Source of the DNA: a virus
Taxonomy: Duplodnaviria; Heunggongvirae; Uroviricota; Caudoviricetes
Virus record (IMG/VR): IMGVR_UViG_3300035502_000495
Length of the DNA stretch: 45,136 bases
Reading direction: 5' to 3' (one strand)
Of the stretch, positions 1 through 45,136 are shown one piece after another. The notes under the pieces are model-generated. The model worked only from the letters and a program-made list of their open reading frames with translations, searched no databases and was not told the origin of the DNA. The first letter of the stretch is position 1. The number at the start of each line of letters is the position of its first letter. The translations under genes were made by a program, and so were the position numbers.

Positions 1-2
1 AA

Positions 3-33
3 AAAGAAGTCTTTTCAGACCTCTTTATTTTTT
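3..33 (-). terminator. intrinsic terminator
   Basis: Minus-strand AAAGAGGTC-TGAAAA-GACTTCTTT hairpin plus T-run directly after the stop at 34; same family as 1698 and 4591. Confidence 0.75.
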
Positions 34-297
34 CTATTGTTCATAAAATGCGTTACCTTCTAAATCTGTAATTGCCATTAAATCACCTGAACCTTTAATA
101 ATAGTCAGATTTTCGTGTTCTTTAAAAGACATTTTTTCTTTAAGGTTTTCGATATATTCATCAATATCCTTTTCTCTTCCCTCTTTATCCTCATAAATAA
201 TAGAAGTTCCATATTGATTTGTATATTCGTTACTTTCAAACATGGTCTCATCAATATCTACTAATACATCAAAACTTACAGTTGCAATTGCTTTCAT
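34..297 (-). CDS. hypothetical early protein (87 aa, acidic)
   Basis: ORF with AGAGAGG RBS, own promoter at 352-380 and terminator at 1-33. Confidence 0.85.
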   Translation of the reverse strand: MKAIATVSFDVLVDIDETMFESNEYTNQYGTSIIYEDKEGREKDIDEYIENLKEKMSFKEHENLTIIKGSGDLMAITDLEGNAFYEQ

Positions 298-389
298 TTT
301 AAAATCCTCTCTTTCTTTTTTAAAAGTTTATTTGTTTCATTTGATATATTTATTATAACACTTTATCTTTTGTATGTCAATAGTTTTTA

Positions 390-704
390 TTATTTTTTTC
401 TATGTTTTGTAAGAGTAATTGAATAATCATTATTACCAATTTTAATTTGAATTTCATGTTGCGGATTAATAATTTTAATTTCATCAGCTATTAGCATTTC
501 AGCAATTACTTTAATAATTTCTACTTTTTCAGTATCAACTTTTAATGTGCGGTTTGCAGGTTTTTTGCTCTTAATATCTCCCTCATATCGCCTACCATTT
601 GATTTATTTTTTAATTCCATTTCCGCAGCTTCTTCTTTTGTTACTGGTTCACCATCAGCTTCACATTCTTCCATAATTTGTTTGATTAATTTCTCTTTAT
701 CCAT
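390..704 (-). CDS. hypothetical early protein (104 aa; start moved to MDKEK)
   Basis: GAGAGAGG RBS precedes the ATG at 704; promoter at 737-765. Confidence 0.85.
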   Translation of the reverse strand: MDKEKLIKQIMEECEADGEPVTKEEAAEMELKNKSNGRRYEGDIKSKKPANRTLKVDTEKVEIIKVIAEMLIADEIKIINPQHEIQIKIGNNDYSITLTKHRKK

Positions 705-798
705 TGTTTTAACCTCTCTTTCCTTTTGATATATTAAGTATATCATACTTTCATTTTAATGTCAATAGGAAATTTGCGACGTGCAAAAAAGACAAGTG

Positions 799-1518
799 TT
801 ATTTAAACACCTGTCTCAATTCTAATTCTTTTCTTTTCTTTTGTGGCAACCGCCAACAAGCTGTATTAATAGATTTATCCATTTTCTTATGAGTGGCAAA
901 ACATTTTGCCATAATTTCAACTTCAATTTCTACATCTTCTAAACCTGTATGACTTTCTACAAAATCAGTATAATTTGTAAGATATTTATAACAACATTCT
1001 GCCGAAGTTTGAATGTTATTTTTTTCACTAACTAATCCATTCTGTAAAGCAAATTTTATATATGTAGTTCTATTTAGCACAGTTTGGCAAGCCATGTTCC
1101 AAATACAAAAGTATTCAGTCCCAAAAGGAAAAAACCACCTAATTAATGATTTACTATGATAGCGAATTGCATTGTTTAAAGCTCTTTTATCAAAGCCCAT
1201 GTTATAAGCACCAACTTTTTTAATTTTCCATGCTTTCATGTCAGTATGTACTTGTTTTCTGATATTAAAAATAGATTTAATTGTTCTGTCACCATTTTTA
1301 ATATCTTCCCAATATTGAGGAATTTTTTCAGCGAAATATGCACTTTTCATCATTTCTTGATTATCCAAAAAAGTTTCCGCAACTACATAACTTCTTCTTA
1401 AAACAATGTTACCTTTTCTATCTGTGATTGCATATCCAACATCATAAGGTAGTGGCTGTTCAATTGTGTTCGCTGTTTCTGTGTCAATTACTAAAAAGTA
1501 TTCTTTTCTTCTTCCCAT
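799..1518 (-). CDS. DEDDh (DnaQ-like) 3'-5' exonuclease
   Basis: ExoI motif VIDTET, ExoII YNMGFD, ExoIII HTGLED. Confidence 0.85.
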   Translation of the reverse strand: MGRRKEYFLVIDTETANTIEQPLPYDVGYAITDRKGNIVLRRSYVVAETFLDNQEMMKSAYFAEKIPQYWEDIKNGDRTIKSIFNIRKQVHTDMKAWKIKKVGAYNMGFDKRALNNAIRYHSKSLIRWFFPFGTEYFCIWNMACQTVLNRTTYIKFALQNGLVSEKNNIQTSAECCYKYLTNYTDFVESHTGLEDVEIEVEIMAKCFATHKKMDKSINTACWRLPQKKRKELELRQVFK

Positions 1519-1639
1519 GTTTGTTTACCTCTCTTTTTATTTGATATATTTATTATACATCTTTATGGGAAAATAATCAATATACAAAATACACAAAAAT
1601 GCGGAAGAAAATTTGTTGAATATGTATATTGACAGGAAC

Positions 1640-1677
1640 TGGCAGGCTGACGTAGAGTAGCGTACGTCAGCCTGCCA
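1640..1677. repeat. conserved-loop hairpin E1 (15-bp perfect stem, loop GAGTAGCG)
   Basis: TGGCAGGCTGACGTA-GAGTAGCG-TACGTCAGCCTGCCA. Confidence 0.95.
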
Positions 1678-1697
1678 CCCAATTTAGCAAAAAGAAA

Positions 1698-1719
1698 GAG
1701 AGGTCTGAAAAGACCTCTC
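1698..1719 (-). terminator. intrinsic terminator
   Basis: GAGAGGTCT-GAAA-AGACCTCTC with a plus-strand A-run to its left (U-tract on minus), after the stop at 1724. Confidence 0.85.
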
Positions 1720-1723
1720 AAAT

Positions 1724-1927
1724 TTATGCTTCGTAAAATACTAAATCTCCATTATATACAGATGAAATACTTGTTTTTGTAATTTCGCCATGCGTATTTT
1801 TTAAATATTCTTCTAGAAGATTACATTCATCATCAGAAATATTATCTCTTACCTCGATAAAAGGTTGAATAATATCAACTGGGATATCAATAATTTCATC
1901 TGTAAATTTTGTTACTTTTAATTTCAT
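1724..1927 (-). CDS. hypothetical early protein (67 aa)
   Basis: ORF with GAGGTG RBS, ends at a terminator. Confidence 0.8.
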   Translation of the reverse strand: MKLKVTKFTDEIIDIPVDIIQPFIEVRDNISDDECNLLEEYLKNTHGEITKTSISSVYNGDLVFYEA

Positions 1928-1931
1928 ATTT

Positions 1932-2168
1932 TTACACCTCTCTTATATTATCAATTGTTAATTCTGCTGATACTTTTGTAACAAACTTTTCTGTAGGAAT
2001 AAAAAAAGTGTTCCCTATTTCTAAATCAACTGTATTTTGATATTCATTATCAACTTTTGTATCATTAATTTTCATACAAATAAATGGTCTTGTACCCCAT
2101 AAGAATACATCTCCAACACTTAAATCATCAAATTTTGTTTGACCTGTATATTTATTATTAATTTTCAT
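1932..2168 (-). CDS. hypothetical early protein (78 aa)
   Basis: ORF with GAGGAG RBS, in an operon with its neighbours. Confidence 0.8.
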   Translation of the reverse strand: MKINNKYTGQTKFDDLSVGDVFLWGTRPFICMKINDTKVDNEYQNTVDLEIGNTFFIPTEKFVTKVSAELTIDNIREV

Positions 2169-2171
2169 AAT

Positions 2172-2330
2172 TTAATTTCTCCTCTTATCTGAAATTGGAT
2201 TTAATAAATATTCATCTTTTAATTTAGTATATTTAGGTTGCGGACTTATACCTAAAACCTTTCCTAGTCCAACTGCCTCTTGATATGAAATTACCTCTTT
2301 ATTTCCTACTACATAAGTTAATTTTGTCAT
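2172..2330 (-). CDS. small hypothetical protein (52 aa, MTKLTYVVGNKEV..RRN), absent from the ORF track
   Basis: GAGAGG RBS, promoter at 2368-2396, stop abuts the next gene. Confidence 0.75.
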   Translation of the reverse strand: MTKLTYVVGNKEVISYQEAVGLGKVLGISPQPKYTKLKDEYLLNPISDKRRN

Positions 2331-2406
2331 TTTAAAATTCCTCTCTTTCTTTTTATTTTATATATTTATTATAACATTTTATCTTTTGTATGTCAAGTAT
2401 TTTTAT

Positions 2407-2667
2407 CTATTCTTCGTATAATACACACCCATTATATTTATCATTGCTTTCATTGCTTAGAATGTAAACCTCATTTAAACACATTGCTGTACTATCTAAG
2501 CCATATTTTTTTGAAATTTCATTAATAATATAATTATATAAATTATTTTCATCTATTCTATCAGTAACATAATCATTTGTATCACATGCCTTTAAATAAG
2601 GCTCAATAGTTGTTTTATCAGCTATATCTAATTTTATCGAAGCTCTTAATTCTACTTGTACTTTCAT
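2407..2667 (-). CDS. hypothetical early protein (86 aa)
   Basis: RBS and promoter at 2698-2726. Confidence 0.85.
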   Translation of the reverse strand: MKVQVELRASIKLDIADKTTIEPYLKACDTNDYVTDRIDENNLYNYIINEISKKYGLDSTAMCLNEVYILSNESNDKYNGCVLYEE

Positions 2668-2754
2668 ATTTATACCTCTCTTTCATTTGATATATTTATT
2701 ATACTACTTTATCTTTTGTATGTCAAGTATTTTTTTAAATTTTTTCTTTATTAT

Positions 2755-3024
2755 CTAATCTCTTTTGTAGTTCCTCAACTTCTTTATTTGTTTTTCCCAT
2801 AAGTTCCAATTTTTATAAGCGTAATTCATAATCTCTACAGCGTGTTGTACAAACATTTGTTTACTAGCAATTTCACATAACCATTGGAATACTTGATAAA
2901 TTTCAATTACATAAGGACTTTTTTCAAAGTCTGAAAAATGATATACAGTGTCGGGGTGCTTAGTGCTACCACCCCAACATTCACATACTAAATCATTTTC
3001 ATTATTTTTAAAAATCCTAACCAT
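2755..3024 (-). CDS. hypothetical early protein (89 aa)
   Basis: RBS and promoter at 3070-3098. Confidence 0.85.
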   Translation of the reverse strand: MVRIFKNNENDLVCECWGGSTKHPDTVYHFSDFEKSPYVIEIYQVFQWLCEIASKQMFVQHAVEIMNYAYKNWNLWEKQIKKLRNYKRD

Positions 3025-3066
3025 TTTTTGTTACCTCTCTTTTCTTTTTTATTTATCTTATATATA

Positions 3067-3255
3067 TTAATTATAATAAAATTCTTTTAATTTGTCAAGT
3101 GTTTTTTCATTTTCTTTTTTTAATTGATACATTCTATTTCCTAAACAAAACAGGCAACCGCCATGACAGCGACAACTTTTATCAATTTGCTCGCAGTATT
3201 TATAATAAGGTTTTCTGTGTTCCCTCCCATATTTGATAGCTTTATCCATGCTCAT
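3067..3255 (-). CDS. small basic Cys/His-rich (putative Zn-binding) protein
   Basis: CRCHGGCLFC motif; RBS; promoter at 3287-3315. Confidence 0.75.
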   Translation of the reverse strand: MSMDKAIKYGREHRKPYYKYCEQIDKSCRCHGGCLFCLGNRMYQLKKENEKTLDKLKEFYYN

Positions 3256-3374
3256 TTTTATTTACCTCTCTTCCTTTTCTTCATATAGTATACACCTAAT
3301 ACGGGATTTTTACAATAGGCAAATAGACAAATTTTCTGCGGAAAATTTATGCAACATTACTACTTGACAGGACT

Positions 3375-3412
3375 TGGGTCGCTCACATAGAGGAGCGTAT
3401 GTGAGCGACCCA
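3375..3412. repeat. conserved-loop hairpin E2 (15-bp perfect stem, loop GAGGAGCG)
   Basis: TGGGTCGCTCACATA-GAGGAGCG-TATGTGAGCGACCCA. Confidence 0.95.
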
Positions 3413-3418
3413 TGCAAG

Positions 3419-3447
3419 AAAAGCCTTGGGAATTTTCCAAGGCTTTT
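3419..3447. terminator. intrinsic terminator (possibly bidirectional)
   Basis: AAAAGCCTTGG-N7-CCAAGGCTTTT downstream of 3513..3923. Confidence 0.8.
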
Positions 3448-3512
3448 AATTTATTCATTTATTAAATTTTTATTAAATTTGCAAGGCGGATTTGCTCCGC
3501 CTTGCTTTTCTC

Positions 3513-3923
3513 TTAGGCAAGTGAGAAAAATGCCTTTTTCTTATCCTCGGTTCTTACAACCTCATTTGTAGCACACAATTTCTTAACTAGTGCTGATAGT
3601 TTCTGATTTGTCATGGTCTTAGTTTCAGTACCTTCTACATAAGTCTTTAATCTATCATCAGTCATAAGCTCTGAAATTGTAACAGGCTTATCAGTTTCAG
3701 CAAGAACAGTCTTAATAGTATCTAGGATAGCTTCATTTGCCTGCTGTGTCTTAGTGTTACCACTCTTATTAGATTTCTTCTGTAGAAGTTCAACCTCATG
3801 GTCGATAAAAGCTAAGATGTCGGCTTTATTAGCGGTTTCCACACTTTCTACAATATTTCTTACCATTTCGAAATACTGTGCCTTTGTTACCTTTACTACC
3901 TTTGTTGTGTTTGTGTTTGTCAT
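3513..3923 (-). CDS. putative winged-helix DNA-binding protein (136 aa)
   Basis: C-terminal KPVTISEL..TNQKLSALVKKL..VVRTEDKKKAFFSL resembles a wHTH; preceded by tandem promoters. Confidence 0.6.
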   Translation of the reverse strand: MTNTNTTKVVKVTKAQYFEMVRNIVESVETANKADILAFIDHEVELLQKKSNKSGNTKTQQANEAILDTIKTVLAETDKPVTISELMTDDRLKTYVEGTETKTMTNQKLSALVKKLCATNEVVRTEDKKKAFFSLA

Positions 3924-4126
3924 AATTCATTACCTCTTTCTTTCTTTAAAATTATTTGTTTTTGTTTCCTTTAATATATTTATTATATCATTTCTTTATT
4001 CAGTTGTCAAGACTTTTTTTAAAAATCTTTTTAAGATTTTTCTTTTCTCTTTTGTTTTTCTATATATTTATTATACTATTTTATTTTTTGTTTGTCAAGA
4101 GTTTTTTATTTTTTTTGTTGTGGGAA

Positions 4127-4279
4127 TTACTTTACATAATTCCCAGCAACTGCCTTGAGGCTCCCATCAGGATTGAAAAAAATAACATTATCTTGAATAA
4201 CTCTAATTCCTTTAGCTCTTGCCTCAGCTCTAAAAACATAATCACTTTTATACTTTTTTAAAAAATCTGCTTTACTCAT
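4127..4279 (-). CDS. small hypothetical protein (50 aa, MSKADFLKKY..NYVK), absent from the ORF track
   Basis: AAGAGGT RBS; promoters at 4316-4344 and 4412-4440. Confidence 0.75.
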   Translation of the reverse strand: MSKADFLKKYKSDYVFRAEARAKGIRVIQDNVIFFNPDGSLKAVAGNYVK

Positions 4280-4498
4280 TTTTGTTTACCTCTTTCCTTT
4301 TCTTTTTATATATTTATTATATCATTTCTTATAAGGTTTGTCAAGACTTTTTTTAAAATTTTTTATTTTTTTCTTGGTGTTGTTTCTGTCTTTCCCTTAC
4401 CTTATATAAATATTATACTAAAATTTTTTATTAATTACAATAGTTAAAATGACTAAAATTATAGGATTATTTTTGTGTATTTTTTTTATTAAAAATCC

Positions 4499-4527
4499 TT
4501 GACAAAAAGTGCGGCGAGTGGTATAAT
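4499..4527 (+). promoter_or_regulatory. perfect plus-strand sigmaA promoter, back-to-back with the early promoters and pointing into hairpin E3
   Basis: TTGACA-17-TATAAT with extended -10 TG. Confidence 0.8.
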
Positions 4528-4536
4528 AGAATTTTC

Positions 4537-4570
4537 GGGCAGCCACGTAGAGCAGCGTACGTGGCTGCCC
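4537..4570. repeat. conserved-loop hairpin E3 (13-bp perfect stem, loop GAGCAGCG)
   Basis: GGGCAGCCACGTA-GAGCAGCG-TACGTGGCTGCCC. Confidence 0.95.
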
Positions 4571-4590
4571 CGTCAAGAATAAAAAAGAAA

Positions 4591-4614
4591 AGAGAGGTCT
4601 GAAAAGACCTCTCT
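4591..4614 (-). terminator. intrinsic terminator
   Basis: AGAGAGGTCT-GAAA-AGACCTCTCT overlapping the stop of 4613..4921; U-tract on minus. Confidence 0.85.
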
Positions 4615-4921
4615 AAGCATAATCACCCTCATTATCTTGCCATTCTTCTTTTGTAATGATATCAAAATTACCCCAACAATCTGACCTAAAAAATTCTTGC
4701 GCCTGCTCGATAGCGTCATCATAATCTTCTAAGGTTTCATAGTCATCACTATCGATATCTTCTGTTGCTAAATACATTAATGACTCTGTATGGTCTTGGA
4801 CTAATTCATCTAAGTATTCATTCAAATGTTCTTTTGTTTGCTCTTGTTTAAAACAGATATATTTATCCTCATCAAAACCGCAGTAAGGAGTTGTTAAATA
4901 AAAATGAACGTATTGTTCCAT
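4613..4921 (-). CDS. highly acidic small protein (102 aa), DNA-mimic candidate
   Basis: 30 D/E versus 5 K/R by manual count; GAAGGTG RBS. Confidence 0.8.
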   Translation of the reverse strand: MEQYVHFYLTTPYCGFDEDKYICFKQEQTKEHLNEYLDELVQDHTESLMYLATEDIDSDDYETLEDYDDAIEQAQEFFRSDCWGNFDIITKEEWQDNEGDYA

Positions 4922-4941
4922 ATTTTCACCTTCTTTCTTTT

Positions 4942-5022
4942 AGGGCTGAACTTCTTTTCCTAAGCAATCAACTTCTTTACCAAGAAATCAATCGCCTGTA
5001 CTTGTTAGAAGTCCGACACCCT
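4942..5022 (-). ncRNA. structured RNA A (G.U-containing hairpin, leader or sRNA)
   Basis: Starts just after promoter 5035-5063; 8+5-bp outer stems enclose a 14-bp hairpin with 4 G.U pairs; no ORF. Confidence 0.6.
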
Positions 5023-5059
5023 TTATTTATATTTATTATATCATTTTATTTTTCTTTTG

Positions 5060-5302
5060 TCAATAGATTTTATCAATTTTCATTGTTGTAATAGAAAAAC
5101 AGTCTATAGGAGATAAACGACACACATCTTCTAATCGGTAGTATTTTCCATTTTCATCAAAAAAATCATCATCAGTTCTTTCAGCAATTTTAGTATTAAT
5201 ACAATTTTTAGCTTTTTCTTCAGTTGTAAAAATACCTATCGCTTTTTCACAACCATTTGCTATGTCAATGCACTCATTAACTATATACAATTTATTTATC
5301 AT
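5060..5302 (-). CDS. hypothetical early protein (80 aa)
   Basis: ORF with AGAGAGG RBS. Confidence 0.8.
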   Translation of the reverse strand: MINKLYIVNECIDIANGCEKAIGIFTTEEKAKNCINTKIAERTDDDFFDENGKYYRLEDVCRLSPIDCFSITTMKIDKIY

Positions 5303-5353
5303 ATTTGATTGCCTCTCTTTTATTTGATATATTTATTATAGCATTTTATTTTT

Positions 5354-5575
5354 TTATTTATCGCCCCATTTTAATTCAACTTTTCCAAAAGTTATTTTAC
5401 AAGTAATAAGAATAAAAAGAAGTTCTTTATAACTTAAAATTGGAATACAAGCAAAATATCCATTAAGAATAATTAATACTTGTTTAATTAATAATGGTGG
5501 AATAGCAATAAAGATAATTAATACTAATATTAATTTAACAATGCTATTTACTATTTTTATATACTCTTCGTTCAT
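5354..5575 (-). CDS. small membrane protein (73 aa)
   Basis: Two hydrophobic segments; RBS; promoter at 5609-5637. Confidence 0.75.
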   Translation of the reverse strand: MNEEYIKIVNSIVKLILVLIIFIAIPPLLIKQVLIILNGYFACIPILSYKELLFILITCKITFGKVELKWGDK

Positions 5576-5697
5576 TTTTTTGTTACCTCTCTTTCATTTG
5601 ATAATATAAGTATATCATAATATAGGATTAAGGTCAATGTACAGAATAACTAAAATTTTGGTAAAAAATTTGTGCAACATTACTACTTGACAGGAAC

Positions 5698-5735
5698 TGG
5701 CTCAGCAACGTAGAGTAGCGTACGTTGCTGAGCCA
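5698..5735. repeat. conserved-loop hairpin E4 (15-bp perfect stem, loop GAGTAGCG)
   Basis: TGGCTCAGCAACGTA-GAGTAGCG-TACGTTGCTGAGCCA. Confidence 0.95.
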
Positions 5736-5748
5736 CTCAAAAGAAAAA

Positions 5749-5764
5749 AGAGGCTCAAGCCTCT
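5749..5764 (-). terminator. intrinsic terminator
   Basis: AGAGGC-TCAA-GCCTCT with U-tract on minus, after the stop at 5778. Confidence 0.7.
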
Positions 5765-5777
5765 CTTAATAAACTAT

Positions 5778-6167
5778 TTACATTTTTAAACCTCTTTCCA
5801 TAAGATATTGTATAGCCTTTTCACTGTCAAACCAGTTTAAAACGACTGATAAAGGTGGATTATCCTCTTTAAATTCGACAGTCATATACATATTATCTAA
5901 TTGTTTAGTTTTCCATTCTTTTATGTCTTTGATATGTTTTATTGTCATTGAATTAAAAAATGCAATTACTTGACCTTTTTTAAATTGCCATATATTAAAA
6001 GGTAAAAATATCCCATACTTACTATAATTTTCTTTTAAATTATCCCATGTAAAATAAATTTTTTGATTTTGGATATTTTTTTCATCTGCCAAAGTTCTAT
6101 TTGTAAAAGAGCTTATTAATTCATCTTTATAGTAAAATTTAAAGAACCCTATATAAAAATTTGTCAT
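5778..6167 (-). CDS. hypothetical early protein (129 aa)
   Basis: ORF with AGAGAGGT RBS. Confidence 0.85.
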   Translation of the reverse strand: MTNFYIGFFKFYYKDELISSFTNRTLADEKNIQNQKIYFTWDNLKENYSKYGIFLPFNIWQFKKGQVIAFFNSMTIKHIKDIKEWKTKQLDNMYMTVEFKEDNPPLSVVLNWFDSEKAIQYLMERGLKM

Positions 6168-6171
6168 TTTA

Positions 6172-6297
6172 TTACCTCTCTTTTTTCTTTAATTCTTTTA
6201 ATTTGTTAATTTGTTCGCCATATGTTGGCGGTTTGCCATTTACCGCTTTATATCTCCATATCCAGTTATTTAGAACTTGTTGAATTTTATCTGTCAT
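6172..6297 (-). CDS. small hypothetical protein (41 aa, MTDKIQQVLNNWIWRY..KKER), absent from the ORF track
   Basis: Promoter at 6332-6360; GAAGG RBS-like sequence; stop lies in the RBS of the next gene. Confidence 0.6.
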   Translation of the reverse strand: MTDKIQQVLNNWIWRYKAVNGKPPTYGEQINKLKELKKKER

Positions 6298-6363
6298 AAC
6301 CGCCAACCTTCTTTCTTTTCTTTATATATTTATTATACTACTTTATTTATCATTTGTCAACAG

Positions 6364-6642
6364 TTATTCTTCAACCACTGTTAAAAAATTTAAACATTTA
6401 GATTTTTCATCATACAAAATATGCAAGTGTCCTTCGTCTGCCACACATTTCATAGTAGAGTGATTAATGACTTCTAACATTGTTAAGTCAGACATTTCTA
6501 CATTTTCTTCTAAAGATACGCTATCTACAATATGTGGGATTATGATTTCATTCTCCGACTTCTCAATAAAATCAACTTCCATGAATGATAAAAAATTTTT
6601 AATTCTAGCAAAACTATTTCTAATAAAAATATTGTGTTCCAT
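6364..6642 (-). CDS. hypothetical early protein (92 aa)
   Basis: ORF with AGAGGT RBS. Confidence 0.8.
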   Translation of the reverse strand: MEHNIFIRNSFARIKNFLSFMEVDFIEKSENEIIIPHIVDSVSLEENVEMSDLTMLEVINHSTMKCVADEGHLHILYDEKSKCLNFLTVVEE

Positions 6643-6728
6643 TTTATTACCTCTTTCTTTAAATGTTTTTTGTTTACATTTATATTATCTCTTTTGTATG
6701 TCAAGCATTTTAATTAAATCTTTTTCTA

Positions 6729-7196
6729 CTAGTTGCGATATTCCGCAACTAGTAAATCAACTAATTTAATTAAAATATTTTCATTTGCATTAATTGTATC
6801 GCCTAAATTCCAACCAATTCTGATTTTTTCATTGTCATCTATTAAAATTTGATAGCCGCCCTTTTTTCTAGTGCAATCGGCTTTTGTAGTGCCATATTTT
6901 ACAAGATGAATTTCATCATATGGAAACTGATATTTTGCAAGCCATTCTTTTTTTGCTTTTCTAACTTTTTCATCATATTCTTTTGAGCTATCTTTTGCCA
7001 ACCAACTTGTGATTACAATTTCCCAACCATTAGTTTTTAATAATCCTAAGATACTTGCAAGCGTGTCCATATCATACATTGGTTTTGCAATTTCATATGG
7101 TCTTGCATTTTCACTTCTCAAATCAACTAACCAATTTTCAACTCCATATAAATTTGCTAAAGTGCCGTCCATGTCAAATACTAATACTTTATTCAT
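6729..7196 (-). CDS. HAD-superfamily phosphatase, 5'(3')-deoxyribonucleotidase-like
   Basis: Motif I FDMDGT, motif II ITS, motif IV LIDDN. Confidence 0.8.
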   Translation of the reverse strand: MNKVLVFDMDGTLANLYGVENWLVDLRSENARPYEIAKPMYDMDTLASILGLLKTNGWEIVITSWLAKDSSKEYDEKVRKAKKEWLAKYQFPYDEIHLVKYGTTKADCTRKKGGYQILIDDNEKIRIGWNLGDTINANENILIKLVDLLVAEYRN

Positions 7197-7289
7197 TTTT
7201 ATTACCTCTCTTTTCTTTTCTTTATATATTTATTATAATACTTTATTTTTTATTTGTCAATAGTTTTTTTGAAAAAAGCTAAATTTTTT

Positions 7290-7736
7290 TTATTTAGCTT
7301 TTTTCAATTTTTCTAGCGTTCTTTCAACTACTATTTGAGCACCATTAAATTTAATTTGCACTTGTTTACCATTAATTTCTAAATCACCACTTACATAAAA
7401 TGGTACATTGTCTTTACCTCTAAATTCTTGACCATTCATTTCAGAAATAATTTTTTCAAACTGTACACCCTTATTATAATCACCATTTAAAATGTTTTCA
7501 TTTCCAATTGATACAGCTCCTTTTTTAATTAATTGTTTTTGATAATTTTGAGGCAATCTTAATTGTAATTTTGCACAACCGCCCTTTTTACTACTTTCAT
7601 GCTCAACTCTCATGTATCTTGGCATAATTTCGTTAACTTCTATCATATAAACTTCATGTTTATAAATAAATCCTAAAATATAGCTATCTGCGGCTGAAAA
7701 TTTTCTATAATTTCTAATCATTGTTTGTTTTGTCAT
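7290..7736 (-). CDS. hypothetical protein, possible PD-(D/E)XK-like fold (148 aa)
   Basis: NKGVQFE..SGDLEINGKQVQIK pattern; RBS; promoter at 7771-7799. Confidence 0.55.
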   Translation of the reverse strand: MTKQTMIRNYRKFSAADSYILGFIYKHEVYMIEVNEIMPRYMRVEHESSKKGGCAKLQLRLPQNYQKQLIKKGAVSIGNENILNGDYNKGVQFEKIISEMNGQEFRGKDNVPFYVSGDLEINGKQVQIKFNGAQIVVERTLEKLKKAK

Positions 7737-7832
7737 GGTCTTTTACCTCTTTCCTTTTCTTTATATATTTATTATAGCACGTTTAATGTGACTTGTCAAC
7801 TACTTTTTTAAAATTTTTTTATTTTCCCCAAT

Positions 7833-7911
7833 GGGGCTGTCAGTCACCTTAAACCAACCGCCTAGCCATATACTAAACGACCAATCCAAGTAGTGTGACC
7901 TCCGCAACCCC
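7833..7911 (-). ncRNA. structured RNA B (79-nt G.U-rich hairpin)
   Basis: Own promoter at 7933-7961; 7-bp, 6-bp and 19-bp stems, the last with 10 G.U pairs; folds only on the minus strand. Confidence 0.7.
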
Positions 7912-8020
7912 TTTCCTTTATCTTATATATATATTATACTCCCACCAACCGCAGAAGTCAATATACAAAATGACTAAAATTTCGGGATAAAATTTATGCA
8001 ATTTTTTTCATCTTTTTCTC

Positions 8021-8049
8021 TTGACAAAAGTTGCTGGGTATGATATAAT
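8021..8049 (+). promoter_or_regulatory. perfect plus-strand sigmaA promoter pointing into hairpin E5
   Basis: TTGACA-17-TATAAT with extended -10 TG. Confidence 0.8.
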
Positions 8050-8058
8050 AGATTTTTC

Positions 8059-8094
8059 GGCGTGCTGGCGAAGAGCAGCGTCCGCAAGCACGCC
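8059..8094. repeat. conserved-loop hairpin E5 (14-position stem with 2 mismatches, loop GAGCAGCG)
   Basis: GGCGTGCTGGCGAA-GAGCAGCG-TCCGCAAGCACGCC. Confidence 0.9.
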
Positions 8095-8111
8095 TTGGAA
8101 AATAAAAAGAA

Positions 8112-8134
8112 AAGAGAGGTTTTTAACCTCTCTT
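8112..8134 (-). terminator. intrinsic terminator
   Basis: AAGAGAGGTT-TTT-AACCTCTCTT, U-tract on minus, after the stop at 8139. Confidence 0.85.
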
Positions 8135-8138
8135 ATAA

Positions 8139-8363
8139 TTAATTTTTAATTAAGCCTTCATTAATAAGTATTTCATAAAACAATTTGCAAGTATCTTTAT
8201 ATTCTTCATCATTTTCAGCTATATATTTATAATCATTTTCACTAGCTTCATCTGGTACACCTTCAGCAATCCATAATTCAAAATTTTCTTCATCTTGCAC
8301 TTCATCTCTTATGTATTTATCCATACTTTTTAAACACTGTACCTTTGCTTCTATTATTGTCAT
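8139..8363 (-). CDS. acidic hypothetical early protein (74 aa)
   Basis: RBS, promoter at 8398-8426, terminator. Confidence 0.85.
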   Translation of the reverse strand: MTIIEAKVQCLKSMDKYIRDEVQDEENFELWIAEGVPDEASENDYKYIAENDEEYKDTCKLFYEILINEGLIKN

Positions 8364-8444
8364 TTTGTTTACCTCTCTTTCCTTATCTTATAAATATATT
8401 ATAATATAAATTTGTAAGTATGTCAATCCTTTTTATAAAATTTT

Positions 8445-8564
8445 TTAAATTATTTTAATGTAAAATAATCCATTACTAATTGAATAAGTAAAATCATACT
8501 GATTAACTTCTAAAAATCTTTTCACTTTTTCAAATGCCTCTCTATTTGTATACATTATTGCCAT
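8445..8564 (-). CDS. small hypothetical protein (39 aa, MAIMYTNREAF..IKII), absent from the ORF track
   Basis: AGAGAGGT RBS; promoter at 8596-8624. Confidence 0.7.
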   Translation of the reverse strand: MAIMYTNREAFEKVKRFLEVNQYDFTYSISNGLFYIKII

Positions 8565-8631
8565 TATATTTTACCTCTCTTTTCTTTATATATTTATTAT
8601 AACATTTTATCTTTTGTATGTCAAGTATTTT

Positions 8632-8820
8632 TTATTCTTCTTCCATTTCATTTTCAATGTAGCTTTCAAATGTATTAAAGCCTGTTCTAGCATATACTAT
8701 ATTATCTAATATTGTGTTCCAATCGCCATTACAAATACATCTAACTAAATTAATTTCATTTGCGGTTGCAATTCCATATTCTATTATCATATCATATTTA
8801 ATACATTCGTTTGTGTTCAT
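8632..8820 (-). CDS. hypothetical early protein (62 aa)
   Basis: RBS; promoter at 8857-8885. Confidence 0.8.
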   Translation of the reverse strand: MNTNECIKYDMIIEYGIATANEINLVRCICNGDWNTILDNIVYARTGFNTFESYIENEMEEE

Positions 8821-8899
8821 TTTTTATTACCTCTCTTTTCTTTTCTTTATATATATAGTATACACCTTGCTATTTATATTGTCAAGACTTTTTTTAAAT

Positions 8900-9083
8900 T
8901 TTCTTGAGCGGGAGTCGAACCCGCATTTACATTGTGCGTCGCATTAAGGATTACCACAGTATATTTATGTACCCAATTGTACAACCTTGCCTATCACCTG
9001 CTACCTGTTTCGCCATGAATTTACATAGGAATCGAACCTACACAGACAGAACGCCAACAGCTTTTCCATTAAGCTATCAAGAA
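8900..9083 (-). ncRNA. tRNA-shaped RNA with a 109-nt insert in place of the anticodon loop
   Basis: Acceptor stem TTCTTGA/TCAAGAA, D-arm GCTT-AATGGAA-AAGC, 9-bp anticodon-position stem, T-arm GCGGG-TTCGACT-CCCGC; second T-arm inside the insert; own promoter at 9108-9136; no encoded CCA. Confidence 0.7.
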
Positions 9084-9147
9084 ATAATTAATTTATTTTC
9101 TATAATTATAATACCATGTTTTTATTAATTTGTCAATAGTTTTTTTA

Positions 9148-9291
9148 TTATTTTTTATAAGTATACATAATAGTAAAGCCTGTTCTTACATCAGTATACA
9201 TTGTGCAAAAAGCAATGTTTGGATTATTCTTTACTTTATTATAATAATTAATCATTTGACCTTTGAATTGGAATGTTTTTGTATATGTCAT
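9148..9291 (-). CDS. small hypothetical protein (47 aa, MTYTKTFQF..TYKK), absent from the ORF track
   Basis: AGAGAGGT RBS; promoters at 9325-9353 and 9416-9444. Confidence 0.75.
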   Translation of the reverse strand: MTYTKTFQFKGQMINYYNKVKNNPNIAFCTMYTDVRTGFTIMYTYKK

Positions 9292-9570
9292 GGTGTTTAC
9301 CTCTCTTTCTCTCTTTCTATATTTATTATAGCACGTTTTCAGAAGTCTGTCAAGAGATTTTTTAAAAAAATTTTTTTATTTTCTATTCAGTTCTCTTTCC
9401 TTACCTTCTATATATAGTATACTACATTATACTAATAGAGTCAATATACAAAATGCACAAAATAAAATAATAAATTTTGTATAAAATGCTGAAATGCGGG
9501 AACCGCCTTACGAACCTAAGTTCTCGTTTTCTAACTGGAATTAGTTGCAACTAACCATGATAAGGCAAAA

Positions 9571-9593
9571 CGAAAGCTGCGCGGCAGCTTTCG
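9571..9593. repeat. GC-rich perfect hairpin (10-bp stem, GCG loop)
   Basis: CGAAAGCTGC-GCG-GCAGCTTTCG. Confidence 0.8.
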
Positions 9594-9730
9594 ACCCGCC
9601 CAATTGTTTGAATTTTAGGAACAAAATAAAAAAGACCAAAAAACTCGTTTTTCACAAAATTTTTCTAGCCTTAGGTATCTTGGAGCTGAGCCGACCCGCA
9701 CATGACCATGTACGAAATCGCTTGAAAGAA

Positions 9731-9898
9731 TTATTTCAAGAATGTAGCAATTGCTTTAAAACATACGTCCGCATTATCTTGAGAATGTGTATCTTCTTGT
9801 TCGCTGAAATAATTCATTGATGCATTAAGTAAATCTTTTACTGGTATAAACTCAAATACTAACTGTAATGCGGCGAGTTCATTCAAATTATTGCCCAT
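9731..9898 (-). CDS. small hypothetical protein (55 aa, MGNNLNELAALQ..TFLK), absent from the ORF track
   Basis: GGGAG RBS; promoter at 9935-9963. Confidence 0.65.
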   Translation of the reverse strand: MGNNLNELAALQLVFEFIPVKDLLNASMNYFSEQEDTHSQDNADVCFKAIATFLK

Positions 9899-10016
9899 TG
9901 CATAAACTCCCTTCTTTATTTACTTTATATATATATTATATAATAAATTTTTTAAAAAATCAATAAAAGAAAATTAATCAAGCTTTATAGAAACATAGAC
10001 CGACCGCCCGCATGAA

Positions 10017-10040
10017 AAGAGAGGTTGAAAAACCTCTCTT
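10017..10040 (-). terminator. intrinsic terminator
   Basis: AAGAGAGGTT-GAAA-AACCTCTCTT after the stop at 10043. Confidence 0.8.
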
Positions 10041-10042
10041 AT

Positions 10043-10315
10043 TTATTTCCAACCTCTTTCTTCTTTAATTTTTTCGTATCTCTCTTTATTCTCTTGCTCT
10101 ATCTTTTCTTTATCATATACTCTCATTTTTGTTTTTGTATATCCATACTGTGTTAATTCTCTATTACTCCAATATCTTTTATTACAAATTTTAATAATTC
10201 CGTCCTCTTGAATTTTCTTTTTATTATCTATAATATATTGTTTACTAGGAACTTCTACTAATGTACTAACTGGTTTATAACCTTGATTTGAAATTAATGT
10301 TACTTGAATTATCAT
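10043..10315 (-). CDS. hypothetical early protein (90 aa, basic)
   Basis: ORF with RBS and terminator. Confidence 0.85.
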   Translation of the reverse strand: MIIQVTLISNQGYKPVSTLVEVPSKQYIIDNKKKIQEDGIIKICNKRYWSNRELTQYGYTKTKMRVYDKEKIEQENKERYEKIKEERGWK

Positions 10316-10368
10316 TTTATTTACCTCTCTTTATATATTTATTATAATACGCTTAATTATAAGTTTAT

Positions 10369-10404
10369 TAAGATTTCAGCCTATTTATGAAGGCTGAAAT
10401 CTTA
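10369..10404 (-). terminator. terminator-like hairpin
   Basis: 14-bp perfect stem TAAGATTTCAGCCT/AGGCTGAAATCTTA overlapping the stop of 10385..10519. Confidence 0.6.
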
Positions 10405-10519
10405 TTATTTGCCCATGTTTTCTAATTTCTATTTTTTTCTCTTGAGCACTCATACCATGATACCATGCGTATGTTCCATCTTCAAATAAATACCAACCTT
10501 GTGTTTTTGTTCTTGCCAT
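10385..10519 (-). CDS. small hypothetical protein (44 aa, MARTKTQGWYLFEDG..FQPS), absent from the ORF track
   Basis: AGAGAGGA RBS; promoter at 10556-10584. Confidence 0.75.
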   Translation of the reverse strand: MARTKTQGWYLFEDGTYAWYHGMSAQEKKIEIRKHGQIIRFQPS

Positions 10520-10523
10520 AATT

Positions 10524-10910
10524 TTTATCCTCTCTTTCCTTTTCTTTATATATTTATTATATACCTTATTAGTTATGCTGTCAAGACTTTTTTAAAAATT
10601 TTTTTATTTTATTTAAGCTCCCAATTTCTGTTATTTATATAAATATTATTACCATAAAATTTTCCAATTGGTTCAGCGTTTTTTGCTACTATTCCAACGA
10701 TATCTGTCACTTTATTTTGACCCCAAAAGCCATCTCTATCTTGAGTATCTTCTACAAACTCTATTTCTGTATTATCGTCCATGTTTTTAATTATTTCCAT
10801 TAATTCTCTTTTTGTCATTTTTATTTATCCTCTCTTTCCTTTTCTTTATATATTTATTATATACCTTATTAGTTATGCTGTCAAGACTTTTTTAAAAATT
10901 TTTTTATTTT
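10524..10910. repeat. 87-bp perfect direct repeat (10524-10610 and 10824-10910)
   Basis: Identical RBS+promoter+UP block, 300 bp apart, flanking ORF 10609..10818. Confidence 0.95.
10609..10818 (-). CDS. hypothetical early protein (69 aa)
   Basis: RBS; promoters at 10856-10884 and 10947-10975. Confidence 0.8.
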   Translation of the reverse strand: MTKRELMEIIKNMDDNTEIEFVEDTQDRDGFWGQNKVTDIVGIVAKNAEPIGKFYGNNIYINNRNWELK

Positions 10911-10972
10911 TGTCTTGCTTTTTTCTTTTCTTCATCTTATGTATTTATTATAGCATTGTTTACTACATACGT

Positions 10973-11025
10973 CAATAGACAAAATACACAAAATACCGCT
11001 TTGCTTTTGTGCATTTTGTCTATTG
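10973..11025. promoter_or_regulatory. 53-bp inverted repeat (21-11-21); best-preserved copy of the motif upstream of module promoters
   Basis: CAATAGACAAAATACACAAAA-N11-TTTTGTGCATTTTGTCTATTG (arms 20/21 complementary); degenerate copies start at 1578, 3313, 4438, 5635, 7959 and 9442. Confidence 0.8.
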
Positions 11026-11075
11026 TTTTTATGTCAGTCTATTTTAAATTACATGTGTTATTTTATCCGCCCTTA

Positions 11076-11337
11076 AACTAGCAGTTAGTTGAACTAATAT
11101 AAATTAGTCTGAACTACTTTTTGTTAGTTCCAGCTTACATTAGTTAGTGGTATCTAACTGTAATGAGTTTACACTAATTTATAAGACAAAACTTTTTTAC
11201 TTTACATTTTAAGTTAGTCTAATCTAACTCAAGTTAGTTGCGACTAGTTCTAGTTAGTGATATCAATCTGGGATTAATCCTGCCTAACTTGAGTTAGCTT
11301 TTTCAAACAACAAATAATTGCAACTAACTCAAGTTAG
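11076..11337. repeat. CTAACT/AGTTAG iteron-like array
   Basis: CTAACT-NN-AGTTAG at 11224, 11284 and 11324, plus many half-sites. Confidence 0.85.
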
Positions 11338-11675
11338 AAACCTCGGATTTGCGCGACCAAAGCCGCGCCAATTTTAATTAAAGTAGATATAAGATTAAAC
11401 TATTTTATATTTTATTAATCAAATTTTATTTTTATTATTCAATTTTATTGAAATATAATATTATATTTAATTATTAATTCAATATTTTTTATTATTTAAT
11501 ATATATTTATTGTCCCGCATAATTAAAAAATAATAATATAATATTCTGGGCGTGTCTCAATAAAACTATCTAAAAAAATTCTCTCTAGCTACACAGCATA
11601 CCTATGACAAAAGGTGGGGCAGTAATTTTGGGATTTTATTTTTTTGAAATGTAAAATGTGTTATGCCACGTACAA

Positions 11676-11773
11676 AAAATCTCCAAATGTATTTTAAAAA
11701 TAAAAATATGAAAAATAAAATCTCCAAATATATTTTAAAATATAAAAAATGAAATCTCCAAATATATTTTAAA
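11676..11773. repeat. three direct repeats of about AAATCTCCAAATRTATTTTAAA
   Basis: ATCTCCAAAT cores at 11679, 11720 and 11754. Confidence 0.85.
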
Positions 11774-11990
11774 TATCTTCCTCGCACAAACGAATTATAT
11801 TATCAACTTCAATTTCTGCATTATCTAAAATTTTTTGTAAATCATTAAGGTCAAAATAAAAATATTTTCTTACTGTAATTAAAGTTTTTTTATATTCATC
11901 TGAAATAGCTAATTCATTAATCATATCGTTCAAAACTTTTATTATTTTATCTCTTTTTTCTATTTCTACTTTCATTTCTTTTATAGTCAT
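11769..11990 (-). CDS. hypothetical protein (73 aa)
   Basis: GGAGGT RBS; last gene of the minus-strand operon. Confidence 0.8.
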   Translation of the reverse strand: MTIKEMKVEIEKRDKIIKVLNDMINELAISDEYKKTLITVRKYFYFDLNDLQKILDNAEIEVDNIIRLCEEDI

Positions 11991-12000
11991 ATTTACCTCC

Positions 12001-12207
12001 TTACAATGAAGATGCTATATCAATATCTGTATTATAAATAACATCTTTCGCATAATTAACTTCCCTATTTAAAACTACATATGCTGTTCTTAATGCAGAT
12101 AATTCTTCTTCTGTAAATCTCTTAGAGTCATTAATCATATTAAGAAGATTAGGTAATACTTCATCTTCCATTCTTTTTACTTTTTCTTCTAAGTGTCCAA
12201 TTTTCAT
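12001..12207 (-). CDS. hypothetical protein (68 aa; start moved to MKIGH)
   Basis: GGAGGT RBS; ATGA overlap with the upstream stop. Confidence 0.75.
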   Translation of the reverse strand: MKIGHLEEKVKRMEDEVLPNLLNMINDSKRFTEEELSALRTAYVVLNREVNYAKDVIYNTDIDIASSL

Positions 12208-12590
12208 ATCATACCTCCAAAAACATAGATTCCCCACGTCAAAATAATCTGTACCAAATGTATCAACTGGTCTTGTATTAAATTAATAGCTTTCTTATTA
12301 GCCTTCAAATCATCAACTATAGCATGAATACCCCAATTGATTACAAAAGTCAAAAGCAACATATTAAGCGGAATCCCCGACCCCGCCGCAACAATAGGAA
12401 TATGAATCATAAAAGTCCAACTAAAAGCGTGTTCCATCAAAGCCATTATATAATCATTCTTATATAAATCATCCGCAGCGTTCTTTTCCCACCATGACCT
12501 CTGCTTAGCAGAAGCTAACCAACCTTGTAAATAATAATCATCAACTATATGAAAAAATATCATTGATAATAATAAAATTAATATTTTCAT
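12204..12590 (-). CDS. DUF3307-like membrane protein (128 aa; start moved to MKILI)
   Basis: HIVDDYYLQ..EHA..HAIVD..DQLIH pattern in hydrophobic helices. Confidence 0.7.
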   Translation of the reverse strand: MKILILLLSMIFFHIVDDYYLQGWLASAKQRSWWEKNAADDLYKNDYIMALMEHAFSWTFMIHIPIVAAGSGIPLNMLLLTFVINWGIHAIVDDLKANKKAINLIQDQLIHLVQIILTWGIYVFGGMI

Positions 12591-12868
12591 ATCATACTCC
12601 ATTTTATCGTAGTTTTAAGCATCGCAATTTCATTTCTAACGCCCTGTAATCTATCTTCAATGCTCTTTATAGCGGCTTCCCGCGGTATATAAAATGTTAT
12701 TCCTTCCACAATAAAATCTAAAGGCATATTATTAAGAATTTCTTTATTATGTAATATTGTATATATTTGCTCTTCTTCTCTTTCTAACTCTTGTATACGT
12801 TTTAGAGTTTTTGTTATATTATTTATTGTTTCATCTTCTATTGGATGAAATACTTGTTTCTCTTCCAT
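12587..12868 (-). CDS. hypothetical protein (93 aa)
   Basis: ORF within the operon. Confidence 0.8.
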   Translation of the reverse strand: MEEKQVFHPIEDETINNITKTLKRIQELEREEEQIYTILHNKEILNNMPLDFIVEGITFYIPREAAIKSIEDRLQGVRNEIAMLKTTIKWSMI

Positions 12869-12886
12869 GTTGTTATAATACCTCTT

Positions 12887-13114
12887 TTATAAAATATCTA
12901 CATTACCCGCATTTAAATAATTTTGATAATTAGTAGCAATATCTCGTACATAAGACGCGGCAATTGTCAAATCTGTAGGCGATATATGAAATTCATTTAA
13001 ACTTAATATCACTTCTTCATCTGACCTTAATAGTTCATTTTTTGCCTTGGAAAATATCTCCGCAACTTCCTTTATCTTAGTAAGTTTATCTTGTGTTTCA
13101 TTAATATTGTTCAT
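12887..13114 (-). CDS. hypothetical protein (75 aa)
   Basis: GGAGGT RBS. Confidence 0.8.
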   Translation of the reverse strand: MNNINETQDKLTKIKEVAEIFSKAKNELLRSDEEVILSLNEFHISPTDLTIAASYVRDIATNYQNYLNAGNVDIL

Positions 13115-13199
13115 TATTTTATTTTACCTCCGCGGTTGCTCGATTAGTCCTCCTCTAATCCAGCTTTATTTTCCTTACAGCCCTTATATTTATTTTATT

Positions 13200-13667
13200 T
13201 TATAATTCTCCTTCATATGTACATTGACCATTAAAAAATGGGCACTCTAAATCACATTGGTGCATTTCATCATATTTACAATGCGGGATTTTAAAATTAA
13301 TAACAATTTCAGCTTCATCGAATTGTTTTTTCCATGAGGCTTGATTATAGAATCTAGCGGCCATCCGCCACCCATACTTATTTAAAATATAATCATACAT
13401 TTGTCTTAATCTATACTCTTGATTAAGACGATTTTCTTTCTTTTCTGCTTTTGTAAGAGGTCTAATCATATATGGTTCTTCTTTAGGAAATCTGCACCAC
13501 ATTATTTTTGAATCCTCTTGCTGTTCTTTTGTGGCTTCATTCCAATATATTTTAGGTCGTGGATTAATGCGGATTCCGCCTGGTCTAACTGTGCTAATAT
13601 GATTTTCCGCATCTAATATAGCTGCCCCTAAACCAGTCGCTACAAATATCTTATTATTTTCATACAT
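13200..13667 (-). CDS. hypothetical protein with Cys-rich C-terminus (155 aa)
   Basis: HCKYDEMHQCDLECPFFNGQC; promoter at 13701-13729. Confidence 0.8.
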   Translation of the reverse strand: MYENNKIFVATGLGAAILDAENHISTVRPGGIRINPRPKIYWNEATKEQQEDSKIMWCRFPKEEPYMIRPLTKAEKKENRLNQEYRLRQMYDYILNKYGWRMAARFYNQASWKKQFDEAEIVINFKIPHCKYDEMHQCDLECPFFNGQCTYEGEL

Positions 13668-13700
13668 ATTTATTTACCCTTCTTTATTTTTTATAATATA

Positions 13701-13778
13701 ATTATATCATTTATTTTTTTGAAAATCAATTAAAGTTTTTCGTCCTAGTTTGACAAAAGAAAAATTTTGTATTATAAT
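13701..13778. promoter_or_regulatory. divergent sigmaA promoter pair
   Basis: Minus TTGATT-17-TATAAT at 13701-13729; plus TTGACA-17-TATAAT at 13750-13778. Confidence 0.8.
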
Positions 13779-13810
13779 ATAATTATGGGAAGAAAAGAAA
13801 GGAGCGCTTT

Positions 13811-14986
13811 ATGGAAAATAAAAATTCACTTCTTTCTGATGAAGAGTTTAATGATAAGATTCAAGAAAAAGCAGATAAAAAAATTGAAGAACAAATCATT
13901 GAAGAGAATATCAAGCCGACTAGGAAATTAGATTATTCTTTAAAAACACCTGAAGAAAGAAACGAATTAGTTAAAAAAATTATTGATGAAACTCCTCCTG
14001 AACAGCTTACTAACAGATATTTAGAAATTTTGAGCGATTATATTATTTTTGCTATGGATAAGAAAGAAAGACAACAAAAGAAAATTTTAACTGATAATAG
14101 AATGGTAACTGTAAACAAGAGAGAAACATCATTTCAAGGATTAGCAGGGCAGCTTGAAAATGGAGAAGATGGTATATATAATATGATTGCAAATGACAAA
14201 AATATTATTTTTACTCCAAAAATTGAGATTACTCAAAAGGATATAGATGAAATTCCTGCATTAAAAGATTTAGTTGCGGCAATTAAAGAAGTTGAAAAAC
14301 AAGCTAAGACGGCAACTGGTAAAAAGAAATTTTTATTAATGAAACAATTAATTGAAATGCGGAGAGACCAGTATGAAATTAGAAAGGCTTACCGCCAACC
14401 AATGTATTTTACAAATGCAATAAAAAGTTTTTCAAAGATGTCTTTTGATGAACATATAGAAATTACTCCAGAAGGAGAAATTAAGAGTAATGGACTAGTA
14501 TCATTCTTTAATCCGAAGCATATTTCTGCATTACTTTGTAATTATTCAAGATTAAAAGAAGATTCTTGGGGTAAGTTTTGGTCTGATTCTTATTTTTTAA
14601 TGGAAGATTTAGATAATTTAATTGAAAAAACTTTAAAAGATAAATACCCGCTTTATTACGATCTCTTGATTTATAAAATTGATGGGAAACCTAATGCGGA
14701 AATACAAAAATTATTATATGAAAAACATGGAATTAAACATTCAGTAGAATATTTATCATCTTTATGGAGAAATAAAATTCCTAAGTTATTGGCGGAGCAA
14801 GCTCAAGAAGATTATATAGATTGGTATTATTTAACACAAGAGTATGGTAAATATAAACGTTGCTCAAGATGTGGACAAATTAAATTAGCGGATAATAGAT
14901 TTTTTTCAAAAAATAAAACTTCAAAAGATGGATTTTACAGTATATGCAAGGATTGTAGAAACCATAAAACTAGCTTAAAGAAGTAA
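13811..14986 (+). CDS. putative DNA-binding/regulatory protein with an HTH-like region and a C-terminal Zn ribbon (391 aa)
   Basis: LLIYKIDGKPNAEIQKLL..SVEYLSSLW resembles a sigma-region-4 HTH; CSRC..CKDC; first gene of the morphogenesis arm. ORF is certain, function tentative. Confidence 0.5.
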   Translation: MENKNSLLSDEEFNDKIQEKADKKIEEQIIEENIKPTRKLDYSLKTPEERNELVKKIIDETPPEQLTNRYLEILSDYIIFAMDKKERQQKKILTDNRMVTVNKRETSFQGLAGQLENGEDGIYNMIANDKNIIFTPKIEITQKDIDEIPALKDLVAAIKEVEKQAKTATGKKKFLLMKQLIEMRRDQYEIRKAYRQPMYFTNAIKSFSKMSFDEHIEITPEGEIKSNGLVSFFNPKHISALLCNYSRLKEDSWGKFWSDSYFLMEDLDNLIEKTLKDKYPLYYDLLIYKIDGKPNAEIQKLLYEKHGIKHSVEYLSSLWRNKIPKLLAEQAQEDYIDWYYLTQEYGKYKRCSRCGQIKLADNRFFSKNKTSKDGFYSICKDCRNHKTSLKK

Positions 14987-15001
14987 TGAAAGGAGGCTAT
15001 T

Positions 15002-16228
15002 ATGCCTAGTTGTGTATGTCAAAAATGCGGAAAGACAATGGATGTTAAGCAATTTTATACATATAAAAATGGTAGTAAAACTGAATTATGTAAGAAATGT
15101 TTAACTATGCATGTTGACCCCTTTAATCCTGATACTTATGTATGGTTAATGGAAAAAATGGATGTCCCATATTTACCAGAAGAATGGAATGTATTAAGAG
15201 ATAAAGACTATGCCAAAAATCCAGCTAAATTAAGTGGAATGGCGGTATTTGGTAAATATCTTTCTAAGATGAAATTAAAGCAATATGTGGATAAAGAAAC
15301 AGGCAAACCATATGGATACGCGGATTCTGAAAGATTACAAAATAAAAATTTACAAAAGAAACAAGAAGAAATAGAAGCACAAAAGAAATTTGAAGAAGAT
15401 ACATTAGCAGCTTATGAGCGTGGAGAAATTAGTGAATCACAGTATAAAACTTTAACAAGTACAGAAGCTCAGCATCAAGCTGCGGAAGCTGCCTTTGCAG
15501 CGGGAACATCAACACCTCCCGTGCCATTTATAGGTAATAATAATCCATATAATGAAGATAATTTTATGAGCGAGGATGAATTAGCAAATCCCGCGGCAGA
15601 TTTAACTGAAGAAGATAGATTATATTTAGCTATGAAATGGGGCAGATTATATAAACCTAATGAATGGGTTGAACTTGAAAAGAAATATACTGAAATGATG
15701 CAGTCTTTTGATATACAAGATTCTGATACTACAGGAACTTTGATTCTTATCTGTAAAACATATCTTAAGATGAACCAAGCGATCGACGTGGGTGATATGG
15801 ATGGGTTTCAAAAGCTTTCAAGGGTGTATGATTCGTTACGAAAGTCAGCTAAATTTACCGCAGCGCAGAATAAAGAAGACAAAAATGACTTTGTTGATTC
15901 TGTTGGTGAATTAGTCACTATGTGTGAAAAAGAAGGTTTCATTCCTAGATATGCTACTGACATCCCGCAAGATAAAGTTGATGTCACATTAAAAGACATG
16001 AATAATTATGTTAAAAAACTTGTAACTCAAGATTTAGGTTTTGGTCAACAAATTGAAGATTCAATTAAGAAATTACAAATTCAGAAAGAAATGCGTGAAT
16101 CTGATGATGGATTTGATTTTGAAGATGATGAAAAACCATTAGAAACACAAGATTATGAAGAATTTTTTGACCAGATTCAAGAGCAAAAAGAAAAAGATTT
16201 AAAAATTTTTACTGAGGAGGAAGGATAA
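15002..16228 (+). CDS. Zn-finger protein, candidate terminase small subunit (408 aa)
   Basis: CQKC..CKKC; directly upstream of and coupled to TerL, as in the SPbeta-like layout. Confidence 0.5.
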   Translation: MPSCVCQKCGKTMDVKQFYTYKNGSKTELCKKCLTMHVDPFNPDTYVWLMEKMDVPYLPEEWNVLRDKDYAKNPAKLSGMAVFGKYLSKMKLKQYVDKETGKPYGYADSERLQNKNLQKKQEEIEAQKKFEEDTLAAYERGEISESQYKTLTSTEAQHQAAEAAFAAGTSTPPVPFIGNNNPYNEDNFMSEDELANPAADLTEEDRLYLAMKWGRLYKPNEWVELEKKYTEMMQSFDIQDSDTTGTLILICKTYLKMNQAIDVGDMDGFQKLSRVYDSLRKSAKFTAAQNKEDKNDFVDSVGELVTMCEKEGFIPRYATDIPQDKVDVTLKDMNNYVKKLVTQDLGFGQQIEDSIKKLQIQKEMRESDDGFDFEDDEKPLETQDYEEFFDQIQEQKEKDLKIFTEEEG

Positions 16229-19157
16229 TGGCATTAGCAGATTTAATGGAATTATCTTTATCTAAAGGTAAAAAAATAGGTTTGTCAGAAGAGCGTATTA
16301 AAGAGCAAATTCCTATATTGCGGCAGTACATTGCTTTTTGGCGCGAATACCCAGATATATTTGTAGATTTTCTTTGTGGAGATAATCCTGAAAATTTCTC
16401 TCTATATTTTTATCAACGCATATTTCTGCGCGGAGTTATGCGTCATAGATATGCATACGCGACCTTTCCACGAGCGTACTCGAAATCTTTTCTTTCGGTT
16501 TTGATATTAATGCTTCGTTGTATCTTATTCCCTGGAAGTCACTTATTCGTAACCACAGGTGGAAAAGAGCAAGCTGCAGGTATTGCAAAAGAAAAAGTAG
16601 AGGAATTATGTAAGTTAATTCCGGGTATAAGAAATGAAATTGATTGGACGCGTGGTGTATCTAAATCATCTAAGGATAATGTTGAATATGTATTTAAAAA
16701 TAAAAGCCGATTAGATATCATGGCGGCAAGACAGTCTTCGCGTGGTAAACGTGCGACTGGAGGATTAGTTGAGGAGTGCATTTTGGTAGATCAGACCATG
16801 CTTAATGAAGTAATCATACCTACCATGAATGTCAACAGGCGACTACCTGATGGCTCTAGACATGAAGAAGAAACTGTAAATAAGAGTCAAATATTTGTAA
16901 CAACCGCGGGTTGGAAGAATACATTTGCATATGAAAAACTTCTACAAACATTAATTCAACAAATTATAGACCCAGATGAAGCTATCGTATTAGGTGGAAC
17001 TTGGCGAGTTCCTGTTATGGAAAAATTGCTTCAAAAGAGCTTTATTGAAGAATTAAAGATGGATGGAACTTATAATGATGCGTCCTTTGCGCGTGAATAT
17101 GAGTCTGAATGGAGTGGGGACGCGGAGAATGCTTTCTTCTCGTCTGAAAAAATAGACAAATACCGAGTTTTACTGCAACCAGAGTATGAGTTCAGCGGTC
17201 GTTCATCGAAATCCGCGTATTATGTTTTAGGAGTTGACGTTGGTAGATTGGATTGCACTACCGAGGTTTGTGTAATCAAAGTAACGCCGCAGCCGCAAGG
17301 AAGTTCATTAAAAACTCTCGTTAACCTTTATACTTTTGATGAAGAACATTTTGAACAACAAGCTATTAATATTAAAAAACTTTATTATAAATATAAAGCA
17401 AGAGCAATTGCACTTGATGCTAATGGTATCGGAGCTGGATTAGTAGATTACATGGTAAAAGGGCAAGAAGATATTGATGGTACTTATTTACCTCCTTTTG
17501 GTGTAGATAACGATGAAAAAGGTGACTATAAAAAGTATAGAACTGATGATATGGAAAGAGATGCTTTATTTTTAATTAAAGCAAATGCCCCAATGAATAC
17601 AGAAGCTCATGCTTATGTTCAAGTCCAATTAGCCAGTGGAAAAATTAAATTTTTAATTGATGAACAGCAAGCTAAAAATAAATTAATGGGAACTAAAGTT
17701 GGACAAGCTATGGATGCTACTAAACGTGCAGAATATCTCAAACCTTTTGTTTTAACCTCGATTCTTCGTGAACAAATGCTAGGTAATTTGGCAGCATAAA
17801 CAGTAATGTTTATGAATAATAACCTTTCTAATTGCGGGAAACTCCAAAAATTTTAAAATTTTTGGACAATCCGCAGCAAAGTTATTTATATAATTTTTAC
17901 ATTCTTATGGAAGGAAAAACTTTATGGAGGTAAGAATGTAATTATGAAAAAATTAATTATTAACAACATAGAAACTGATTATGATATAAATGAACAAGGA
18001 GAAATTTATAGTCATAAAACTAATAAAACTTTAACTGGTACTGTTTATAATACTGGTTATAAAATGGTAAGACTAACAACTAAAGAAGGAAAAAAAGGAT
18101 ATGCAGTGCATAGATTAGTTGCAGAAACTTTTATTCCTAATCCAGATAATTTGCCTATTGTAAATCATAAAGACGGAAATAAATTAAATAATTGCGTAGA
18201 TAATTTAGAATGGGTAACTCAATCAGAAAATAGAGTTCATGCAATAAAAACTGAAATAAGTAAATTAGCGACTGGAAAAAGAATAAAAATAGATTTAGAT
18301 AATAGTGATAAAGATTGGAAACAATATCAAAATACTAATTATATGGTATCTAAAGATGGAGAAGTATATAATACTAAAACCAATATTATATTAAAACAAA
18401 CCCCAAACAAAAGTGGATATATTAGATATACATTAAGAATTAATAATCAAAACGTATCAAAACAAGCTCATATCTTAGTGATGGAAGTTTGGGGAAATCA
18501 AGAAATTTTATCTAATCAAGTTGTTAATCATAAAGATGGAAATAAGACCAACAATAACATAGAAAACTTAGAAGTCGTTTCAAAAAGTGAAAATACTATT
18601 CATGCTTGTTATCAACTGAATAAATTGGTTAAACCAGTTATCCAAACAACGATAGATAATAAAGAAATTCAATATCCAAGTATTTCAGAGGCGGCAAGAA
18701 TATTAAAAGTAACTGATGGCGCAATTCGGTATGCATTAAAAAATAATTCTAAATGTTGTAATAGTTATTGGAAATATAAATAAAATGTTCAACGACTATC
18801 CCGTGGGAAGATGAGAAGCTTCTATAGGAGTAGGGCCGAAGCTAATGCGGTGGGTGAGAACCCCTTAAATCGAAATGGAAGGCTCCTTAATTGAAATTGA
18901 GGATGAAGATATAGTCTAATCTCTAGTGAAAGCTAGAGCTGTAATAACAGATATAATTTTGCGAATTATATGAATATAAATGGAATCTTGTGGAGCAAAA
19001 TGATGGAATTAATATTATCTTAAAACAATCGACTAAAGCAGTTAAGAAGGATAAATTTTCTGCTTTTGAGTATGGTTTATATTATATTAAACAAGAGGAA
19101 GAAAGAAAGCGTAAGAGAAGACATAGCGGAATTGGACAAATGATGTTTTTCACTTAA
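16228..19157 (+). CDS. terL: terminase large subunit, join(16228..17780,18983..19157), 575 aa
   Basis: Walker A-like FPRAYSKS, Walker B-like GGLVEEC, nuclease GVDVG; splicing gives EQML-NLVEQ..KKDKFSAFEY in frame. Confidence 0.9.
17781..18982 (+). mobile_element. group I self-splicing intron (IA-like) in terL, 1202 nt
   Basis: Exon ends in U and intron ends in G; P1 UGCU/GGCA; P2 with GUAA loop; P4 UGCGGG/UCCGCA; R GUUCAACGACUA and S AAGAUAUAGUCU (P7 GACUA/UAGUC); P3 CCUUUC/GGAAGG; P8; P9 with GAAA loop. Confidence 0.93.
17944..18783 (+). CDS. intron-encoded homing endonuclease with two tandem HNH domains and a C-terminal NUMOD1-like HTH
   Basis: VHRLVA..VNHKDGNKLNN..NLEW and AHILVM..VNHKDGNKTNN..NLEV; YPSISEAARIL; lies in the P6a loop (TTATTTATA 17882 / TATAAATAA 18775). 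Confidence 0.9.
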   Translation: MKKLIINNIETDYDINEQGEIYSHKTNKTLTGTVYNTGYKMVRLTTKEGKKGYAVHRLVAETFIPNPDNLPIVNHKDGNKLNNCVDNLEWVTQSENRVHAIKTEISKLATGKRIKIDLDNSDKDWKQYQNTNYMVSKDGEVYNTKTNIILKQTPNKSGYIRYTLRINNQNVSKQAHILVMEVWGNQEILSNQVVNHKDGNKTNNNIENLEVVSKSENTIHACYQLNKLVKPVIQTTIDNKEIQYPSISEAARILKVTDGAIRYALKNNSKCCNSYWKYK

Positions 19158-19225
19158 AAATTTGGGTAGAAGTAAGAAAAATAATTAAAAGTTTTTTAAA
19201 GTAAAGTATAATAAGGAGGACACGA

Positions 19226-19582
19226 ATGAGAGCATCTAGAGGGGAAATCAAGATAGAAGAAATTTTGGCGGATGCCGGCTTAAATTTTCAAGAAGAATAT
19301 AGTTTTCCTGACCTTGTAAGTACGAATGGTCGTGCGTTGAGGTTCGATTTTGCTGTCTTTGATGATAATGATGAATTAGATTTTTTAATAGAGTTTCAAG
19401 GGATACAACATTATGAGCCGAAGAGTAAATTTGGCGGATTGTCAGGTTTGCGGAAACAGCAATTTAATGATATGCAAAAAAGGGAGTATTGTGCTAAGCA
19501 TGGATACACCCTGATTGCTATACCCTATTGGGATGAACCTAGAGTTGACTACGATTACATCATGACAGCCGCAGGCTATTAA
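19226..19582 (+). CDS. stand-alone Vsr/DUF559-like PD-(D/E)XK endonuclease domain (118 aa)
   Basis: SRGE..LRFDF..LIEFQGIQH..NDMQKREYC..LIAIPYW. Confidence 0.7.
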   Translation: MRASRGEIKIEEILADAGLNFQEEYSFPDLVSTNGRALRFDFAVFDDNDELDFLIEFQGIQHYEPKSKFGGLSGLRKQQFNDMQKREYCAKHGYTLIAIPYWDEPRVDYDYIMTAAGY

Positions 19583-19600
19583 ATATTAATTTAAGTAAAT

Positions 19601-19629
19601 TTGACAAAAACAGAATTTTATGATATACT
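19601..19629 (+). promoter_or_regulatory. sigmaA promoter upstream of portal
   Basis: TTGACA-17-TATACT with TG. Confidence 0.75.
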
Positions 19630-19647
19630 ATAATTAGAAAGGTTAAG

Positions 19648-21273
19648 GTGTCTATCTTGATTAATAGAAGAGAAGAAATAAAGAGAAAAGGCTTCGATAT
19701 GAGGTCTGCACAAGACACCCCAGATGTATATATTCCTAGAAGCGTTCCTAGTGACTATTCTAAAATAAAAGTAGGTATTAAATCTCTCGAAGATGCAGTT
19801 TATAAACTAGGTGATTATAAAAAAATTAGTCCAAGATTAGCAGATAAACAAACTGTTTTAAGAGCTATTCATACTGGAGATTTAATTACAATGAAAGAAA
19901 TTTCTAATTTCTTTTATAAGACTAGCGGTATTTATCGTAGATTATGTCAATATATGGCATATTTATATAGATATGATTGGATGGTAACTCCTTATGTTTA
20001 TGGAGATAAAGTAAATCAAACTAAAATTGTTGATGGCTTTAATAAGAGCTTAACTTATCTTGATAACTTTGAAGTAAAGCGTTTTTGCGGAGACACCGCA
20101 TTAAAAGTTTTACGAAATGGATGTTACTATGGATATTTAATACCTCAAAATGATAAAATGGTAATTCAAGAACTTCCTGTGGAATATTGTCGTTCTAGAT
20201 TTTCTGTTAATCAACGCCCAGCAGTAGAATTTAATATGAGGTTTTTTGATGATATATTTAGAGATGAAATTCAAAAAACTAAAATGTTAAATTTATTTCC
20301 TGCGGAGTTTAGAAAAGGATATGATGCTTTCCGCAACGGACGTTTAGTACCAGACTATCCAGGAGATACATCAGGTTGGTATCTATTAGATACTAAAAGT
20401 GTTATAAAATTTAATATTAATGGAGAAGATTATCCAGCTTTTATTTCTGTCATTCCCGCCATTATAGACCTGGACGCCGCGCAAGAGTTAGATAGAAGAA
20501 AAATGCAACAGAAATTATTAAAGATTATTATTCAGAAAATGCCGTTAGATAAAAATGGTGATTTAATCTTTGATGTAGATGAAGCAAAAGAGTTACATAA
20601 TAATGCGGTTAATATGCTTGGAAAAGCAATAGGCATTGATGTCTTAACTACTTTTGCAGATGTTGATGTTGCGGATATGGCGGATAAGAATACCACAACA
20701 ACAGTTGATGAATTAAGTAAGGTAGAACGTACTGTTTATAATGAATCTGGTACAGCGCAGAACTTATTTAATACAGATGGTAATATTGCTCTTGAAAAAT
20801 CAATTTTAAATGATGAGGCTTCAATGAATAATCTAGTATTACAGTTTGAAGCATTTTTAAATGATTTATTAACTCCATTCAATAAGAGTCCAAAGAAACT
20901 TTGTTATAAAGTTCAAATCTTACCTACAACAATTTATAATTATAAAGATTTAGCTAAATTGTATAAGGAACAGACTCAATTAGGGTATTCAAAGATGTTG
21001 CCTCAAATTGCTCTTGGTCAGTCTCAAAGTTCAATTTTAGCAAATGCTTATTTTGAGAATGATATACTTGATTTGGTTAATGTATTTATTCCACCAATGT
21101 CATCTAATACTATGAGCGCGGATATGTTAAGTAAAAAGAGCAATAATAATAGTAACACTTCAAAACAATCTAATACAGATGGAACAAAAAGTAATGGAGA
21201 AGTGGGCAGAAATGAAAAAGAAGATTCAGAGAAATCTGAAAAAACTTTGAAAAATATAGAAAGTGCAAGTTAG
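19648..21273 (+). CDS. portal protein (541 aa, GTG start)
   Basis: Size and position after TerL; SPbeta YonE-like synteny. Confidence 0.75.
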   Translation: MSILINRREEIKRKGFDMRSAQDTPDVYIPRSVPSDYSKIKVGIKSLEDAVYKLGDYKKISPRLADKQTVLRAIHTGDLITMKEISNFFYKTSGIYRRLCQYMAYLYRYDWMVTPYVYGDKVNQTKIVDGFNKSLTYLDNFEVKRFCGDTALKVLRNGCYYGYLIPQNDKMVIQELPVEYCRSRFSVNQRPAVEFNMRFFDDIFRDEIQKTKMLNLFPAEFRKGYDAFRNGRLVPDYPGDTSGWYLLDTKSVIKFNINGEDYPAFISVIPAIIDLDAAQELDRRKMQQKLLKIIIQKMPLDKNGDLIFDVDEAKELHNNAVNMLGKAIGIDVLTTFADVDVADMADKNTTTTVDELSKVERTVYNESGTAQNLFNTDGNIALEKSILNDEASMNNLVLQFEAFLNDLLTPFNKSPKKLCYKVQILPTTIYNYKDLAKLYKEQTQLGYSKMLPQIALGQSQSSILANAYFENDILDLVNVFIPPMSSNTMSADMLSKKSNNNSNTSKQSNTDGTKSNGEVGRNEKEDSEKSEKTLKNIESAS

Positions 21274-21286
21274 AGGAGAAATATAA

Positions 21287-22648
21287 ATGCATCAGTCTAT
21301 TGCTACTATAGATAAGCCTGAATTTATAAATCTCAAACCCATGGATATTAATCCTTTACTTAGTACTTGCGAAATTAAAGTTCTCTATTTAGGTGAAAAC
21401 CGCAACCATAGTTATATAGATAAAAATGTTGCGACAGAGATGGCTAAGACTCTTAGAGGAGCGCCTATTGTAGGATATTATAAAGAGTCTAAAGAAGATT
21501 TCGCAGACCACGGTGAGAGAATTATATTTGATGATGAAGGCATTAAATTTGAATGTATGACAGTTCCTTATGGTTTTGTCTCTCCTGACGCTAAAGTTTG
21601 GTTTCAAACATTTGAAGATGAAGATGGCTTAGGAAATACTATTAAAAGAGAGTATTTAATGACAACAGGCTATCTATGGACAGGTCAATTTGAAGAGTGC
21701 CAATCTATTGTTGAGGGCGATGGTAAGCCACATTCAATGGAATTAGATGAAAATACAGTTAAAGGTGAATGGACAAAAAATTATAAAACAGGCATGGATT
21801 TTTTCATTATAAATGACGCAATTTTTTCAAAGTTGTGTGTTTTAGGTGAAGATGTTGAGCCTTGTTTTGAAGGTTCTTCCATTACCGCGTCAAAAGTAAG
21901 TGCTAACTTTACTAAGGTTGATGATGATTTTAAAAGAACTTTATATACTATGATGCAAGAGTTACGTTTTGCATTAGAAGGAGGACAAACTATGGAGAAT
22001 AATACTTCTGGAATTCAAGATTCTTCAGCGGTTAAGGACAATTTTAATTTAGACAATACTGCTGAAAATCAAATTAATACAGAAGGGGCAACTTCTACTG
22101 AAGGAACAAATTCTGCTGCAACTGAATTTGTTAATAAAGAAGAAGAAGATGATAAGAATAAAAATGATGATAGTCAGAATAAAGATAACTCTGATGCGTC
22201 TAATTCTGAGGATAAGACAACTAAGGAAGATGACAAGAAGAGTGATGAAGATGAAACTAAAAAGAAATATTCGTTGCTTGAAAGTCAGTATGCAGAGTTA
22301 AATGCTAAGTTCGCGGCTATCCAAGAAGATTATCAAGCTCTTAAGAAATTTAAAGCTAACATTGAAAATAAAGAAAAAGACGAATTAATTAATCGCTTTT
22401 ATATGTTAGATGATGAAGATAAGAAAGATATTATAGCTAATAAATCTAAGTTTAGTTTAGATGATATTGAAGCTAAACTTTCAGTTATTTATGCAAAGAA
22501 AACAATTGCGGCTGGACAACCACAGACTAAGACAGAAGGAACTTCTGATAAGTCAGTTGTAACTACTTTCAATTTAAATGATAATATGAATAGTGGAATC
22601 CCAGATTGGGTTAAAGCCGTAGAAGAAACAGAAAATTCTAAAAATTAA
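21287..22648 (+). CDS. prohead protease/scaffold fusion (453 aa)
   Basis: N-terminal NRNHS..HSMEL..LCVLG..PCF protease-like domain; acidic low-complexity and coiled-coil C-terminal half; between portal and capsid. Confidence 0.7.
   Translation: MHQSIATIDKPEFINLKPMDINPLLSTCEIKVLYLGENRNHSYIDKNVATEMAKTLRGAPIVGYYKESKEDFADHGERIIFDDEGIKFECMTVPYGFVSPDAKVWFQTFEDEDGLGNTIKREYLMTTGYLWTGQFEECQSIVEGDGKPHSMELDENTVKGEWTKNYKTGMDFFIINDAIFSKLCVLGEDVEPCFEGSSITASKVSANFTKVDDDFKRTLYTMMQELRFALEGGQTMENNTSGIQDSSAVKDNFNLDNTAENQINTEGATSTEGTNSAATEFVNKEEEDDKNKNDDSQNKDNSDASNSEDKTTKEDDKKSDEDETKKKYSLLESQYAELNAKFAAIQEDYQALKKFKANIENKEKDELINRFYMLDDEDKKDIIANKSKFSLDDIEAKLSVIYAKKTIAAGQPQTKTEGTSDKSVVTTFNLNDNMNSGIPDWVKAVEETENSKN
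21992..22648 (+). CDS. nested in-frame scaffold protein (218 aa, MENNTSG..)
   Basis: AAGGAGG 7 nt upstream of an in-frame ATG at the domain boundary. Confidence 0.6.
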   Translation: MENNTSGIQDSSAVKDNFNLDNTAENQINTEGATSTEGTNSAATEFVNKEEEDDKNKNDDSQNKDNSDASNSEDKTTKEDDKKSDEDETKKKYSLLESQYAELNAKFAAIQEDYQALKKFKANIENKEKDELINRFYMLDDEDKKDIIANKSKFSLDDIEAKLSVIYAKKTIAAGQPQTKTEGTSDKSVVTTFNLNDNMNSGIPDWVKAVEETENSKN

Positions 22649-22675
22649 CATTTTATATAGGAGGAGAATTGAAAT

Positions 22676-23260
22676 ATGGCTGAAACTACACAGATTGGTA
22701 GAAGAGGCTTTGGTCAAGTAGAGCCTAACCATCTTTCAGGTATTATCACTGGTCAAATTTTAGCTATGCTTCCTGTTGATACTAAAGCAATGGGAACTAT
22801 AATTGAAAATGGTAGATTTGCTAAATATGATTATGCTACTGGTAAAGTAAATCTTACTGGACCTGGTGAATGGATGCTTATCTATAATGAAATAAAATTA
22901 TATGATGAAAGAAAGCAAAGCAATAAAGATTTTGCTATGATTGCTGATAATTATACAGATGGAGAAATTGTTCCTAGATTAATTTCTACTGTATTAGGAG
23001 ATGTTTATACAACAAATACTTTTGGAAAATCAGAAGGAAAAAATAGTCCTATCACATTAGGAGCTGATTTAACAGAGAATTTCGATGTTGATGGTATTTC
23101 ATTGGATGTTGGGAATAAACTTTGTGTTGATAAGACAACTGGATATTTAATTTTAGAGGATGGCGAGAATGCTGATAAAACAGGTCCAGTATTCCAAGTT
23201 GTTAAAGTTTATACAATGGCTGATGGGCAACCAGGCGTTAAGATTATGAGAATTGCGTAA
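22676..23260 (+). CDS. capsid decoration/stabilising protein (194 aa)
   Basis: Between scaffold and MCP (YonC-like position); beta-rich. Confidence 0.55.
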   Translation: MAETTQIGRRGFGQVEPNHLSGIITGQILAMLPVDTKAMGTIIENGRFAKYDYATGKVNLTGPGEWMLIYNEIKLYDERKQSNKDFAMIADNYTDGEIVPRLISTVLGDVYTTNTFGKSEGKNSPITLGADLTENFDVDGISLDVGNKLCVDKTTGYLILEDGENADKTGPVFQVVKVYTMADGQPGVKIMRIA

Positions 23261-23277
23261 TAGGAGGAAAATAGATA

Positions 23278-24342
23278 ATGGCATTAAGTAAAGAAAATTT
23301 AATTGAATTAGCTAGAGCTAATGCTAGAGCTTCATTGAATCCTTCCGCAACATATTCTTTTGGCGATAAGGTTTTGTCTGGTGAGGCTCTTAATAATACT
23401 TTTATTAAAGAATTAAATGAGTTAGGAAATACTCCTCAAAATTTCCGAGAAAATCAGAATTTGATTTATACATTACTTGAAGTTGGTTTAACTGAGGTGC
23501 TCCCAGTTAAGGTTCTTCAAAATTATGGACAGTTTGCAGATGTTAAGACATACGCACAGGGTACAAAACCTGTATTTAAAGTTAATATTAGTGAAGCATC
23601 TAGAAAACGTGCTAAGCAGTTTGTAACAAAAGTAGGTTTAGCTGGTAGATATGAAACCTTCAAGCTTGATGGTTATACATTAGAAGTACCAACTAGCGCA
23701 TACGGTGGAGCTGCTAGAGTTGAGTGGGAAGAAATGCTCGATAAGAGATTTACACTTAATGATTATTATAGTTTAGTTCTTGAGGGACTTGATGAAACTA
23801 TTTATAGAGAAATTGCAAAGTCTCTTGAAGCTACTATAGAGAATATTAAGGCAATAAATAAGACAGTTCAATCTACTTTCTATGAGAAAGAAATGGATAG
23901 ATTACTTGCTACAGCAGATGCTTATGGTAAATCTACTATTTATTGTACTTTTGAATTTGCCTCTACTATGATTCCTCAAGAAGCATGGGCCTCAGATGCG
24001 ATGAAAGACCAAATTTGGAATAATGGTTATTTTACATCTTATAAAGGGCATAATGTAATTATTCTTCCTCAATCTTTTGAAGATGAGACAAATGCTCAGA
24101 AAGTAATTGACCCTTCAATTTGCTATATTATTCCTACTGGAGCTGAGAAGCCTGTAAAAGTTGCCTTTGAAGGCTCTGCTCAAGTTAAGTCTTTTGAAAA
24201 CCGCGATTGGTCTACAGAACTTCAGACATACCAAAAAGTTGGTGTTGCTACATATTTAGTAAATCCAGGCATTTGTGTATATAAGAATACTAGTCTAAGT
24301 AAAAGTAATAAAGGACTAGAAGATAATTATCAAGGGGTCTAG
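23278..24342 (+). CDS. major capsid protein (354 aa)
   Basis: Size, strong RBS, followed by a terminator, synteny. Confidence 0.75.
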   Translation: MALSKENLIELARANARASLNPSATYSFGDKVLSGEALNNTFIKELNELGNTPQNFRENQNLIYTLLEVGLTEVLPVKVLQNYGQFADVKTYAQGTKPVFKVNISEASRKRAKQFVTKVGLAGRYETFKLDGYTLEVPTSAYGGAARVEWEEMLDKRFTLNDYYSLVLEGLDETIYREIAKSLEATIENIKAINKTVQSTFYEKEMDRLLATADAYGKSTIYCTFEFASTMIPQEAWASDAMKDQIWNNGYFTSYKGHNVIILPQSFEDETNAQKVIDPSICYIIPTGAEKPVKVAFEGSAQVKSFENRDWSTELQTYQKVGVATYLVNPGICVYKNTSLSKSNKGLEDNYQGV

Positions 24343-24354
24343 AAAATAATTTTA

Positions 24355-24400
24355 TTGGGAGAATAGAATAATGAAAATTATAGTATTCTCCCAATTTTTT
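24355..24400 (+). terminator. intrinsic terminator after MCP
   Basis: TTGGGAGAATA..TATTCTCCCAA plus T-run. Confidence 0.8.
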
Positions 24401-24431
24401 CATAATAGAGATAAAAGGAGAAAAAATAAAT

Positions 24432-25013
24432 ATGGATAAAAATACTTTAATTAAAATTGCAAATAGGAACTCTGGACGAGTAGGCTATCAAATTCCAGAA
24501 ATGGGAGTTAATCGTCAATTTGCTGCAAGAGAAACAAAAGAAATTACTTTTGAAGAATTAGAAAAATTATCTTTTACTCCTGGCGGAATGACATTACTAG
24601 AAGATTATTTAGTTGTAAGAAATGAAGAAGCTCTTGAAGCTATTGGTATAAAAGTTGAACCTGAATATTTTTATTCAACAGATGATATTAAGCGTATTTT
24701 AAATACAGGTAGTTTAAATGAATTTCTTGATTTATTAGATTTCGCTCCAGATGGAGTATTGGATGAAGTTAAGGATTTAGCGGTTTCTCTGCCTTTGAAT
24801 GATATGTCTAAGAGAAACGCAATTTTAGAAAAATTAAAATTTGATGTAACAAAAGCAATTGAAGTTAGAAATACTAAATTTGATGGCGGAGATGAGGATA
24901 CATCGAGCGCAACTCAGGCTCCAAAGCGTAGAGTAGTTACAACCGCCGCATCTACAGTGACAACCGCGCGCCGTACTGAAGCTCCAAAATACACTGTAGT
25001 AAATAAAGAATAA
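24432..25013 (+). CDS. hypothetical virion-morphogenesis protein (193 aa)
   Basis: ORF with RBS after MCP. Confidence 0.7.
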   Translation: MDKNTLIKIANRNSGRVGYQIPEMGVNRQFAARETKEITFEELEKLSFTPGGMTLLEDYLVVRNEEALEAIGIKVEPEYFYSTDDIKRILNTGSLNEFLDLLDFAPDGVLDEVKDLAVSLPLNDMSKRNAILEKLKFDVTKAIEVRNTKFDGGDEDTSSATQAPKRRVVTTAASTVTTARRTEAPKYTVVNKE

Positions 25014-25034
25014 TTGTAGAATGGAGGATGTATT

Positions 25035-25607
25035 ATGGCTGAAGAAGCGCGTCAAACTACATCCTTCTCTTTAATATATGATAGTTTTTTAAATAAAATC
25101 ACTGATGATATGTATCTTGAACTTACAGAATTAGATACATTTAGATTATTAGAAGAGTTATTAATTGAGGCAATACCTTGGTTTGAATTTCCTAGACATA
25201 ATCTTAATGATTATGAATTAGGCTGGACTGAAGAAGAAACTTATCAAGGTGTAGAGAGCGATGGAGTTGAAGTCCCGCTTACTATTTATGGGGCAGGTAA
25301 TTTCAATTGTCTTTTGACTCAAGAAGAAATAAGTATATTATCTTCTTATATGATAGTTGTTTGGTTAAGTCAGCAATTGGCAAGTGTAGAGAATACCCGC
25401 ATGAAATATAGCGGTTCAGATTTTAAATTTACAAGTCAAGCAAATCATATGCAGAAACTTCTTGCGTTAAAGAAGGATTATGAAAGAGAAGGATTCCATT
25501 TACAAAGATTATACAAACGAAGAAAAATAAGTGATGATGGTACTATTCAATCTACTTTTAGTACTATAATGACTTCTTCTTTTGTAAATAATACAAGGAG
25601 AAGTTAA
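25035..25607 (+). CDS. putative head-tail adaptor (190 aa)
   Basis: Helical; YSGSDFKFTSQANH segment; synteny. Confidence 0.55.
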   Translation: MAEEARQTTSFSLIYDSFLNKITDDMYLELTELDTFRLLEELLIEAIPWFEFPRHNLNDYELGWTEEETYQGVESDGVEVPLTIYGAGNFNCLLTQEEISILSSYMIVVWLSQQLASVENTRMKYSGSDFKFTSQANHMQKLLALKKDYEREGFHLQRLYKRRKISDDGTIQSTFSTIMTSSFVNNTRRS

Positions 25608-25608
25608 T

Positions 25609-25938
25609 ATGAAATTAAAACATAATATTATAATAAATGACAGCTCAATAGATAAAAGTTTAAAAAGATTAACTAACTTAATTTATAAATTATTACCTGA
25701 GAGGGAAGAAAATTTAGATTGGGAAAGTCCTTTACAAACTATTATAGTTGAGCTTACAGGGATGAATAGATTGTTAATCGACCAGCAAGATATTTTATTT
25801 CCTTTATTATGTAAATTAGAGGGACTATTTACTTTAACTGAACAAGAAGATTTTCAATTATTTAGAAGAACAATCTTTGAATGTTTAAGTTTAATAAGTA
25901 ATTTAAGAGAACAGATATGTCAGGGCTTGAAGGATTAA
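25609..25938 (+). CDS. hypothetical protein (109 aa)
   Basis: Coupled ORF. Confidence 0.7.
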   Translation: MKLKHNIIINDSSIDKSLKRLTNLIYKLLPEREENLDWESPLQTIIVELTGMNRLLIDQQDILFPLLCKLEGLFTLTEQEDFQLFRRTIFECLSLISNLREQICQGLKD

Positions 25939-26954
25939 GAACAAGATTAGATTACAGAGGCGGAAGTAGCGCGGAGCGTCGATTCCAAAATGATAAAGAA
26001 AGGAGTCTTAAAAGGTCACTTTTATATTCCTATCAGGCGGAAACCGCGATTTTAGCTGATGGTAGAGAATTTCGTTGTTTAATTAATACAGAAAAAACAA
26101 AAGCTGATTATGATTGTAAAATAATTTCTATTCCATATAAAGATGTTTGTCTTGGAAGAATAGATGAAGATGGGAATGAAATTGTTCAAAAGCCAAATGG
26201 AAAAACTCAGCTTGAAGAAATAGGTATGAAATGTGGAGATGTTTTTAAATGGAAACAAACTGATACCTATTGGCTTGTTTTTTTAGAGAAGATTGAAGAA
26301 GATGCTTATTTTAGAGCGGAAATATACAAATGTGAAGAAGAAGTTACAATTAATGATAAAAAGTATCATATTTATGTTAGAGGTCCAGTAGAGACTGAAA
26401 TAGATTGGAATTTAAAACAAAATACTAATTGGAGTCTTTTAAATTATTCTTTAGTTATTTATATTACCAAAGATGATAATACTCTTGATTATTTTCATAG
26501 ATTTCAAAATCTTAAAATAGGAAACAAGAATTGGGAAGTTAAAGTTGCTAATCCTTATTATGGAAATAATATTATTGAAGTTTGTTTAGGTGAATATTTT
26601 ACCAATGAACTTAATGACCACTATGAAGAACAAGAGAAGATAAAATTAGAGAACGCGGAAACCTTGCCTGAAGAAGAAAAGTATATAGATGGTCCTACTA
26701 TTGTATCTCCTTATGAGAGATATACATATACATTACAAGGAACTATCGGACGAGAATGGATGGTTAAAGATATTAAGAAAAATGAAAAAGATGAATATCT
26801 TAATACTTCTAAAGCCATTATAATGGAGACTAGTGAAGATTATAGCTCTGTTGTAATTGGAATTGATACAGGTAAGAGTGGTAAATTTGTTTTAATATGT
26901 AAAGATGCTTATGGTATTAATATTGAACTTATTATTGAGATAAAATCAATTTAA
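25917..26954 (+). CDS. putative head-closure/neck protein with Ig-like C-terminus (345 aa)
   Basis: Synteny; C-terminal IDGPTIVSPYERYTY beta-rich segment. Confidence 0.5.
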   Translation: MSGLEGLRTRLDYRGGSSAERRFQNDKERSLKRSLLYSYQAETAILADGREFRCLINTEKTKADYDCKIISIPYKDVCLGRIDEDGNEIVQKPNGKTQLEEIGMKCGDVFKWKQTDTYWLVFLEKIEEDAYFRAEIYKCEEEVTINDKKYHIYVRGPVETEIDWNLKQNTNWSLLNYSLVIYITKDDNTLDYFHRFQNLKIGNKNWEVKVANPYYGNNIIEVCLGEYFTNELNDHYEEQEKIKLENAETLPEEEKYIDGPTIVSPYERYTYTLQGTIGREWMVKDIKKNEKDEYLNTSKAIIMETSEDYSSVVIGIDTGKSGKFVLICKDAYGINIELIIEIKSI

Positions 26955-26976
26955 TTTGAGATAAAAGGAGAATAAG

Positions 26977-27558
26977 ATGAAAAGAGATTTAGCAAGAGTA
27001 TCAAAAATAAAATCATCTTTTTTATCTTGTGAAAAGGATTTTGAAGCTATTATAAGGAAACTTTTTATAGAAAGTCATCCTTATAGTGATGAATTAAAAA
27101 GATTGCTTATTATAAATACAAAAGATTGTTTAGATAATACAACTGATGAAACTTATAATAAGGCAATTAATATGTCTTTAACAGAATTAAGAAAAAAAGG
27201 TTATATAAAACTTGAACCAAAAATTAGGATGCCAGAGCATGCAGATGTAATGTCATATATAATTATTGGTTTTGATAATTTTACTCCATCTTCAAATACA
27301 GAGGCAAGAGATTGTACAGTAACATTTGACATTTTATGTCATACTGATTATTGGGATATAGGTGATTATAGATTAAGACCTATAAGAATTGCGGGAATTA
27401 TAGATGGATTACTTAATGGAACTAAATTATCTGGGATTGGAACATTGCAATTCGCGGGATGTAATGAATTAATTTTAGATGAAAATCTATCTGGTTATAG
27501 CTTATCATACAGAGCAGTTCATATGTCTGATGATAAGATTCCGCCTAAAGAGGATTAA
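26977..27558 (+). CDS. putative tail terminator/completion protein (193 aa)
   Basis: VTFDILCH..RPIRIAGIIDGLL pattern; position before the tail tube. Confidence 0.55.
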   Translation: MKRDLARVSKIKSSFLSCEKDFEAIIRKLFIESHPYSDELKRLLIINTKDCLDNTTDETYNKAINMSLTELRKKGYIKLEPKIRMPEHADVMSYIIIGFDNFTPSSNTEARDCTVTFDILCHTDYWDIGDYRLRPIRIAGIIDGLLNGTKLSGIGTLQFAGCNELILDENLSGYSLSYRAVHMSDDKIPPKED

Positions 27559-28304
27559 TGCTTGATTATTTAACTTTATCAAGTGGGATAGATGTTCCTT
27601 TTCCGAAGGCTCAAGTTTCTATCCACCAGCCGCGAATAAAAGAAATAGCTTTTATAGGTGAAGATGCTTTCTTTCTTGGTTGTGAAATATTAAATTTTTC
27701 AAAAGATTTATTAGGTGAAGAGGACAAAGTTAATTTAGAGAATAAAACAAATTTTGATGTATTAATGTCAATAATGAAAGATAAAAGAAACTCTGCTATG
27801 CAACAACATAGAATTAGTGCGATGATGGTGCTATCTTTAATGTTTCCAAATTATAGAATTGCTCTTGATAAAGAGTCTATAAATTTAATAGAAGAGGAAG
27901 ATTTAACTAAAATTCATAAAATTAACAGTAATAATTTTGAAGAATTTAAAGACATTATTGTAGAGATATTTTGTTTAAGACAAAATGAAGACCAAGGTCT
28001 AGCTTATAATCCAAGTGGACCTAAAGCAGCGGAACTTGCTGCTAAGTTTAAAAAGGCGCGTGCGAAGGTTGCCGCAACAAAGAAAACAACTAAAATTTCT
28101 ATTTTAAATAGATATATGTCAATTCTTACTGTTGGACTTCAATTACCTTATGAAGTTTTAAATGAATATACTGTATATCAATTGTTTGAAGAATTTAATA
28201 GATTTGAATTAAAGCAATCATTTGATTTGTATATTGATACTAAACTTGCAGGCGCAAAAGATGTAAAAGAAGTAGATAATTGGATGAAGGACCTTCATTC
28301 ATAA
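27558..28304 (+). CDS. hypothetical tail-module protein (248 aa)
   Basis: Coupled ORF. Confidence 0.65.
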   Translation: MLDYLTLSSGIDVPFPKAQVSIHQPRIKEIAFIGEDAFFLGCEILNFSKDLLGEEDKVNLENKTNFDVLMSIMKDKRNSAMQQHRISAMMVLSLMFPNYRIALDKESINLIEEEDLTKIHKINSNNFEEFKDIIVEIFCLRQNEDQGLAYNPSGPKAAELAAKFKKARAKVAATKKTTKISILNRYMSILTVGLQLPYEVLNEYTVYQLFEEFNRFELKQSFDLYIDTKLAGAKDVKEVDNWMKDLHS

Positions 28305-28342
28305 ATCTTATATTTTGAAATTAAACAAGGAGGAAAACATAT

Positions 28343-29296
28343 ATGAAATTTGGTGTACGTGAGTGCGCGAATATCGTATTTAAGGCTAAGTCTGATGTAA
28401 ATATTGGTACTAAAACTTTTAAAAAGGGTCAGCCTGTTCTCTATATTGATACTGCAAAAACTTCCACAATGGAAGGAGCTGCTACTACAGTATATGCTAG
28501 TGGTGGACGTGGAAATACTAGATTAATAGGTTGGGAAGGTGAGAAGACTCTTACATTCACAGTTGAGGATGCTCTTTTATCTCCAATGGGATTTGCTATT
28601 TTATCAGGTGCGGGTTTATTTGGAACTGGTAAACATAGTGAGACAGACAAGATTCATTTCCATACAACTACTTATACAACAGTAAGTGAAGTAACTGGAG
28701 ATGGCGATACTAAGAGTTTAGTTGTAGATTTAACAGATGCTATTGCAGTAGGAGAAGCAGTTTGTGATACAACAGGACTTACTTTTGTAGCTTTAACAGA
28801 AGAAGATGGTTCTATTAAGACTGTTATAGATACAAGTGCTATTGCTGTAAAAGATAACAAAATTACAATTACAGATACTACAGTTAAAGCTGGAGATTCT
28901 GTATTTGTTGATTATTATATTCTTAAAGATGAAGCTGATGTTGAAGAGTTACAGATTGATGCTGAACATTTTGCTGGTTACTACTATGTAGAGGCAGATA
29001 CATTATTTAGACGTCAGAGTGATGGTGTAGATTTACCTGCTAATTTAACATTCCCTAATGTTAAGATTCAGTCTAACTTTACATTTACAATGGCTTCAAC
29101 TGGAGACCCAAGTACATTTACATTTACTATGGATGCTTACCCAGGCTATACATTATTTGATAAGACAAAGAAAGTTCTTTGTGTAATGCAGATTGCAAAT
29201 GATGAAATTGGAGCTAGTGAAGCAACAGGTCATACTATCATGGATACACATGACCATTCTTCAACAACTGTTAAAGCTGAAAGTGAATCAGACTAA
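28343..29296 (+). CDS. major tail tube protein (317 aa)
   Basis: Beta-rich, strong RBS, followed by a terminator; FTFTMASTGDPSTFTFTMD. Confidence 0.75.
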   Translation: MKFGVRECANIVFKAKSDVNIGTKTFKKGQPVLYIDTAKTSTMEGAATTVYASGGRGNTRLIGWEGEKTLTFTVEDALLSPMGFAILSGAGLFGTGKHSETDKIHFHTTTYTTVSEVTGDGDTKSLVVDLTDAIAVGEAVCDTTGLTFVALTEEDGSIKTVIDTSAIAVKDNKITITDTTVKAGDSVFVDYYILKDEADVEELQIDAEHFAGYYYVEADTLFRRQSDGVDLPANLTFPNVKIQSNFTFTMASTGDPSTFTFTMDAYPGYTLFDKTKKVLCVMQIANDEIGASEATGHTIMDTHDHSSTTVKAESESD

Positions 29297-29305
29297 TAAA
29301 ATATA

Positions 29306-29333
29306 AAGAGGGCGGAAACGCCCTCTTATTTTT
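29306..29333 (+). terminator. intrinsic terminator
   Basis: AAGAGGGCG-GAAA-CGCCCTCTT-ATTTTT. Confidence 0.9.
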
Positions 29334-29351
29334 GTTTATGAGGTGATAATT

Positions 29352-30734
29352 ATGAGTGCGATAGGTAATTATATTCATTTAAATTTTAAAAATTATCAAC
29401 AATATGGAACAGCTCAGTATGGAGAAAGCCCTCAATATTTTATAAATAGTTATAATGCTCAAAAAGCTAAAAATCAACAGCAAATTCAGGTATTAAAAAA
29501 TAGAGATATTTCTCAAGCTACCTTAGAAGAATTAAAAAGAAGAGTTGCAAATGAATCAAATCAAAATGAAGCTAGACAATTAGCTCAATTACAATTAAAT
29601 TATTCTCAAGCAGAAAATGATTTTTCTACAAATACAAAGGCTAAAATTTTATCTGAGGTGGGTAAAAATATAGGTAAAGTAACTTATTTAACAAATAAAA
29701 ATATTATATCTGATAATAGTTTAGTAAAAATAGAAGAAGCTATTAAATATAGAAATAGACTTTATGATAATATTGATAGTTTAAATAAAGATATGGAAAA
29801 TCCTAATCATAAATTTAAGGATTTAGAAGGAAGAATCCAAACTATTATTAATAATTTTGATGGTTTTTTTAATAGTTTAGGAATATCTACTATATATGGA
29901 AATCTTTCTTCTTTATTTAAGATTAAAGCGGATTCTAATACTTTAACGGCTTTAAAAGCATTTGTTCAAACAATATCGTTAAATGAAGCTAATAAGGCTA
30001 CATTTAATGGTGTATATGGAGAAACTTTAGTAAATATGGCGGATGATGTTGCACAAAATCTTGGTCAAAAAGAATTAATTAATTATACAAAAGAGGCATT
30101 AAAAACTGGCGCTATAACTAGCACTTTTCAGATAGATGAAACTATGATTTCTAAAGAGGTACAGCAAATTTTTCAACAAGATACAGGAATTAATTTATAT
30201 CAAATTAGAAGTTCTCAAAATAAAGTTGATGCTTCTATCACAATTAAAAACCAAAAAGTTGAGGCTTCTGTTAAAGCATATACTCCTAAAGGAAACATTT
30301 TAACTCCGCATTTACAAGATGTTAGTTTAATATCATCTTTAGTTACAACAGAAAATCAATTTGGGAATCACTGGTTAAATTTACATATGCAAAGTGCAAA
30401 AAATATGAGTTCTAATACTAGTGATGCAGATGAAATTTTAAAACAACATATCGCATACGAGGCGCTTGCCGCAGGTAACTTATTAAAAACAGATGCTACA
30501 ATAGCAGATACTTTTGTGGCTATAGATGTTGTAAAAGGAAGAGTTTATGTTCAAAGGATATCAGATATTTTATCTAATGATTTTTCTAGTTTTATTTTTA
30601 AACCTGTATTACAAAGTCTTACTTTTGAAAATAATAGAGCAGATACTTGGGAACAAAGAATTTCAAATATTTTACAACAAATTCATCAAAATAAGATTAG
30701 TGTTTCATATAGAGTAAATATGAAGGAAATTTAA
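29352..30734 (+). CDS. orphan protein (460 aa), possible C-terminal PD-(D/E)XK-like domain
   Basis: GAGGTG RBS before the ATG at 29352; GVYGE..KVDASITIKNQKVEASVKAY. Confidence 0.65.
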   Translation: MSAIGNYIHLNFKNYQQYGTAQYGESPQYFINSYNAQKAKNQQQIQVLKNRDISQATLEELKRRVANESNQNEARQLAQLQLNYSQAENDFSTNTKAKILSEVGKNIGKVTYLTNKNIISDNSLVKIEEAIKYRNRLYDNIDSLNKDMENPNHKFKDLEGRIQTIINNFDGFFNSLGISTIYGNLSSLFKIKADSNTLTALKAFVQTISLNEANKATFNGVYGETLVNMADDVAQNLGQKELINYTKEALKTGAITSTFQIDETMISKEVQQIFQQDTGINLYQIRSSQNKVDASITIKNQKVEASVKAYTPKGNILTPHLQDVSLISSLVTTENQFGNHWLNLHMQSAKNMSSNTSDADEILKQHIAYEALAAGNLLKTDATIADTFVAIDVVKGRVYVQRISDILSNDFSSFIFKPVLQSLTFENNRADTWEQRISNILQQIHQNKISVSYRVNMKEI

Positions 30735-30735
30735 T

Positions 30736-30764
30736 TTGACAAAAGAAAAAATTTGTAATATAAT
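30736..30764 (+). promoter_or_regulatory. sigmaA promoter
   Basis: TTGACA-17-TATAAT. Confidence 0.75.
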
Positions 30765-30796
30765 TATTATATAAAGAGATAAAAGGAGTAAGGAAA

Positions 30797-31357
30797 ATGA
30801 CAAAAGTAAGTTATGCTAATTTAAAATTAAAAGTAAACAGTGATATTAATACTTTTGATTTTGATGGACAAAAGATTGAAGTTTTAAAATATTTACCTAT
30901 TGATGATAAATATTCTTTAATTAATATTACACTTCAAAAAGCTCAAGAAGATGGAATTTATAATCCAATGAAAATTGATATGTATTTTAACCTTCATTTA
31001 ATATATATGTATAGTAATTTATCTTTTACAGATAAACAAAAAGAGAATGAAAATAAAATATATGATACTTTAAAAACTAATGGATTTATAGATGCTTTTC
31101 TTCAAGCCATGGAAGAAGATGAATATAATGAGTTGTTTAATTATATGGAAGCAGTAATCGCGGAAAGAACTAGATATAATACTACTACTGCGGCAATTAT
31201 TTCTAATGTTATTAACAATCTTCCTACTAATGCGCAAGCTGCTGCGGATATAGTTAATTCATTCGACCCAGAGAAATATCAAGCAGTTATAGATTTTGCA
31301 ACTGCGGCAAATGGTAATAGACCTTTAGATAATTCTAATGTAGTTCCAATTAAATAG
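30797..31357 (+). CDS. putative tail assembly chaperone (186 aa)
   Basis: Directly upstream of the tape measure gene. Confidence 0.5.
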   Translation: MTKVSYANLKLKVNSDINTFDFDGQKIEVLKYLPIDDKYSLINITLQKAQEDGIYNPMKIDMYFNLHLIYMYSNLSFTDKQKENENKIYDTLKTNGFIDAFLQAMEEDEYNELFNYMEAVIAERTRYNTTTAAIISNVINNLPTNAQAAADIVNSFDPEKYQAVIDFATAANGNRPLDNSNVVPIK

Positions 31358-31377
31358 GTCAAAATAGATTAAAAGAT

Positions 31378-31412
31378 ATGCCTTTACTATTAATAATAGT
31401 AAAGGCATTTTA
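31378..31412 (+). terminator. terminator-like hairpin
   Basis: ATGCCTTTACTATT-AAT-AATAGTAAAGGCAT-TTT. Confidence 0.7.
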
Positions 31413-31437
31413 TTATGTTTAGGAGGAAAAAGGAGAA

Positions 31438-34400
31438 ATGGCTAATAAAATTAATTTTCAAATTGGTTTTAATGTTGATAGAAGCGGATTAAATGAAATA
31501 AAATCTGCGTTACAACAAATTCAGCAACAAGCTAATCAAGCCATGCAATCTGGGACTTTAACAAATGAATTAAAGGAGGCTTCTACTGCCGCAAGACAGT
31601 TAGAAAGTATTTTAAATAGTTCTTGGAATAGCAAATTAAATCAATTAGATTTAAGTAAAGTTAATACTAGCATTAAAAATACTTATGGTAGTGTTAGCCA
31701 ATTAAAGACTGTAATGGAATCATCTGGTGCTGCGGGTGCCACTGCATATAATCAGTTTGCATCTGCGGTATTGAATACTAATTTACAATTAAAACAGAGT
31801 AATAAATGGTTAGATGAAATGGCTATTACTTTAAGTAATACTGTAAGATATAATCTTGCATCTGCTATTATGAATAAAGTATCTAGTTCAATTCAACAGG
31901 CTTATTATTATACATTAGACTTAGATGAATCTTTAAATAATATAAGAATAGTTACAAATAAATCTGCGGATGATATGGCGGAGTTCGCTGTTCAGGCGAA
32001 TAAGGCAGCTAAAGCATTGGGACAGTCAACTACTGCGTACACTAATGCGAGTTTAATTTACTATCAGCAAGGTTTAAGTGATGAAGAAGTTGCGGCTAGG
32101 TCAGATATAACCCTGAAAACCGCAAACGTAACAGGGCAGTCTACATCAGAAGTATCTGAAGAGCTGACTGCAGTTTGGAATGGTTATAAAGTTAGCGCAG
32201 AAGAAGCGGAATTATATGTAGATAGAATGGCGGCCGTAGCAGCATCAACCGCATCTGACTTGGAAGAATTATCTACAGGTATGTCTAAGGTTGCATCAGC
32301 TGCCGCAGCTCTTGGTGTAGGTGAAGACCAGTTAGCTGCTCAGTTAGCTACTATTGTATCTGTAACTCGTCAGGCTCCCGAATCTGTTGGTACTGCACTA
32401 AAGACTATTTATGCTCGTATGTCAGACATTGAAGCTGGGGTAGATGAGGAAGGTGCTACATTAGGCACATATTCTGGCGCTATGGCAGAAATGGGTATTA
32501 ACGTACTTGATGCTAATGGTAAATTAAGAGATATGGGTGAAGTTATTGAAGAAATTGGCGGAAAATGGAGTGACTTCACTAGAGAGCAACAAATATCTTT
32601 AGCTCAAACTATGGCTGGTACTCGTCAGTATAATAATTTAATTGCATTATTTGATAATTGGAGTGATTATACTGAAACTTTAGAAGTTGCTCAAAATGCA
32701 GCTGGAACTTTACAAGAACAGCAAGATATTTATATGGAAAGCACTGCTGCTCATTTACAACAGTTAAGCACAGAAGCAGAAAAGACATATAATATTTTAT
32801 TTAATGCAGATGCAATTAATGATACCGCGGATGCTATGACAGGGTTATTAAGTCTTTTTAATAATTATTTAACTGGTTTAAATGGTGGAATTAATTCTCT
32901 TGTTCATATGGGTAGTGTAGTTGCTAATGTTTTTAGCAATCAAATTGGTAAAGCCATTAGTCAAAGTGTTATTAATGTTGAGGCTTATAGGTCTAATTTA
33001 GACGCTATTGTATTAAAGCAAAATATTATAAGCGCTCATGCTGCACAAGGTGAAATTGTTACTTCAGATAGTGCGCAGGTTAATAAAGAAATTGAAATTG
33101 CCCAACAAATTTTACCAATTAGACAAGCCTTAACTCAAGAACAATATAATGAGTTAATGACAGAGCAGAAAAAAATTGGAGAATTAGAGCAAGAAATTGT
33201 AGAAATAGAATCATATCGTCAAATATCTGAATCAATATTAAATGATGCTAATGCTACAACAGCAGAGTATCAAGAAAGATTAGGATATGAACAGCAATTT
33301 TTATCAAGTTATAGACAGCAAGAGCAAGCTTTAATAAGAGCAACAAGATTATATTCAGAATTAACAGATGCAGATAAAACAGCTAGAGGTGGAGATTTAG
33401 AACGAATAGAGTTATATTCAGTCTTAAATGATTTAGATTTATCTATGTTACAAACTGAAGAGTCAAGAGAGGCTGTCTCTGAGATTATGAACGCTTTAGA
33501 TGATGAAGAAATAGTTGATGCCTCTAAATTAAAACAAATCTTACAAGAACAGCATAACACTATATCTGAACAAATTAATACGGTTAATCAATTAACTGAA
33601 GCATTACAACATAAACAACAAGCTGAAGATGGGACTTTAAATAAATTAAGAGAAGAGCAGCAGGCTAGAGAAGGCATTGTTTCAACTGTTGTTGAGCAAA
33701 CTCAAAGGCAGCAAATGCTAACACAAGCTATTTCTGGTACTATGACAATTATTTCTGGTTTGACGACAATATTAGGGGCAATTAAAACTGCTAATAATGA
33801 AAATTTAACAATTGCAGAAAAAACAGAATCTATTATCACTTCATTATTAGTTTCATTACCAATGATAATTAGTAATTTTAAAAATATAAGTCAAATAGTT
33901 CCAGGACTAGCTACTGGTATTTCATCTTTGGCTTTAAAAATCGCAGGACTCGCGGGGGTAGAATTAAAAACTACTACAGTTACAACTTCATTAAGTGTGG
34001 CTTTAGGAATGTTTAAAGAACTTCTTCTTGGACCCGTAGGGATAGCTCTTGGAGCTACATTATTGGCAGTTAGTGGAGTTGTCGCTGTAATTTGGGCATC
34101 TGTAAAAGCTTATAATGCAGATGCGGATGCCGCGGAAGCCGCAGCAGAACAAGTTGAAAATTTAACAGATAGATATAATGAATTAAATGAAGCTGCATCT
34201 AATTTAAAAGACACTATATCTGACTATGATGATGCTATTGATGCATTAGCGGATTTAGACAAAAGAACAGATGAATATGCAGAATCCTTAGAGGAAGCTA
34301 ATGAAAAAGCTAAAGAATTAATTGAGACATATGGTTTATTTGATGATTGGTCTATGAAAAATGGATTAATTACAATAAATCAAGACGCTTTAGATAGTGT

Positions 34401-37400
34401 TTTAGCAGAAGCAGAAGATAAAGTTAATAATGCAGTAATACAAAAATATCTTGCTCAAATTAAATCAAATCAAGCTGAATTAACAAGTAGTTTTACAAAT
34501 ACGCGTCGTAGCATAGGCTCAGTAGTTCTTGATAATTCAGACCCATATTATGATGGAACTGATGTGCGTACTTTTACAAATGATGAAATAGAAGAAGTAA
34601 GTAATGCTTTTAGAGAATTGAAAAGTCAACTTGGAGATAGCTATGATGTTGTTTTAAAAGATAATGATGCTTTAGAACAAAATTTATTAAATTTAGGTAG
34701 TTTATCTGATATTGAGATAGAAAATATTGATGCTATTATTAAAAATAAAGATGCTTTTGATGAACTTGTTGATTCTATAAATAAAACTATAGAAGCTAAT
34801 AATTATTATGCAGAACAATTATTAAGTCAGACTATTTCAAGCAAATATGGCAGTGAAATAACTGCAATGGCTACAGACGAAGAGGGGAATGTAGATACAG
34901 CTTTTGCGAATCAGTTGGTTGATATTATTACTAAAAAATCTATTCAAGATAAGGCTGATAGCGGAGATTTACTAGAAGATAAAATTAGTGGAATTGAAGA
35001 TGATATTAAAAATGTTACCTCTAAGAATGATAAACTTCAAGCTTATTTACGTCAAACAGGATATATAGGTGAGAATGAAACTATAGATAATGAGTCTTTA
35101 ATTAAATTATATGCTGAAAAAATTCAAAATTTAGATATTGATAATACTTATAAGGCTAAAAGTAATTGGAGAGGAACGACAGGAACTTTAACAAGCGGCA
35201 CTGGAGAAAAAGTTATTGATAAAGTTTCTCTTCAAACTATGCGAGAGGCTCTCGCATATGATGCTGATTTTCAAAGTATTCAACAGGAATACGCTGATTC
35301 AATAGTTAATACAGAAGATAATTTTGTTAAGTCTTTACAAACTTTAGTTAGTAGCGCTGATGAAATGGGTAGGAAATATAATGCTGATTTTACATCTGCT
35401 ATAATAAATTCTACGAGTGATTTTGAAGCAAGTGGAGAAGAAGGCATACCAACTATAGATTTTTCTGATATTTTTAGTGATATAAGTGCTAATGAATTAG
35501 AAGAGTTATTTAATATGAGTGCGGATGACCTTTATGAAGCTTTTGGTGGAAAAGAGGCTCTTAGTGAAATTGGTTTTGCTTCTGCGGAGGATTTTCAAGA
35601 GGCTTTTCAATCTGGTTTTGTTGGTTGGGAATGGAATATTGAAGATGCTGTTAGCAGCGCTATGTCTTCTATAGATGACGAAATTGATGCTTTAGGTCTT
35701 AGTAAAGCTAAAACTTCTGAATATAAAGATGAAATTCAAGAATATGCTGAATATATTATGCAGACTGCGGAGTATAATGAAGATTTTGCGGATAGTCTCT
35801 CTAAGGATGCAGATGCCGCGGTTACAGTTGCTAACGCAGTTGTTCATATGAATAAAGCTATTGACACTCTTGCAGATAATATAGATGATTGGTCAAGTGT
35901 ATTAAAGAAGAGTAGTAAATCTAGTCAAGAATTTGGAGAGGCTTTAAGTGGAGTTGCAGATGCATTAGGGGATATTTTTGGGATTGATTCTACTTATATT
36001 GATAGTGATTTTATAACAAGCAATTTAGCTGAAATCGAAAAAGCAGCTACTGGTGATGAAGTTGCAATTGAAAGTTTAAGAGAATCTTTAACTAATGATA
36101 TAGTTGTTAATATTGTTGCTCATAATGAATTAGACGAGAACATGACTCAAAGTTTAATGAATGATATTAATAATTTATTAGATAATATTCCTGATTCAAT
36201 TGAAATAGGAACTTCTCTTGATATAGATAATTTATCAGCAGATGAAGCTAAATTTATGCAAGCTATGCAAGAAATTATTAATTCTGCTCAATTAACTGTT
36301 GACCAAGCTAATGCACTATTTGGTACAATGGGATTTGATGTTGAATTTGAAACTGCGCAAATTCCAGTCGAAAGAACTGGACACCAGACAGTTACAACAA
36401 CTGAAGTAGAAGAATGGGGTGAAGTTCCAGGAATATTTAATACTCAAAAATATCCTAAAGTAATGAGTACTAAGACTACTCAAGGAGACCCTTATACTTA
36501 TACTGAATATGTTGAAGCTGTTGCGATGTCTACTGATAAATCAGGTTCTACTCCTAAAATAAAAGGTATAACTCGCAAAGCAAATAGTTCATATAGTAAT
36601 TATTCATCTAAGAATTCTGGTGGAAAATCTCCTGGAACTAGTAAATCTTCATCTGGTAGCTCATCTAATCCAGATAGAATGGATAAGATGGAAGAAAAAG
36701 ATGAAATTGATATTTTCCATGATATTAATTTACAAATAAAAGCATTAACAGAATCTTTAAATAGACTTCAAAAGCAAGAAGAGAAATTAACTGGTAAAGA
36801 TTTAATTAATAATTTAAATAAACAGTTAGAAGTATTAGAGAAACAAAAAGCTGCTTATAAAACTAAAATTGAGCTTGCTAAGCAAGAAATGGCAGAACTG
36901 CAACAGATATTAGCTCTTCAAGGTATTACATTTGATGATGAAGGTTATATTAGCAATTATACAGAAGTAATGCAAGCTAAACTTAATTACTTAAATGATT
37001 TAATTGCTCAATATAATGCTATGTCAAAAGATGAACAGTCTAATTTTAAAGATACTATCGAGCAAGCTAAGACAGAGTATGAAGAATTTAAAAAGAGACT
37101 TGATGAATATGATGAATTAATATCTCAAACCATTCCTGAGTTGGAAGATTCAATTCAAGATGCTATCAATCAAGAGATTGAAATTAACATTGAAAAATTT
37201 ACAATGGAAATTGAAATCAGACTTGATATGTCAGAAGCGGAAAGAGATTTCAATGAATTTCAGCGGAAAGTGCTCAATCAAGCGGATAGAACTAATCCAT
37301 TTAAGGATGCGGATGAGCTGATTAAGGACGCTCAGCAAGGTCTAAAGGATTATGAGTCTTATTTTAATACTGCGGGAACAGGAACTGGCTCAATTCAGAA

Positions 37401-39828
37401 ATTAACTGAACAAGTTAATAGCACTATGGACCAGATTAGACAGATAGAATCTGAAGGTTGGGCTTCAGCTTATGGAGATGATAAAGTTTCCGCGATGGAA
37501 GATTTACAGAAATATTATGAAGAATTAATGACTGAATTAGAAGATATTGTTGATTTAGTTGATGAAATTAAAGATACATATCTTGATATGATTGATGAAG
37601 CTACTGACGCTTTTGAAAAGCAAGTAGACCAATATGAATATATTTTAGATTTAATTGACCATGATATGAATGTAATTGGACTTCTCTATGGCGATACCGC
37701 ATATGCGCAAATGGCTAATTATTATTCTCAAATGGAACAAAATAATAATAAAGAATTAGACTTCTTAAAGAAACGTGTAGCTTATGCTAAAGAAATGATG
37801 GATATAGAAACTGATGCAGAAGCTAAAGAAAAATGGGAAGAAGAATGGGAAACTGCATTATCTGAATTGAATGATGCTGTTGAAGATGCCGTTCAGAATC
37901 TCATTGATAAGTATACTAATTCTATTAATCAGATATTTGATGAATTAAATAAGAAAGTTACAAGCGGATTAGGTTTAGATTATGTTGATGATGAGTGGGA
38001 TTTAATTAATAAAAATGCTGACCAATATTTAGATACTATTAATAGTTTATATGCAATTCAAGAGTTAGAAAGTAAATATGTAGATGCCATTAATGATTAT
38101 AGTGGAAATATAACTGCTCAACAGAAATTAAATAGTTTAATGGATGAGCAGATAAGTATGTTACAAACTAAAGATAAATTAACTCAATATGATGTTGACC
38201 GCGCTAATGCTTTATATGAGATAGCTCTAAAAGAAATTGCTCTACAAGAAGCTCAACAAAATAAGTCAAGTATGAGATTAAGACGTGATTCTCAAGGAAA
38301 TTATAGTTATCAATTTGTTGCAGACGAAGATAGTATTGCTCAAGCACAGCAAGATTTACTTGCCGTGCAAAATAGTTTATATAATTTAGATAAAGACCAA
38401 TATAAAGAAAATCTTGATGAGATTTATGAATATTATGTTGAGTTTCAAGAGAAATATGTTGAGATTATGACAGATATGTCACTCACAGATGAAGAGAGGT
38501 TAGAGAGGACTAAATTACTACAAGAGCAATATGGAGATTTAATTAATGGACTTGTAGAACAGAATGAAGAGATTAGACAGAACTTGCAGGAATCTACTTT
38601 TATTTCTCTTGAAGGATTATATGCGGCAGATGCTGAGTCATTTGAAGATATGACTGGAATGAATATTGAAGCATTTAGAAACATGACGGATGAAGAATTA
38701 GATGTATTTATGAATACTTTAGTTCCTCAATGGGATTCTGGTGTTCAACATATGGCTGATGTATTCGCGGGTGACGGTGGTTTAATACCCACATGTCAAG
38801 ATGCATTTGAACAGTTAAATGAAACTACAATGGATTATCAGAATAGTTTAGATGAACTGGAAGAAGCGGCAGGTATCGATTTTGACTCTATGGCAGCAGG
38901 TTATGACATGAATATAGAGGCTGCTCAAGAACTTCTTTATGCTAATGATGATTTAATTCTTAAGTACATGGAAGAAATTGATGCAATTCAAGCAGTAATA
39001 TCTAACTTAAATGATTTGATTAATGAATATAAAGCAGCTCAGCAGGCAGCTATAGCAGCTACTGAAGCAGCTTATGCATTTATTCAAGCTCAAAATGCGG
39101 CTAATGCAGCTGCAGCGAGCGCTGTTAATGGCAATAATTATAATTATAGTTATTCTGCACCAAGTGTTTCAACTACGACATCTTCAGGTGCGAGTTCTAC
39201 AGGAAGTGGTAGTAGCAGTACTTCAAATAAAGCTTCTTCTTCTTCAACTTCAACAGCTGCAACTGAACAATATAAATTAAAAGTTTATGCAAGTCAAAAT
39301 GATTCTACAGGATATTATTATACATATAGTGGAAGTAAAGAGAGTTTAGATAGTTCTGGAGTAAAAATAGTTTATGTTGGAAATGAAGGCGGAGATTGGA
39401 CACATCCTTATGAAGTATTTAAAAATAATAGAAGTGTAGGATATGCAGATAGCGATTATTGGACTAAGTATGATACAGGTGGATACACAGGTGAATGGGG
39501 TAGTGATGGTAAAGTTGCGATGCTTCATCAAAAAGAACTTGTATTAAATGCAGACGATACAAAGAATATTCTAAGTGCAGTAAATATTGTAAGAGATATT
39601 GCTAGTGTATTTGATAATTTAAATACAAATATCTTAAGTAGATTATCAGGACTTATATCTGGACTTGATACTTCTATAAGCGGCATTTCCGCATTTTCGG
39701 ATACTCTTGAACAAAATGTACATATAGAGGCTAACTTCCCTAATGTACAGAGTTCAAATGAAATCCAAGATGCTTTCAATAACTTAGTAAATATTGCTTC
39801 ACAACGAGCATTTAGCACAACTAGATAA
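31438..39828 (+). CDS. tail tape measure protein (2796 aa)
   Basis: TMP domain (LDESLNNIRIVT..ESVGTALKTIYAR), long helical repeats, C-terminal YDTGGYTG..AMLHQKELVL. Confidence 0.9.
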   Translation: MANKINFQIGFNVDRSGLNEIKSALQQIQQQANQAMQSGTLTNELKEASTAARQLESILNSSWNSKLNQLDLSKVNTSIKNTYGSVSQLKTVMESSGAAGATAYNQFASAVLNTNLQLKQSNKWLDEMAITLSNTVRYNLASAIMNKVSSSIQQAYYYTLDLDESLNNIRIVTNKSADDMAEFAVQANKAAKALGQSTTAYTNASLIYYQQGLSDEEVAARSDITLKTANVTGQSTSEVSEELTAVWNGYKVSAEEAELYVDRMAAVAASTASDLEELSTGMSKVASAAAALGVGEDQLAAQLATIVSVTRQAPESVGTALKTIYARMSDIEAGVDEEGATLGTYSGAMAEMGINVLDANGKLRDMGEVIEEIGGKWSDFTREQQISLAQTMAGTRQYNNLIALFDNWSDYTETLEVAQNAAGTLQEQQDIYMESTAAHLQQLSTEAEKTYNILFNADAINDTADAMTGLLSLFNNYLTGLNGGINSLVHMGSVVANVFSNQIGKAISQSVINVEAYRSNLDAIVLKQNIISAHAAQGEIVTSDSAQVNKEIEIAQQILPIRQALTQEQYNELMTEQKKIGELEQEIVEIESYRQISESILNDANATTAEYQERLGYEQQFLSSYRQQEQALIRATRLYSELTDADKTARGGDLERIELYSVLNDLDLSMLQTEESREAVSEIMNALDDEEIVDASKLKQILQEQHNTISEQINTVNQLTEALQHKQQAEDGTLNKLREEQQAREGIVSTVVEQTQRQQMLTQAISGTMTIISGLTTILGAIKTANNENLTIAEKTESIITSLLVSLPMIISNFKNISQIVPGLATGISSLALKIAGLAGVELKTTTVTTSLSVALGMFKELLLGPVGIALGATLLAVSGVVAVIWASVKAYNADADAAEAAAEQVENLTDRYNELNEAASNLKDTISDYDDAIDALADLDKRTDEYAESLEEANEKAKELIETYGLFDDWSMKNGLITINQDALDSVLAEAEDKVNNAVIQKYLAQIKSNQAELTSSFTNTRRSIGSVVLDNSDPYYDGTDVRTFTNDEIEEVSNAFRELKSQLGDSYDVVLKDNDALEQNLLNLGSLSDIEIENIDAIIKNKDAFDELVDSINKTIEANNYYAEQLLSQTISSKYGSEITAMATDEEGNVDTAFANQLVDIITKKSIQDKADSGDLLEDKISGIEDDIKNVTSKNDKLQAYLRQTGYIGENETIDNESLIKLYAEKIQNLDIDNTYKAKSNWRGTTGTLTSGTGEKVIDKVSLQTMREALAYDADFQSIQQEYADSIVNTEDNFVKSLQTLVSSADEMGRKYNADFTSAIINSTSDFEASGEEGIPTIDFSDIFSDISANELEELFNMSADDLYEAFGGKEALSEIGFASAEDFQEAFQSGFVGWEWNIEDAVSSAMSSIDDEIDALGLSKAKTSEYKDEIQEYAEYIMQTAEYNEDFADSLSKDADAAVTVANAVVHMNKAIDTLADNIDDWSSVLKKSSKSSQEFGEALSGVADALGDIFGIDSTYIDSDFITSNLAEIEKAATGDEVAIESLRESLTNDIVVNIVAHNELDENMTQSLMNDINNLLDNIPDSIEIGTSLDIDNLSADEAKFMQAMQEIINSAQLTVDQANALFGTMGFDVEFETAQIPVERTGHQTVTTTEVEEWGEVPGIFNTQKYPKVMSTKTTQGDPYTYTEYVEAVAMSTDKSGSTPKIKGITRKANSSYSNYSSKNSGGKSPGTSKSSSGSSSNPDRMDKMEEKDEIDIFHDINLQIKALTESLNRLQKQEEKLTGKDLINNLNKQLEVLEKQKAAYKTKIELAKQEMAELQQILALQGITFDDEGYISNYTEVMQAKLNYLNDLIAQYNAMSKDEQSNFKDTIEQAKTEYEEFKKRLDEYDELISQTIPELEDSIQDAINQEIEINIEKFTMEIEIRLDMSEAERDFNEFQRKVLNQADRTNPFKDADELIKDAQQGLKDYESYFNTAGTGTGSIQKLTEQVNSTMDQIRQIESEGWASAYGDDKVSAMEDLQKYYEELMTELEDIVDLVDEIKDTYLDMIDEATDAFEKQVDQYEYILDLIDHDMNVIGLLYGDTAYAQMANYYSQMEQNNNKELDFLKKRVAYAKEMMDIETDAEAKEKWEEEWETALSELNDAVEDAVQNLIDKYTNSINQIFDELNKKVTSGLGLDYVDDEWDLINKNADQYLDTINSLYAIQELESKYVDAINDYSGNITAQQKLNSLMDEQISMLQTKDKLTQYDVDRANALYEIALKEIALQEAQQNKSSMRLRRDSQGNYSYQFVADEDSIAQAQQDLLAVQNSLYNLDKDQYKENLDEIYEYYVEFQEKYVEIMTDMSLTDEERLERTKLLQEQYGDLINGLVEQNEEIRQNLQESTFISLEGLYAADAESFEDMTGMNIEAFRNMTDEELDVFMNTLVPQWDSGVQHMADVFAGDGGLIPTCQDAFEQLNETTMDYQNSLDELEEAAGIDFDSMAAGYDMNIEAAQELLYANDDLILKYMEEIDAIQAVISNLNDLINEYKAAQQAAIAATEAAYAFIQAQNAANAAAASAVNGNNYNYSYSAPSVSTTTSSGASSTGSGSSSTSNKASSSSTSTAATEQYKLKVYASQNDSTGYYYTYSGSKESLDSSGVKIVYVGNEGGDWTHPYEVFKNNRSVGYADSDYWTKYDTGGYTGEWGSDGKVAMLHQKELVLNADDTKNILSAVNIVRDIASVFDNLNTNILSRLSGLISGLDTSISGISAFSDTLEQNVHIEANFPNVQSSNEIQDAFNNLVNIASQRAFSTTR

Positions 39829-39830
39829 AT

Positions 39831-39857
39831 AAAGGGAGAGTTTAATACTCTCCCTTT
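39831..39857 (+). terminator. intrinsic terminator after TMP
   Basis: AAAGGGAGAGT-TTAAT-ACTCTCCCTTT. Confidence 0.85.
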
Positions 39858-39879
39858 TAACCATTTATGGATAATTAAC

Positions 39880-39908
39880 TTGACAAAAAAATAATATTAT
39901 GATAGAAT
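39880..39908 (+). promoter_or_regulatory. sigmaA promoter
   Basis: TTGACA-17-TAGAAT with TG. Confidence 0.7.
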
Positions 39909-39932
39909 TAAGAGAGAAAAGGAGATAAAGGT

Positions 39933-42900
39933 ATGAATAGTATAGAAACCTCTATCTGTGATGCTATTGAATTAATTGTTGATAGAGCAATTTCACAGGC
40001 AAGCTATGATAAAACTATTCAAGCGACTATTGTAGAGTGTACAGATTCAACTATAGGTAAGTATAAAGTAAAATACCAAGATAGTACATTCTATGCTTAT
40101 TCAAGCGGAACTGATGTTAGTTATACTGCGGGAGCCTCTGTATATATCTTAGTTCCAGGTAATGACATGAGTAAAGATAAAACTATCTTAGGCACAACTA
40201 AAAAACTTGGAATTAATTATGTTGCAACAGTAGAAGGTGACGAGGCATATGAAATAGTTGGAAGTAACTGTATTTCATCAACAAATAAATTCTCAATGAG
40301 TTCTTATAGAAAAGATGCTTATACTAAAGTTTTATATAGCAAGACTTATAATAGTAATCAAAATTTAATTACTTTAAATAAAACTGCTATTAATGAATAT
40401 ATAAAAACTTCTAATACTATAATATGCGGAGCTTTATTTAAAACATCTCTTCCTGTAGAACAACAATATCGAGGTAACTATGGTATTATTTTTGCTTTAG
40501 ATTTTATAGATAATGCAACGAATGAAACAGTTACAAGATATTATACAATAGATGTAGATAAAATGACAGGTAATCCATATAAGTTAATTTCAGAAACTAG
40601 ACAATATGGAATATTTGAAATAGATAATAAGAATTTTAAAGAAATTAATTATATAAGTATATTTACATATAATTTCCCTAATAGTAAAGATGAAAATTTA
40701 TGTGTAGATGATATATTTGTGAATGATATTGAATTGTATGGCGCAGAGCCGCTTAGCGAGGATGATATCAACAATTATAGTTTAACAATCGCAACTCCGC
40801 AAGGAAAATATTTTGATGATACTTCTTTAGATTCAGAAGTACGGACCTTACAGGCGCAAGTCCGCGTGAAGGGCAAAGTAATTGATAATGATTCTCAATC
40901 TCTTCCTTTTTATTGGTTTATTGAACACGTTGGGGTAACAAGTAATAGTCAGTATTATAACAAATATGGCGGTCAAGGTTGGAAGTGCTTAAATAATTTT
41001 AATGTAATTTCTGCGGCAACTGCAACTGAAGATGCTATTATAGAATGGATTCCCGCGTCTTATAATTTTACAGTTAAAAAGAGTGATGTAACTGCAAAAG
41101 AAGTAAAATATAAATGTGCAGTTGTTTATGACGGTACAGTTATTACTAAAACTATTATTATTAAAAATTTATCATCTGAATATGATGTTTCTATTGTTTC
41201 AGATGTAGGGACTCAATTTTATTTTGATATAGGTTATCCTACGTTACAATGCTTAGTAGGCGGGAAGTCGCCTAGTGGATATTCTTACTCTTGGGCTGTT
41301 GTTGATAATAGCGGGACTTTTCAAAGTTTAGCAGAAACTCCGCAAGAAAATGCTGATTATGCTAGCACATTAAATGAATATAATATATTAATGTCTTTAA
41401 TAGATAGTCAACAACTTATGTATGAGGCTAATAAAGAAAGAATTAATAATTTAAAGAATAAACTTGATGAATATGAAAAAATAACAAGAGTTGAAGGTAA
41501 TACAATTTATCATTTAAATGTAAATACAATTACAAATTTTAGCACTTATCAATGTACAGTTTATTTTGCTAATTTATATATAGGTACAGCTTCAATTACT
41601 TTAACTAATAAACTTGAGGCGGAAGGTGCTTATAGTTTAATTATAAATGATGGTGCTTATGTATATAAATATAATGAGAATGGTGTAAGTCCAGCCAGCG
41701 CTTCATTAGATTCTCCTATTGATATAAAAGCATTAACATTTAATTTATATGATAATCTAGGTAATAGAATAGATGATGATGTAGTTAAACGTTGTAATAT
41801 ACAATGGATAGTTCCTTCTTCAAATACTATGATTAGTATTCCTAGTAGTTATACGCCAACTTCTACAGATGCAGAAAATAAAACTGAAACTTATAGTAAT
41901 ATAATGTCTTTAAGTTATAAGATTTCAGATAGATATGATATTACTAAAACTAGAAATAATATACAATTATTAGTTAATTATCAAGGAATGAGCTTATCTG
42001 CGGTAACAGATTTTACTTTTATAAAAGAAGGTGAACCTGGAACTAATGGTACTGAATTTACTTGTAAAATTGTTCCTAATATAGCGAGCGGAGCTACTGC
42101 ACCTTTATATCCTACAATTACTCAATTAACTAATAAAAGTTGGTCGATTAACTATACTCCTGTTAATAGTAATAAATTCTTTAGAGCGCAATTGTGGCAT
42201 AATGAAAATAAGATATTAGATAGTGTAAGTTCTGCTAATTCTACAGAAGGTAAAAAAGCTACTATTAAATGGAGTATTTTAAAGAATAAATATACAAGTA
42301 GTATTTCAGATACAAGCGCATTGAGTGTAGATGAAAGTACAGGGACATTTAGCTTTAGCGGCTTTACAGACACAACTCCCGCGCATATAGCTAAAGTTAC
42401 TATTGAATATGATGATGTAGTTTACTATGCAACGATGCCAATTATTACTGTTAAATTAAGTAATAATAATTATAGAGTTAATTTAAAAGAATATACAGGT
42501 TTTAGATATGCTACATATACTTCAGATGGTCAAAGTCCTAAATATGATAATGTTAATCCTTTTGAAATTTTAGTTACTAAATATATTAATAATTATTATG
42601 AAGATATAGGTGTATTAAGTTCTTATGGATTAACTTATACATGGAGTTATTTAGGTAGAATATATGAAAGTTCATGGGTTAGTAGTATAAATTTAGGGAA
42701 TAGAAGTGTTTCTGACACTCTTGCTATTAATCAAAAGGCGGTTAAACCTTTAGATAGCTTTGACGGACAATGTGTTACTAATGCAGTTGAGTGTATTATT
42801 AAAGCATCTGGAACTGAAGTAGCCAGAATACATATACCAATTCATTTAATGCTAAATAGATATGGAAATTCTGCATTAAATGGCTGGGATGGTAATAGTA

Positions 42901-43997
42901 TTAATATAGATGCAGATGGCGGTTTTATTTTAGCTCCACAGGTGGGCGCTGGTATTAAAGAGACTGATAACAGCTTTACTGGAGTTTTAATGGGAAAAGT
43001 TAAGGAATCAGGACAGACTTCCGCAGATATTGGATTATTTGGATATGCTAAAGGTACTAGAAGTATCTTTTTAGACGCAGAGACTGGTAAAGCGAGATTT
43101 GGAGCTAATGGTAAGGGGCAAATAATTATTGACCCTGAGAGTAATAAGGCTCAGATATATTCAGGTAATTATAGCACATCTAATAAAACTGGTATGATGA
43201 TTGATTTAACCACTCCAGAAATTAGATATGGTAGCGGGAATTTTTATACTACAAGTACTGGTATAGTTCATGCGATTAGCGCAGTTATTGAAGGTGATAT
43301 CACTGCAAATACTGGATATATCGGTGGTAAAAATGGATTTGTTATTACTACTAATAAATTATATAATGGTAAAATTTCTTATAGTGATTCTTCTAATGGA
43401 ATTTATATTGGAACGGATGGGATTGCTCTTGGTTCAAGTAATAAATTCTGTGTAGATAAAAATGGAAATTTAACTGCTAAAAGTGCCGTGGTTGAAGGAG
43501 AAATTACTGCTAAAAAGGGTAATATTGGTGGATTTACTATTACGAGTAATAGTTTATATAATGGTAAATCTGCTTTTAGTGATGCTAATGATGGTGTATA
43601 TATAGGAACTAATGGTATTGCTCTTGGAGCTAATAATTCTTTTAAAGTTTCTTCAAGTGGAGTTATAACAGCGGTTAGGATTGATGGTGAAGCTGTAAAT
43701 CAAATTAATACCATTATTAATAATTCAAAAGCTATGCAAACTGCGAATGAAGCTATTAATGCAGCTAAATCCGCAGCAGCGACTGCTCAATCAGCAGCTA
43801 ATACTGCACAAAATACAGCTAATACAGCTAATAGTGCTGCCGCTACAGCTAAATCAGCCGCGGAGACGGCTCAAAATACAGCTAATGGACTAGCAACAGA
43901 TGTTAGAAATACTTATAATTCAATTAATACTATAAATGGTTGGATTAATCAATTATCTGGTCAATTAAGAAACTTAGGGCAACCAGGAATAAGTTAA
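39933..43997 (+). CDS. tail tip spike/central fibre protein (1354 aa)
   Basis: N-terminal OB-fold-like segment (TIQATIVE..YKVKYQ..VYILVP), beta-rich middle, two ~65-aa Gly-rich repeats, C-terminal Ala/Thr/Asn coiled coil. Confidence 0.65.
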   Translation: MNSIETSICDAIELIVDRAISQASYDKTIQATIVECTDSTIGKYKVKYQDSTFYAYSSGTDVSYTAGASVYILVPGNDMSKDKTILGTTKKLGINYVATVEGDEAYEIVGSNCISSTNKFSMSSYRKDAYTKVLYSKTYNSNQNLITLNKTAINEYIKTSNTIICGALFKTSLPVEQQYRGNYGIIFALDFIDNATNETVTRYYTIDVDKMTGNPYKLISETRQYGIFEIDNKNFKEINYISIFTYNFPNSKDENLCVDDIFVNDIELYGAEPLSEDDINNYSLTIATPQGKYFDDTSLDSEVRTLQAQVRVKGKVIDNDSQSLPFYWFIEHVGVTSNSQYYNKYGGQGWKCLNNFNVISAATATEDAIIEWIPASYNFTVKKSDVTAKEVKYKCAVVYDGTVITKTIIIKNLSSEYDVSIVSDVGTQFYFDIGYPTLQCLVGGKSPSGYSYSWAVVDNSGTFQSLAETPQENADYASTLNEYNILMSLIDSQQLMYEANKERINNLKNKLDEYEKITRVEGNTIYHLNVNTITNFSTYQCTVYFANLYIGTASITLTNKLEAEGAYSLIINDGAYVYKYNENGVSPASASLDSPIDIKALTFNLYDNLGNRIDDDVVKRCNIQWIVPSSNTMISIPSSYTPTSTDAENKTETYSNIMSLSYKISDRYDITKTRNNIQLLVNYQGMSLSAVTDFTFIKEGEPGTNGTEFTCKIVPNIASGATAPLYPTITQLTNKSWSINYTPVNSNKFFRAQLWHNENKILDSVSSANSTEGKKATIKWSILKNKYTSSISDTSALSVDESTGTFSFSGFTDTTPAHIAKVTIEYDDVVYYATMPIITVKLSNNNYRVNLKEYTGFRYATYTSDGQSPKYDNVNPFEILVTKYINNYYEDIGVLSSYGLTYTWSYLGRIYESSWVSSINLGNRSVSDTLAINQKAVKPLDSFDGQCVTNAVECIIKASGTEVARIHIPIHLMLNRYGNSALNGWDGNSINIDADGGFILAPQVGAGIKETDNSFTGVLMGKVKESGQTSADIGLFGYAKGTRSIFLDAETGKARFGANGKGQIIIDPESNKAQIYSGNYSTSNKTGMMIDLTTPEIRYGSGNFYTTSTGIVHAISAVIEGDITANTGYIGGKNGFVITTNKLYNGKISYSDSSNGIYIGTDGIALGSSNKFCVDKNGNLTAKSAVVEGEITAKKGNIGGFTITSNSLYNGKSAFSDANDGVYIGTNGIALGANNSFKVSSSGVITAVRIDGEAVNQINTIINNSKAMQTANEAINAAKSAAATAQSAANTAQNTANTANSAAATAKSAAETAQNTANGLATDVRNTYNSINTINGWINQLSGQLRNLGQPGIS

Positions 43998-44006
43998 AGG
44001 ATAAAA

Positions 44007-44219
44007 ATGGAAGAATTAAATATAAATTTAAAATGTGAAAAATTTAAATCAGAAATTATAGATATAATTAATAAAAGTAATTTACCTATTTCTTCAGTTT
44101 ATTATATCTTTCAGTTAATAGTTAAAGATTTAGAAGAAACTTATTATGATACTTTAAAATATGAATTAGCAAAAATTCAAGAAGAGGGAAAAAATAATGG
44201 ACAAGTTAAAGATAGCTAA
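44007..44219 (+). CDS. hypothetical protein (70 aa)
   Basis: ORF after the tail spike gene. Confidence 0.7.
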   Translation: MEELNINLKCEKFKSEIIDIINKSNLPISSVYYIFQLIVKDLEETYYDTLKYELAKIQEEGKNNGQVKDS

Positions 44220-44403
44220 AGTTATAGATGAAATTAATAATTTCAATGAAGAAGTTCCTATTGGATGTGAAGCTGCAAATGTAGATTTACCAACTGGAGA
44301 TACTTTACTTGATTTTATTGGTAATTGGAATATTAAAGAAAAGGGTTCTATAGCAAGTTATATTGAACAATTAGAAGAGCGTATTTCAGCTTTAGAACAA
44401 TAA
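44197..44403 (+). CDS. hypothetical protein (68 aa)
   Basis: GAGGG RBS; overlapping ORF. Confidence 0.7.
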   Translation: MDKLKIAKVIDEINNFNEEVPIGCEAANVDLPTGDTLLDFIGNWNIKEKGSIASYIEQLEERISALEQ

Positions 44404-44481
44404 TTGGTCTATCTAAATTAATCTCAATATATTTGATTTTAAAATATATTGAGATTTAATTTAGGAGGTTTTATAATTAAT

Positions 44482-44964
44482 ATGTTACAATTATTAGAAA
44501 GCTATTCCATATCGGAAATTATAATTTTCTTTATTGTTTTTTGTTTAGCTATAAAAGAAGCTATTACTTTCTATGATTGGACTAAAACGAGATTACAGCA
44601 AGGTTATAATAAAAATTTAAAAGAGAAAGAGGATAAAGATAGTATTAGGGCAGAACTTAATACAGTTAGTGATTCTTTTCATAAAAAAGAACAAGAAATG
44701 AGTGAAGGTTTTAAGCAAATTAATGAACAGATTAATGATTTATCTGAAAAAATTAATTTATTAATAAATTCAGACAAAGATGATATAAAAGCTTTTATTA
44801 CAAAAGAACATCATTATTTTTGTTATCAAAAAAAATGGATAGATGATTATAGTTTAGATTGTATAGAAAAAAGGTTTGAACATTATAAACAAGAAAAAGG
44901 AAATTCTTTTGTAGAGAGCTTAATGGAAGAACTGCGGTCGTTACCCAAGCAACCTCCGCAATAA
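44482..44964 (+). CDS. holin-like membrane protein (160 aa; start moved to MLQLL)
   Basis: AGGAGG RBS; single N-terminal TM segment followed by a coiled coil. Confidence 0.5.
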   Translation: MLQLLESYSISEIIIFFIVFCLAIKEAITFYDWTKTRLQQGYNKNLKEKEDKDSIRAELNTVSDSFHKKEQEMSEGFKQINEQINDLSEKINLLINSDKDDIKAFITKEHHYFCYQKKWIDDYSLDCIEKRFEHYKQEKGNSFVESLMEELRSLPKQPPQ

Positions 44965-44994
44965 AGTAAAAAAGAGAAAAAAGGAGATTTTATT

Positions 44995-45136
44995 ATGGCG
45001 GGAATTGGAAATAATTTATATCCTCCAATTGTAGATACATTTATGCCTGCTTTTGTTAGAACCCAGCCTTGTAAAATATATTTTTCATTATCTGCATATA
45101 ATAGCTTAGATGATATTCTAAATGCACAAGTTATAG
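44995..45136 (+). CDS. 5' part of a gene truncated by the window end (MAGIGNNLYPPIVDTFMPAF..), probably structural
   Basis: AAGGAG RBS; open to the window end. Confidence 0.7.
   Translation, partial: MAGIGNNLYPPIVDTFMPAFVRTQPCKIYFSLSAYNSLDDILNAQVI

Follow-up and report, generated by a model that had tools for sequence, protein, structure and literature searches.

The window analysed here, a 45,136-nt stretch of the 79.5-kb contig of a tailed phage (IMG/VR record IMGVR_UViG_3300035502_000495), carries five GC-rich hairpins in its early region (1640–1677, 3375–3412, 4537–4570, 5698–5735 and 8059–8094), all of them present where an earlier note on this DNA had placed them. A scan of the whole contig, which that note had proposed, added two copies just left of the window, E-1 and E0, bringing the family to seven. 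All seven (E-1 to E5) lie on the + strand in one 9-kb part of the early array of small genes, surrounded by ORFs of 40–240 aa of which nearly all lack a Pfam match, and no further copies were found elsewhere in the 79.5 kb. When one fixed filter for GC-rich hairpins was applied to the entire contig and to 20 shuffled versions, just seven hairpins passed, six of them family members and the seventh the terminator beside E2, and the shuffled contigs yielded 0–1. The copy that failed, E-1 (25232–25269), did so owing to two mismatches. RNA folding gave −20.2 to −29.5 kcal/mol for the five hairpins of the window (z −2.5 to −8.5), and −26.9 and −26.3 kcal/mol for E-1 and E0, respectively. The hairpin flanks are AT-rich, and the genome is 30% GC.

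Each early operon, encoded on the − strand, ends in the same order of elements: an ordinary terminator, then, 4–20 nt later, the GC-rich hairpin, and finally a backward-facing + strand promoter element that mirrors the sense promoter of the next operon. This agrees with the initial description of the hairpins as lying between a terminator and the next promoter block. The paired −35 hexamers, separated by 48–59 nt, are arranged about an imperfect TTGCACAAATTT...AAATTTGTGCAA palindrome, and the hairpin following each module is a gene-strand terminator, with an A-tract ahead and few T behind.

Left of the window, the type I module E-1 (genome 25221–25269) consists of TTGACA, 5 nt and a hairpin with the loop GAGAAGCG, and E0 (genome 26122–26194) of a full promoter and a hairpin at 26159–26194 with the loop region AAGAGAAGCGCC. 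The terminator hairpin after E0 (1–33 of the window) has an A-tract before and a T-tract after its stem and should therefore be able to act both ways. E1 (1629–1677, type I) comprises TTGACA (1629–1634), GGAAC and a 15-bp hairpin with the loop GAGTAGCG, folding at −29.5 kcal/mol (z −7.4); 48 nt separate its −35 hexamer from that of the back-to-back sense early promoter, TTGATT-17-TATAAT (1552–1580, − strand), and the intrinsic terminator of the upstream operon (1698–1719, gene strand) lies 20 nt away. In E2 (3364–3412, type I), TTGACA and GGACT precede a hairpin of 15 bp, or of 17 bp if one mismatch is allowed, with the loop GAGGAGCG. Its sense promoter (3287–3315, − strand) is again at a 48-nt gap, and two terminator-like hairpins (3419–3505, + strand) sit in the interval that separates E2 from the stop codon of a 136-aa gene; the first can act both ways, and the T-tract of the second is on the + strand only. 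E3 (4499–4570, type II) has TTGACA-N17-TGgTATAAT (4499–4527), 9 nt and a 13-bp hairpin with the loop GAGCAGCG, with a sense promoter (4412–4440) at a 58-nt gap and a terminator at 4591–4614, both on the − strand. E4 (5687–5735, type I) repeats the TTGACA, GGAAC, 15-bp stem and loop of E1, between a sense promoter (5609–5637) and a terminator (5746–5767) on the − strand. The last copy, E5 (8021–8094, type II), combines TTGACA-N17-TGaTATAAT (8021–8049), 9 nt and a 14-bp hairpin with two mismatches (−20.2 kcal/mol) and the same loop as E3; the sense promoter (7933–7961, 59-nt gap) and terminator (8112–8134) are again on the − strand. Thus, four window stems are perfectly paired, as had been noticed before: the 15 bp of E1, E2 and E4, which close an 8-nt loop and start 5 nt past TTGACA, and the 13 bp of E3.

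Aligning the seven copies revealed a common upstream block, an A/T-rich AAAATTTGTGCAA-type sequence, and TTGACA, present in 7/7. A 26-nt insert (spacer plus TGnTATAAT) distinguishes the three type II copies (E0, E3 and E5), whose promoters, TTGACA-N17-TGnTATAAT, match the consensus at 12 of 12 positions plus the TG and whose stems begin 8–9 nt downstream. The four type I copies have TTGACA 5 nt ahead of the stem and no −10. Downstream of the module promoters, which are antisense, no ORF was found in this genome. Neither strand has a U-tract after any family hairpin, and none of the hairpins in the window was listed as terminator-like on either strand, so the family does not have the makings of intrinsic terminators in this genome. 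Behind most modules we found no dedicated + strand terminator, which is odd for, and counts against, a discrete small RNA.

In the seven-copy alignment, 92% of the cells are paired and 10 of the 15 pairs are altered on both sides; its covariation score was reached by 0 of 500 shuffles, and pairing fell to 26–41% in slid control alignments. The covariation is therefore real, but the stems had been called ‘fully covarying’, which is overstated: there is partial conservation at their base (GGC/GCC) and top (ACGTA/TACGT), and most compensated changes are confined to the middle 6–7 bp. The near absence of G·U pairs, in turn, extends from the window to the relatives. Across 37 module hairpins from eight genomes there are 424 Watson–Crick pairs, two G·T, four A·C and 15 other mismatches; with two G·T and four A·C among 21 mismatches, there is no wobble enrichment on either strand. 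This lack is unusual and counts against a purely RNA-level structure.

Within the loop, AGAGNAGCG is invariant across all seven copies and the fourth position is the sole free one. Identity among the seven paralogs is 88–100% in the loop, 33–80% in the arms and 40–77% in the flanks, supporting both a selected structure and a selected loop, in line with the structure-plus-loop signal suggested earlier. The loop sequence GAGNAGCG has six matches in the window against 0.82 expected, the sixth of which (21456) is stemless and inside a coding sequence. The loop is asymmetric and has the same orientation in 7/7 copies; NAGCGT occurs in six of the seven loops and TAGCGT in two. A comparison with Rfam, also proposed at the outset, gave no match to any covariance model at the gathering threshold across the whole window, and at E-values up to 10 returned for positions 1–11100 only weak, chance-level matches far under the gathering scores of the families.

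At least seven contigs of related uncultured phages (G001, G002, G003, G006, G007, G008 and G009) carry homologous modules in the same context. The complete 190-kb relative, G007, has six clear promoter-linked modules, all within 10 kb and in the same direction; two looser matches depart from that pattern. Stems start 3–7 nt after the −35 in type I modules, or 1–2 or 7–9 nt after the −10, and in most type II modules the distance is 7–9 nt, the position expected of a 5′-terminal hairpin. The loop had been predicted to be conserved at homologous loci, and this did not hold: most relatives have loops unrelated to GAGNAGCG, which is therefore specific to the present phage and one other lineage. 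In that lineage, G006, the same 18-nt tip and the related loops GUGGAGCGG and GUGAAGCGG always follow a perfect promoter by 7–8 nt. In L088, L089 and L090, close variants of one relative, the loop bases vary freely and the stems are kept, and some relatives have near-palindromic loops (e.g. tcgtacg, agcgct). The type I linkers of the relatives are A-rich, so that the gene strand reads hairpin plus AUUUUUUGUCAA, a terminator, and in several such modules the gene-strand hairpin with its U-tract has the form of an intrinsic terminator. In some relatives the hairpin is overlapped by a co-directional TTGACA-N17-TATAAT-GG promoter, the classic layout of the PeSLs (promoter-early stem-loops) of T4-type phages (Arbiol et al. 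2010, PMC2839356; Comeau et al. 2014, PMC4122927), and two co-directional modules (G007 9151 and G009 2080) are built as PeSLs are, with a stem-loop placed to terminate upstream transcription and a promoter ahead of a gene with SD and ATG. The statement that nothing similar had been described in tailed phages was thus wrong.

The repeated modules are seams of cassette duplication and reordering, as two cases show. The blocks bounded by E2/E3 and E0/E1 differ in order in G001, where a 239-aa gene has a type II module alongside in place of the type I module found here, and E-1 with its 136-aa gene is a duplicate of E2 with its 136-aa gene (73–76% identity). Of the cassette recombination or nick site once proposed, the marking of cassette boundaries thus stands; for nicking, searches for Y1_Tnp, Rep_1 and Rep_trans were blank across 79.5 kb of a record about 60% complete, with the Rep_1 control silent in every control genome.

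We consider it about an even chance that the hairpins supply the stem-loop half of promoter/stem-loop boundary modules in the early small-gene array, a variant of the T4-type PeSL cassettes. Judging by their perfect predicted antisense promoters, the three type II copies can be transcribed. Host sigma-A RNA polymerase would start 0–5 nt before the stem, producing an RNA that can pair with the 3′ end of the upstream operon's transcript and carries a very stable hairpin at its extreme 5′ end as a protective cap. Where the −10 is missing, as in four copies, the hairpin would be kept alone, as a structural block to transcripts reading through from the upstream operon or as a stabiliser of their 3′ ends; relatives have this hairpin with a U-tract, as a plain second terminator. 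Against this reading, the four copies lacking a −10 have the most perfect stems, so upkeep of the hairpin is independent of a complete adjacent promoter. That only Watson–Crick pairs are tolerated would follow if the element had to fold as DNA or in the RNAs of both strands. We infer that the hairpin acts as an RNA 5′ cap, a backstop or a DNA cruciform, and the invariant AGAGNAGCG loop of the present lineage most likely binds a factor. Also against a PeSL-like module are its promoter, which is antisense with no gene downstream, unlike in PeSLs, the lack of a U-tract, and the invariant loop, for which such a module provides no reader.

Alternatively, the conserved tip (ACGUA/UACGU plus GAGNAGCG) might, in nascent RNA just past an early promoter, recruit a phage protein that alters the behaviour of polymerase in the manner of nut/boxB, or the seven copies might titrate that protein as decoys. 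Conservation of the loop in all seven diverged paralogs speaks for such a signal, as do the tip and related loops of G006, always placed 7–8 nt after a perfect promoter. BoxB loops differ among lambdoid phages, as the loops do between the other phages here, and the single free fourth position recalls GNR(N)A-type pentaloops, in which the fourth position is free, although this is a resemblance only. However, a usable promoter is missing from four of the seven copies, transcription would be antisense to the early genes with no obvious target to antiterminate into, L088, L089 and L090 vary their loop bases while keeping the stems, and no partner protein was identified; we therefore regard an RNA signal as unlikely. 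A reading in which a dedicated phage factor recognises the 5-bp top and invariant GAGNAGCG loop and acts on the mirrored antisense promoters seems unlikely as well. If true, it could be, for example, a nut-like switch by which polymerase runs backwards through each early operon and shuts it off, or a cruciform-reading protein gating both promoters of a pair, and either device would be a form of regulation not described for any phage. Extrusion of the GC palindromes from AT-rich DNA under negative supercoiling, yielding a supercoil-dependent switch or a roadblock on the antisense promoter, or a junction-nuclease target that seeds cassette recombination, would account for the exclusive retention of Watson–Crick pairs and the absence of wobble bias among the 21 mismatches on either strand. 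It would also fit the perfect 15–17 bp stems of type I copies, whose loop sits where the −10 would be, the range of hairpin positions from just past the −35 hexamer to about +2, the AT-rich flanks in a 30% GC genome and the near-palindromic loops of some relatives. We nevertheless think a cruciform rather unlikely. Most type II stems lie 7–9 nt past the −10, which suggests a link with the RNA start and not with DNA alone; the asymmetric loop holds one orientation throughout; extrusion in vivo is kinetically hard with 15-bp GC stems; and neither a structure-specific nuclease nor a polymerase that reads hairpins was identified, the sole giant ORF being the tape measure protein.

The reading first offered, in which the hairpins are HUH nick sites or, by virtue of a CS-6 loop, ssoA-like sites of single-strand priming, is highly improbable, even though all copies are on one strand, NAGCGT is found in 6/7 loops (TAGCGT in 2/7) and a conserved loop on a variable stem recalls the layout of HUH sites. 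To our knowledge, tailed double-stranded DNA phages have no obligatory single-stranded stage, and the Y1_Tnp and Rep families mentioned above, searched in the 79.5 kb of this roughly 60% complete record, gave no match (Rep_1 control blank). Moreover, the element spans 38 nt, compared with about 160 nt (PMC5703833) for the folded single-stranded structure of ssoA, which has an RSB site, each of its seven copies is tied to a promoter and a terminator, and the homologous hairpins of most related phages lack the motif. CS-6 (TAGCGT/A) is not conserved among homologs, and the resemblance is most likely a coincidence.

Hairpins of several other systems invite comparison. The N4 hairpin promoters have 5–7 bp stems and 3-nt loops and require a giant virion RNA polymerase. 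Like them, the present hairpins are early-region phage elements that could extrude from supercoiled DNA, but they have 13–17 bp stems and 8-nt loops, and sigma-A consensus promoters serve the early genes; with the wrong stem and loop sizes, and the 2796-aa tape measure protein as the only giant ORF in the sequence seen, an N4-type promoter was rejected. In lambda nut/boxB, a hairpin lies just past an early promoter, and its loop is constant in any one phage but changes from phage to phage. Three of our seven copies and all G006 modules share this position and a phage-specific loop, but the stem is three times longer, transcription would be antisense to the genes, four copies have no −10, and neither a boxA nor an N-like gene was identified. 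Bacterial RNAs can be stabilised by 5′-terminal stem-loops, and lambda oop is a short cis-antisense RNA. The type II hairpin similarly lies within a few nt of the expected start, and the predicted RNA would overlap the 3′ end of the convergent operon; the differences are an antisense strand without a clean terminator and the four copies without a −10. With the ssoA origins of rolling-circle plasmids (PMC5703833, PMC8860593) the modules share their strand specificity, the placing of NAGCGT in a terminal loop and a hairpin next to a promoter-like element, but not the length (38 nt here), the copy number (seven here), a Rep or dso, neither of which was found in the 79.5 kb, or the motif in most relatives.

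The closest likeness is to PeSLs, in which a GC stem-loop takes any of five positions with respect to a sigma-70 promoter that has an AT-rich region upstream (Arbiol et al. 2010, PMC2839356). The modules of the present genome lack a stem-loop that terminates co-directional transcription and a promoter driving a gene with SD and ATG: the hairpin-bearing promoter is antisense to the gene array, geneless and back-to-back with a sense promoter around a palindrome. Its stems are also 13–17 bp and perfect, without a U-tract and with one asymmetric, invariant loop, and neither the host (low-GC, sigma-A-type promoters) nor the virion (with a very long tape measure protein) is of a type related to that of T4. 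Shared with PeSLs are the consensus host-type early promoter (12/12 in three copies, TTGACA in all seven) with its AT-rich upstream region; the stable GC-rich stem-loop, whose position varies by module (after the −35, over the −10 or just before the start site); the many copies amid small orphan early genes, clustered likewise in G007; the role as seams of gene gain, loss and reordering, if in few cases here; and, in some relatives, the co-directional promoter overlapping the hairpin and U-tract. In sum, the hairpin modules look like PeSL-type boundary cassettes rather than a plasmid-style replication signal.

The hairpins that punctuate the early region are a real, selected and repeated element. 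All five copies (E1–E5, + strand) that the earlier note had placed at 1640–8094 of the window were found again at exactly those positions, and a scan of the whole contig added two copies to the left of it (E-1 and E0), at genome positions 25232–25269 (loop GAGAAGCG) and 26159–26194 (loop AAGAGAAGCGCC). The seven members of the family all lie on the + strand and span <9 kb. The window has six occurrences of GAGNAGCG where 0.82 would be expected; the sixth match, at 21456, has no stem. The seven copies have folding energies between −20 and −29.5 kcal/mol, and the lowest z-score is −8.5. Using a fixed filter (≥9 pairs, ≥7 G–C pairs, ≤1 mismatch), we recovered seven hairpins from the 79.5 kb, six of them family members, compared with zero or one in shuffled sequences; the copy at 25232–25269 failed the filter with two mismatches. 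In a gapless alignment of the seven copies, 92% of the cells were paired and 10 of 15 pairs showed changes on both sides, a covariation score that none of 500 shuffles reached. Sliding the pairing partner by 1–3 columns reduced pairing to 26–41%. The invariant positions are A15, G16, A17, G18, A20, G21, C22 and G23 (AGAGNAGCG). The stems had been described as fully covarying, which overstates the case: the compensated changes fall in the middle 6–7 bp, and the base (GGC/GCC) and the top (ACGTA/TACGT) are partly conserved. An Rfam search, as proposed with the original description, returned nothing at the gathering threshold, nor at E-values up to 10. The stem arms were also considered as antisense guides, but a search of the 79.5 kb allowing up to two mismatches gave no further match to them.

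The source contig (79.5 kb, 29.6% G+C), of which the window covers bases 26212–71347, is classed as linear by IMG/VR and estimated by CheckV to be ∼60% complete. The right part of the window carries + strand genes for a phage sigma factor, terminase, portal and a 2796-aa tape measure protein. The portal is only 23–39% identical to those of the nearest cultured phages, and a megablast search of a phage collection with window 1–9000 gave no match. Small − strand ORFs in an array occupy the left 13.7 kb; almost none has a Pfam match, and they are preceded by many perfect predicted TTGACA-N17-TATAAT promoters. Late-gene intergenic regions with a recognisable promoter show the same ordinary TTGACA-N17-TATAAT form, which speaks against the loop as a late-promoter or phage-sigma motif; the upstream TTTGTGCA block was not found as a late-region motif either and was ruled out as one. 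As a side observation, the C-terminal 45 residues encoded by the sigma-factor gene (phrog_5767; 13811–14986) match an endonuclease VII-type family (phrog_1035).

Alignment of 250 nt around each copy revealed a larger module that includes the hairpin and in which all seven copies share, on the + strand, an A/T-rich block (AAAATTTGTGCAA-like) and TTGACA. In type II modules (E0, E3 and E5), a 17-nt spacer separates TTGACA from TGnTATAAT, which makes a perfect extended promoter, and the stem starts 8–9 nt past the −10, which places it at, or a few nucleotides from, the expected start site. In type I modules (E-1, E1, E2 and E4), the stem follows TTGACA after 5 nt, and 23–26 nt of spacer and −10 are absent. 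We considered type I as a real promoter, with TTGACA-18-TAGAGT (10/12) in E1 and E4, and rejected this: type I has no general −10, because the hexamer is TAGAGG in E2 and GGAGAG in E-1, and relatives have none. Some 48–59 nt left of the module −35 lies that of the sense (− strand) promoter serving the next operon. Between these back-to-back hexamers, at 7962–8020, 4441–4498 and 1581–1628 and in every module, is an imperfect palindrome, TTGCACAAA(A)TTT-CGGGA-AAATTTGTGCAA (short form TTGCACAAATTT...AAATTTGTGCAA), so that the module promoter is the mirror image of the sense promoter. The palindrome is kept across related phages, with gaps of 48–50 or 57–59 nt, and may serve a dimeric regulator as an operator for the promoter pair, or be a UP element that both promoters share. 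To the right of the hairpin, the terminator of the preceding − strand operon follows within 4–20 nt; on the + strand, these terminators have an A-tract ahead of the stem and few T after it. The gene-strand order is thus gene, terminator, GC hairpin, backward promoter, palindrome, forward promoter and next gene. In this genome, neither strand has a U-tract after the hairpin, and a terminator scan listed the neighbouring terminators and none of the family hairpins. All seven modules are antisense to the genes, and no ORF lies behind any of them.

Related sequence elements were also seen further right. On the − strand at 9440–9700, a stretch without a long ORF has a module-like promoter/upstream block at its start and a terminator (9571–9593) at its end; this stretch, adjoining a tRNA-like element (8900–9083), is likely a non-coding RNA. 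At 10965–11035, a near-perfect inverted repeat (CAATAGACAAAATACACAAAA...TTTTGTGCATTTTGTCTATTG), made of the TTTGTGCA block as in the promoter palindromes, is located at the edge of an origin-like non-coding region.

Loci of related uncultured phages were retrieved using two queries, the sigma factor and a 239-aa early protein, and further parts of these contigs were then added. The same modules are present in at least seven related contigs, which keep the upstream block, TTGACA, both types and a 9–17-bp GC-rich hairpin beginning (Y)GGC; in most of their type II modules, the stem begins 7–9 nt after the −10. In a complete 190-kb relative (G007), a 10-kb stretch contains all six clear promoter-linked GC hairpins, which share one direction; two looser matches (TTGCCA-type −35) depart from this pattern. 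In several relatives, an A-rich type I linker makes the gene strand read hairpin plus AUUUUUUGUCAA, predicted to act as a second, ordinary intrinsic terminator after the first. In G007 and another relative, G009, a co-directional TTGACA-N17-TATAAT-GG promoter also overlaps the hairpin; upstream transcripts would include the whole hairpin, and transcripts started there would begin inside it. A separate unit lies left of the window (L085:1060–1250, genome ∼24060–24250, − strand): 4 nt past a co-directional promoter, TTGACA-N17-TATACT, comes a 9-bp GC hairpin with the loop TCTTTAG, and then ∼150 nt of GC-richer non-coding sequence. It recurs in two relatives, G002 (L083:688) and G003 (L084:11943), with an identical loop in G003, and is probably a conserved non-coding RNA starting in the hairpin.

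Comparison with the relatives further showed rearrangement at the modules. The E2–E3 and E0–E1 blocks are in opposite order in the related contig G001, and the module flanking the 239-aa gene is of type I in our contig and of type II in G001, with homology ending at the stem. Within our contig, E-1 plus a 136-aa gene (L085:2140–2850) duplicates E2 plus a 136-aa gene (window 3283–4040) with 73–76% identity. The hairpin arms of these cassettes differ at 6 of 15 positions, all compensated except for two loop-adjacent mispairs in the left copy; their loops are alike but for the free position.

Sequence identity among the seven paralogs (loop 88–100%, compared with 33–80% for the arms and 40–77% for the flanks) indicates that the loop is under selection within this genome. 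Conservation of the loop in homologous loci, which the earlier note had made a test of its reading, was mostly absent: relatives' loops are for the most part unrelated (CGTTCCA, GACCC, TCGTACG, AGGGTCG, TGCGAAAGTAT and others), and L088, L089 and L090, closely related variants of a single phage, have identical stems with loops differing by single bases. Outside this phage, the same 18-nt tip (5-bp stem top plus loop), ACGTA-GAGGAGCG-TACGT, occurs in a single lineage, G006 (37% G+C in the 20 kb analysed), which also carries the related loops GTGGAGCGG and GTGAAGCGG and whose hairpins always follow perfect promoters. Searching IMG/VR for the tip pattern ACGTAGAGNAGCGTACGT gave one real module (L096, which is G006) and one probable chance match seen in two contigs; metagenome contigs gave one real match, identical to G006. 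Other metagenome matches were discarded as chance in GC-rich DNA or GTAGAGTAGC-type satellite. Three unrelated metagenome contigs (L113, L102 and L107) are degenerate GTAGAGTAGC(GT)-type tandem satellite with chance tip matches, a trap for motif searches. The exact type I pattern TTGACAGG-N14–20-AGAGNAGCG matched 65 IMG/VR loci, none with a stem and all by chance. From these comparisons, the loop is not a clade-wide signal.

A nut/boxB-like or decoy RNA read via the loop would fit the loop identity among paralogs, and overlaps partly with the explanation we prefer; we consider it unlikely. The ssoA/HUH priming or nick site originally proposed is highly improbable, as it fails on size, copy number and loop conservation in homologs, and no Rep or HUH gene was detected in the 79.5-kb contig (∼60% of the genome). 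The hairpins are not a plasmid-type single-strand origin, and a 6-nt loop match is insufficient to annotate such hairpins as replication signals. The reported scarcity of G·U pairs was borne out: across 37 module hairpins, the 21 non-Watson–Crick positions comprised 2 G·T, 4 A·C and 15 others. Wobble pairs were not in excess on either strand, suggesting that pairing is kept for both strands or at the DNA level. The latter would suit a DNA cruciform that affects the promoter pair or draws a resolvase, and the best stems belong to copies without a −10; pairing kept for both strands would suit RNA as well, and we regard a cruciform as quite unlikely.

Our preferred explanation, to which we give about an even chance, is that the hairpins are boundary modules like the promoter-early stem-loop (PeSL) cassettes of T4-type phages. 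The modules are composite, conserved in the clade, restricted to the early array, positioned at operon ends and coincident with cassette seams. Type II promoters would fire to give an antisense RNA that has a 5′-terminal hairpin as its cap and is complementary to the upstream operon's 3′ end. The hairpin would also fold in gene-strand read-through transcripts, as a backstop or 3′ stabiliser, and this lineage's loop may be bound by some factor. If this is true, T4-type coliphages are not alone in having promoter/stem-loop boundary cassettes; these would be a recurrent means to organise and shuffle early 'host-takeover' genes, with a clade of large, low-GC uncultured phages, unrelated to the T4 type, as a second setting. 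The modules also offer a compact test case for whether bidirectional early promoters need a structural cap, whether phages fence off operons using convergent short RNAs and whether a cruciform is ever used with host polymerase.

Resemblances to the tRNA D-arm/anticodon-stem junction (UAGAGCAGCG), to REP/RAYT elements and to Firmicute Chi sequences (AGCGG, GAAGCGG and GCGCGTG, in some relatives' loops or stems) were dropped as inconsistent across copies, as was a CCA tail after the stem, regular in G003 only. T4-type PeSLs have five stem-loop positions relative to the promoter, an AT-rich upstream region and GC-rich stems, are sited among orphan early genes and have a role in modular shuffling (PMC2839356; PMC4122927). 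The promoter-over-hairpin logic of G007 and G009 matches that described for them, and cassette shuffling is visible in this clade too. Unlike PeSLs, the modules of this genome run antisense to the genes and lead into no ORF, and their hairpins lack a U-tract and have long, perfect stems. The PeSL model does not explain the mirror-image antisense layout of this phage, its strictly Watson–Crick stems or its conserved loop. Promoter/stem-loop boundary cassettes being already known, this family is best filed as a variant with new features.

Follow-up and report, generated by a model that had tools for sequence, protein, structure and literature searches.

What is the 79-nt hairpin at 7833-7911 in the early region of this phage, and does it work within the transcript that carries it, or as an RNA in its own right? 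The early regions of large Gram-positive phages are read mainly as sets of small host-takeover proteins; here, promoter-driven RNA hairpins are found as separate cassettes. The structural genes of the window (the whole stretch of DNA that was analysed, 45,136 nt) are similar to those of Phass-1 (a human-gut phage of 136 kb) and, at a greater distance, to those of Enterococcus phages of 134-142 kb. Phage Phass-1 (OQ749652.1) is also the closest annotated relative by a structural protein (23278-24342, 52% identity); it is filed by NCBI under 'Caudoviricetes code 15 clade', and the long ORFs of the window are open under table 11. Positions 1-14000 form a minus-strand early region with many short genes, each of which is preceded by a near-consensus promoter of the sigma-70 type and by a purine-rich leader of stereotyped form. 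The hairpin, hereafter RNA B, is located between two such promoters, P1 and P2. The reading that is tentatively preferred here is that RNA B might be a leader-embedded processing or stability hairpin of the P1 transcript, probably a substrate of the RNase III type.

Fold and transcription unit of RNA B

The features of the locus, in the direction of transcription, are as follows.

7933-7961, minus strand: promoter P1, TTGACT-17-TATAAT, 11 of 12 consensus matches
7912-7932, minus strand: purine-rich leader of 21 nt from the -10 box to the hairpin; its 3' end is AAAGGAAAG; invariant in 7 contigs
7833-7911, minus strand: RNA B hairpin, 79 nt, with helices of 7, 6 and 19 bp and 12 G.U among 32 pairs
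7800-7889, minus strand: TTG ORF of 29 codons, with GGAGG at 7903-7899 (9-nt spacing); judged non-coding
7800-7832, minus strand: A-rich spacer of 33 nt, an UP-like element of promoter P2, without a U-tract terminator
7771-7799, minus strand: promoter P2, TTGACA-17-TATAAT with extended -10, 12 of 12 consensus matches
7290-7736, minus strand: 148-aa early gene, the first gene reached by transcripts carrying RNA B
7269-7307, strand not given: A/T-rich palindrome with a terminator-like hairpin, located past the 148-aa gene; no candidate terminator lies closer downstream of RNA B

On the minus strand of RNA B, a basal helix of 7 bp and a second helix of 6 bp are separated by a CGGA/GA internal loop; beyond an ACUA bulge, 19 consecutive pairs are closed by an AUAUG loop. 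The fold proposed in the sequence-only reading, with 10 G.U among the 19 pairs of the apical helix, was thereby reproduced exactly. The 32 pairs include 12 G.U, 12 G-C and 8 A-U, and no non-standard pair occurs. The MFE of the minus strand is -34.5 kcal/mol (z -4.39; 0 of 200 shuffles equally stable), and only 1 of 5000 dinucleotide shuffles was as stable; whereas the plus strand of the same positions reaches just -13.9 kcal/mol (z -0.85). Both strands of the whole 79.5-kb record were also scanned in 80-nt windows with 5-nt steps. RNA B is the top strand-asymmetric fold of the record (difference of -20.3 kcal/mol, sd 4.5), and the next best difference is -16.2. The more stable folds of the record are G+C-rich DNA palindromes beside terminators, which fold on both strands. 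The fold of RNA B exceeds chance expectation, and the same hairpin is retained in a modelled 210-nt P1 transcript. The folds, the strand asymmetry and the P1 score support the earlier claim of a strand-specific, RNA-level element behind a promoter. The element is also G-rich on an AT-rich background, as had been described, with 53% G+C (28 G and 14 C) vs 26-29% in the surrounding region.

The promoter that had been claimed upstream of RNA B was recovered as P1, and its -35 box lies at the edge of a repeated 45-nt fold-back module (repeat family D15; copies at 1577, 5634, 7958 and 9441). Transcription from P1 is predicted to start near 7926. The leader sequence AAAGGAAAG is Shine-Dalgarno-like and also heads ordinary early genes. 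No terminator-like site or U-tract was found between RNA B and the 148-aa gene, and AUUGGGGAAAAUAAAAAAA is located directly 3' of the hairpin; P1 transcripts are therefore expected to continue through P2 into the 148-aa gene. An intrinsic (Rho-independent) terminator was considered as an identity for RNA B and rejected, since the stem is followed by AUUGGGGAAAAUAAAAAAA instead of a U-tract and is missing from the list of terminator-like sites. P2 is probably the ortholog of the single promoter found at that place in relatives, and it is followed by the SD and ATG of the 148-aa gene. The description of RNA B as a 'stand-alone' RNA between two promoters holds only in part. It is the sole content there, but it is not a closed unit: it has no terminator, and belongs to the P1 leader of the 148-aa gene.

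Two other tandem promoter pairs of the minus strand in the window (9444-9416 / 9353-9325 and 10975-10947 / 10884-10856) are empty, with just a purine-rich leader of 35-60 nt between the promoters and neither a hairpin nor a gene. Given these empty pairs, RNA B looks like an insert in a standard P1 leader. The 148-aa protein has 477 metagenomic homologs and belongs to no Pfam or PHROG family. Its confidently predicted structure (pLDDT 86.6) gave no convincing match, with E values of at least 0.39 by Foldseek against the PDB and Z scores of at most 3.4 by VIA-align.

Known RNA families were searched at two levels. No Rfam match was found in the whole window at the gathering score; at E values up to 10 (searched with 3.5 kb and with 126 nt, and also around the second hairpin described below), only chance-level matches to unrelated families were returned. 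The novelty claimed for RNA B thus stands with respect to Rfam. A Y RNA / YrlA or a vault RNA was rejected, as neither was matched in Rfam even at E up to 10. A tRNA or tmRNA was also rejected; ARAGORN called 0 genes in the window, and neither a D arm nor a T arm accompanies the 7-bp basal helix of RNA B. An R-loop or origin primer was set aside: the transcript is G-rich and an A/T-rich run comes after it, but the stable fold would compete with the hybrid, and the second hairpin is not G-rich. RNA B carries only a short resemblance to a nexus-like motif (GGCUAG), and the idea of a CRISPR-repeat/tracrRNA mimic was set aside. Its resemblance to the Ro60-binding helix is limited to 4 bp (GGUC/GACU), and this idea was set aside as well. 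Antisense complementarity of RNA B within the phage record was limited to exact matches of 9-11 nt, the longest of 10-11 nt, and no target was found.

Several other elements of the early region were observed. A tRNA-like element with T-arm-like GGTTCGA motifs is located at 8900-9083 (minus strand; promoter at 9108-9136), which was not called by ARAGORN and reaches a sub-threshold 20.4 bits with the Rfam tRNA model. On the plus strand, a perfect TTGACA-17-TATAAT promoter at 8021-8049 is directed away from the early genes, and is followed by a G+C-rich hairpin (8059-8094) and a bidirectional terminator (8112-8134); a plus-strand RNA of ~80-90 nt is possible. The minus-strand region 9560-9700, upstream of the promoter module at 9444, is ORF-poor and G+C-richer. 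It includes a strand-specific fold at 9620-9699 (-20.0 vs -5.4 kcal/mol) and a terminator-like hairpin at 9571-9593. Two 87-nt promoter-plus-leader copies (10524-10610 and 10824-10910), which are 100% identical, lie ahead of two different small genes. Further G+C-rich stretches, promoter-driven and apparently ORF-free, occupy early-region slots in distant relatives (L003:2525-2700 and L019:4640-4820). These point to small non-coding cassettes as a feature that recurs, and varies, among the phages of this kind.

The second hairpin E2 and a possible action in trans

A second hairpin, E2, was found via a weak full-length match of the RNA B covariance model (R1) at 4942-5022. The E2 features in the window and its copies in the relatives are given below.

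5035-5063, minus strand: E2 promoter, TTGACA-17-TATAAT with extended -10
4943-5021, minus strand: E2 hairpin, 79 nt, promoter-proximal, of a general design like that of RNA B
L002:4521-4599, L012:4668-4746, L019:4505-4584 and L021:3736-3814: E2 copies
L027:4761-4839, L028:1469-1538, L033 and L034: further E2 copies

The MFE of E2 is -31.5 kcal/mol (z -5.6). It is the next most minus-strand-specific fold within the window and is tied second in the record. Search with the E2 model revealed one copy in every relative examined (E 1e-27 to 1e-7), and also matched two further IMG/VR genomes. No copy was found in Phass-1, and no locus was confirmed when metagenomes were scanned with the protein encoded behind E2. 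E2 runs straight into the SD of its gene in the window and in L006; in the window, this SD is followed by the ATG of a 102-aa acidic protein. The gene behind E2 varies among the relatives (50, 61, 102 or 116 aa); between the two larger proteins, identity is just 48%. The layout in the relatives is the same as that of RNA B, which includes a promoter, a leader, the hairpin, an A-rich spacer, a second promoter and a gene.

In the alignment of 10 distinct E2 sequences, which was fitted to the model, 94.9% of the cells are paired and both-side changes are found in 14 of the 28 pairs. No shuffle (0 of 500) reached any of these measures, and slid controls were 37-61% paired. Plain sequence comparison of E2 between the window and L006 also showed two A-U to G-C double changes. 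The conserved unpaired motifs include GUGUCG, AAYAAGUAC, a GRYA loop, AGGAAA and CAGC. By these comparisons, the E2 structure is conserved across the phage lineage with clear compensatory changes, and E2 is a stronger candidate for a new RNA motif than RNA B; it supplies a motif that can be tested and aligned. The proposal that the wobble pairs of RNA B reflect selection for an RNA duplex, not for a DNA palindrome, fits E2, in which a long G.U-rich helix is kept by compensatory changes (10 distinct sequences).

Comparison of RNA B with E2 showed several similarities. Both are 79 nt long with three helices, of which the apical one is long and G.U-rich, and both have a consensus early promoter and a purine-rich leader directly upstream. 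In the relatives, a second promoter comes after E2 without an intervening terminator, as it does after RNA B, and in the window the two hairpins share the end motifs GGGU..CGGA and CAGCCC. The position and layout of an E2-type leader hairpin were found at RNA B, namely the early promoter, the purine leader, the three-helix hairpin of ~79 nt, the absence of a terminator, and the promoter or gene that follows. The sequence relationship is weaker. The reciprocal full-length model matches have E values of 4.4 and 0.55, and the global pairwise alignment has a z of 3.3 (as good in 14 of 2000 shuffles). The E2 family model R3, built from all ten E2 sequences, gave RNA B 10.2 bits (E 2.6), which is rank 5 in the window and not significant; true members reach 36-108 bits. 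The unpaired motifs of RNA B comparable to those of E2 are just GUUGCG, ACUAC and CAGC; its apical loop reads AUAUG, and an AGGAAA loop is missing. Unlike E2, RNA B is nearly fully paired and has neither of the internal loops AAYAAGUAC and AGGAAA. Moreover, E2 occurs once per genome across the lineage, whereas RNA B is limited to one strain cluster. RNA B shares the kind of layout seen in E2; homology between the two is not shown by these comparisons.

RNA B might also be a trans-acting accessory small RNA, a possible but doubtful reading. It would be released by trimming or by a roadblock at P2, and would then act elsewhere, for example as a dsRNA-like decoy or a binding partner; the protein concerned could be a host one (RNA-binding or of a defence system) or an RNA-handling one of the phage. 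A near-consensus promoter is dedicated to the hairpin, even though the gene downstream is served by a perfect one; and RNA B is gained and lost among close relatives, as described in the next section, in the manner of accessory early genes. Whatever gene follows (50, 61, 102 or 116 aa), E2 is conserved in this layout, and its unpaired motifs suggest a specific partner. RNA B, however, is almost wholly double-stranded, which leaves little sequence free to pair, and it has no terminator or defined 3' end. No partner or target complementarity was found in the phage genome, nor any Rfam match at E up to 10. The roles put forward in the sequence-only reading (dsRNA decoy, RNase III substrate or antitoxin mimic) are conjectural.

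A broader proposal, which is judged unlikely, would join RNA B and E2 as candidates for an undescribed class of promoter-driven phage hairpin RNAs acting in trans. The double-stranded products of the first minutes of infection may then occupy a host protein that binds, cleaves or senses RNA, or may serve the phage RNA machinery. RNA B may in that case be an additional cassette of particular strains, and be exchanged in the way that anti-defence genes are. If the hairpins do act in trans, an RNA layer would be added to host takeover or counter-defence.

Distribution of RNA B and the ORF within it

The relatives were contigs fetched for homologs of the 148-aa protein, from 100% down to 45% identity. 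RNA B was present solely where this neighbour is 99-100% identical (L004-L007 and L009-L011), and many of the contigs that bear it come from one metagenome series. In the relatives with a 79-91% identical neighbour, the P1 -10 box, the leader and RNA B are all missing, and the flanks align. The covariance model R1 found no match in 16 loci of relatives or in the full 20-kb early region of one relative; none was found in whole records of 139 kb (94% complete), 102, 23 and 8 kb either. Three patterns (exact-core, transition-tolerant and ends-only) gave 0 matches each in IMG/VR. A pattern allowing pair-preserving transitions only gave 0 matches in the JGI metagenomes and 0 in the GTDB genomes. 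In these pattern scans, in which the record of the window and its closest kin may be missing, no further copy that fits the patterns was found. In blastn searches against GenBank phage records, the generic promoter and leader were matched, but never the hairpin. Judged from these searches, the RNA B cassette is restricted to a single strain cluster.

Within the contigs that carry it, RNA B varies at 1 of its 79 positions, which is located in the unpaired ACUA bulge; strain variation in P1 amounts to 4 of 29 positions, clustered in the spacer. The other non-coding DNA varies at 17 of 323 positions, and the contrast with RNA B is suggestive but not significant (Fisher p = 0.22). The contigs fall into two RNA B haplotype groups with different gene content and 4-6% divergence in the flanking non-coding DNA, and RNA B is unchanged between them except for one bulge base. 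RNA B has no covariation evidence of its own, because its other copies are nearly identical.

The narrow distribution could also be that of a young functionless insert or local rearrangement, which happens to fold and has not yet decayed; this is quite improbable. It would explain why the hairpin is found only beside a 99-100% identical neighbour, largely in one metagenome series, and is absent from the other relatives, and it agrees with a conservation not significantly above background and with the lack of demonstrable homology to E2. The fold itself argues against it, as 1 in 5000 shuffles is as stable and no other fold of the record is as strand-asymmetric. All 32 of the 32 pairs are standard, with 12 G.U and no mismatch of the A.C type, and random decay of a DNA palindrome would not be expected to leave such pairing on one strand only. 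The hairpin has also stayed unchanged, apart from the one bulge base, across both haplotype groups.

The TTG ORF overlapping the hairpin had been named as a reading to be excluded, and it is unlikely to be coding. The last two bases of its SD have unpaired probabilities of 0.08 and 0.03, and those of the start codon are at most 0.04. The ORF tail occurs in three forms, and its three variable sites (E to K in one case, G to R in another, and a deletion of 1 nt) include no synonymous one (0 of 3); the deletion, found in three contigs, swaps the last 9 residues for 6. No gene was called at the ORF on 8 contigs, and the peptide gave nothing significant against PHROG (E 0.1). The encoded peptide is rich in Trp, Gly and Phe, with 13 hydrophobic or aromatic residues at the N-terminal and a Lys-rich tail. 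The Trp, Gly, Phe and Leu codons and the scarcity of stops arise from the G+U-rich composition alone. The exclusion of a peptide gene is thus supported by the paired start and SD, by tail variants which all change the peptide, and by the lack of calls. That RNA B is the folded mRNA of a 29-aa Trp-rich, type I toxin-like peptide whose translation is held off by the fold is very improbable: a GGAGG does stand 9 nt ahead of a TTG that opens 29 codons, and the N-terminal is hydrophobic and the tail Lys-rich, but the SD end and start codon are paired, 3 of 3 variants alter the peptide (one by frameshift), the ORF is uncalled and without a PHROG match, its hydrophobic run of ~13 residues is too short for a membrane helix, its amino-acid bias and few stops follow from G+U richness, and E2 has no comparable ORF.

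RNA B as a proposed leader module, and similar known systems

In the preferred reading, that of a leader-embedded processing or stability module, the RNA B cassette would have been inserted in the short leader between tandem early promoters of a gut or rumen phage of ~140 kb. The host RNA polymerase would start at P1 near the inferred position 7926, and transcribe ~15 nt of purine-rich leader and then the hairpin. Transcription would pass P2 into the 148-aa gene, so that an extended early transcript would carry RNA B in its 5' portion. The long G.U-rich duplex might be cut by RNase III, or might block 5' and 3' exonucleases; it would thereby mark the P1 transcript for processing or protection at the post-transcriptional level. 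A stable hairpin RNA of ~80-95 nt might accumulate as a by-product.

The evidence that points to this reading includes the fold statistics, the credible P1, the absence of a terminator, the empty tandem promoter pairs, the cassette-like presence and absence, the covarying E2 in the same layout, and the Bacillus and SP82 precedents described below. A near-continuous duplex of about two helical turns, as required of an RNase III substrate in a phage early transcript, is found in RNA B, in which 19 bp are stacked on 6 bp across the 4-nt bulge. Several points count against it. P2 is of perfect consensus, and the 148-aa gene therefore needs neither P1 nor a stabilised transcript. The hairpin is set back ~15 nt from the inferred 5' end, a greater distance than in the classical protective stem-loops of 5' ends. 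Specific unpaired motifs, for which a mere stabiliser would have no use, are retained in E2 and are missing from RNA B. Finally, RNA B has no covariation of its own, and its conservation is not significantly above that of other non-coding DNA (p = 0.22).

On the present comparisons, RNA B is a structurally convincing orphan with a putative function, and E2 is the more solid new object. RNA B offers a natural presence/absence comparison between nearly isogenic phages. If the hairpins are processing or stability modules, they would show how tandem promoters serve such phages in the tuning of early transcripts.

Hairpins in the early leaders of phages are a known kind of element; RNA B and E2 themselves are uncatalogued. 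The put RNAs of phage HK022 are promoter-proximal, cis-acting antiterminator RNAs with two stem-loops, which act on RNA polymerase. They are like RNA B and E2 in being structured RNAs transcribed right after early promoters, in having no terminator of their own, and in the presence of two copies per phage that differ from each other. The put RNAs act on their own transcript, as RNA B would in the preferred reading. They are composed of two stem-loops; whereas RNA B is a single long hairpin, with just one weak terminator downstream.

In Bacillus subtilis, mRNA is known to be stabilised from the 5' end by stable structure and by polypurine tracts that resemble an SD but have no start codon (PMC3997798). 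Such stabilisers include the aprE and ermC leaders, the cry3A STAB-SD and the SP82 polypurine tract (PMC3997798); RNA B may likewise combine an SD-like tract without a usable start with a stable structure near the 5' end. When compared with the features of such stabilisers (PMC3997798), RNA B has a polypurine leader and a GGAGG, and its hairpin is located ~15 nt from an inferred, unmapped start. Unlike the Bacillus stabilisers, the hairpin thus begins at a distance from the inferred 5' end instead of at the end itself, and it is far longer than end protection needs.

The T7 early sites and the lambda N-leader site are RNase III processing hairpins in early mRNA. The early mRNA of the Bacillus phage SP82 is described as a characterised target of B. 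subtilis RNase III in the passage of PMC4838370 that cites Panganiban and Whiteley (1983) and Mitra and Bechhofer (1994). The SP82 sites are located between cistrons; whereas RNA B is located between two promoters, and its cleavage is putative. The RNase III hairpins of SP82, which is a phage of Gram-positive bacteria as the present one appears to be, and likewise those of T7 and lambda, are long, imperfect and non-coding, lie on the way from promoter to gene in early transcripts of the host polymerase, and contain a duplex of RNase III length; RNA B is alike in these features.

Follow-up and report, generated by a model that had tools for sequence, protein, structure and literature searches.

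A tRNA-bodied RNA with an insert in place of the anticodon loop in one lineage of large gut or rumen phages

Phages carry tRNAs to resist tRNA-directed host defences, and they also carry non-decoding tRNA look-alikes, which are common in sequence data and, to our knowledge, essentially unstudied. The locus described here raises the question of what is encoded by a tRNA gene in which the outer body of the molecule is complete and a long insert stands where the anticodon loop should be: an interrupted tRNA, a wrecked gene, or an RNA with a use other than decoding. The window, meaning the whole stretch of DNA that was analysed (45,136 nt), comprises bases 26212-71347 of a 79.5-kb IMG/VR virus record (G000) that is estimated to be 60% complete. 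The virus is a large gut or rumen phage with a G+C content of ~28-30% in the window. Its structural genes are of the large siphophage type, and its portal protein is 39% identical to that of the gut phage Phass-1, the first 50 kb of which contain no tRNA-like genes, and 32% identical to that of 140-kb Enterococcus phages. At positions 1-13700 of the window, small early genes are grouped in a block on the minus strand, and TTGACA-17-TATAAT promoters recur among them. Elsewhere in the window, a gene for an HNH endonuclease (17944-18783) comes after the large terminase open reading frame (ORF; 16228-17799), an arrangement compatible with an intron in terL, and approximately 45 C-terminal residues of a sigma-factor-like protein (phrog_5767; 13811-14986) match HNH, endonuclease VII and Lar-like zinc-finger families.

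The same phage has a tRNA island (G000 298-6261) with six ordinary tRNAs and a tRNA-Asn whose anticodon loop is split by an HNH gene. The island also holds at least two anticodon-less tRNA look-alikes (C1:1745-1815 and 2760-2836), both outside the window; the anticodon position is taken by the tetraloop hairpin CGG-UAGC-CCG in one of them and by a loop of 5 nt in the other, and neither is called by ARAGORN. Between the island and the window, the phage encodes an ATP-dependent RNA ligase (PF09414 with a PHA02142 OB-fold; L080:3957-5174, G000 about 10256-11473) and a calcineurin-like phosphoesterase, a metallophosphoesterase (L080:6532-7347, G000 about 12831-13646).

The RNA itself spans 184 nt (9083-8900) on the minus strand, and together with its promoter and immediate surroundings it is made up of the following features.

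9136-9108, minus strand: sigma-70-type promoter (TTGACA, 17-nt spacer, TATTAT), with 11/12 consensus matches plus an upstream TG
9107-9084, minus strand: AT-rich 5ʹ leader of ~18-24 nt, which by its sequence would need to be removed by RNase P
9083-9077, minus strand: 5ʹ strand of the acceptor stem, UUCUUGA, 7/7 Watson-Crick with 8907-8901, a pairing also drawn by ARAGORN
9076-9075, minus strand: U8 and A9, read from the sequence
9074-9060, minus strand: D-arm GCUU-AAUGGAA-AAGC with a 4-bp stem, where positions 8-25 of the Rfam tRNA model align
9058-9050, minus strand: 5ʹ strand of an extended stem in the anticodon position, GUUGGCGUU, pairing with 8940-8931
9049-8941, minus strand: 109-nt insert that takes the position of the anticodon loop and, as a mosaic, combines tRNA-like fragments with two irregular hairpin domains
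9049-9043 with 9007-9001, minus strand: inner helix CUGUCUG/CAGGUAG, from sequence pairing
9041-9025, minus strand: inner T-arm GUAGG-UUCGAUU-CCUAU, which matches the T-arm motif and aligns with the T-arm positions of the Rfam tRNA model
8983-8968, minus strand: D-arm-like hairpin UGUAC-AAUUGG-GUACA, from the sequence, the sole exact copy in the window
8940-8931, minus strand: 3ʹ strand of the extended stem, GACGCACAAU, with one bulged A, forming 9 bp with 9058-9050
8930-8925, minus strand: variable region GUAAAU, from the sequence
8924-8908, minus strand: outer T-arm GCGGG-UUCGACU-CCCGC, identified by ARAGORN, Rfam alignment and the T-arm motif
8907-8900, minus strand: 3ʹ strand of the acceptor stem, UCAAGAA, and discriminator A (8900), with no CCA encoded
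8885-8857, minus strand: next promoter (TTGACA-17-TATACT), which serves a 62-aa ORF (8820-8632) and marks the end of the RNA cassette

The elements of the tRNA shell that the original prediction had read from the minus strand are all present in the sequence, as are the three parts that it had described within the insert (a second T-arm, the CUGUCUG/CAGGUAG stem and the UGUAC-AAUUGG-GUACA hairpin). It was likewise right that the locus has a promoter of its own and encodes no CCA, and that the bases for the canonical tertiary contacts are in place: U8-A14, A15-U48, G18/G19-U55/C56, U54-A58 and G53-C61 are all kept. No terminator lies between the 3ʹ end of the RNA and the next promoter.

That the shell and the inner T-arm are real tRNA-derived features rather than chance resemblances follows from their rarity in shuffled sequence. 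In its default mode, ARAGORN makes no calls in the window; with introns allowed it calls the locus, and in 4.77 Mb of dinucleotide-shuffled genome it makes a single call. A search of the 79.5-kb record for the T-arm motif, with a 5-bp stem, the loop TTCRANY and a closing G-C pair, gives 11 matches, every one of them on the minus strand; nine belong to the tRNA island and two to this RNA. Shuffled genomes contain 0.095 such motifs each, and 6.5e-5 would be expected per 109 nt. A comparison with Rfam, one of the checks originally proposed, placed the RNA in no family at the gathering threshold and, at E values up to 10, returned only two half-tRNA alignments to RF00005 (20.4 and 16 bits against a threshold of 29 bits). 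One of these joins the outer D-arm to the inner T-arm, and the other covers the outer T-arm and acceptor.

The insert is less orderly than the shell. Its T-arm comes first and is followed by 7 nt that have no pairing partner, the D-like hairpin appears only 41 nt after the T-arm, and a second copy of the D-arm string CUUAAUG stands at the 3ʹ end of the insert, all of which gives it the look of a patchwork of tRNA-gene fragments. The sequences that flank the insert pair with each other; they lengthen the stem by 4 bp and reconstitute no loop. The AAUUGG loop of the hairpin is complementary to UCGAUU in the inner T-loop at six positions, including two G-U pairs, and the two loops may therefore pair. 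The insert had been described as structured, which holds insofar as its helices can be paired in the sequence and has no thermodynamic support: with a z-score of -0.64 for its minimum free energy (MFE), the whole RNA is no more stable than shuffled sequence. The MFE fold contains the extended stem, as do all the constrained suboptimal folds. Constrained folds retain the shell together with this stem and differ within the insert, where the inner helices form in some suboptimal folds only. A 36-codon frame (8986-8876, minus strand) has a UUG start 8 nt after AGGUGAU, a Shine-Dalgarno-like string in the insert; it is probably spurious, extending across the outer T-arm and on into the next promoter.

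The RNA cannot read codons. A canonical tRNA has a 5-bp anticodon stem and a 7-nt loop with U33 and R37, and this combination is not found here; default ARAGORN returns nothing for the locus, and the Rfam scores lie below threshold. Of the readings offered originally, a tRNA-mimic RNA is the one that survives, with an intact body and no single excision that yields an anticodon arm with U33 and R37. One proposed use of such a mimic, as a decoy for anticodon nucleases, is unlikely in that form, since such enzymes would find no anticodon loop to cleave; the RNA may conceivably be a decoy for some factor that binds tRNA bodies.

The reading that we favour, at about an even chance of being correct, is that the locus encodes a non-decoding RNA with a tRNA body, trimmed by RNase P and RNase Z, which displays an extra module. 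Early in infection the RNA would be transcribed from its own strong promoter and would fold into an L-shaped tRNA body. Host RNase P would then trim the 5ʹ end and RNase Z the 3ʹ end, the latter being the expected 3ʹ enzyme because CCA is not encoded, after which the CCA-adding enzyme would add the tail. The prerequisites of a substrate for these two nucleases appear from the sequence to be present, namely, a 12-bp coaxial helix of acceptor and T-arm, the T-loop, a leader at the 5ʹ end and, at the 3ʹ end, a trailer that lacks CCA. The product would accumulate as a stable RNA without reading codons, its tRNA body acting both as a chassis for processing and stability and as a look-alike for proteins that recognise the elbow and acceptor end of tRNAs. 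The insert would add a second T-loop and a complementary hairpin loop, and a second elbow may form. Most likely, the RNA would bind or titrate some factor, of the host or the phage, by which tRNA bodies are recognised. We infer this processing, stability and binding role, whereas the anatomy, the promoter, the lack of any route to a canonical spliced product and the invariance among strains come directly from the sequences.

Several observations favour a non-decoding RNA of this kind, beginning with the complete shell, the lack of an excision that would restore an anticodon arm, the mutual pairing of the insert's flanks and the anticodon-less look-alikes in the tRNA island of the same genome. 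The dedicated promoter without a terminator is the arrangement of the other tRNA cassettes of the phage, and the tRNA island together with the PF09414 RNA ligase indicates investment by the phage in tRNA and RNA biology. Furthermore, non-decoding tRNA bodies appear to be a recurring feature of phages, because a single pattern scan of other phages found 28 free-standing elements of this type, many of them conserved across contigs (L021-L048; e.g., L022:649-698 and L047:3573-3620). These look-alikes have normal acceptor, D and T arms, with a 4-6-nt loop of the tetraloop type replacing the anticodon loop, and one form is conserved, with slight variation in its hairpin, across over 20 IMG/VR contigs. 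Within the phage group, a relative (G001, L081:2075-2292) has a tRNA shell in which ~58 AT-rich nt replace the anticodon loop and which ARAGORN interprets as Ser(AGA) with a 51-nt intron; no spacer separates it from an aberrant gene of 90 nt that resembles tRNA-Ile(UAU) and pairs poorly in its anticodon stem.

Variation among strains bears on the same reading. The RNA was found in seven metagenome contigs from seven samples, and the copies are 100% identical, whereas their flanks differ by 1-2%. Between positions 8600 and 9700 there are 32 variant events, none of which falls in the promoter or the RNA, where 5.3 would be expected (P ~0.003). The longest invariant run in this 1.1-kb neighbourhood (8899-9143, 245 nt) coincides exactly with the promoter plus the RNA. 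This invariance offers modest evidence of purifying selection; a recent sweep or a recombination tract could leave the same pattern. Overall, we rate the evidence for constraint on the RNA as weak to moderate.

The RNA is confined to one lineage. No homologue was found by blastn against GenBank phages, by exact and degenerate pattern scans of IMG/VR, or by a scan of JGI metagenomes. The RNA is absent from 15 related viral loci that were located through the sigma factor gene and searched with blastn and nhmmer, and from four whole related contigs (G001-G004). With no homologue outside one phage species, no covariation is available. Homologues of the downstream 62-aa ORF occur at 97, 80, 76, 71, 63 and 60% identity, and the RNA accompanies only the 97% group; a 47-aa ORF upstream is likewise limited to the RNA-bearing lineage. 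Among the relatives at 60-80%, the corresponding position is in some cases an 85-nt gap containing just one promoter. In other relatives without the RNA, the slot is occupied by an unrelated structured element rich in G+C (ACGGGGCGGGAGCGUAC...GCCCCGU, accompanied by more hairpins; L052:2770-2890, L055 and L057), the sole Rfam similarity of which is a weak one to RAGATH-7 (18.8 bits against a threshold of 111.8). The cassette of promoter and RNA, perhaps with the 47-aa ORF, is thus a recent acquisition by one phage species. The description of the RNA as novel thus stands in the narrow sense of a lineage-specific oddity, while neither homologues nor covariation gave it any broader support.

A number of these findings also weigh against a functional RNA. 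No homologue is known from the searches above, the fold has a z-score of -0.64, the invariance could reflect a sweep or a recombination tract, and the binding partner is hypothetical. Moreover, an insert pieced together from tRNA fragments fits an accident of recombination as well.

That accident is the basis of the leading alternative, a somewhat unlikely one in our judgement, in which the locus is a transcribed chimeric pseudogene without function: a phage tRNA gene would have been destroyed by the copying of segments from other tRNA genes, namely a T-arm together with the sequence trailing it and some D-arm-like fragments, into the anticodon region. Such copying could have occurred during repair of a break made by a homing endonuclease or by recombination between promoter-tRNA cassettes, and the phage does have HNH endonuclease genes, including the one inside tRNA-Asn. 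T-then-D fragments are what would be met at the junction of two tandem tRNA genes, the second CUUAAUG copy fits the same origin, the element is absent from all relatives and hence young, and the fold gives no thermodynamic signal. A functionless gene is harder to reconcile with the promoter and RNA forming the longest invariant stretch among strains (P ~0.003), with the retention of every tertiary-contact base and a perfect 7-bp acceptor stem, or with the 4 extra base pairs formed by the flanks of the insert. A simple insertion would, in addition, leave an anticodon loop that could be restored, which this insert does not, and pattern scans of IMG/VR found no donor tRNA with a matching T-arm-plus-trailer or D-arm sequence. 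The related suggestion of two fused, degenerate tRNAs fits poorly, given the perfect long-range acceptor pairing against unpaired inner 'acceptor' positions. An architecture scan (D-arm, short gap, T-loop, 80-110 nt, second T-loop) gave nine matches in IMG/VR and 24 in metagenomes; all are tandem tRNA or tRNA-like genes with their own acceptor pairing, and none is nested.

Within the preferred reading of a non-decoding tRNA-body RNA, a more specific version, which we consider unlikely, makes it a natural 'tRNA scaffold': a two-elbow mimic, with the inner T-loop and the AAUUGG hairpin as its second elbow, that titrates or bridges elbow-recognising factors. The second elbow is conceivable because of the complementarity of the two loops over six positions, a link that may or may not correspond to contact in the RNA. 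Candidate factors would be RNase P, a tRNA-sensing defence, phage RNA-repair proteins, and TROVE or vault proteins. Ponchon and Dardel reportedly engineered, in 2007, a tRNA scaffold for recombinant RNA in which an extended stem carries the cargo where the anticodon loop would be; the insert of the phage RNA is placed in exactly this way. The stable RNAs species 1 and 2 of phage T4 have tRNA-like ends and a function that is unknown. By analogy with both, a tRNA body or tRNA-like ends may give a non-decoding RNA processing by RNase P and RNase Z as well as stability. The scaffold is, however, man-made, and the two T4 species differ in architecture from the tRNA-body RNA.

A further alternative, which we regard as quite unlikely, is that the gene is an interrupted tRNA with a non-ribozyme intron, from which an unknown endonuclease and the phage RNA ligase, joining the halves, would produce a decoding tRNA. 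Genuine interrupted tRNAs do occur in the group. Besides the tRNA-Asn of G000, in a relative (G002, L082:7783-7922) a perfect tRNA-Lys(UUU) is interrupted at 34/35 by an insert of 67 nt with the fold of a small tRNA, a portion of which shares 77% identity with the 3ʹ end of the insert that bears the HNH gene in tRNA-Asn (G000 3179-3135). The ATP-dependent RNA ligase would supply the joining activity, and ARAGORN, run with its intron option as had been advised, does call the locus, as a tRNA-Leu(UAA) with a 106-nt intron at 31/32. That call is a forced fit: nucleotide 26 is missing, position 37 is U, and the 12-nt variable region is unable to form a class II stem. The phage, furthermore, already has a proper class II tRNA-Leu(UAA) of 83 nt. 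When every single contiguous excision between the D-arm and the T-arm was enumerated, none gave an anticodon stem of at least 4 bp together with U33 and purine 37, and thus no contiguous excision restores a canonical anticodon arm.

Known types of intron are also a poor match. A group I intron has a P1-P9 core of ~200 nt or more, a U before the 5ʹ splice site and a terminal G. Here the insert measures 106-109 nt, G is the last base of the 5ʹ exon and C that of the insert, and Rfam has no match, so the original exclusion of a group I intron holds. The locus resembles the group I intron of cyanobacterial and plastid tRNA-Leu(UAA) in the anticodon that ARAGORN assigns and in having an intervening sequence; it differs in the length of that sequence (106-109 nt against at least 200 nt), in its position (31/32, not 34/35) and in the lack of an Rfam intron match. 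The bulge-helix-bulge motif of protein-spliced archaeal and eukaryal introns consists of two 3-nt bulges separated by a 4-bp helix, whereas the stem at this junction runs unbroken over 9 bp but for one bulged A.

There is a published precedent for phage tRNA introns with an unexplained mechanism in the "enigmatic" introns that Lak megaphages carry (Devoto et al. 2019, PMC6784885). The present locus shares with these, and with the inserts of the G002 tRNA-Lys and the G000 tRNA-Asn, an interruption in the anticodon region, an insert too short for a group I ribozyme, tRNA-like parts and identity of the insert across samples. Removal of the Lak, G002 and G000 inserts restores a canonical loop, and each of those inserts folds as a small tRNA; the 9049-8941 insert does neither. 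In genuine tRNA-shaped inserts, the D-arm precedes the T-arm, which abuts a paired 3ʹ acceptor strand. This insert has T before D, no paired ends that would serve as an acceptor stem closed by the T-arm, and no CCA. The earlier idea of a precursor with an unusual intron is weakened accordingly, the true introns of the group restoring perfect loops.

The last alternative, an analogue of Y RNA or vault RNA tethered through its T and D elements to TROVE (Ro60/TEP1-like) or vault-type proteins, is highly improbable. Bacterial and phage YrlA RNAs do have T and D arms in T-then-D order, and their pattern runs from GNCGAAN0-1G near the 5ʹ end through V, T, an acceptor-like stem-loop and D, with a TROVE (Ro60) gene within ~4 kb (Chen et al. 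2014, PMC4201824). Like YrlA, the RNA is non-coding, mimics T and D arms in the same inner order and would probably be recognised by tRNA-processing enzymes; a GGCGAA string (9014-9009) resembles the GNCGAA motif. Unlike in YrlA, the string lies between T and D instead of near the 5ʹ end and fails at the last motif position, there is no acceptor-like stem-loop between the inner elements, the ends pair as a tRNA acceptor stem and not as a Ro60-binding helix, and no TROVE gene is adjacent or was found in the 79.5-kb record. Covariance models agree: at E values up to 10, Rfam gives no match to Y RNA/YrlA or vault RNA, nor to a group I intron, tmRNA or self-cleaving ribozyme.

Other identities were considered and set aside. 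The hallmarks of tmRNA are the G3-U70 alanine identity pair, a stemless D-loop, a tag reading frame and pseudoknots. The RNA resembles tmRNA in its acceptor stem and T-arm and in the large internal domain that replaces the anticodon arm, and it differs in its 3-70 pair, which is C3-G70, in its full, 4-bp D-stem and in having neither pseudoknots nor a tag frame in its 184 nt. ARAGORN in tmRNA mode (-m) is negative and Rfam is blank, in agreement with the original exclusion of tmRNA. By eye, CGAAAC is present and the CUGANGA box of a hammerhead ribozyme is absent. No complementarity of at least 12 nt to the 79.5-kb record exists that would suggest an antisense regulator, and matches are fewer than for shuffled inserts. 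The TGTAC-N6-GTACA palindrome is single-copy, contrary to a role as a DNA operator. Finally, the shell is not demonstrably paralogous to one particular phage tRNA: its identity to all of them is 69-77% and does not discriminate.

The locus is, then, a real and unusual tRNA-derived gene of one phage lineage, outside the curated RNA families and outside the tRNA-shaped-intron group. On either principal reading it serves as a clean negative control for the tRNA-shaped-intron family of this phage group, being an example of a non-member. As a pseudogene, it would document how chimeric tRNA genes arise in tRNA islands rich in homing endonucleases. As a stable and functional RNA, it would be the natural counterpart to engineered tRNA scaffolds and would show that phages elaborate tRNA bodies into larger RNAs.
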